Below, piece by piece: positions 1 to 64,000 of a stretch of 64,000 bases of DNA. A program made the position numbers and the translations under genes. Origin of the DNA: Antedon mediterranea. Its lineage: Eukaryota; Animalia; Echinodermata. The stretch's first letter is position 1, and the number at the start of each line of letters is the position of its first letter. The notes beneath the pieces were generated by a model that worked only from the letters and a program-made list of their open reading frames with translations, made no database searches and was not told the DNA's origin. The stretch covers positions 14,987,432 through 15,051,431 of the forward strand of contig NC_092679.1 of the NCBI RefSeq assembly GCF_964355755.1, read 5' to 3'.

Positions 1-41
1 CATCATTAAAATTAACATATAAAGGTATCAGTTATACTTAC

Positions 42-1022
42 TCTCATTGGTTAATGAAGGAACATAGGTAAACTGTAGTATATTACTGAGGATACCATCT
101 GAGGATCTCTTAAGCTGTACACCAACTTTTACCTTTGAGGTAATTTTCGCATCGGAGTACGATGGACAATAAAAATGAATTGTCTGAAATAAATAAAAGA
201 AATTAAATGATTTAAAAAGCACACAAGAGTATCAAAAATACCCACCACATATTGGCCCCCCAGCCCATTATTTGTGCTTTCATGGTTGCTGGATTTTACC
301 CCTTACCCCAACTCCACAACTAAACATCCACACCAACCTGAAGGCCATTTTGTCCAATTTCATAAGCAATAACGTTTTTTTTTTATTTTTCACAATTTAT
401 TTGATAATAATATTAATAATAATACAGTAAATAATAAAGAGTTTTGATAGAGTTTTTACTTTAGTGAATATGTACTTACATTGCTAATAGTTCGTTCAAT
501 TTTGGCTTGTTTTTTCCATCCAGTCGTTCTCTCAATGAAATAAACTTCAATATCACCTAGAACTGTTGATATTTTTATATTGTAGTACACAAATAGTAAA
601 TGTTTTACAGTGGTGTAACATAGTTGGGAAAAGGCCACTGGTTTAGCACTCCTAAGAGGCCCTCCAACGCTGGGGAGAGTTGCATTATTGGACTGCTCAT
701 GCTCTGGCGCCCGGTCATAGGTTTAGCCAGTGAGCGGTCATAGCCGTTACACGGTTACACCACTTGTTGGACGTTAAGAATATTTTATTAGTTTAAGAAT
801 TATTGACTGTTCTATATTATTCAGGCCTATATAGAGAGACTTGAGAGAGACTTTTTAATCACCATTCCCCCTTCCCTACCACAAACCATTTTGCTACAGT
901 ACTATTCTATTTTTGGCCTGCTTACCTTCCTCCAATGAGTCTACTGACACTGTAGCAATAATAATTTCATCACCAGTAGCTTGGCCTGAAGTAACACTTA
1001 AACTCTTCAGTTCCAAATTCAT
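42..1022 (-). CDS. 5' coding exons (1022-926, 556-480, 183-42) of a protein starting with a Rel/NF-kB-like IPT (dimerisation) domain; gene continues beyond the window start
   Basis: GT-AG exons with consistent phases 1/0/1 splice to MNLELKSLSVTSGQATGDEIIIATVSVDSLEEG-DIEVYFIERTTGWKKQAKIERTISN-TIHFYCPSYSDAKITSKVKVGVQLKRSSDGILSNILQFTYVP. This resembles the NF-kB IPT pattern (LKI..SGS..GGDE, DIEVxF, FRTPxY, QLxRxSD, FxYxP). Alternative in-frame acceptor at 562. Confidence 0.8.
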
Positions 1023-1174
1023 ATTTTATTACTATTTATCTATAAAATTAACACAAAAATGATCATGCTTGTAAAGTAAAAGTACTAAATATAACATCAG
1101 TATGTATATAAAAAATGAGTCAAGAAGATTATTTATTATATATAATATAATATATATTATAAATACTGTATTAA

Positions 1175-1520
1175 AGATTTTTTGTCCCCTGAAAAAACCC
1201 CATTTTTTGTTGTTGAATATGCAATTTTAATCTCACATAATAGATATTTACTTTGACAAAAAATTGGATAAAATAAACTGTAATTTAAAGCAAAAGGTAG
1301 TCACATTGGTTGCCAGCCAATGAGATCCTGGATCCGCTGATTGATTTTGACTGATTGATTTATTTTATTTCACCTTATTTATAGAGGGTGACCGTAAACA
1401 GTGTATGCTGACATTTATCTGACTGACATTTTTATACGGAAAAACTACTAAATGGCCTATTCAAATTCTGATTTGATTAATCTTGTTCTTCTTGTTTTTG
1501 GGGGACAATACAGTACATCT
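1175..1520. mobile_element. Degraded TTAA-flanked (Kolobok-like) MITE
   Basis: TTAA at 1171-1174 and 1521-1524; ends AGAT..TTGTCCC / GGGACAA..CATCT resemble those of the 44254-44804 element. Confidence 0.55.
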
Positions 1521-2041
1521 TTAAAGATAACAGAGAATAAAAAAAATAATTGGGACAAACCAACACACAAGACAAAAAAAGGTATTAAAAGTAATCTAAT
1601 ATTCATGATTACATAATAAAACAATACAAAAATAATACAAAAGCCCATGGACCCCAAACTGATAATGAATTAATATTAATAAAGTTTGAATTAAAACACA
1701 TATTAGAAGGAATAGGAATTATTTACCTTCCTCAAAAACAACAAATTTTAAAAGTGAAGTCAGATGTTGAAATAAAATAATAAAACACGAATTTACCCAT
1801 CCACCATTTTGAAAATGTAGCCTAATTTTTGTAAGCACTTCCGCGTTTAGGATTCTTCACCACAGACAGGATATTTGCACCCACTAACTGCGCAGCTATT
1901 TCCGACAGGTACACTTGGTTGGTTGGTAGCCCGCTTGGTAGGTAATATGCTACTCGAAATAACTTGTTTCACAGGCTAACTGTACTCTCCATTAACTTGA
2001 AAATAAAATATATTTAATGTATAAATACTTACTATTATTAT

Positions 2042-5000
2042 TATTATTATTCACTTTTATTTCAAATATCAAAAAATTGACCAAAATTACAACTCGTGGC
2101 TAAGAGCCAAATTGCGTGTAAAATACATGTCATATCAAAAATATAAATATATATAAAAAATATGAAAACAAAAAAAACAACAAAGAAGGGGAGAGCAGTC
2201 GCAAACTAGCAGGGGAGAAAATTAAGAATTCAGTAATTTGATGAAGTAGGGTATAGGGCTATTGGTAAATCTGGATGTTTTAGACGCTAGCTGGGTAATT
2301 TTGTTTTTATTTCTTAAATTCCTACCATGACAGCTATGTCTGGTCGGTGGGATTAAATCAGCTGTTTGTTTAATTTTGGGGAGATACTCAGCGAACTTGC
2401 GACAATGCTCCACCCTTCTTTGAGCCAAAGTCTCTAATTTAAGAAATTCAAGGGCACCAGAGTAAGAAAAGTAATCATTGCCTAACATTATACGGCAAGC
2501 CCTCTTTTGAACATTTTCAATACAATCGCTTAATCTACTAGACAGGCCAGAATGCCAAACAACATCAGCATACTCAACAACTGGTCTAATGTAACCACAA
2601 AAGGTCAATTTAAGCTCTTCAATGTTAAAACCAAATCGTTTTAGTGATCGTAAAAAGAAAAGTTTCCTGGAAGCTTTAGTGATGATGGAATCAATATGAC
2701 AGTCCCATTTAAGGTTGTCTTGAAAAAAAACTCCCAGGATCTTGGCTTTATTAACATATTGGAGCTTATCAGTTCCCAAGTGTATGTCAACGTGTGAAGG
2801 TTGGGTAGAACTGAAACACACCTTAAGGGCCTGACATTTTTTGGGGTTAAGCACTAAACAGTTGTCGTTACACCAGCGGAAAAAAGAATTAAGATCATCT
2901 TGTAAAAAACCAGGCAATGAGAGCTTACGATTTTCACAAAATGTAAGATCATCTACATATTTCAGATACTTAGTTTTAGCATTTGTACCAGCATCGTTGA
3001 TCATGATCTGGAAACATAAAGGGCCTAACTTGGTTCCCTGTGGGACACCAGCTTTTAAGTAAGAGTAATTAGATAAGGTACCATTATATTTGACACACTG
3101 CATACGCATAAAAAGAAAATCACACAACCATGGTACCAAAGCCCCCCTGACACCAATATCAATGATCTTATTAACAAGGATGGTATGGTCGATAAGATCA
3201 AAGGCCTTGGAGAAATCAGTAAGAACCATGGTACCAACATTGTGCTTATTCTCAGCACCTTGACAGAGATAATGCACCAAGTGGGTCAGGTAATGAGCAG
3301 TAGACAAACCCTTAACATTTCCAAACTGGTTAACATCGATTTTTGAACTTATATCTTGTAAGATCCAGTCAGTGATAAACTCCTCAGCTACTTTGGCAAA
3401 CACAGAAGTAATGGAGATAGGTCTGAGTTTGTCAATAGTAGGAGGCTGAACCTTGGGCACAGGGACTACAACTGCCTTTTTCCACTGAGAAGGGACAATG
3501 CCTTCAGAAAAAGAACAGTTGAGTATATCACAAAGTGGTTCACAAAACTCCATGGCAAATAATTTAACAATTTTGGGTGGGACCAAATCTGGTCCGCAGG
3601 CCTTGTTTTCTTTAATAGATCTTAATTTTTTATAAATATCCCAAGGATGAAGTTTAGGTGCAGGTTTGTCAGAGGGAAGGAATGCAGGGAGTTGAGTTTT
3701 ATTTAGAAAAGGGATGTGAGCACTAATGTTAGTAAACAAGTCATTGATGACATTAGCAATGGATTTATGATCCAATGGAGAGATTTCAGGAACTGGTATA
3801 TTGAGATCGATTTTCTTAGTGTTTGTCATAACTCTGACCTGTTGGTGCCATTTACCTGGGTCAGTTTTTTGCAGGTGTCTAACTCTATCTACATTAAATT
3901 TTACTTTAGCTTTAATGATTTCCCTCTTGACTTTGTTTCTGCAAGCTTTCCAATGGGTTAAGTTATTGGATTTAAACGCTTTTTGGCGTTCAGAAATAGA
4001 ATTTCTGATATTTTGTGTTAGCCAAGGTTTATCAGTATTGTGCGTTTTAATATTTTTCAACGGGAAAAACTTATTAATAGCAGTGATCAGTTTGTAATAG
4101 AAAGCATCAACTTTACTCTGTGTAGAAATGCAGCTATAAATATCATTCCAATTCTGAGATACAATCCAGGTGCCAAACGATCTTATTCTGGTATCATATA
4201 AGGGACGAACACTTATAGATTTGACAACATTTTTGATAGCTTGAACTTTAGGTTTCCATAAAATACAGATGTGGTCACTAAAACCAAGAGGAGACATCGC
4301 TTCTGGGGTATGGTATTTAGTTTCAAAATTAGTCAAGATGAGGTCTAATGTAGCAAGTTCACGGGTTGGAAAATTAACAATTTGTTTTAAACAGTTATTA
4401 CGTAAAATGTAGTTAATGTTCATTCTGTTGAAATCGCCCATAATGCAAAAACCAGTCTGAAGTGATCTAGAACGAATAAGGTCTATCGTTTCACAAATAT
4501 GCCGCTCAAGAAGAAGTTGATATGGGGAGTCTGTTGTGATGTAGATAGCACAAACAACGATTGATGACATTCCTCTTGGTAGACGAGAACATTTTAAGTT
4601 TATCCAAATGACTTCCAATTCAGGTGGTACAGGGATGTCAAGGATTGCACAATCAATGTTATCCTTCACATAAATTGCCACACCGCCTCCACGTCGATCC
4701 TCTCTACATTTGCCAAAAAAAGAATATCCTTGAACATGAATTTGAGCATTACATATATGAGGTCCATACCAGGATTCAGTAAATACTCCGACATCAACCC
4801 CTTGGGTGTTTAATAACAAACTCAATTCATCATGTTTATTGCAAAGTGATTGAGCATTGGTAAGTAAAAACAAAGGTAGTTGGCAAGAAGATGGTCTATC
4901 CTTGGCACCCACATTATTTGATAATGGGATGTTTATCAGTTGTCGATGCAGAAAATGAGTAAAATTTTTTCTTCTTTTATTAGAGTTAGGCAAAGAAGCA

Positions 5001-5394
5001 TAATAACTAATTCTCACTGGTATACGTCGATGAATATGAGAACCACCACGTCTTCCTCTCTTGCTAGGCCGAAGCCTAGGCCTGGTAGGAATCCAGCTGT
5101 TAGTGCTACCAGGCGTGAGTTGAGAACAGCAAGGCATACAACTGTTAGTAGAGCAAGTAGAGCAGGCTTGGTCCGGCATAGGCCTAGGCCTAGCAGATTT
5201 CATCGAAAATAAGATGAAAATCAGGAAATGAATCGAAATGTCCGGAAAAAAAGCAATGATTAAATCCACTAAACAACAGCAAAATTACAGACATAACACA
5301 ATACGACATCAAAAAGTTAACAAAACAACAGCAAAAAAATCAAAAATCATGAGAAAATCAAGGAGGTCGTCAGCTAGCTCAGCGCCCTCTGTAG
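2042..5394 (-). mobile_element. Near full-length single-ORF non-LTR retrotransposon (CR1/L2 group, Rex1/Babar-like)
   Basis: Intact APE+RT ORF; on the minus strand AATAAA followed by a (TAA)n tail near 2033-2060; possible TSD TATTATTAT (2033-2041 / 5395-5403). Boundaries approximate. Confidence 0.85.
2222..5203 (-). CDS. LINE ORF: apurinic-like endonuclease + reverse transcriptase
   Basis: APE motifs TNAQSL, FTESW, GGGVAIY, GDFN, LDLI, SDH; RT motifs LRPIS, DFSKAFD, GVPQG, YVDD. First ATG at 5203; frame is open from GTG at 5269. Confidence 0.93.
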   Translation of the reverse strand: MKSARPRPMPDQACSTCSTNSCMPCCSQLTPGSTNSWIPTRPRLRPSKRGRRGGSHIHRRIPVRISYYASLPNSNKRRKNFTHFLHRQLINIPLSNNVGAKDRPSSCQLPLFLLTNAQSLCNKHDELSLLLNTQGVDVGVFTESWYGPHICNAQIHVQGYSFFGKCREDRRGGGVAIYVKDNIDCAILDIPVPPELEVIWINLKCSRLPRGMSSIVVCAIYITTDSPYQLLLERHICETIDLIRSRSLQTGFCIMGDFNRMNINYILRNNCLKQIVNFPTRELATLDLILTNFETKYHTPEAMSPLGFSDHICILWKPKVQAIKNVVKSISVRPLYDTRIRSFGTWIVSQNWNDIYSCISTQSKVDAFYYKLITAINKFFPLKNIKTHNTDKPWLTQNIRNSISERQKAFKSNNLTHWKACRNKVKREIIKAKVKFNVDRVRHLQKTDPGKWHQQVRVMTNTKKIDLNIPVPEISPLDHKSIANVINDLFTNISAHIPFLNKTQLPAFLPSDKPAPKLHPWDIYKKLRSIKENKACGPDLVPPKIVKLFAMEFCEPLCDILNCSFSEGIVPSQWKKAVVVPVPKVQPPTIDKLRPISITSVFAKVAEEFITDWILQDISSKIDVNQFGNVKGLSTAHYLTHLVHYLCQGAENKHNVGTMVLTDFSKAFDLIDHTILVNKIIDIGVRGALVPWLCDFLFMRMQCVKYNGTLSNYSYLKAGVPQGTKLGPLCFQIMINDAGTNAKTKYLKYVDDLTFCENRKLSLPGFLQDDLNSFFRWCNDNCLVLNPKKCQALKVCFSSTQPSHVDIHLGTDKLQYVNKAKILGVFFQDNLKWDCHIDSIITKASRKLFFLRSLKRFGFNIEELKLTFCGYIRPVVEYADVVWHSGLSSRLSDCIENVQKRACRIMLGNDYFSYSGALEFLKLETLAQRRVEHCRKFAEYLPKIKQTADLIPPTRHSCHGRNLRNKNKITQLASKTSRFTNSPIPYFIKLLNS

Positions 5395-5529
5395 TATTAT
5401 TATCAACTCTGCTTCAATACATTTTTCAATAATAAGCAAAATGTGGTAGTCTATACTGTGTATCGTGGGAATTCTCCTCCATATTATTATAATATTAACG
5501 TGATATCATCATCCGGGTCGCTGGGAAAG

Positions 5530-5539
5530 GGGAATTCCC
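5530..5539. promoter_or_regulatory. Candidate kB site GGGAATTCCC (near-match GGGAATTCTC at 5467-5476)
   Basis: Perfect match to GGGRNNYYCC in the intergenic region between two divergent genes; function inferred only. Confidence 0.4.
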
Positions 5540-5820
5540 AACAAAGATCGTTCCATTTTGTTTAAAAACAGCCCAGAATAGGCAAGAGTGAGGCGTGCCT
5601 GACTAACCAAAAACTAGTGTTTTTGTTACAATAATGTACAAAATATTCATTAAATTACTAAACTTTTGGCAGTATGTGTTTCCTATAGATAAAATGCATA
5701 CTCTCTAGGACGACCGACAACAGAACGAACCCCCTAAAACTAATAGAAGATTCTATTTTGCTGCCATGCGACCCTCTATACAAAGAGTAATGTGTGTGCG
5801 ATACGTTTGAAAACAAAAAC

Positions 5821-6626
5821 ATGGCGTCGGCTAATAACGATGGGATTTCCAACAGTAAAATCACGAATTCTAAACAAGATAGTGTATCGTCTGATGGGCT
5901 AAACATCTCTAAGCATTTGCCTCTAACACCAGGTATTCCCTCCGCCACAGTGAAAGTTGTATTCACCGAAAAATTGATTGAAGAAAAACCGGATATTGAC
6001 GGGACTGCGGCTGCTGGCACTAGTACTACTACTACTGATACTGCTAACGAAAATATCAACAAAAACAACAGTAAAGATGAGATTAAACCCGATTACATTG
6101 CGCCAGAACAAAACCCATACGTAAAAACAGTTAATTACATGGAAGAACATAGTATTATGCACATTTTTCAAGTAAGAGGTCGTATTTTAAGTAGTTGGTT
6201 GTATTGTATCACTATATCAGATTCTTTTGTGAATGTACGTGATGGCAAGCTAGCATGATACTATAGATAGATAGGCCTAGAAGAATAGTCAGTAGGCTGC
6301 GACACGCCTATATAGTTCTAGTACTATAACTATAGCCATATCGTTTTAAAATATCATGATAGAATAGCCCAGCATAATTTGTTGGTTGTGCTGTGTCTCT
6401 ATAAATTATAAATATAGTATAATATAGGCCTATATATATATTTATATATATATATATAGAAATTGTTATCGTACTATTCATTCATATTAATTAATTTTAT
6501 ATTTAGCATCTTACATCAGGAATTGTGTATCAGAGGCCAGATGACCCACTACAATATATGGTAGATGAATTGGAGAGAATGAAAACCAAGAAATCAGAAG
6601 AAGGTGTTTATTTTCCAGGTTCCTGA
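5821..6626 (+). CDS. Small protein (156 aa) with C-terminal RIIa/DPY-30-type dimerisation/docking domain, TEX55-like; exons 5821-6171 and 6507-6626
   Basis: Phase-0 GT-AG intron joins PYVKTVNYMEEHSIMHIFQ to HLTSGIVYQRPDDPLQYMVDELE, matching the Y..HxIxxIF..L..L..P.DP..M pattern of D/D domains; low-complexity N-terminus. Confidence 0.75.
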
Positions 6627-7505
6627 TATTATATTATAGGACTATGATGATAGGCCTGCATATCGATTGTTGCCACCAATAGGGGGAAAACCTAGGCTAT
6701 CAAAATATAATGAAATCTGGCATTAGGTTCATGCCCCTTCTCCCATATTTACGAAGGCTACGAATTACAAACATTTGTAATAGTATCTTACACGATATTC
6801 GTGGTCAATTGTTGACCCGGTGGTAGTACTGTACTAGTAGGTAGATCGACAAAACAAGTCAGTACTCTACAACTTCACAGAACAATGGATTCTTATATTA
6901 CATTTTACTTGATAAAATCGTTGTACCGTAATGACTTTGTGGTAAAGTTTAACATTTCGCAGTATGTCGTGTAGGTGTAGAATCAGGCGATCGACCGTCC
7001 TATATAGGAAATTGACAACTTAAGTTTCAGTAATGTTCCCCTACACAATTATTTTCACTTTTATTGTTTTTTTTTAATTGTACAGTAAATTAAAAATGTT
7101 ATTATTAGCTTAATAAAGAGTTTCATAATTACAAGTATATAATCATTTAACTTTTATTTTGATTTAAACCCGATTAAGAGAAATATTATCATCGTGTTTA
7201 AGGGTCACTTCAATGGCACATAGACGTAAGTCAACTAAGGCCATACAAATTACAAATACTTGTTTAGCGCAGCCACAAAACAAATTCACGGATTGTTAAT
7301 CTATACAGTTTTAGTAGTTATATAACACGGTTGGGCGTCCGTAGGGGTGTTGTTGCCCCAGTTGCTCGGTAATTTCGTACTAAATTTTTTTTTTCTGTCA
7401 CTAAATTAAAATTTAGATCCCATTTAATCATAATAATAGTAATAACCATTAACGTCAGCATATATATATATATATATATATATGACGTTATCCAAATTCC
7501 TTCAC

Positions 7506-7547
7506 TTGCACTGATGAAGGGCTAGTGTTGCCCGAAAGCTCTGCTAA
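7506..7547 (+). ncRNA. Minimal type I hammerhead ribozyme within a Penelope-type pseudo-LTR fragment (about 7484-7675)
   Basis: GCA-CUGAUGA-a-GGGC(uaguguu)GCCC-GAAA-GC-UC-UGC: both core boxes, 4-bp stem II, palindromic AGCU in place of stem III; flanked by (TA)n. Confidence 0.75.
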
Positions 7548-8859
7548 CTTTTCTGGCTGTTTACTTTATCGTTTTGATTTAGCTTTTCGCTTTTTATTTT
7601 TGTATCTCCATTGAGATCCAGCCACTGATACCCACAGCATTGTCATTTTCTTTTCAGTAATTTGCCTTTGGATTTATATATTTTTTAAATATTTTTCTGA
7701 ACCATTCTCAGAATAAATTTCTGACTGTTTGGATTGCTTGTGTGCGTCATCAGAGAGTACGAAAAGCCGGCCACACACTGTGTTCGTGGAAAGCTCCGTC
7801 ATATGGGTCGTTGATTTGTCCATAATTATTGCATTTTGCCGGGATTCCACATCATTCATTATGCCGTAGTACCCTATTTATCTTCATTTCCTCCTTACGT
7901 CCGTATATTGGGCCCCCGATTGGGCCGAATTTCCGTAGTAATTACAGACGTTCCGAATTCTCAGTGTTCAATTTCTTTTTTTTCTGCAAATTGTGATCAT
8001 ATTTTCTTCTTTATCTCTGGGTGTGGTATTAAGTAACACTGTGTTGTACAGTTTATGTTTTTGTTGTTTGCTACTAAAGCCCGATATTTCCGGCGAACTA
8101 GAGATGCCATCATTTATTGTACCTGCGAGCATTTCACAAAATCCGCTTCCCTACAGGCCCCGCCATGGGGGACCTGTGGCGCAAATACTCGATATATAAC
8201 GCCTTAAACTCTTGGGAAAGAGTCCAGCGATCCGCCACTGATATTTCAGACAATAATTAAATTGGGCAAAAATAATTAAAAGAACAATACGTATGAAGCG
8301 TGTTAGAACTTAACTTAGAAATACACTAGCTTTATAAAATAAATGATTGCATGCAATACTTTTAAGACACACACTCACAGATTTACGGACACTGTTTCTC
8401 TATTTATTTTCGTTGTTGTTTATTAAAAGTGTCATACTTTTACTTTTTTTAGGCAAAAAATAATTATGACTATTTAAAGTAGGCATTATTGATTAAAACT
8501 AGGCAAGGCCCAGGCCTAGAATAGGCCTACTTACTTTTAATAAAGAAAGCGGGACCGAGTGCGATTTTTATTTTAGAATCGGAAGAAGATTCACCGAGAA
8601 AAGGGGTCAATCTTCATGAAATTGAGATCCGGCCGTTTCCTTTCTCCTGGTGCAATGCTGCAATATTATGTATTCCACTGTTATTTAGCAGGTAACATGT
8701 TAGGAAATTCTGGTAGCCCTTCCGTAATATAATATAAGCATTTTTTAAAATTTAAAACATGAAACAGTGCTTTGGTTATTTTTTTTTGCAATAAGCCTAC
8801 TGAAAGTGAAATTCGATGGAATTAACGCACGAGGACACATTGCAACCTACACATAATAC

Positions 8860-9465
8860 AAATGCTTGTGACCGCATACCTCTAGTATCATCCTATGAAT
8901 AAGAAGGTTATTAACATTGTCCGCGATAACTTTTCAATTTTGACTGAAGATAAATCCGCTACAAAAGATATTTTTCAAGAACCACCCATGATAGCTTACA
9001 GACGTGATCAAAGCATTAAAGACACTTTAGTTAAATCTAAATTACAAAACAAAGGTAATGAATCAACTGGAACATTCAAATGTAATAGAAATAGATGTTC
9101 GACATGTACGTTTCATGTTCAAACCAAATAGTAGGACCTTCTGGTAATTATGTTATCACAGATCGTATTACGTGCACCACTAGAAATCTAGTTTATTGTA
9201 TTTCGTGTACTAAATGTAATATGCTTTATATTGGTGAAACTAAACGCAGGTTAGGTGATAGGTTTGTAGAACATTTAAGGTCTATTAAACTAAAGACTCC
9301 CGGATTACCTGTAGCCACCCATTTTTGTAATAATGAGCATTCCCTTTCGGATATTACAATTTCTGGTGTTAAAGTATGTAATGGTTCTGAGACATCTCGT
9401 AGAATTATAGAAGAAAGAATAATTGTAAAGCTTGGCACTCTTGCCCCTACCGGCATAAATGTACA
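8860..9465 (+). mobile_element. 3' fragment of a Penelope-like element (Neptune-type), GIY-YIG endonuclease, frameshifted near 9125
   Basis: PPMIAYRR, CNRNRCSTC linker, then NLVYCISCTKC..YIGET.R.LGDRFVEH..VATHF..LGTLAPTGIN; no RT core present. Confidence 0.88.
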
Positions 9466-9487
9466 ATCTGGGAGAATGAGAAAAAGT

Positions 9488-9559
9488 CGCCCCAACCGAG
9501 ACTCGAACTCGGACCGTCTGCTTGATATGCAGTTGCCCTAACCATTAGACCTCTGGGGC
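9488..9559 (-). tRNA. tRNA-Asp(AUC)-like pseudo-tRNA, copy 1
   Basis: 72-nt cloverleaf, B box GAGTTCGAGTC, T5 terminator; U8 changed to A in this copy. Confidence 0.55.
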
Positions 9560-9859
9560 TTTCATGGTATTGTTCTTTAACTCGATCGGATAACGACCCT
9601 TTAACATTCTCGGCGTGGTACGGTTGGAACACAACTAGTCCTCAGTTGTACGCACGCGCACCAGAGATCAAATTGATACGCCCTCATCTATAATTCAGTA
9701 TATTTATTCACTAAGCGGGATCTCGAGAGATACTTTTATATATATATAAACACAACAGGCATAGAAATAAATTCCAAACCGCCCGGTGATACACTGAAAA
9801 TTATTTAATTAATTTTTGAAACGATAAAGATGAGGAAATCTGGGAGAATGAGAAAAAGT

Positions 9860-9931
9860 CGCCCCAACCGAGACTCGAACTCGGACCGTCTGCTTGATAT
9901 GCAGTTGCCCTAACCATTAGACCACTGGGGC
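9860..9931 (-). tRNA. tRNA-Asp(AUC)-like pseudo-tRNA, copy 2
   Basis: GCCCCAG-TG-GTCT-AATGGTTA-GGGC-A-ACTGC-ATATCAA-GCAGA-CGGT-CCGAG-TTCGAGT-CTCGG-TTGGGGC-G, followed by ACTTTTT. Confidence 0.6.
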
Positions 9932-10138
9932 TTTCATCAAAGATTATAATAGCGGCGCTATATAATCTTTGCTTTCATGGTATTGATCGATCGGATAACG
10001 ACCCTTTAACATTCTCGGCGTGGTACGGTTGGAACACAACTAGTCCTCAGTTGTACGCACGCGCACCAGAGATCAAATTGATACGCCCTCATCTATAATT
10101 CAGTATATTTATTCACTAATACCCCTTTGTGGGATCTC

Positions 10139-10175
<37 letters not shown>

Positions 10176-10282
10176 ACAGTAGGCAAAGAACATTAATTCT
10201 AAACCGCCCGGTGATATACTGAAATTTAATTAATTAATTTGAAACGATAAAGATGAGAAAATCTGTGAGAATGAGAAAAAGT

Positions 10283-10354
10283 CGCCCCAACCGAGACTCG
10301 AACTCGGACCGTCTGCTTGATATGCAGTTGCCCTAACAATTAGACCACTGGGGC
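10283..10354 (-). tRNA. tRNA-Asp(AUC)-like pseudo-tRNA, copy 3
   Basis: Same fold with one D-loop substitution. Confidence 0.55.
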
Positions 10355-11113
10355 TTTCATGGTATTGTTCAAACTCGATTGGATAGCGACTCTTTAACAC
10401 TCTCGGCGTGGTACGGCGGAACTATATATAAACAAATCAGGCAAAGAACATTAATTCTAAACCGCCCGGTATATATAAAAGACACCGGACCAACTACTAG
10501 TTATTCAACTACAAAAACAACATTTAATAGTGTATAATAGTATATTTTTATGTGTATGTATATATGTGTAATTTCGTTTTTATATTTTTATCCTAAATAT
10601 TTTATTGATGTTTCAATAAATTGCAGTACGCACTGAAACAGATGAAAAATTGACTTTTGATTTTATTACAGTACTCTATTTGCCTAGGCCTAACAAACGA
10701 TTTGCTGTCACATTAAAGAAGGTCAAATAGCGGACTTGTATTTATTTCAAGCTGAAGATCTCAACAACCCATAGTTAGAAAATAAACATTGTTTGGCTAC
10801 TCATTATTTATAGAAAGTTGTTGGGTTTCTATAGAAAAGTGAATGAAACTTTTCTATATCTATAGAAAATTCTATAGATTTCCTATAGAATTTGTTTTTA
10901 TAGAATTCTATAGTAATTTTTGTTAGGGTGATCAATAGAAATTTTTTCTGAGGATAAAGCATCTGCCGAAACAGATTGTAATAATATTGGAATCAATCAC
11001 AGATTTTCCAGTTCAGGAATTGTGAAGAATTGCCATTTATTATTGTTTGGCTGAGCTGGCTTTTAAATGGTCTGACCTTGTAAAAATTTTACTTTTACTT
11101 GGTTTTACACAAA

Positions 11114-14100
11114 ATGGCGTTTGAACAAGATAAAGGATGGGCTTATGTTGTTGCTCTAGCAAGCTGGTCAATTATAATATTCACAGATATGGCTTTCAGG
11201 TCTCCGGGAATATATTATACATATATGGCCGAGTATTTTGAAGCTTATGCTGTTAATGTTGGATTTGGTCTTTCTATGATCCGGACTCTCAATTTCTTAT
11301 TAGGTAAGACTGGTTGTAGGTTTAAATCAAGCAAATGCTTTTTTTGAACAGCATTTTCACGCATGCATTTCAGGAAATAGGTGTCATTATGACATTTACA
11401 TTTGCATTAGGTTATTCATTGTTTTAATATTATTATTCATTGTTTTCTGTGAATGGAACACCATCGTTAAACATTTATATTCAACTAGGACACTTAAGCC
11501 TATATATAACAGTGATAAAAGCAGAGGGAAGTAAATGTTTGTGAATATAGAATCTATGTTATTCCTTATGACCATTATTTACACACAATGCACAGCGGAC
11601 GGCCGGTTTCTGAAACAGGTTAACAGATTCTACGTGGGGACAAGCTATCTACGTGGGACAAGCTACGTGGTTTTCAGCTTACTGTGTAAATTGGCCTTTA
11701 CGGTAACCATAACCTACTTTATATAACGCAATAAGAAACCAATTCATATTTGGACACCATCTTTTTTTGGATTTTGAATCTTGTCATTTATAGGTGTGCT
11801 GGGTGCCATTTTGGTGGAAAGATCGAATTGCCGACTAGTTACATTTTTTAGTAGTCTGTTAATGATGTCTGGAACTTTTTTGATTTATATGTCAACAAGT
11901 TTCTACCAACTAATCATCGCATGTACACTTATTGGTTAGTTTAACATTTTCTTTCTCTAAAGCTCTGTCTACACTATCAAACTAGTTTTTGACAAAACAA
12001 AGTGTGATGTGCACAAATATGGCAGTGATATGCCCAAACATAGTAGTGATATGACATCATGATGTCCATACATTTTTTTGTCACATAAAGTTTGATGAAG
12101 ACAGAGCATAATATTCAACGTATATAAAAAGAAACTATTACTGACCTAGGCCTAGTTGGCTTTTGTTTTCCTGTCCTGTTATTATTGTTTTTTATTAGGT
12201 CAAATAAATAAATAAAATTATTGTTTTTCTATAATAAATAATTGGCAAAATGTTATTTTATGTCGTTTAATGTCGATCTTCTTACAAACATCACCTTAAA
12301 AGTGACATGAATTAAATTGCAATATGTCTGCTTCTTCTGAAATTATCATCGTCATGTTTCATTTTATGAAGACATGTAAAAAAAACTAATATGGCCACCT
12401 GAATTGAAAAGAAACACATTAAAAAGTGCGCATCACGCTTTTACATGCCTGATTTTCTCCCAAAATGCTCAGGCATTAATAATAATGTTACCTGGTATAC
12501 CAATATTTTCATTTTGAGGAATTAAAAAATTAATGTGAATAACTTGGATCAAATATTTTCACCTATATACTGAATATTATTTGAATTTGTTATAGCTCCC
12601 AGATATAAAGGTGACGCGGCCCCATATAACGTATTATGGAAGCTGTTAAATTATAAATGTTAATTCATGAGAACAAAAATTGACTATCGTCCAAAGTGAC
12701 GGGTCCACATCTCGCTAATTTAATTTCAGGAATTGGATTAAGTTTGGCGAATTATGTAAGCTACTATATCTTAGATGTTTACTTCAAACAGCACTTTGAA
12801 TTTGTAATATCAGTATTGCTGGTGATTAGAGGTATTGGTGCCATCATTTCAACACCAGTGACACAGGTAAACACAAGGTCACGGTGATCAAGTTTGTTTG
12901 TTTTTAAATTTTAAACCACAGATGGATGGATTTAGGAAGCAATCTGGACCCGGATCTAAATTAATACTTTACTAAAATTATAGTTCAGTCAATCTACAAT
13001 CTTTTTATTGTTTGTACTAATTATATGCCATACGTCAAAACTACAAGACGGATCTTAACGATTCTTTATCCTTTTATCTTTTTACTCTTGCCGGATGTTA
13101 CAACTCTTATATTACTTTTTGTGTTGGGCATCGTCTTCTTTTATTTGTAGGCCTATTTCATCATACATCTTTAGACGAAAGGTTGAATAAAAGTATAATG
13201 TTAGTCTATAGTAATAATCAAGCTAGAGATCTGTTAAAGACTGAAAATCTGCTAAAAAATGCTTTGATTTGTTTAAACAGGTAATGGTTATGGTGTACGG
13301 GTGGAAATCAGCTTTTCTTATTAATGCTGGCCTGTCATATCAGATTTGTGTTTGTGGCTCAGTTTTCAGAACTCCCAAAAAAACAATTAGGAATAAAGGC
13401 AACAACTCGAATATTTACAAACTTTGTCATTTTTCATTGTTTAAAAACAAAATGTTCCGAACTCTGCTAGTTGTATCATGTGTGCAAGCTGCGTCTGAAG
13501 GGATTATCCTAACCATGACAGACGATCTGGAAGAGCGTGGTGCATCGCTGTATTTAAGTCAATCAATTGGTATTATTTATGGCATTGGTAGTTTACTTGG
13601 AAGACCATTTCATTATGTTTTCAGCAAGTGTTTTACAACTGACTTACTTATCCACTTGGCAGTGTGTTTCCTTATCGCAACTTTTTCTACATTTATCAGT
13701 TGTGTATTCACAAGTGTGACGTCAGTGTTTTTGTACATCTTCATGTACAGTTTTTTTACTGGATGGATAGATGCGGTAAAACCATTATTTATGAAATATG
13801 AAATTGATGCTGATGAATTTGCCTATGGGTACGCATGGACATATGTTTTCTATGGCCTAGGATCATGTATAATAATTCCTATAACAGGTATGTAAGAACG
13901 TTTTTATTTTATTTTTAGATTTATTACAGCAGGCAAAATTGTTACAGTAGCAATATAAAATCTGTCCTCAGTAACAATCGTGTATAGTTTGTAGGTATAC
14001 TATATTTGGCGACAAACAGGATGGATAAACTCAAGATAAACCAACTGTTTCATTTTAAGTTTAAAGCTTTGTCTGCACTATCAAACTTTATTTGACAAAA

Positions 14101-15137
14101 AAAATGTGATGTGCCCATATATGGACATGATGATGTCATATCACTACCATATTTAGAAATACAACTACCATATTTTGGCACATCACACTTGTTTTGTCAC
14201 ATAAAGTTTGATAGTGTAGACAAAGCTTTAGGGAGTGGATTAGATGAGTCGACAGTTACGACCATAATACTAGGTCAGCTAAAAGCTACAAGCACACTTC
14301 CTAAAATTGATTATTCACCCTCTTGAAGTTCCACCTTACAGTAAGGGGACACCTGTCTTTTAGGACACCTGTCTTTTAGGACTCAACAAAGTTCCTATTA
14401 TGCTATAGCGTACGGTATACGTACATTTCGCCTCGGTTGGTCTCACATGAAATTGCCGCCGTCATGGGTGTCCGTGGGGAAATTCTAGTAATGTAACCAT
14501 AAAGGCCCATTTACACTAGGACGATAACGATCGACGATAAATAAACAAATATATTTATTTATACATAAAACAAACGAAATATAAAAACTTTTTATAGAAT
14601 AATCATTTATGATGTCTTTGATGAAAATGATATTTTCACACGTCCAATCAAATGACGTCATGATTAGTAAGAGCAATAATAATAATAATATCGTAACAAT
14701 TCAACGATGTTATTGTTTTTATTTATCATGACTTGATTTGAATTGTAAAAATATTATTTTTATCAAAGACAGCATAAATGATTATCTTATAGTTCTAGAA
14801 TAAAAACCTTTCTAATTTTTGTTTTGTTTTAAATCCAATGACATATTAAAAAGTTTATAACAATAAATAAGACAGGATGTTTGGTCCTTTTATGGTTTTT
14901 CATCAGCGCCATGAACAAAAGTGGATATTGGCTTGATGGAACTAAAATGATCAACAAGTATTTTATTTTACAGGGCATTATGTTTAAGAACTTTTGTATT
15001 TTTCAGGGTTACTTAGAGATTCAACTGGTTCTTACTGGGCATCAGAAGTATTATTTTTTGTGCTTAGTGGAATTGGACTCGGAATAGTTCTTAATGTTAT
15101 CTACCATAGAAGGATACATTACAAATTATTACAATAA
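11114..15137 (+). CDS. SLC16/monocarboxylate transporter-like MFS protein, copy 1 (401 aa); exons 11114-11303, 11794-11934, 12730-12866, 13281-13887, 15007-15137
   Basis: GT-AG exons in consistent phase; DKGWAYVV (cf. DGGWGWVV), YFKQH (cf. YFxKRR), YGWK, GLLRDSTGSY; multiple hydrophobic helices. Confidence 0.88.
14065..14227. mobile_element. Representative of an abundant 100-165 bp PIF/Harbinger-like MITE; other copies near 11961, 16068, 26635, 31878, 33891, 46927, 49007, 51014, 57343, 62758
   Basis: TIR consensus AGCTYTGTCTACACTATCAAACT, flanked by TAA/TTA. Confidence 0.75.
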
Positions 15138-15855
15138 TATCTTATTTAATTTATTATCATGCACTTTAAGAGCTCCACTTGATTTTCATTCTGAACCATT
15201 ATTTAAGTGAAATCAAATGTACTTAAAATCACTGATCCATTCATAACATTCAAATCTCTATTTTTATGTTCTTGAATTATTTTGTACAGCTACTAACATT
15301 AACAAATATAATTTTAGAAATCCACGTGAGATGCTTGTACCACTTCTTAGATTAACCAAATCTAAATACTGTATAAGCCTAACCTACTCAGTACCAACTC
15401 TGTGGAATGATTTAGATGATATACTTACTGGTTGTATTGTAAAACCGTAACAATTTTTAAGAAATGTATAAAGTATTTTTATTTGTCAAATTATCATGAG
15501 TAAAGATATAAATGTTCTCTGCATATATATATTTTGTTTCATACTTATATATTTGAAGTTTAAATATGGCGTTTACCTTTTTCCTTAATAAACTAATCCT
15601 AATATATTGTTTTATGAAGGGGCTGATTGAGACAAGTTTATTACTTCTAAACCAGATCCTAACCAAAAAAAAGGGGAAAATATTATGTTAAAATGTATGT
15701 TAAATAAAATATTTTTTTTTTTGGTTGAATAAATATTACGAAAAAATCCCAAAAAAGTGGTCATTGTATAATTTAAAGCTAGTGATTATAGGTCGTGGGT
15801 TCGAGAGTGGCACCTGAAAGCAATTTGCACCACTATGCTGGTGTTGATTCATAAA

Positions 15856-16001
15856 GTTTGGTTCCCACTAGGAGTCAACATAAGGACGTAGAAACAACTC
15901 AAGCGAATTGACCAATGACAAGCAGCAGCTCAAATAATCCATCGCTCGTGATTGGTCAAATAACATGCGTTACGCTTACTTCCTTGAGTGGAAACCAAGC
16001 A
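15856..16001. mobile_element. Short Harbinger-like MITE (also near 33679 and 50798)
   Basis: Imperfect TIR TTGGTTCCCACT / AGTGGAAACCAA with TAA flanks. Confidence 0.5.
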
Positions 16002-17732
16002 TAAATTTAATCCAATATACTCCTAAACAACAATAATTACTGTGTACATGTTCACTTTCTTATATTAAGCTCTGTCTACACTATCAAATATGGTAGTGAT
16101 ATTGCCAAATATGGCAGTGATATGACATGACACAAAAACTATGATTGTGTAGACAGAGATTTAGACGTTTAAAAAAAAAAATACACTATTATAAATTATG
16201 TGATGATTGTATAACTTATTTAAATGAATAAGCTTAGAAGAGATATCAGATTTTATAAATGTACACTGCTGTGTTCTTTATTACAACAATAAATATATAC
16301 TAAAAATCAAATCAAAGCAGACTACAAACAACATGTATTCTGTATAACTACTGTATATCAATTTATTTATAATATACTTTCACAATTTTTGTAGCATTAT
16401 TCTCCGCTGCCGCCTCTCAAAAAAATAAATAAAATTATGATTAGGGGTTCTGATGTATACACCTTCAGTGCCATAAATTCACAATTACAATATAGAATGT
16501 ATTTATATTTATCAGGCAATATAATAATGTCTGATTTTAATAAATATTAATAAGTTTAGAGAAACTATGTTATTGAGTGCTGTATGTGCCTAAAATTTTA
16601 GAAAAATATAAAAAGATACAACTTCATTTTTTACAATTGTTAGGCCTTGATCCCGCAATTAGTATAAGCATTTCAAAGTCTTGGATCCATCATGGATAAC
16701 CAACACCAGTGGCGTAACGCAGAGGCCTAAGGCCCCTGGTTTAGGAACGATAAGTGGCTCTCCAACACTGGATGCATCAGGTGTTTATAGCCTTTTTTGA
16801 CATACTTTAATGCTCAGGGCCTCCATAAGCCCCGGGCCCCTGGGTTTAGCCAGTGAGTGCTCATAGCCATTACGCCACGTGACCAACACCATTAACCTAT
16901 TCTGTGTTAAAAAACAACACTATTAATCTGTTACACTTAAATTATATTTCTTAATAAATATTGACTTAAGAATATATCAAGGTAATGACATTAGAACCTT
17001 TATTAAGGGGACACCTTACGGAACCAATAAAGTGTCTCCTTAATTGAGTTGATTTGTGTTGAAACATATATTGGCCTTTGTTTATTTTAAGAAAGTGTCC
17101 CCTTAATAGGTGTCTAAAAGGAGAAATTTTCAAATGCATAATTTAATAAATCTATGGTAATTATGTAAGATTGTAGATTTTGTTTTTGTAAATTGAAGTT
17201 TGAATTTAGATTTTAAAAATATTTTAAAGGTTTATTTTGAAATGTCTTATTCTTGTCTGTAATTTTCAAGTTTTAATTTTTTGCTTAAAGCATATTTCTA
17301 AATTATTAAAAATATTAAGCACATTACATTATTCAACAAACATATCTAAAAATATCATCTATCTAATCTAATCTTTAAAACAAAAATGCAGATATACATT
17401 TAAATATAAATATTATGTCAACCACATACAAAAAATGTTACATCTATTTGATGAGGTATACAGTAGAAGCCACATTAAAGAAACATTTTCCCTTATAGGA
17501 GTGTCCCCTGAATATGGGTTGGCCATAGTGTTAAACCATATATTTCAAAATATCACAGTAAAGTGTGGTCCTTTTAATATATAAGGGCGTCCCCTGGATA
17601 GGTTCTACTGTATTCATCTTTTTGTTCTTATAAATAATTATTACTTTAGTAATGATAGGAACACTGATTTTGTCCATCTTATATCTTCAGCCTTTTATTT
17701 CAGTTGCAAAATCTTGATAAATATTAACCTCT

Positions 17733-18114
17733 TCAACTAGTTTTCCATAAAAACAAACTAAAAAGAATGCTTTAATTTCAAATTTTAATATATCAAATAC
17801 AAAATATAGTTATCAATGCTAGTCATGCTATAATATGGTGTATGAGAATATCAGCATGAGGCAGAAATGTTCGATTTTCTCACTACCCACCCCAATTTCC
17901 CAGTAGTCATATTTTATTTTAATAGTATATTTAAAGCATCTTTGCCTCGTCTGTTTTTAACCTCTCGCTACGCCCTTGGCTTTTGAATTTTGTTTTGTTT
18001 GTTACATGCTTACCAGCAGTCATCGGCACCAGCGGTGATCAAGTAACGGTCATCAAATGTGAATTTTACATTAGTCACATGAGCTGAATGTCCAACATAC
18101 TTCTTATGTGGTGC
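17733..18114 (-). pseudogene. Duplicated last two exons of the EML5/6-like gene (18114-18014, 17757-17733)
   Basis: [41 protein letters not shown]; homologous to 53200-53100 and 52834-52810, splice sites intact. Confidence 0.88.
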
Positions 18115-18949
18115 CTAACAAAATAGATACATAAATTATGGTATAATTAAGTTATGGGTATTCTGACCAAGGCAATCCGACAACAGGAAACTGAACTCGC
18201 CTTATCAAGATAGGAACTCGTAACAGTCCTTTGATCTTGGGTCTGGCTGCGACAAATACCAACAGTACTGTACTATGTACATATTCTCAACAGAGCATGG
18301 TGTATGTTAAGGGGCATGGAACTGATCTTGTTGCAGCCACAGATAAACCCTTTGACCTCTGGGCTGAAGCTCAGCATCCTGTTTTTAAATTGCATTGTTC
18401 TGACCAATGTTGTTTTAAATGTTTTTAATTGGATTCTATGCTTTATATACCATTTTATAAATATTTATTGTGAGATAACCAATCAATGAGTGGGAATGCA
18501 AATTGTAACCCTACATATGATCAGCGTTATCTTGTCTAAGATTAAACAACATGCTTGTACTGATTGGAAGAATGATCTTGCACTAATATCTTCTCAATCA
18601 GACTATCAAATTATTATTTTTAAAAAACCCTGCCTAATTACTCTGGACACACCTTCTCTCTAGAAGGAGGGTTAGATTGTAGTTGCATTCTTACATATTT
18701 GTTTCCATACCAACCTGTAACAAATAATTAATGATAAAATAGATAACGAGTGTTCAAAATGTTTGAAATCGCGTCCACTACTCACTCACGCAATACTCAA
18801 ACGATTGTCGTATGCAAATAATTTAAGACATTAAAACAAAAATGATTCACAACTGTACTGTGTTCTCATGTATGTGGATTTCATGTTATATAATATTTTA
18901 GATAATTGATAGATAACAGATATGGCGACCTTTTTGAGGTCAAGGACAT

Positions 18950-21600
18950 AACTCTTTGCAATACGGTTTTCGTAAATCTCGTTCCACTTCACATGCAATC
19001 CTTGATCTCATAAATAATGTAACAAATTCGTTTGAAAAAAAACCCCATTTTTTGTTATCTGTCTTTGTCGACTTATCCAAGGCCTTCGATATTATAGATC
19101 ACCGTATACTTATTAATAAACTTAACAATTATGTAATCAGGGGTATTACCTTAAACTGGTTTCGTAAATACTTAAGTATGAGGAAGCAATATGTTCCCTT
19201 TGGTATATCTCCGCAGGAGGAGATGGCATGTGGGGTGCCACAAGGCTCTGTTTTTGGTCCTCTCTCATCTATATATAAATTTACGTAAGAGCAAAATTCG
19301 GTAAATCGCGCCTTACTTTTAGAATTTTTACTCGATGGTATGTAAAGTTGGTTCGTACTTTCGGTACTGATTTTAACCCCCTGATGTAACCCTGTTTACT
19401 AATTAAATTAAGTTAGATAATTAGTTATTGACGATTAAAACGAATTTAGGTTCAACGATTTGCCCCAGATAGGGGTGTTTTCCGATCGTGGTATACACTG
19501 TCTAATGGATGTCCATCTTGAAAAATACCCGCCACAAAAATGCGAGGAGGCTTCGCATTTTCCTATCTCCTCCTACGATAATTGTTTTTAATAGCTGAAA
19601 ACCGGTTGAACAACTCGAGTACAGTATCATGATGTTGAAGACAGGCCGATTTTCTTAAAAAAATACTATTTTGATAGATTTAATATACGTTTATACAAAT
19701 GTATTGATTTGCGATGAATGGAACATTCCAATCTCTGTGTCGTTCCACAAGTGTCTATTCCCTCAGGCGTCGTAAAGGAAAGTACTGTATACTCATAACA
19801 GAAATTCGATCCATTTTTTTTTTCAATCTGTGCTGCAGAGGTTGGATATAATTTTTTTTAACGGATAATGATGAGCTAGCGTTTTCAGTCGCCGTATATT
19901 ATGTACAAATCTTTATTATTGCAGTTAAACCACCCACGTGACATCATCACCCTTCCCTCACTGGCATGAGTAGCGTTGTAAAGCCAGTAGAGGATAGGCC
20001 TACGGTGCATCACATGCCCTAAACGCAGAACAACTTTGGTGGGTAGGGTTAGGAACCAACTTAAGTATGAATTGGCTCTAAGAAACAATTGAAAACCATT
20101 AGGCCTACTAATTAAGTTGAGTTAGATGATTTAATATTTATTGACGATTAAATCGAATTTATGATTTGCCACGAATAGGGGTGGTTTTCACAAATTGTTT
20201 TACATTATATAAACATATTATACACGTCGTAGTGATGTATCGTTACATGTAGGCCTACTATACTATTTCAATCGACTAGGACGGTGATAGTTTCAACAAA
20301 GTATTACATCGCAATGTTTTACTGTGTTTAGTGGTATATTATTTGTAAAACATGAAAACAATTAATATTTCGTTACTACATGGATAAAGAATATATTTAA
20401 AAATTGTTCCTCTTTGCACCCATTTCCCATCCCTCAACCCTAATGTTACATACAAAACACAAATTAAGTTTGTTTAAATTTGACTTAAACAATTGGTCTC
20501 ATTTTGTGACAAGTTTCTCTTTCGGAAGTAATTCCCAGGGTGCTAATTTTAGTTGAGTACATAAATCACAGTGTCTATTTATTCGTTCCTGTAAACGACA
20601 TGTATTATGTCCTGCGGTACGTACATTTGAAATCGCCAGTTTTTTAACGCTGAAATTATTATGTATTCGAGAACCATCTGTGGGCACGACCTAGATGGTA
20701 CGCGAGCGAAGCGAGCGTACCATCTAGTTTTTCTAATTTACGTAAATGACTTATCCAGTGACACACTCCATGTCATCTCCTTTGCTGATGACACTACACT
20801 TTTTGTTCTCATTCAGATTTAAATGTTTTATTTTCTATAGTTAATAATGAATTGTCAAAATATAATGACTGGTTCATCTCAAATAAACTCCTTATAAACT
20901 CCATGGAAACCAATTACATTCTTTTTCATTTACAACGTCATTCGTTAGACCTCTCAAATTACAATATATTTATTAATGTAGATAACATTAAACAAACGTC
21001 AGAGACTATGTTCCTTGGTGTTTTAATCCAGGAAAACTTGAGATGGACCAGTCATCAGAATCATATTGCAAACAAATTTCTAAACAACCTTAAGCACACT
21101 TTTCCTCAGCGTATTCTTCTTTCATTATCTAATTCTTTAATTTGACCTTATCTTCATTATTGTAACATAATTTGGGCTGCTGATTATTCATCTCATCTCG
21201 ATAAACTTAATTAGCTGATTAAGCGTGCTATTAGAAATATTATTTTTACGTCTCGCATTACTCCATCTGAACTTTTATTTTATGAACTTAAGTTACTGAA
21301 GTTATTAAAAAATTGTTATTAAATTGCTAAGTGCCTCTTTTGTTTTTCAATCTTCCTTCTCCCATGATTATTTTATTTAACATGCACTGCTGATTTCAAC
21401 CATGGTCATACTTTAAGAAGTACTGTTCATAAGTTTCAGTTAACTATTCCTTTTGTAAGATTAAGCAGTTCTTCCCACTTTATTTATGTTTCTGGCCTTT
21501 TAATTTGGAATCAATTAGATACCAGTATTGTTAACTCTTCCTCTCTCCCATTTCATAAAAAAAACTTAAAAATCATTTATTATCATTGTACTCAAACTAG
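18950..21600 (+). mobile_element. Decayed L2/Crack-like LINE RT fragment, split by a Helitron-like element
   Basis: QYGFR, DLSKAFD, GVPQGSVFGP before the insertion; IYVNDL, FADDT, DWFISNKL after it; stops and frameshifts. Confidence 0.85.
19268..20727 (+). mobile_element. Non-autonomous Helitron-like element
   Basis: 5' TC, 3' CTAG, inserted between A and T without TSD; terminal hairpin CTAGATGGTACGC-gagcgaagcga-GCGTACCATCTAG. Confidence 0.85.
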
Positions 21601-23498
21601 ACCTCCAAACTGTTTTTTGTTGTCATGGAATGAAGTGGATTGATAATTACATTTTTATTTTGCCAATAACAATAATACCGTTTACATTTTTTTTTCATCG
21701 CTTAAAAAAATATTATATGATAAGCAATTTTGCATGTAAAAGAATAGGATTTTTCTTTACAAGTTTATAGATTGTTGAAAATCAAATTAAAACCTGGACA
21801 AAATACAGAAAAACAATAATAACCCTTTTCTGTAGAATGTAATAAATTACCATTCCCTAACATATACAGTAGTATCTGCATGAACATTCTAGAATAAGAG
21901 TGTTTTGATTTAAGAAACCATGTATAATTAATATAGGAACATTCCAGAAGTGCTATTAATAGAAACTGTAATCCAATAGAATAAGAAGTATAAGGAATGA
22001 TTTAGAAGGTTATGAACATATTGTATATAAGGGGAAGTATGACAATTGTAAGAAGGGAGAAGGATTTTTGATTGAAGCATTTATTTTGAAGAAGGTTGGA
22101 TTAGAGGTAGGATATTCGATTGTAAAAGTTATTGTGAAGCTGTTGTTTAAAGTGCTTACTGGATTGTTGAAAGTTGAAGTTGATTGAAATTAAAGCTTTG
22201 TTTTGAGTTATTTTACAACTTTGTGGATTATTGGTGTATACTTTTATGTCACAAGGGAGTTCCTAAAGTATTTTCAACCGCTCGGAAACATACGTAAAGG
22301 GAGTTCGTGACAAGAAACTCTATGAAATCTCTATAGAATTTTGATAGAGATTTTATTCAATCATTCTATAGAAAATCTATAAACGAATTCTATAGAATAT
22401 TTGATATAAATTCTATAAAATTATATTTATTTGATTCTATAGAACAAATTTGTAAGGAATATTAACATGAACCAATTATCATTGTGTACTTGAATTATAT
22501 CAACTTTTGCTTGTTTTATATCATCAAGTATTTTCATTTTTCATTGTTGGGAGTGGTTAATTTACTCTCTGGTTTTATTTTAACAAATGGTCATGGTCCA
22601 TGCATGTAGTGCCTTCTGGGGGATAGCTTCTAATTTTATTTGAAGAAAGGTGAATACTTTGAATCATGTACAGTCTTAGCCAAAGGCTGGTATACATAAG
22701 TAGTATTGTATTATTAACCTAGCTTACAAATACCATGAGTTACATAACATAAGAATCTATGCGTTTTTGGCCTAAATAGTAGTATGAGAATTAGGCCTAG
22801 CCTAGGCCAACAAGCCAGCCAAATTAAGGCCTATATATGGTGACTTGGGATTGGTTAGAGAAGCTAGGCCTAGCTAATTGAGAATTTAAATTGTTTTTTG
22901 CCTTCAAAATAAAAAAGACCTACTTGGCCTAAATAAAAACAACAACACGTTTGCAAGCCTATATCATGATATAAACAATTCTGTCTTTTCTTATTCTATT
23001 ATTTTATAGATCTCGCCATCGTTACCATTACATTATTATATAAAGGACCAAATTATACTGTAAAGCGGTATCCAAATGCTTCTGCTACTTTGCTGGACAG
23101 TCATTGGCCAACAAAGTAAAAGAGATGAACAAAACACCGAAGGTTAGCGTACAGGAATCAGCAGGAAGAAGTTACTGGATAGTTTTATGTTTGGTATATT
23201 TTATTGTACCTTGTCATTTACTTTAATTATATGTACATGTTATATATTATTTTATTAATTCTGTTATTCATTAAAACTCCAACTCATAACTGACAGTAAA
23301 GTGTAAGCTTTTGTGTAATTATTAGTTTTATATTTTTAATTCTAAATTTGTTATTTAAGATCCAAAACCTTGATCTTTTAATATATATATCTTTTGATAT
23401 ATTCCCTATTCCCACGTGTAAAGGTACAATTCCAAAACAATCCAGAATATAATATATTCTGGATATATATTATATATGTATATATATATATATCCAAT

Positions 23499-23543
23499 CT
23501 GCAGACAGTACTGTTTCGATCTTATTAGATCTCGTCAGTGCAG
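23499..23543 (-). ncRNA. Type I hammerhead ribozyme, retrozyme-like repeat A1
   Basis: CUGCA-CUGACGA-GAUCU(aaua)AGAUC-GAAA-CAG(ua)CUG-UC-UGCAG; GUC cleavage triplet. Confidence 0.88.
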
Positions 23544-23609
23544 CTCAGGTTTCGAAATGAAATGTACCGCAGAACTGGCACAATATATAGGCTGAGCCAG
23601 GTATGCGGG

Positions 23610-24448
23610 CCGCAATTTTTTTTTTCGTACATAAGTTGGGGACCCCACCTCATGAAACGTCACAAAACAAACATGAATAATTCATCAGTTAAATTTTCTT
23701 GTTCCGTGTGCACCCAAGCGTATAGCAACAAGAAGTGATTACACAAGCAAGTGCGGTACGATTCTGGGCCTATCTCCGCTGTTGTTGCGGCGTGCGATTT
23801 CATAGAAGAATAGCCGGGTTTTGTGTGGATTGTCGAAATAATCAGCCTTTAGTTTATGGTGTTTTTAATATTATAATTTATTACTAAAGAATTACGTGTT
23901 ACGTGTGGGTGTGTGTGACGTGTGTGTGTTAGGTATGACACAATCCGAGTACTATAAGTCAGCAAAATTAAACAATAAACATTACACAAAAATACATTTT
24001 TTATTCTCGTGGGTCTAATCTTCCCATCTCATGTGTTCATATACGCGCATTTTTAAAGTTCCTTTGAGTACATGCATATTGTTTGATAATAAAATAGCAG
24101 AATTAAAAAAATACAGTACACAAATTATACACATTCTTTATTCTTGTGGGTCTAAGCTTTCTTTGGGCTATGTCCAATGAATTACTACTTAGTTTAATGT
24201 CTTGCCTAGCTGTCGATTAGCGTCGACTCGACACATTTTGTGTGAAGAAGTGTGCGCGAAGGCAATCCCGTGAATTGACTTAGAATCCTAGGCCTACTGT
24301 AAAGTATCGTATCGCAGTTGTGTAATCACTTCTTGTTGCTATACGCTTGGGTGCAAACGGAACAACAAATATAACTGATGAATTATTCATGTTTATTTTG
24401 TGACGTTTCATGAGGGGTCCCCAAATTATGTACGAAAAAAAAAATCGC
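23610..24448. mobile_element. Long-TIR non-autonomous DNA element inserted in a retrozyme-like unit
   Basis: About 140-bp TIRs; TSD ATGCGGG (23603-23609 / 24449-24455); empty site at about 45053. Confidence 0.85.
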
Positions 24449-24622
24449 ATGCGGGACATGGTACATTGATTATGAACACATAGAGTGCAGAAGCTCAAAG
24501 AGCGTGCTTTGCAAAATGCTAATAGTATTCACAGCAAAAATGCACCGTTTCGAAATGAGTGCTCCACAAAACAACATACTATATATGAATATAGCAGAAA
24601 GTAGAGGAGCGTAATATCCAAT

Positions 24623-24667
24623 CTGCAGACAGTACTGTTTCGATCTTATTAGATCTCGTCAGTGCAG
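24623..24667 (-). ncRNA. Type I hammerhead ribozyme, repeat A2
   Basis: Identical to A1. Confidence 0.88.
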
Positions 24668-24903
24668 CTCAGGTTTCGAAATGAAATGTACCGCAGAACT
24701 GGCACAATATATAGGCTGAGCCAGGTTTGCGGGACATGGTACAGTGATTATGAACACAAAGAGTGCACAAGCTCAACGAGCGTGCTTTGCAAAATGCTAA
24801 TAGTATTCACAACAAAAATGCACCGTTTCGAAATGAAGAGTGTTCTACAAAACAACATACTATATATGAATATAGCAGAAAGTAGAGGAGCGTAATATCC
24901 AAT

Positions 24904-24950
24904 CTGCAGAGACAGTACTGTTTCGATCTTATTAGATCTCGTCAGTGCAG
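24904..24950 (-). ncRNA. Type I hammerhead variant, repeat A3
   Basis: 281 bp from A2; extra UC after the GUC triplet. Confidence 0.75.
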
Positions 24951-25092
24951 CTCAGGTTTCGAAATGAAATGTACCGCAGAACTGGCACAATATATAGGCT
25001 GAGCCATGTATACGCGATTATGAGATCATGTTCCGAATATGAGCACTGTTTCTATAATTTACAGTATGATTTATATATAATTTACACAGTGC

Positions 25093-25276
<184 letters not shown>

Positions 25277-25782
25277 ACACCGGACCAACTACTAGTTATT
25301 CAACTACAAAAACAACATTTAATAGTGTATAATAGTATATTTTTATGTGTATGTATATATGTGTAATTTTGTTTTTATATTTTTATCCTAAATATTTTAT
25401 TGATGTTTCAATAAATTGCAGTACGCACTGAAACAGATGAAAAATTGACTTTTGATTTTATTACAGTACTCTATTTGCCTAGGCCTAACAAACGATTTGC
25501 TGTCACATTAAAGAAGGTCTAATAGCGGACTTGTATTTATTTCAAGCTGAAGATCTCAACAACCCATAGTTAGAAAATAAACATTGTTTGGCTACTCATT
25601 ATTTATAGAAAGTTGTTGGGTTTCTATAGAAAAGTGAATGAAACTTTTCAATATGTATTCAATCACAGATTTTCCAGTTCAGGAATTGTGAAGAATTGCC
25701 ATTATTATTATTGTTTGGCTGAGCTGGCTTTTAAATGGTCTGACCTTGTTAAAAATTTTACTTTTACTTGGTTTTACACAAA

Positions 25783-28700
25783 ATGGCGTTTGAACAAGAT
25801 AAAGGATGGGCTTATGTTGTTGCTCTAGCAAGCTGGTCAATTATAATATTCACAGATATGGCTTTCAGGTCTCCGGGAATATATTATACATATATGGCCG
25901 AGTATTTTGAAGCTTATGCTGTTAATGTTGGATTTGCTCTTTCTATGATCCGGACTCTCAAATTCTTATTAGGTAAAACTGGTTGTAGGTCAAAAACTTT
26001 AAATCAAGCAAATGCTTTATTGAACAGCATTTTCATGCAAATAGGTGTCATTATGACATTTACATTTGCATTAGGTTATTCATTGTTTTAATATTATTAT
26101 TCATTGTTTGCTGTGAATGGAACACCATCGTTAAACATTTATATTCAACTAGGACACTTACGCCTATATATAACAGTGATAACAGCAGAGGGAAGTAAAT
26201 GTTTGTGAATATAGAATCTATGTTATTCCTTATGACCATTTACACACAATGCACAGCGGACGGGTGGTTTCTGAAACAGGTTAACAGATTCTACGTGGGG
26301 ACAAGCTATCTACGTGGGACAAGCTACGTGGTTTTCAGCTTACTGTGTAAATTGGCCTTTACGGTAACCATAACCTACTTTATATAACGCAATAAGAAAC
26401 CACTTCATATTTGGACACTATCTTTTTTTGGTCCTGCTACCGGAATTTTGAATCTTGTCATTTATAGGTGTGCTGGGTGCCATTTTGATGGAAAGATGGA
26501 GTTGTCGACTAGTTACATTTTTTAGTAGTCTGTTAATAATGTCTGGAAGTTTTTTGATTTATTCGTCAACAAGTTTCTACCAACTAATCATCGCATGTAC
26601 ACTTATTGGTTAGTTTAACATTTTCTTTCTGTAAAGCTCTGTCTACACTATCAAACTAGTTTGACAAAAAAAAGTGTGATGTGCACAAATATGGTAGTGA
26701 TATGCCCAAACATAGTAGTGACATCATGATGTCCATATATGGGCACATCACACTTTTTTGTCACATAAAGTTTGATGAAGACAGAGCATAAACGTCAAGT
26801 TTTTTCTCTAGCAATTCAAAAGGGTTTTGCTGTTAGTAATGATAGAACCATGAAAGAAAGAGAAGCATTCACTAAGTTAAAAGGTGAATTAAAAACGCGA
26901 TTAAATGCAGGTGAGAAAGACATAGTTATCCGAAGTGGGAAGATTGTGAAGCTTTTTCGTTCCCAATAAAGAAAATAAAAACAGAAAGTTCTCTAATTTA
27001 AAAGAAAGTACGTTTTCCAATCAGAAATTTAACTTTTGGTACTCAAATTGTGATGGTTTTCTAAATAAGAAGTCAGAGTTACTTTCCCGTTTGGTTTCAG
27101 AAAAAGTTGATTTTATTGCATTGACAGAGATTTTACCAAAGCATTGTTTGTACCCGCCACTGATAAATGAATTTCGTGTCCAAGGTTACCAAGCATTTTT
27201 TTCGAATGAGGATTTTACTTCTGGTCGTGGTGTTTTAATTTATGTCAGAAATGGAATTTCAGTTTCTCAAATTTTCTTTAAGAAGAATAAGTTTGTAGAG
27301 TCAGTTTGGGTTAGAGTAAAAGAAGTAAAAACGGATCTTTTATTAGGTTGTGTTTACCGTAGCCCGACTTGTAGTATGGATAATAATATCAAGCTGAACT
27401 CATTGTTCCGTGAAGTATATAAATCATCTTTTTCTGATTTAATCGTTGTCGGCGATTTTAACTATAAAAGTATTAACTGGGAATTAAATTGTGTGTCTTC
27501 GGAAGATGGAGATTCCAGCAGAAGTTTCTTTGACACCATCAACGATCTATTTTTAATTCAACACGTTATGGAACCTACTAGATACAGAGAAGGCGAAACA
27601 CCCAATGTTTTGGATCTGGTTTTTACAGACAAAGAGAATACTATAAATGGCATTATGCAGTCTCCACCACTGGGTAAAAGCGACCATATGGTGTTACAAT
27701 TTTCATTGGATCTTGTAAGAGATGACAGAATTGAACCAAATATTCGAAGTTACAGGCATGGTAACTATGATTTGCTGCGCGAGAAAATTGGTTTGGTAGA
27801 TTGGGATGTGGTTTTCAATGACAAATCAGGTATTCAATCGTGGGACGAATTCGAGCATATTCTTGCGAAGAATATTGATGAGTGTATCCCGATGAGGAAG
27901 GTTTGCCACGGAAGAAAACCTCTTTGGATGAACAAAAAAATTGAAAAGCAGATTGCCAAAAAGAATAAATGTTGGAAACAGTATGTAAAGGCCAAGAGAA
28001 AACAAAAAGTATGTGTGTCAGCAAAATGGTCGAAGTTTGTCCAAGTAAGAAATCAAACAGTAGATCTGATTCGATGTAGTAAATCTGACTTCGAAAATAA
28101 AATAGCAATTGAGATCAAATCTAATGAAAAGTCTTTTTGGAGGTATCTCAGTTCTCAGATCAATATAAAGTCTGGTATACCCAACTTAACTGATAGTAAT
28201 GGAAGGCATGTGTCTGATGACAAGGATAAGGCTGAGTTGCTAAACACGTTTTTTAGTAGTGTATTTGTCGATGAAAATTTTTCGAATGTACCGGCTATTG
28301 ATGACATTTCAGAGGATTTTTTATCTCAAGTTGACTTTCCTTGTGACGAAATCTTAAATATTTTATCAACGTTGAATATTACTAAAACAGCTGGTCCTGA
28401 TGGTATTCACCCACGCATCTTAGTCGAACTAAAGGATATCATTTGCTATCCCCTCCATATTATTTTTACGAAATTGTTTCAAGAAGGAGCCGTCCCTAAT
28501 AGTTGGAAACGGGCTACAGTGGTACCGATTTTAAAAAAAGGAGTGAAGTCTGACCCAAGCAACTATAGACCTGTGAGTTTAACTTCGGTAGTTGGTAAAA
28601 TTATGGAGAGAATTATCAGGAAGGAATTATTGGACTTTCTTGAACATCACTCACTTATTTGTTATGAGCAATTTGGTTTCCGGCAAGGTCGTTCCTGTGC

Positions 28701-31700
28701 TTTACAATTACTTGATGTTCTTGAAAACTGGTTTTCTTATTTTGATAATCAGGATTGTTTTGATTGTATCTACCTTGACTACAAGAAGGCTTTCGATAGT
28801 GTGCCTCATCATAGACTCCTTCTGAAAATGAGTGCATTGGGTATTAGAGGTAAACTTCTAAACTGGTTTCAAGAATTTCTTAACGATAGACAACAACGGG
28901 TTAGTGTCAATGGATGTGTTTCAGATTGGGCTGATGTTCGTAGTGGTATCCCGCAAGGAAGCGTCGTTGGACCTGTTCTTTTCATTATGTTTATAAATGA
29001 TTTACCTTCTGTTATTTCTTCCTCTGTACGCATGTTTGCAGATGATACTAAATTGTATAGAGTAGTTAACACTGTGAATGATGCTCAAGTTCTACAAGAA
29101 GATTTAGAGAAAGCATGTGACTGGTCTGACAAATGGCAATTACCTTTTAACGAGGGTAAGTGCAAAGTAATGCACTTTGGGAAGAAAAACAACAAACATC
29201 TGTATGCCATGCGTGGTTTCTTATTGAATGAAGTTGATCATGAAAAAGACCTCGGTGTTACTATTGACTCTAAACTTGTTTTTAATGTACATGTGGCAGA
29301 TGTAGCAATGAGAGCAAATCGGAAGTTGGGCATGGTATATCGAGCTTTCAAGTTTTTAAATATGGATGGGTTTCTTCGTTTATATAAAGCTATTATTCGT
29401 CCGACCTTGGAATACTGCAACGTTGTTTTTAACTCGCTACATTGTAAGGAGGAAGACCTATTGGAAAAAGTCCAAGAACGTGCCACCAAGCTTATTTTTT
29501 CCATTCGTCATTTACCTTATTCAGAAAGGCTGAAAATTCTCAACCTACCTACTCTCGCATACAGAAGGCAAAGAGCTCATTTGATACAGATTTTTAAAAT
29601 TTTACATGGAGTGGATAGTATTTCTGCTGATTCTTTTTTTGAGCGTGATGAAGATGTTAGAACACGTGGTCATTCTTTTAAATTAAAATTTAAGTTCTCA
29701 CGCACAAATTGGATGAGGGACTCATTTGGTCGAAAAGCTATTATATTATGGAATTCGTTATCGGAGGATGTAGTAGCTTCAAGATCAACCAATCAATTTA
29801 AGTCCGGTCTTGAACGGGCATGGTCCAACCACCCTCTTAAATTTGCGCCATATTCAAGAGTTGATGTAATTATCAAGAGGGGCTTATAGGCATAGCCTAG
29901 CCTCGACTCCGGACCCAGCATTGCTGAGCTCCGGAAACAAGTAAACAAGTAAACAAGTAATATTCAACGTATATAAAAAGAAACTATTACTGACCTAGGC
30001 CTAGTTGGCTTTTGTTTTTCCTGACCTGTTATTATTGTTTTTTATTTGGTCGAATAAAAAATTAAAGGATTGTTTTTCTATACTAAATAATTGAAAAAAT
30101 GTCGATCTTCTCACAAAGATCACCTTAAAAGTAACAGGAATTATATTGCAATATATAGACCATTATCTTCTGAATTTATCATCGTCATGTTTCATTTATG
30201 AAGACATGTAAACAAAACTAATATGGCCACCTGAATTGAAAAGAAACACATTAAAAAGTGCGCATCTCGCTTTTACATGCCCGATTTTCTCTCCAAATGC
30301 TCAGGCATTAATAATAATAATGTAACCTGGTATACCAATATTTTCATTTTGAGGAATTAAAACATAAAAAATGTGAATAACTTGGATCAAATATTTTCAC
30401 CTATAAACTGAATATTATTTGAATTTGTTATAGCTCTCAGATTTTAAAGGTGACGTATTATGGAAGCTGTTAAAGTATAAATGTTAATTCATGAGAACAA
30501 AAATTGACTATCGTCCAATGTGACGGGTCCACATCTCGCTAATTTAATTTCAGGAATTGGATTAAGTTTGGCGAATTGTGTAAGCTACTATATCTTAGAT
30601 GTTTACTTCAAACAGCATTTTGAATTTGTAATATCAGTATTGCTGGTGATTAGAGGTATTGGTGCCATCATTTCAACACCAGTGACACAGGTAAACACAA
30701 GGTCACGGTGATCAAGTTTGTTTGTTTTTAAATTTTAAACCACAGATGGATGGATTTAGGAATCAATCTGGACCCGGATCTCAATTAATACTAAAATTAT
30801 AGTTCAGTCAATATACAATCTTTTTATTATTTGTACTAATTATATGCCATATGTCAAGGGCTACAAGACGGATCTTAACGATTCTTTATCCTTTTCTCTT
30901 TTTACTCTTGCCGGAAATTACAAGTCTTATATTACTTTTTGTGTTGGGCATCGTCTTCTTTAATTTGTAGGCCTATTTCATCATACATCTTTAGACGAAA
31001 GGTGGAATAAAAGTATAATGTTAGTCTATAGTAATAATCAAGCTAGAGATCTGTTATATATAAATATGCTAACAACTGCTTTGATTTGTTTAAACAGATA
31101 GTGGTTATGTTGTACGGATGGAAATCAGCTTTTCTTATTAATGCTGGCCTGTCATATCAGATTTTTGTTTGTGGCTCAGTTTTCAGAACTCCCAAAAAAA
31201 CAAATAGGAATAAAGACAACTTGAATATTTACAAACTTTGTCATTTTTCATTGTTTAAAAACAAAATGTTCCAAACTCTGCTGGTTGTATCATGTGTGCA
31301 AGCTGCGTCTGAAGGGATTATCCTAACCATGACAGACGATCTGGAAGAGCGTGGTGCATCGCTGTATTTAAGTCAATCAATTGGTATTATTTATGGCATT
31401 GGTAGTTTACTTGGAAGACCATTTCATTATGTTTTCAACAAGTGTTTTACAACTGACTTACTTATCCACTTGGCAATGTGTTTTCTTATCGCAACTTTTT
31501 CTACATTTATCAGTTGTGTATTCACAAGTGTGACGTCAGTGTTTTTGTACATCTTCATGTACAGTTTTTTTACTGGATGGATAGAATCGGTAAAACCATT
31601 ATTTATGAAATATGAAATTGATGCTGATGAATTTGCCTATGGGTATGCATGGACATATGTTTTCTATGGCCTTGGATCATGTATAATAATTCCTGTAACA

Positions 31701-32960
31701 GGTACGTAAGAACGTTTTTATTTATTTTTAGATTTATTACAGCAGGCAAAATTGTTACAGTAGCAATATAAAATCTGTCCTCAGTAACAATCGTGTATAG
31801 TTTGTAGGTATACTACATTTGGCGACAAACAGGATGAATAAAGTCAAGATAAACCAACTGTTTCAGTTTAAGTTTAAAGCTTTGTCTACACTATCAAACT
31901 TTATTTGACAAAAAAATGTGATGTACCCATATATGGACATGATGATGTCATATCACTACCATATTTAGAAATACAACTACCATATTTGAGCACATCACAC
32001 TTGTTTTGTCACATAAAGTTTGATAGTGTAGACAAAGCTTTAGGGAGTGGATTAGATGAGTCGACAGTTACGACCATAATACTAGGTCAGCTAAAAGCTA
32101 CAATCACACTTCCTAAAATTGATTATTCACCCTATTGAAGTTCCACCTTACAGTAAGGGGACACTTGTCTTTTAGGGCACCTGTCTTTTAGGACTCAACA
32201 AAGTTCCTCTTATGCTATAGCCCCGGCTATAGCGTACGGTATACGTACATTTCGCCTCGGTTGGTTTCACATGAAATTGCCGCCGTCATGGGTGTCCGTG
32301 GGGAAATTCTAGTAATGTAACCATAAAGGCCCATTTACACTAGGACGATAACGATCGACGATAAATAAACAAATATATTTATTTATACATAAAACAAACG
32401 AAATATAAAAACTTTTTATAGAATAATCATTTATGATGTCTTTGATGAAAATGATATTTTCACACGTCCAATCAAATGACGTCATGATTAGTAAGAGCAA
32501 TAATAATTATAATATCGTAACAATACAACGATGTTATTGTTTTTATCATGACTTGATTTGAATTTTAAAAATATTATTTTTATCAAAGACAGCATAAATG
32601 ATTATCCTATTATATATTTCTAGAATGAAAACCTTTCTAATTTTTTTTGTTTTAAATCCAATGACATATTAAAACGTTTATAACAATAAATAAGACAGGA
32701 TGTTTGGTCCTTTTATGGTTTTTCATCAGCGCCATGAACAAAAGTGGATATTGGCTTGATGGAACTAAAATGATCAACAAGCATTTTATTTTACAGGGCA
32801 TTATGTTTAAGAACTTTTGTATTTTTCAGGGTTACTTAGAGATTCAACTGGTTCTTACTGGGCATCAGAAGTATTATTTTTTGTGCTTAGTGGAATTGGA
32901 CTCGGAATAGTTCTTAATGTTATCTACCATAGAAGGATACATTACAAATTATTACAATAA
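25783..32960 (+). CDS. SLC16/MCT-like transporter, copy 2 (400 aa); exons 25783-25972, 26468-26608, 30554-30690, 31098-31701, 32830-32960
   Basis: Intact frame and splice sites; sense-oriented CR1 in intron 2. Confidence 0.85.
26792..29957 (+). mobile_element. 5'-truncated CR1 LINE (end of ORF1 plus intact ORF2)
   Basis: Absent at the homologous sites near 12110 and 47082; 3' tail of AACAAGTA octamers; ORF1 tail SNDRTMKERE..IRSGKIV; only a TAA micro-duplication. Confidence 0.93.
26950..29889 (+). CDS. CR1 ORF2, APE endonuclease + reverse transcriptase (frame open from 26950, no ATG before the endonuclease)
   Basis: YSNCDG, LTE, GDFN, LDLV, SDH; NYRPVSLTS, DYKKAFD, GIPQGS, FADD, TRGH. Confidence 0.92.
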   Translation, partial: SFFVPNKENKNRKFSNLKESTFSNQKFNFWYSNCDGFLNKKSELLSRLVSEKVDFIALTEILPKHCLYPPLINEFRVQGYQAFFSNEDFTSGRGVLIYVRNGISVSQIFFKKNKFVESVWVRVKEVKTDLLLGCVYRSPTCSMDNNIKLNSLFREVYKSSFSDLIVVGDFNYKSINWELNCVSSEDGDSSRSFFDTINDLFLIQHVMEPTRYREGETPNVLDLVFTDKENTINGIMQSPPLGKSDHMVLQFSLDLVRDDRIEPNIRSYRHGNYDLLREKIGLVDWDVVFNDKSGIQSWDEFEHILAKNIDECIPMRKVCHGRKPLWMNKKIEKQIAKKNKCWKQYVKAKRKQKVCVSAKWSKFVQVRNQTVDLIRCSKSDFENKIAIEIKSNEKSFWRYLSSQINIKSGIPNLTDSNGRHVSDDKDKAELLNTFFSSVFVDENFSNVPAIDDISEDFLSQVDFPCDEILNILSTLNITKTAGPDGIHPRILVELKDIICYPLHIIFTKLFQEGAVPNSWKRATVVPILKKGVKSDPSNYRPVSLTSVVGKIMERIIRKELLDFLEHHSLICYEQFGFRQGRSCALQLLDVLENWFSYFDNQDCFDCIYLDYKKAFDSVPHHRLLLKMSALGIRGKLLNWFQEFLNDRQQRVSVNGCVSDWADVRSGIPQGSVVGPVLFIMFINDLPSVISSSVRMFADDTKLYRVVNTVNDAQVLQEDLEKACDWSDKWQLPFNEGKCKVMHFGKKNNKHLYAMRGFLLNEVDHEKDLGVTIDSKLVFNVHVADVAMRANRKLGMVYRAFKFLNMDGFLRLYKAIIRPTLEYCNVVFNSLHCKEEDLLEKVQERATKLIFSIRHLPYSERLKILNLPTLAYRRQRAHLIQIFKILHGVDSISADSFFERDEDVRTRGHSFKLKFKFSRTNWMRDSFGRKAIILWNSLSEDVVASRSTNQFKSGLERAWSNHPLKFAPYSRVDVIIKRGL

Positions 32961-35600
32961 TATCTTATTTAATTTATTATCATGCACTTTAAGAGCTCCA
33001 CTTGATTTTCATTCTGAACCATTATTTAAGTGAAATCAAATGTACTTAAAATCACTGATCCATTCATAACATTCAAATCTCTATTTTTATGTTCTTGAAT
33101 TATTTTGTACAGCTACTAACATTAACAAATATAATTTTAGAAATCCACGTGAGATGCTTGTACCACTTCTTAGATTAACCAAATCTAAATACTGTATAAG
33201 CCTAACCTACTCAGTACAAACTCTGTGGAATGATTTAGATGATATACTTACTGGTTGTATTGTAAAACCGTAACAATTTTTAAGAAATGTATAAAGTATT
33301 TTTATTTGTCAAATTATCATGAGTAAAGATATAAATGTTCTCTGCATATATATATTTTGTTTTATACTTATATATTTGAAGTTTAAATATGGCGTTTACC
33401 CTTTTCCTTAATAAACTAATCCTAATATATTGTTTTATGAAGGGGCTGATTGAGACAAGTTTATTACTTCTAAACCAGATCCTAACCAAAAAAAAGGGGA
33501 AAATATTATGTTAAAATGTATGTTAAATAAAATATGTTTTTTTTTTGGTTGAATAAATATTACGAAAAAAACCCAAAAAAGTGGTCATTGTATAATTTAA
33601 AGCTAGTGATTATAGGTCGTGGGTTCGAGAGTGGCACCTGAAAGCAATTTGTACCACTATGCTGGTGTTGATTCATAAAGTTTGGTTCCCACTAGGAGTC
33701 AACATAAGGACGTAGAAACAACTCAAGCGAATTGACCAATGACAAGCAGCAGCTCAAATAATCCATCGCTCGTGATTGGTCAAATAACATGCATTACGCT
33801 TACTTCCTTGAGTGGAAACCAAGCATAAATTTAATCCAATATACTCCTAAACAACAATAATTACTGTGTACATGTTCACTTTCTTATATTAAGCTCTGTC
33901 TACACTATCAAATATGGTAGTGATATTGCCAAATATGGCAGTGATATGACATGACATAAAAACTATGATTGTGTAGACAGAGATTTAGACGTTTAAAAAA
34001 AAAATACACTATTATAAATTATGTGATGATTGTATAACTTATTTAAATGAATAAGCTTAGAAGAGATATCAGATTTTATAAATGTACACTGCTGTGTTCT
34101 TTATTACAACAATAAATATATACTAAAAATCAAATCAAAGCAGACTACAAACAACATGTATTCTGTATAACTACTGTATATCAATTTATTTATAATATAC
34201 TTTCACAATTTTTGTAGCATTATTCTCCGCTGCCGCCTCTCAAAAAAATAAATAAAATTATGATTAGGGGTTCTGATGTATACACCTTCAGTGCCATAAA
34301 TTCACAATTACAATATAGAATGTATTTATATTTATCAGGCAATATAATAATGTCTGATTTTAATAAATATTAATAAGTTTAGAGAAACTATGTTATTGAG
34401 TGCTGTATGTGCCTAAAATTTTAGAAAAATATAAAAAGATACAACTTCATTTTTTACAATTGTTAGGCCTTGATCCCGCAATTAGTATAAGCATTTCAAA
34501 GTCTTGGATCCATCATGGATAACCAACACCAGTGGCGTAACGCAGAGGCCTAAGGCCCCTGGTTTAGGAACGATAAGTGGCTCTCCAACACTGGATGCAT
34601 CAGGTGTTTATAGCCTTTTTTGACATACTTTAATGCTCAGGGCCTCCATAAGCCCCGGGCCCCTGGGTTTAGCCAGTGAGTGCTCATAGCCATTACGCCA
34701 CGTGACCAACACCATTAACCTATTCTGTGTTAAAACACAACACTATTAATCTGTTACACTTAAATTATATTTCTTAATAAATATTGACTTAAGAATATAT
34801 CAAGGTAATGACATTAGAACCTTTATTAAGGGGACACCTTACGGAACCAATAAAGTGTCTCCTTAATTGAGTTGATTTGTGTTGAAACATATATTGGCCT
34901 TTGTTTAATTTAAGAAAGTGTCCCCTTAATAGGTGTCTAAAAGGAGAAATTTTCAAATGCATAATTTAATAAATCTATGGTAATTATGTAAGATTGTAGA
35001 TTTTGTTTTTGTAAATTGAAGTTTGAATTTAGATTTTAAAAATATTTTAAAGGTTTATTTTGAAATGTCTTATTCTTGTCTGTAATTTTCAAGTTTTAAT
35101 TTTTTGCTTAAAGCATATTTCTAAATTATTAAAAATATTAAGCACATTACATTATTCAACAAACATATCTAAAAATATCATCTATCTAATCTAATCTTTA
35201 AAACAAAAATGCAGATATACATTTAAATATAAATATTATGTCAACCACATACAAAAAATGTTACATCTATTTGATGAGGTATACAGTAGAAGCTACATTA
35301 AAGAGATATTTTCCCTTATAGGAGTGTGCCCTGAATATGGGTTGGCCATAGTGTTAAACCATATATTTCAAAATATCACAGTAAAGTGTGGTCCTTTTAA
35401 TATATAAGGGCGTCCTCTGGATAGGTTCTACTGTATTCATCTTTTTGTTCTTATAAATAATTATTACTTTAGTAATGATAGGAACACTGATTTTGTCCAG
35501 ACAGCTTTCAAAACATGCTATCCATCTAATATGCTGTTCATCCATCTTATATCTTCAGCCTTTTATTTCAGTTGCAAAATCTTGATAAATATTAACCTCT

Positions 35601-35982
35601 TCAACTAGTTTTCCATAAAAACAAACTAAAAAGAATGCTTTAATTTCAAATTTTAATATATCAAATACAAAATATAGTTATCAATGCTAGTCATGCTATA
35701 ATATGGTGTATGAGAATATCAGCATGAGGCAGAAATGTTCGATTTTCTCACTACCCACCCCAATTTCCCAGTAGTCATATTTTATTTTAATAGTATATTT
35801 AAAGCATCTTTGCCTCGTCTGTTTTTAACCTCTCGCTACGCCCTTGGCTTTTGAATTTTGTTTTGTTTGTTACATGCTTACCAGCAGTCATCGGCACCAG
35901 CGGTGATCAAGTAACGGTCATCAAATGTGAATTTTACATTAGTCACATGAGCTGAATGTCCAACATACTTCTTATGTGGTGC
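35601..35982 (-). pseudogene. Second duplicate of the EML last two exons (35982-35882, 35625-35601)
   Basis: Matches the unit 1 duplicate. Confidence 0.88.
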
Positions 35983-36732
35983 CTAACAAAATAGATACAT
36001 AAATTATGGTATAATTAAGTTATGGGTATTCTGACCAAGGCAATCCGACAACAGGAAACTGAACTCGCCTTATCAAGATAGGAACTCGTAACAGTCCTTT
36101 GATCTTGGGTCTGGCTGCGACAAATACCAACAGTACTGTACTATGTACATATTCTCAACAGAGCATGGTGTATGTTAAGGGGCATGGAACTGATCTTGTT
36201 GCAGCCACAGATAAACCCTTTGACCTCTGGGCTGAAGCTCAGCATCCTGTTTTTAAATTGCATTGTTCTGACCAATGTTGTTTTAAATGTTTTTAATTGG
36301 ATTCTATGCTTTATATACCATTTTATAAATATTTATTGTGAGATAACCAATCAATGAGTGGGAATGCAAATTGTAACCCTACATATGATCAGCGTTATCT
36401 TGTCTAAGATTAAACAACATGCTTGTACTGATTGGAAGAATGATCTTGCACTAATATCTTCTCAATCAGACTATCAAATTATTATTTTTAAAAAACCCTG
36501 CCTAATAAAATTACTCTGGACACACCTTCTCTCTAGAAGGAGGGTTAGATTGTAGTTGCATTCTTACATATTTGTTTCCATACCAACCTGTAACAAATAA
36601 TTAATGATAAAATAGATAACGAGTGTTCAAAATGTTTGAAATCGCGTCCACTACTCACTCACGCAATACTCAAACGATTGTCGTATGCAAATAATTTAAG
36701 ACATTAAAACAAAAATGATTCACAACTGTACT

Positions 36733-38488
36733 GGGTGTGTAGAAAGCGACGACCTCGAATTGGACGACCCCAACGACCCGGGCGACCTCGAATTGGACGA
36801 CCTAGAATTGGACGACCCATAACACGAAACCGACGACCCCTATAATAGCCTAGCCTAGCCTAGGCCTAAGTATGGTATAACATCCCGAAGCCGAACATAA
36901 CCAAAGATCTTTAAACCATACCTTATATAATACTCGCAAGCAATCAATTGATTGAAAAAATACAGAAATATCGCCATTTGATACTGAATGTGTCGACACG
37001 AACAAACGAACAGATATGGAACGCCAAGAGTGCATCATTAAAACTGCATTCGACTCGATTAGCACACGAAATATCATAAACATGGCAAACCAGGCCCCTT
37101 TTTCAGCGGCAGGTAAGGTTTGACCATGGAGGTACTCCATGGTTTGACCAGCTCCATGGTTTGGTAAAAATATTTTTATACCTCCATGGTTTGACCGTAT
37201 ACAATGCATGTGTGAAATGTAAAGCTTTCTTATGGCCCTCCCCATGCAGGATTAGGCCAAGTTGAGCCGCCGACAAAGGCGCCGCCAGAAAAACGTTATT
37301 TTCTATGAAACGCCAAATGCTTACTTTCGCCGGTGCTCGTTTCTATTTAATAGAAGTTCTATTTATATTAATTATTAGATATAACGATGTATATTCCAAA
37401 GTTTATATATCACGGTTTTTAGTATATATTATTAAATATTATAATTAAAGAGAAATAATTATGAATATCTGACTTGTAGATTCCAAAATATAAGGCCTAA
37501 AACATGACCGAAAATGATCGTTTTTAGCCAAAAATGACGTAAACATGTTGCCCCCTCAGGCGGCAGTTGAAGTAAAATAATTGCATAAAATCACCGTTTT
37601 TTAGTAAAATATTTTGTGTATTAACATTGTAAAATTCAATAAAATATGATATTAAAAGATAGTAAATAAAAAATAATAATTATTTAACCTCATTCGAAGA
37701 ATATCAATACTCTATTAGTCCTGAGAGACAACGTGATTTTACGTGGTAGGCATACACGCGAGAAAAATATTATGGAGTGCACTGCATTTTTACCTTGAAA
37801 GATTAAAAACAAATAAATTATTAAATATGACTACTTTCCTTTGCTGTTTCAAACCAACAAAATTGTAGTATGTAATTATTATTTATTTTCATGACACAAT
37901 AAACCTAAAGACCATGAACTTATGTAGGGCCTACTAGGACACCACTCTATCACTACGCGAAATGTCGTAAAAGACGCACAGGCCGTTTCATAGAAATTAC
38001 CGGCGGCTCAACTTGTCGGCGGCCCAACCGGTCATATCCCCATGCGGATGTTACGCTGCTTGGTAGGCCTATAGTGTTCGTTATAAGAAAACGAGATGTA
38101 ATTATACGTCCATGGTTTAACCATGTATTGTATAATATTTATTTCTTTTTAATTTATTTTTAATATGTCGAATGCAGTTTTAATGATGCACTCTTGGCGT
38201 TCCATATCTTTTCGTTTGTTCGTGTCGACACAATCAGTATCAAATGGCGATATTTCTTTATTTTTTCAATCAATTGCTTGCTTGCGAGTATTATATGATA
38301 AGGTATAGTTTAAAGATCTTTGGCTATGTTCGGCTTCGGGATGTTATACCACACTTAGGCCTAGGCTAGGCTAGGCTATAGGGGTCGTCGGTTTCGTGTT
38401 ATGGGTCGTTCAATTCGAGGTCGTTCAATTCGAGGTCGCCTGGGTCGTTGGGGTCGTCCAATTCGAGGTCGTCGCTTTCTACACACCC
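36733..38488. mobile_element. Foldback/MULE-like non-autonomous transposon with a nested element (about 37248-38039)
   Basis: About 340-bp TIRs beginning GGGTGTGTAGAAAGCGACGACC with GACGACC subrepeats; 10-bp TSD CAACTGTACT; empty site near 18850. Confidence 0.9.
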
Positions 38489-38589
38489 CAACTGTACTGT
38501 GTTCTCATGTATGTGGATTTCATGTTATATAATATTTTAGATAATTGATAGATAACAGATATGGCGACCTTTTTGAGGTCAAGGACATA

Positions 38590-41500
38590 ACTCTTTGCAA
38601 TACGGTTTTCGTAAATCTCATTCCACTTCACATGCAATCCTTGATCTCATAAATAATGTAACAAATTCGTTTGAAAAAAAACCCCATTTTTTGTTATCTG
38701 TCTTTGTCGACTTATCCAAGGCCTTCGATATTATAGATCACCGTATACTTATTAATAAACTTAACAATTATGTAATCAGGGGTATTACCTTAAACTGGTT
38801 TCGTAAATACTTAAGTATGAGGAAGCAATATGTTCCCTTTGGTATATCTCCGCAGGAGGAGATGGCATGTGGGGTGCCACAAGGCTCTGTTTTTGGTCCT
38901 CTCTCATCTATATATAAATTTACGTAAGGGCAAAATTCGGTAAATCGCGCCTTACTTTTAGAATTTTTACTCGATGGTATGTAAAGTTGGTTCGTACTTT
39001 CGGTACTGATTTTAACCCCCTGATGTAACCCTGTTTACTAATTAAATTAAGTTAGATAATTAGTTATTGACGATTAAAACGAATTTAGGTTCAACGATTT
39101 GCCCCAGATAGGGGTGTTTTCCGATCGTGGTATACACTGTCTAATGGATGTCCATCTTGAAAAATACCCGCCACAAAAATGCGAGGAGGCTTCGCATTTT
39201 CCTATCTCCTCCTACGATAATTGTTTTTAATAGCTGAAAACCGGTTGAACAACTCGAGTACAGTATCATGATGTTGAAGACAGGCCGATTTTCTTAAAAA
39301 AATACTATTTTGATAGATTTAATATACGTTTATACAAATGTATTGATTTGCGATGAATGGAACATTCCAATCTCTGTGTCGTTCCACAAGTGTCTATTCC
39401 CTCAGGCGTCGTAAAGGAAAGTACTGTATACTCATAACAGAAATTCGATCCATTTTTTTTTTCAATCTGTGCTGCAGAGGTTGGATATAATTTTTTTTAA
39501 ACGGATAATGAGCTAGCGTTTTCAGTCGCCGTAATTTAATATTTATTACCGATTAAATCGAATTATGATTTGCCCTGAATAGAGGTGGTTTTCACAAATT
39601 GTTTAACATTATATATAAACATACGTCGTAGTGTATCGTTACATGTACTGTACTATTTCAATCGACTACGACGGTGATAGTTTCAACAAAGTATTACATC
39701 GCAATGTTTTACTGTGTTTAGTGGTATATTATTTGTAAAACATGTTAATTAATATTTCGTTACAAAATAAAGAATATATTTAAAAATTGTTCCTCTTTGC
39801 ACCCATCCTCTTCCCCATCTCTCAACCATAATGTTACATACAAAACACAAATTAAGTTTGTTTAAATTGGTCTCATTTTGTGACAACTTTCTCTTTCGGA
39901 AGTAATTCCCAGTGTGCTAATTTTAGTTGAGTACATAAATCACAGTGTCTATTTAATCGTTCCTGTAAACGACATATATTATTGTCCTGCATTATTGTAC
40001 ATTTGAAATCGCCAGTTTTTTAACGCTGAAATTACTGTCTATTCGAGAACCATCTGTGGGCACGACCTAGATGGTACGCGAGCGAAGCGAGCGTACCATC
40101 TAGTCTATATATAAATTTACGTAAGGGCAAAATTCGGTAAATCGCGCCTTACTTTTAGAATTTTTACTCGATGGTATATAAAGTTGGTTCGTACTTTCGG
40201 TACTGATTTTAACCACCTGATGTAACCCTGTTTACTAATTGAATTAAGTTAGATAATTAGTTATTGACGATTAAAACGAATTTAGGTTCAACGATTTGAA
40301 AATAGGGGTGTTTTCCGATCGTGGTATACACTGTCTAATGGATGTCCATCTTGAAAAATACCCGCCACAAAAATGCGAGGAGGCTTCGCATTTTCCTATC
40401 TCCTCCTACGATAATTGTTTTTAATAGCTGAAAACCGGTTGAACAGCTCGAGTACAGTATCATAATGTTGAAGACAGGCCGATTTTCTTAAAAAAATACT
40501 ATTTTGATAGATTTAATATACGTTTATACAAATGTATTGATTTGCGATGAATGGAACATTCCAATCTCTGTGTCGTTCCACAAGTGTCTATTCCCTCAGG
40601 CGTCGTAAAGGAAAGTACTGTATACTCATAACAGAAATTCGATCCATTTTTTTTTAAATCTGTGCTGCAGAGGTTGGATTTAGATTTTTTTTAACGGATA
40701 ATGATGAGCTAGCGTTTTCAGTCGCCGTATATTATGTACAAATCTTTATTATTGCAGTTAAACCACCCACGTGACATCATCACCCTTCCCTCACTGGCAT
40801 GAGTAGCGTTGTAAAGCCAGTAGAGGATAGGCCTACGGTGCATCACATGCCCTAAACGCAGAACAACTTTGGTGGGTAGGGTTAGGAACCAACTTAAGTA
40901 TGAATTGGCTCTAAGAAACAATTGAAAACCATTAGGCCTACTAATTAAGTTGAGTTAGATGATTTAATATTTATTGACGATTAAATCGAATTTATGATTT
41001 GCCACGAATAGGGGTGGTTTTCACAAATTGTTTTACATTATATAAACATATTATACACGTCGTAGTGATGTATCGTTACATGTAGGCCTACTATACTATT
41101 TCAATCGACTAGGACGGTGATAGTTTCAACAAAGTATTACATCGCAATGTTTTACTGTGTTTAGTGGTATATTATTTGTAAAACATGAAAACAATTAATA
41201 TTTCGTTACTACATGGATAAAGAATATATTTAAAAATTGTTCCTCTTTGCATCCATTTCCCATCCCTCAACCCTAATGTTACATACAAAACACAAATTAA
41301 GTTTGTTTAAATTTGACTTAAACAATTGGTCTCATTTTGTGACAAGTTTCTCTTTCGGAAGTAATTCCCAGGGTGCTAATTTTAGTTGAGTACATAAATC
41401 ACAGTGTCTATTTATTCGTTCCTGTAAACGACATGTATTATGTCCTGCGGTACGTACATTTGAAATCGCCAGTTTTTTAACGCTGAAATTATTATGTATT

Positions 41501-42430
41501 CGAGAACCATCTGTGGGCACGACCTAGATGGTACGCGAGCGAAGCGAGCGTACCATCTAGTTTTTCTAATTTACGTAAATGACTTATCCAGTGACACACT
41601 CCATGTCATCTCCTTTGCTGATGACACTACACTTTTTTTTCTCATTCAGATTTAAATGTTTTATTTTCTATAGTTAATAATGAATTGTCAAAATATAATG
41701 ACTGGTTCATCTCAAATAAACTCCTTATAAACTCCATGGAAACCAATTACATTCTTTTTCATTTACAACGTCATTCGTTAGACCTCTCAAATTACAATAT
41801 ATTTATTAATGTAGATAACATTAAACAAACGTCAGAGACTATGTTCCTTGGTGTTTTAATCCAGGAAAACTTGAGATGGACCAGTCATCAGAATCATATT
41901 GCAAACAAATTTCTAAACAACCTTAAGCACACTTTTCCTCAGCGTATTCTTCTTTCATTATCTAATTCTTTAATTTGACCTTATCTTCATTATTGTAACA
42001 TAATTTGGGCTGCTGATTATTCATCTCATCTCGATAAACTTAATTAGCTGATTAAGCGTGCTATTAGAAATATTATTTTTACGTCTCGCATTACTCCATC
42101 TGAACTTTTATTTTATGAACTTAAGTTACTGAAGTTATTAAAAAATTGTTATTAAATTGCTAAGTGCCTCTTTTGTTTTTCAATCTTCCTTCTCCCATGA
42201 TTATTTTATTTAACATGCACTGCTGATTTCAACCATGGTCATACTTTAAGAAGTACTGTTCATAAGTTTCAGTTAACTATTCCTTTTGTAAGATTAAGCA
42301 GTTCTTCCCACTTTATTATGTTTCTGGCCTTTTAATTTGGAATCAATTAGATACCAGTATTGTTAACTCTTCCTCTCTCCCATTTCATAAAAAAAACTTA
42401 AAAATCATTTATTATCATTGTACTCAAACT
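38590..42430 (+). mobile_element. Duplicate of the decayed L2/Crack-like LINE, split by the Helitron dimer
   Basis: Same RT fragments as 18950-21600. Confidence 0.85.
38907..41560 (+). mobile_element. Head-to-tail dimer of the Helitron-like element (38907-40103, 40104-41560)
   Basis: Exact CTAG|TC junction at 40103/40104; both monomers end in the same hairpin. Confidence 0.88.
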
Positions 42431-44253
42431 AGACCTCCAAACTGTTTTTTGTTGTCATGGAATGAAGTGGATTGATAATTACATTTTTATTTTGCCAATA
42501 ACAATAATACCGTTTACATTTTTTTTTCATCGCTTAAAAAAATATTATATGATAAGCAATTTTGCATGTAAAAGAATAGGATTTTTCTTTACAAGTTTAT
42601 AGGTTGTTGAAAATCAAATTAAAACCTGGACAAAATACAGAAAAACAATAATAACCCTTTTCAGTAGAATGTAATAAATTACCATTCCCTAACATATACA
42701 GTAGTATCTGCATGAACATTCTAGAATAAGAGTGTTTTGATTTAAGAAACCATGTATAATTAATATAGGAACATTCCAGAAGTGCTATTAATAGAAACTG
42801 TAATCCAATAGAATAAGAAGTATAAGGAATGATTTAGAAGGTTATGAACATATTGTATATAAGGGGAAGTATGACAATTGTAAGAAGGGAGAAGGATTTT
42901 TGATTGAAGCATTTATTTTGAAGAAGGTTGGATTAGAGGTTGGATATTCGATTGTAAAAGTTATTGTGAAGCTGTTGTTTAAAGTGCTTACTGGATTGTT
43001 GAAAGTTGAAGTTGATTGAAATTAAAGCTTTGTTTTGAGTTATTTTACAACTTTGTGGATTATTGGTGTATACTTTTATGTCACAAGGGAGTTCCTAAAG
43101 TATTTTCAACCGCTCGGAAACATACGTAAAGGGAGTTCGTGACAAGAAACTCTATGAAATCTCTATAGAATTTTGATAGAGATTTTATTCAATCATTCTA
43201 TAGAAAATCTATAAACGAATTCTATAGAATATTTGATATAAATTCTATAAAATTATATTTATTTGATTCTAAAGAACAAATTTGTAAGGAATATTAACAT
43301 GAACCAATTATCATTGTGTACTTGAATTATATCAACTTTTGCTTGTTTTATATCATCAAGTATTTTCATTTTTCATTGTTGGGAGTGGTTAATTAACTCT
43401 CTGGTTTTATTTTAACAAATGGTCATGGTCCATGCATGTAGTGCCTTCTGGGGGATAGCTTGGTGCAACCGCAAGAAAATCGGCGGGAGGATTTTAATTG
43501 TGTAGCCAAGCAAGCTATAGCTTCTAATTTTATTTGAAGAAAGGTGAATACTTTGAATCATGTACAGTCTTAGCCAAAGGCTGGTATACATAAGTAGTAT
43601 TGTATTATTAACCTAGCTTACAAATACCATGAGTTACATAACATAAGAATCTATGCGTTTTTGGCCTAAATAGTAGTATGAGAATTAGGCCTAGCCTAGG
43701 CCAACAAGCCAGCCAAATTAAGGCCTATATATGGTGACTTGGGATTGGTTAGAGAAGCTAGGCCTAGCTAATTGAGAATTTAAATTGTTTTTTGCCTTCA
43801 AAATAAAAAAGACCTACTTGGCCTAAATAAAAACAACAACACGTTTGCAAGCCTATATCATGATATAAACAATTCTGTCTTTTCTTATTCTATTATTTTA
43901 TAGATCTCGCCATCGTTACCATTACATTATTATATAAAGGACCAAATTATACTGTAAAGCGGTATCCAAATGCTTCTGCTACTTTGCTGGACAGTCATTG
44001 GCCAACAAAGTAAAAGAGATGAACAAAACACCGAAGGTTAGCGTACAGGAATCAGCAGGAAGAAGTTACTGGATAGTTTTATGTTTTGTATATTTTATTG
44101 TACCTCGTCATTTACTTTAATTATATGTACATGTTATATATTATTTTATTAATTCTGTTATTCATTAAAACTCCAACTCATAACTGACCAGTAAAGTGTA
44201 AGCTTTTGTGTAATTATTAGTTTTATATTTTTAATTCTAAATTTGTTATTTAA

Positions 44254-44804
44254 AGATGTTACAGTATTGTCCCTTTGACTAATTCCAAAAAAATATTTTT
44301 TTTTTAATTTCGAAAAAAGTGGGTCATTTTGAAGTATCATAATAGTTATTAACTTTCACCAAAAATTAGTAAAAAAAAAAATAATTTAACCGAAATACAG
44401 ATGTTTTTTTGTTCAAAAAATAACTTTGACTTCCAGTCAAAGTTTTCAATCAAAACATATCCCATAATGCAATGCGCTTGTTTGGCTACTCTGTATGCAT
44501 AATCATAAAACTTCCTCGCGATCTGTGTGAAAACACCTTCTCAACCGTGATGAGTTGTAAACAATCCTAATTAGCATCATGCATAATGCATACTCATGGT
44601 TTGAAATCTTTGTTTACTTTCGCTTGCGACGATTTCTCAGACGAAATGTAATCTAATTAATTTACCTGTTAATTACGTAAACTGTTGTTTTTGGCTTGAA
44701 TTTTCGACTTAAAGTGAATAACTTTAATATTACTTTGATATGGCCAATTTAAATTTAGAATATTTTTTTTTTCATTTTTTTGTGTTTCAAGGGACAATAC
44801 ATCT
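44254..44804. mobile_element. Kolobok-like MITE
   Basis: TTAA TSD (44250-44253 / 44805-44808); TIR AGATG..TATTGTCCC; empty site near 23355. Confidence 0.8.
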
Positions 44805-44948
44805 TTAAGATCCAAAACCTTGATCTTTTAATATATATATCTTTTGATATATTCCCTATTCCCACGTGTAAAGGTACAATTCCAAAACAATCCAGAATAT
44901 AATATATTCTGGATATATATTATATATGTATATATATATATAGCCAAT

Positions 44949-44993
44949 CGGCAGACAGTACTGTTTCGATCTTATTAGATCTCGTCAGTGCAG
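44949..44993 (-). ncRNA. Type I hammerhead ribozyme, repeat B1
   Basis: Core as A1; one stem I mismatch. Confidence 0.82.
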
Positions 44994-45229
44994 CTCAGGT
45001 TTCGAAATGAAATGTACCGCAGAACTGGCACAATATATAGGCTGAGCCAGGTATGCGGGACATGGTACAGTGATTATGAACACAAAGAGTGCACAAGCTC
45101 AACGAGCGTGCTTTGCAAAATGCTAATAGTATTCACAACAAAAATGCACCGTTTCGAAATGAAGAGTGTTCTACAAAACAACATACTATATATGAATATA
45201 GCAGAAAGTAGAGTAGCGTAATATCCAAT

Positions 45230-45276
45230 CTGCAGAGACAGTACTGTTTCGATCTTATTAGATCTCGTCAGTGCAG
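45230..45276 (-). ncRNA. Type I hammerhead variant, repeat B2
   Basis: 281 bp from B1; same UC insertion as A3. Confidence 0.75.
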
Positions 45277-45331
45277 CTCAGGTTTCGAAATGAAATGTAC
45301 CGCAGAACTGGCACAATATATAGGCTGAGCC

Positions 45332-63897
<18,566 letters not shown>

Positions 63898-64000
63898 CTG
63901 AAAAAAAACACACAATTTCTTATTTTTCCCCATATGTTTATTTTATGTTAAGTAGCTCTTCAATTGTACTTTGATATATTTTATGATAGTTCATTCGTTT

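What the first reader, a model, noticed from the sequence alone, without database searches (positions are those of the whole stretch)
23491..25010. Retrozyme-like 281-bp tandem repeats, each carrying a type I hammerhead ribozyme
Seen: three minus-strand hammerheads (23499, 24623, 24904) with CUGACGA/GAAA core, 5-bp stems I and II, and a GUC site. They are spaced by a non-coding unit of about 280 bp, with (TA)n tracts at both ends of the array. Stem III lies in the palindrome ACAGUACUGU, which allows dimeric folding. Known: metazoan non-LTR retrozymes are short hammerhead tandem repeats that yield circular RNAs and are thought to be mobilised by Penelope-like elements. Inference: this is such a family, possibly undescribed, producing about 281-nt linear or circular RNA; Penelope remnants occur in the same window.
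Basis: partly seen in the sequence, partly recalled or inferred. Interest (0 to 1): 0.85.

Follow-up and report, generated by a model that had tools for sequence, protein, structure and literature searches.

The report
Feather-star retrozyme with fixed insertion end
This is a 281-base non-coding repeat with a hammerhead ribozyme fold that recurs at many TA-repeat sites, mostly as shortened copies that stop just past the ribozyme; it is likely a new feather-star family of the known animal retrozymes, probably copied by a Penelope-type retrotransposon, and the copies in this window are likely too damaged to make the predicted small RNA circle.

Summary
The hammerheads are real, but the anatomy needs correcting. 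The window holds five type I hammerheads in two duplicated arrays; two are intact (23499, 24623). The one at 24904 has two extra bases at the cut site. The first spacing is 1124 bp, not 281, because an 837-bp MITE sits in that unit. So this locus probably cannot release a 281-nt circle. The host is likely a crinoid. Contigs from public runs show a multi-copy family, mostly 5'-shortened copies that end 10-14 nt past the cut site in AT-rich or (TA)n flanks; tandem units are a minority. Two related families from metagenome contigs share stem I, covary in stem II and end at the equivalent place. Every such copy spans an intact cut site, so the template was uncut or re-ligated RNA. This fits target-primed copying by a Penelope (Neptune-type) enzyme that starts right behind the folded hammerhead. 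Cleavage, expression and circles were not testable. Verdict: new member of the non-LTR retrozymes, with a useful insertion footprint.

The parts
23490..25011 (-). Array A: about 100-nt 5'-shortened piece, unit X, unit Y (with MITE), 14-nt tail
23499..23543 (-). Hammerhead A1, intact type I; C17 at 23504
24623..24667 (-). Hammerhead A2, intact type I; C17 at 24628
24904..24950 (-). Hammerhead A3 with a UC duplication right after C17 (24911); predicted not to be cut
24628..24910 (-). Unit X, 283 nt cut site to cut site (281 without the extra UC); 40% GC; no long ORF; folds at z about -3.7 to -4
23504..24627 (-). Unit Y, 1124 nt including the MITE; differs from X by 8 substitutions and one 3-nt deletion, all within 120 nt
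23612..24448 (.). MITE, 837 bp, 154-bp terminal inverted repeats, 9-bp target duplication (23603-23611 / 24449-24457, one mismatch); Mutator-like by these features (own knowledge)
   Evidence: high depth
23490..23503 (-). 14-nt tail: 3' strand of stem I plus AUAU that merges with the TA run; the family's fixed 3' end
23447..23489 (.). TA-rich target, left flank
25012..25110 (.). Piece of a second, unrelated high-depth repeat, head-to-head with array A, absent from array B
25113..25274 (.). (TA)81 microsatellite
44940..45332 (-). Array B in the duplicated block: one unit (2 differences from X), hammerhead B1 (C17 44954) with a stem I mismatch, B2 (C17 45237) with the same UC duplication; TA runs on both sides
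8844..9481 (+). Penelope-like remnant: RT-EN linker with a CX4CXXC motif and GIY-YIG endonuclease (Neptune/Nematis type); no DNA similarity to the repeat
7508..7544 (+). Minimal Penelope-type hammerhead 25 nt behind a (TA)n run; unrelated in sequence to the repeat's unit

Best explanation
This is one insertion, later duplicated, of a multi-copy non-coding hammerhead repeat family (likely a non-LTR retrozyme of a crinoid) that is probably pasted into TA microsatellites by a borrowed Penelope-type reverse transcriptase-endonuclease. Shown: type I hammerhead sequence, 281-283-nt unit, many genomic copies with one fixed 3' end 10-14 nt past the cut site, variable 5' ends, AT-rich or (TA)n flanks, a tandem minority. 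Inferred: source arrays elsewhere are transcribed; the enzyme nicks (TA)n; the nicked end pairs with the AUAU just behind stem I and primes copying; copying crosses the cut site at once, so the template is an uncut multimer or a re-ligated circle, not the freshly cleaved linear monomer; most runs stop within one unit and a few continue into tandem copies. Predicted: the hammerhead is weak as a monomer and cuts as a double hammerhead. The window's copies are likely passengers: three of five motifs are altered and the one unit between intact motifs holds a MITE.
For: Fixed end: on a one-unit stretch, summed contig depth falls from 269,801 (24616-25) to 21,004 (24596-605) in run X1, from 113,808 to 7,397 in X6 and from 217,990 to 0 in X16, and decays gradually toward the 5' side in X1 and X6. 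Loose ends at 24612-24616 total 31 contigs in X1, 30 in X6, 30 in X16 and 2 in X15, with mixed flanks that are AT-rich in X1, X6 and X16 (24 of 216 rows shown); 19 more in X5 and 2 in X7. Tandem joints exist in X1 and X6 (tables 5 and 5c). Organism label E holds only the 60-nt hammerhead module with a different body. Related families: 119 of 128 pattern matches in 122 loci form two families; stem I pairs at 4/5 or better in 114 of 119 and stem II at 4/4 in 112 of 119, with stem II read GAUC/GAUC, GUCC/GGAC or GGCC/GGCC. In the larger family 76 of 93 scorable distinct copies end after the site, 63 of 76 match the tandem template for exactly 8-9 nt, and 56 of 76 have a TA-type microsatellite within 30 nt against 55 of 3477 background windows. 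Double hammerhead is the lowest-energy dimer, -36.8 against -27.8 kcal/mol for two monomers. A Neptune-type remnant and a Penelope-type minimal hammerhead beside (TA)n are in the window. Literature: internal initiation on uncut RNA and AT-rich nicking by a Penelope enzyme (PMC11167929); microsatellite bias proposed for the Neptune zinc-finger linker (PMC8557442); retrozyme-Penelope kinship (10.64898/2026.07.22.740005).
Against: No partner element sharing sequence with this unit was found: the window's remnant has none, and the one locus with a Penelope ORF upstream on the same strand (L053) has its own hammerhead-like motif and is set off by microsatellites. Summed contig depth is not a copy number, and assemblies under-represent tandem arrays, so the monomer excess is rough. 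No compensatory stem change is listed within this family itself; covariation rests on three families, in 12 rows that I chose, with stem III fixed by my search pattern. The monomer's lowest-energy fold is not the active one (first stem I pair probability 0.33). Only 1 of 9 Xenopus retrozyme dimers cleaved in vitro (10.64898/2026.07.22.740005). In the Anolis Penelope element the start site is not homologous to the nicked DNA (PMC11167929), unlike the AUAU anchor proposed here.
Confidence: 0.72

Rival explanations
1. The unit is the terminal repeat (pLTR) of an autonomous Penelope-like element; the dispersed copies are its 5'-truncated ends and the tandem units are local amplifications.
For: Fixed 3' end with 5' truncation is the Penelope footprint (PMC8557442, PMC11167929). 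24 of 57 Xenopus retrozyme families matched known elements, nearly all Penelope-like (10.64898/2026.07.22.740005).
Against: Units join head to tail with no ORF. No shared upstream loose end is listed for X1 or X6 (24 of 216 rows shown). The motif is a canonical hammerhead with a full stem III, whereas metazoan Penelope repeats mostly carry minimal ones (PMC4209133), like the one at 7508. Among the fetched loci of the related families only L053 has a long Penelope ORF nearby, and it is not linked; L026 has a short same-strand hit 1.5 kb downstream.
Confidence: 0.15
2. The repeat is a SINE-like passenger of an ordinary LINE (CR1/L2/RTE type), with the TA run as its tail.
For: Intact-looking endonuclease-RT ORFs are in the window, and LINE insertions are also 5'-truncated.
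Against: Array B has TA runs on both sides and internal units lack the run, so TA is the target, not a tail. Head-to-tail units and a start inside the RNA fit Penelope better (PMC11167929). No similarity of the unit to other window sequence.
Confidence: 0.08
3. It is a DNA-level satellite spread by unequal exchange, with an old hammerhead carried along.
For: Units X and Y differ and array B lacks one unit, so DNA-level exchange has acted here.
Against: Many unrelated flanks share one end point; the hammerhead module outlasts the body across organism labels and families.
Confidence: 0.05

Closest known systems
Animal non-LTR retrozymes (Cervera and de la Pena 2020, PMC7229834, parts 2-4 of 6 read, supplement not readable; Li, Clavereau and Pollet 2026, 10.64898/2026.07.22.740005, parts 1-3 of 5 read)
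   Same: Type I hammerhead per unit, unit within 150-450 bp, GC under 50%, non-coding, self-paired unit, palindromic short stem III, Penelope-like elements in the same genome.
   Different: Likely crinoid host (the word echinoderm does not occur in the 2020 main text). Mostly sub-unit copies with a fixed 3' end in (TA)n; the 2020 main text has no hit for microsatellite or truncation, and the 2026 preprint counts only near-full-length monomers. Circles and cleavage were shown for coral, mussel and axolotl, not here.
Penelope-like elements with endonuclease (Neptune/Nematis; Anolis Poseidon PAc) (PMC11167929 parts 1-2 of 4; PMC8557442 12 passages; PMC4209133 parts 1-2 of 4)
   Same: Start inside the RNA downstream of a hammerhead, uncut template, AT-rich or microsatellite target, 5' truncation, partial tandems.
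   Different: No ORF. Start is 10-14 nt past the cut site (PAc starts 111-118 nt into its ORF, the cut being 26 nt in). No second start site or inverted arm of the same unit was seen.
Terminon/Athena 3' ends (PMC6431247, 6 passages)
   Same: Hammerhead fold followed at once by a short stretch matching the target repeat.
   Different: There the target is the telomere overhang and no endonuclease is used; here the match is only about 4 nt to internal (TA)n.
Rfam Hammerhead_HH9 (RF02275, clan CL00010)
   Same: Best-scoring model; same type I core and similar stem I.
   Different: 27.7-32.5 bits against a gathering score of 52.

Membership tests
Type I hammerhead ribozyme | CUGANGA and GAAA cores, NUH site, stems I-III in type I order | tested here: met
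   Met for A1 and A2; A3 and B2 have two extra bases at the site, B1 a stem I mismatch
Type I hammerhead ribozyme | Covariation in stems | tested here: met
   Stem II: 2 of 4 pairs change on both sides across three families; score 0.155, 1 of 500 shuffles as high; stem I nearly invariant; stem III fixed by the query. None listed within the family
Type I hammerhead ribozyme | Self-cleavage | not testable with these tools
   Needs in vitro transcription
Rfam Hammerhead_HH9 | Score at or above gathering threshold 52 | tested here: not met
   27.7-32.5 bits. Three lower-scoring clan matches were left out by the tool, so no Hammerhead_1 score was seen
Non-LTR retrozyme | Head-to-tail repeats of 150-450 bp, one type I hammerhead per unit | tested here: met
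   281-283-bp unit in the window; tandem joints in runs X1 and X6
Non-LTR retrozyme | Non-coding, GC below 50% | tested here: met
   GC 0.40; longest ATG frame 36 aa sense, 69 aa antisense in the doubled unit
Non-LTR retrozyme | Stable self-paired unit RNA | tested here: met
   Circular fold -71.8 kcal/mol, z -3.65; linear z -3.98, 0 of 200 shuffles
Non-LTR retrozyme | Many genomic copies | tested here: met
   618, 362, 5 and 241 contigs laid on one unit from four runs, with many different flanks; no whole genome held
Non-LTR retrozyme | No LTR, primer-binding site or polypurine tract | tested here: inconclusive
   No LTR layout in the window self-comparison; primer site and purine tract not searched for
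Non-LTR retrozyme | Expressed as unit-length linear and circular RNA | not testable with these tools
   Needs raw RNA reads or northern blots
Active retrozyme locus (Li et al. 2026 definition) | Two consecutive tandem units with complete hammerheads | tested here: not met
   A1 and A2 are complete but 1124 bp apart across a MITE; Tandem Repeats Finder lists no such array. Applies to this locus, not to the family
pLTR of an autonomous Penelope-like element | Unit flanks an RT plus GIY-YIG ORF | tested here: inconclusive
   Not so in the window or in L053; rest of the genome not available

The most novel reading that the evidence does not exclude
The folded hammerhead is itself the mobilisation signal of these elements: a Penelope-type enzyme docks on the uncut ribozyme and primes on a few AU bases right behind stem I that pair with a nicked (TA)n site, a miniature, chromosome-internal version of the Terminon hammerhead-plus-telomere anchor. 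This would explain why a roughly 60-nt module stays nearly unchanged across crinoid-like hosts and distant families while the body is replaced, and why hammerhead-only copies spread. The UC duplication at the 5'-most cut site may record a template jump between cleaved RNAs.
Probability: 0.3. Interest if true: 0.65.

Novelty: new member of a known kind. Interest (0 to 1): 0.4.

Why it matters
How animal retrozymes are copied into genomes is still a proposal. A start point fixed just behind stem I in three families gives a concrete substrate for an in vitro priming test with a Penelope protein, and shows that the copied RNA is intact at the cut site. It also extends the class to (probably) crinoids and suggests that surveys built on tandem repeats miss most copies. 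The element class itself is known, and this locus is a damaged copy.

Tried and rejected
No whole genome is held, so no direct copy count or empty-site search. The look-up of sequencing runs: 20 of 22 rows hold part of the stretch, six organism labels; no RNA holder listed. Run X9 is only guessed to be RNA and was not used for expression. Strict hammerhead pattern in metagenome contigs: 0 hits; relaxed pattern in viral contigs: 0. 9 of 128 relaxed matches lack proper stems and were set aside. My first end classification mis-scored TA runs as tandem continuation and was redone. L053 as proof of pLTR origin: rejected. Two-armed insertion of the same unit, as earlier scan notes report elsewhere: no strand-change joint listed, 25012-25110 has no significant match to the unit (best E 0.14), and 1 back-to-back plus 2 facing inverted hits in the fetched loci. 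UC duplication as a family trait: not listed at 1% share in four runs and in 0 of 119 related matches; plain slippage is not excluded. Host-gene read-through: the EML6 coding exons found lie above 53 kb and the MFS start at about 25783 points away, so no sense host transcript was identified. Pol III A/B boxes: none on the ribozyme strand. The bacterial promoter scan is irrelevant. MFS homolog search gave nothing. Earlier-findings look-ups by sequence and by place were empty.

Full report
Observation. A strict type I pattern finds two of them (23499-23543, 24623-24667) and nothing in 100 dinucleotide shuffles of the window. Rfam places all three closest to Hammerhead_HH9, below its gathering score. 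C17 lies at 23504, 24628 and 24911, and at 44954 and 45237 in a second array inside a block about 99% identical over several kb. Whether that block is a true duplication or a second haplotype placed in tandem cannot be told here; the two differ by several insertions.

Corrections. The motifs at 24911 and 45237 carry a UC duplication directly after C17. In co-folding the extra bases pair onto G12-A13 of the partner's core, so this site is predicted not to be cut. The motif at 44954 has a stem I mismatch. The 1124-bp spacing is one unit plus an 837-bp MITE with 154-bp inverted ends and a 9-bp target duplication; array B shows the empty site. Thus array A, if transcribed, would release an 1124-nt piece, and array B probably none. 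The right TA run of array A is set off by a piece of another repeat that array B lacks.

Host and setting. An EML6 exon matches Anneissia japonica at 91% and the other 119 listed of 310 hits at 78% or less; the Penelope endonuclease remnant also matches it best, at 71%. The host is therefore likely a crinoid (inference). The arrays lie about 0.7 kb upstream of copies of an MFS transporter gene, on the other strand.

Fold. The 281-nt unit folds better than shuffles, as a circle (z -3.65) and linear (z -3.98). The single hammerhead's best fold pairs the core with stem III, while two copies fold into the double hammerhead with a 10-bp shared stem III, 9 kcal/mol better than two monomers. This agrees with the dimer model for short palindromic stem III (PMC4209133, parts 1-2 of 4 read), though invertebrate retrozyme motifs often cut as monomers (PMC7761336, passages).

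The family. Twenty of 22 listed runs, under six organism labels, hold part of the repeat. On one permuted unit, 618, 362, 5 and 241 contigs were laid from runs X1, X6, X15 and X16. Depth peaks on the hammerhead, drops more than tenfold just past 24614 and decays gradually toward the 5' side. Loose ends pile up at 24612-24616 (31, 30, 2 and 30 contigs among the 24 of 216 rows shown), with mixed flanks that are AT-rich in three of the four runs. Joints back to the start of the unit show tandem copies, including length variants. Run X16 holds only 24612-24677, with another sequence upstream. Listed variants inside the motif fall at G12, G8, N7 and loop II, mostly C-to-T or G-to-A at CpG; none in stems I-III. 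Depth is summed over contigs and is no copy number, so the excess of short copies is qualitative.

Related families. Of 128 matches, 113 form a family with stem II GGCC/GGCC and 241-246-bp tandems, 6 a family with GUCC/GGAC that is closest to the window motif, and 9 are noise. Hosts were not determined; the unit length fits the 220-245 bp reported for coral (PMC7229834). Stem II covaries across the three families, on 12 rows that I picked. In the large family 76 of 93 scorable distinct copies stop after the site (3 of 96 were cut by contig ends), 63 of them after exactly 8-9 matching bases, and 56 run into a TA-type microsatellite, against 1.6% in background. Their 5' reach runs from 40 to 241 nt, with 17 of 73 under 50 nt, close to the 5' edge of the motif. 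The six copies of the small family turn AT-rich about 12-14 nt after the site (read by eye).

Mechanism. A copy that ends beyond the cut site must come from RNA that is continuous there: uncut precursor or re-ligated circle (inference from the sequence). This matches the Anolis Penelope protein, which nicks AT-rich DNA, starts inside the RNA and does not need hammerhead cleavage (PMC11167929, parts 1-2 of 4). The window holds a Penelope remnant with the zinc-finger linker proposed to drive microsatellite bias in Neptune elements (PMC8557442, passages) and a minimal hammerhead next to (TA)n, but neither shares sequence with the unit, so the partner is unidentified. Units X and Y differ at nine places, all within 120 nt (chance 0.008 under uniform decay), and at several of them one or both differ from the majority letter in run X1. 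That sits badly with one circle copied twice and then decaying evenly; a mixed linear multimer, template jumps or later conversion all remain open.

Comparison and novelty. The element meets the sequence features of non-LTR retrozymes (PMC7229834, parts 2-4 of 6; 10.64898/2026.07.22.740005, parts 1-3 of 5). Among the rows listed (20 of 39; 15 of 88), no paper holds both hammerhead and crinoid terms; searches listed no title or abstract opening on retrozyme insertion ends. The library lacks most subscription papers and Repbase or Dfam were not searchable, so this is weak evidence of novelty. The hammerhead-plus-anchor layout is described for Terminons at telomeres (PMC6431247, passages). Earlier AI notes of this scan report retrozymes in TA microsatellites in other genomes, often two-armed; these are leads only, and the two-armed form was not seen here.

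Verdict. Real feature; new family of a known class; this locus likely inactive. Interest 0.4, mainly for the shared start point behind stem I, which makes the Penelope-mobilisation model directly testable.

Noticed in passing
window 9465-10416: Three tandem 372-423-bp repeats, each with a tRNA-Asp(AUC)-like head on the minus strand, directly after the Penelope remnant; one holds a (TA)15 run. May be a tRNA-bearing mobile repeat.
   Followed up: no
window 25012-25110: Piece of a second high-depth repeat ending in (TA)81; 41 contigs in X1 and 19 in X5 continue past 25012 with one shared sequence. No match to the unit or elsewhere in the window. Identity unknown.
   Followed up: partly
window 7483-8290: Minimal Penelope-type hammerhead at 7508-7544 just after a (TA)n run, followed by several hundred bases of unidentified sequence.
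   Followed up: partly
window 10470-18863, 25265-36736, 45439-53378: MFS transporter gene in three copies (92-99% identical), differing by insertions: an endonuclease-RT LINE with an open 979-aa frame at 26950-29889 in one copy only, and an insert at 44253-44804 in one block only.
   Followed up: no
L033, L079, L081: After the cut site the 4-mer GTTA is repeated 7 times before the TA run (twice in 30 other matches, three times in 3); the tandem template has it once. Could be telomerase-like stuttering at the start of copying, or a pre-existing microsatellite. The three may be one site.
   Followed up: partly
L120, L121: The animal-type hammerhead repeat with TA runs occurs in a bacterial metagenome-assembled genome, most likely host contamination.
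   Followed up: no
L053:200-2480: Frameshifted Penelope ORF with zinc-finger linker and its own hammerhead-like motif, 500 bp upstream of a retrozyme array across microsatellites; both seem to use the same target.
   Followed up: yes
window 2222-5284: Open 1020-aa endonuclease-RT LINE frame on the minus strand.
   Followed up: no
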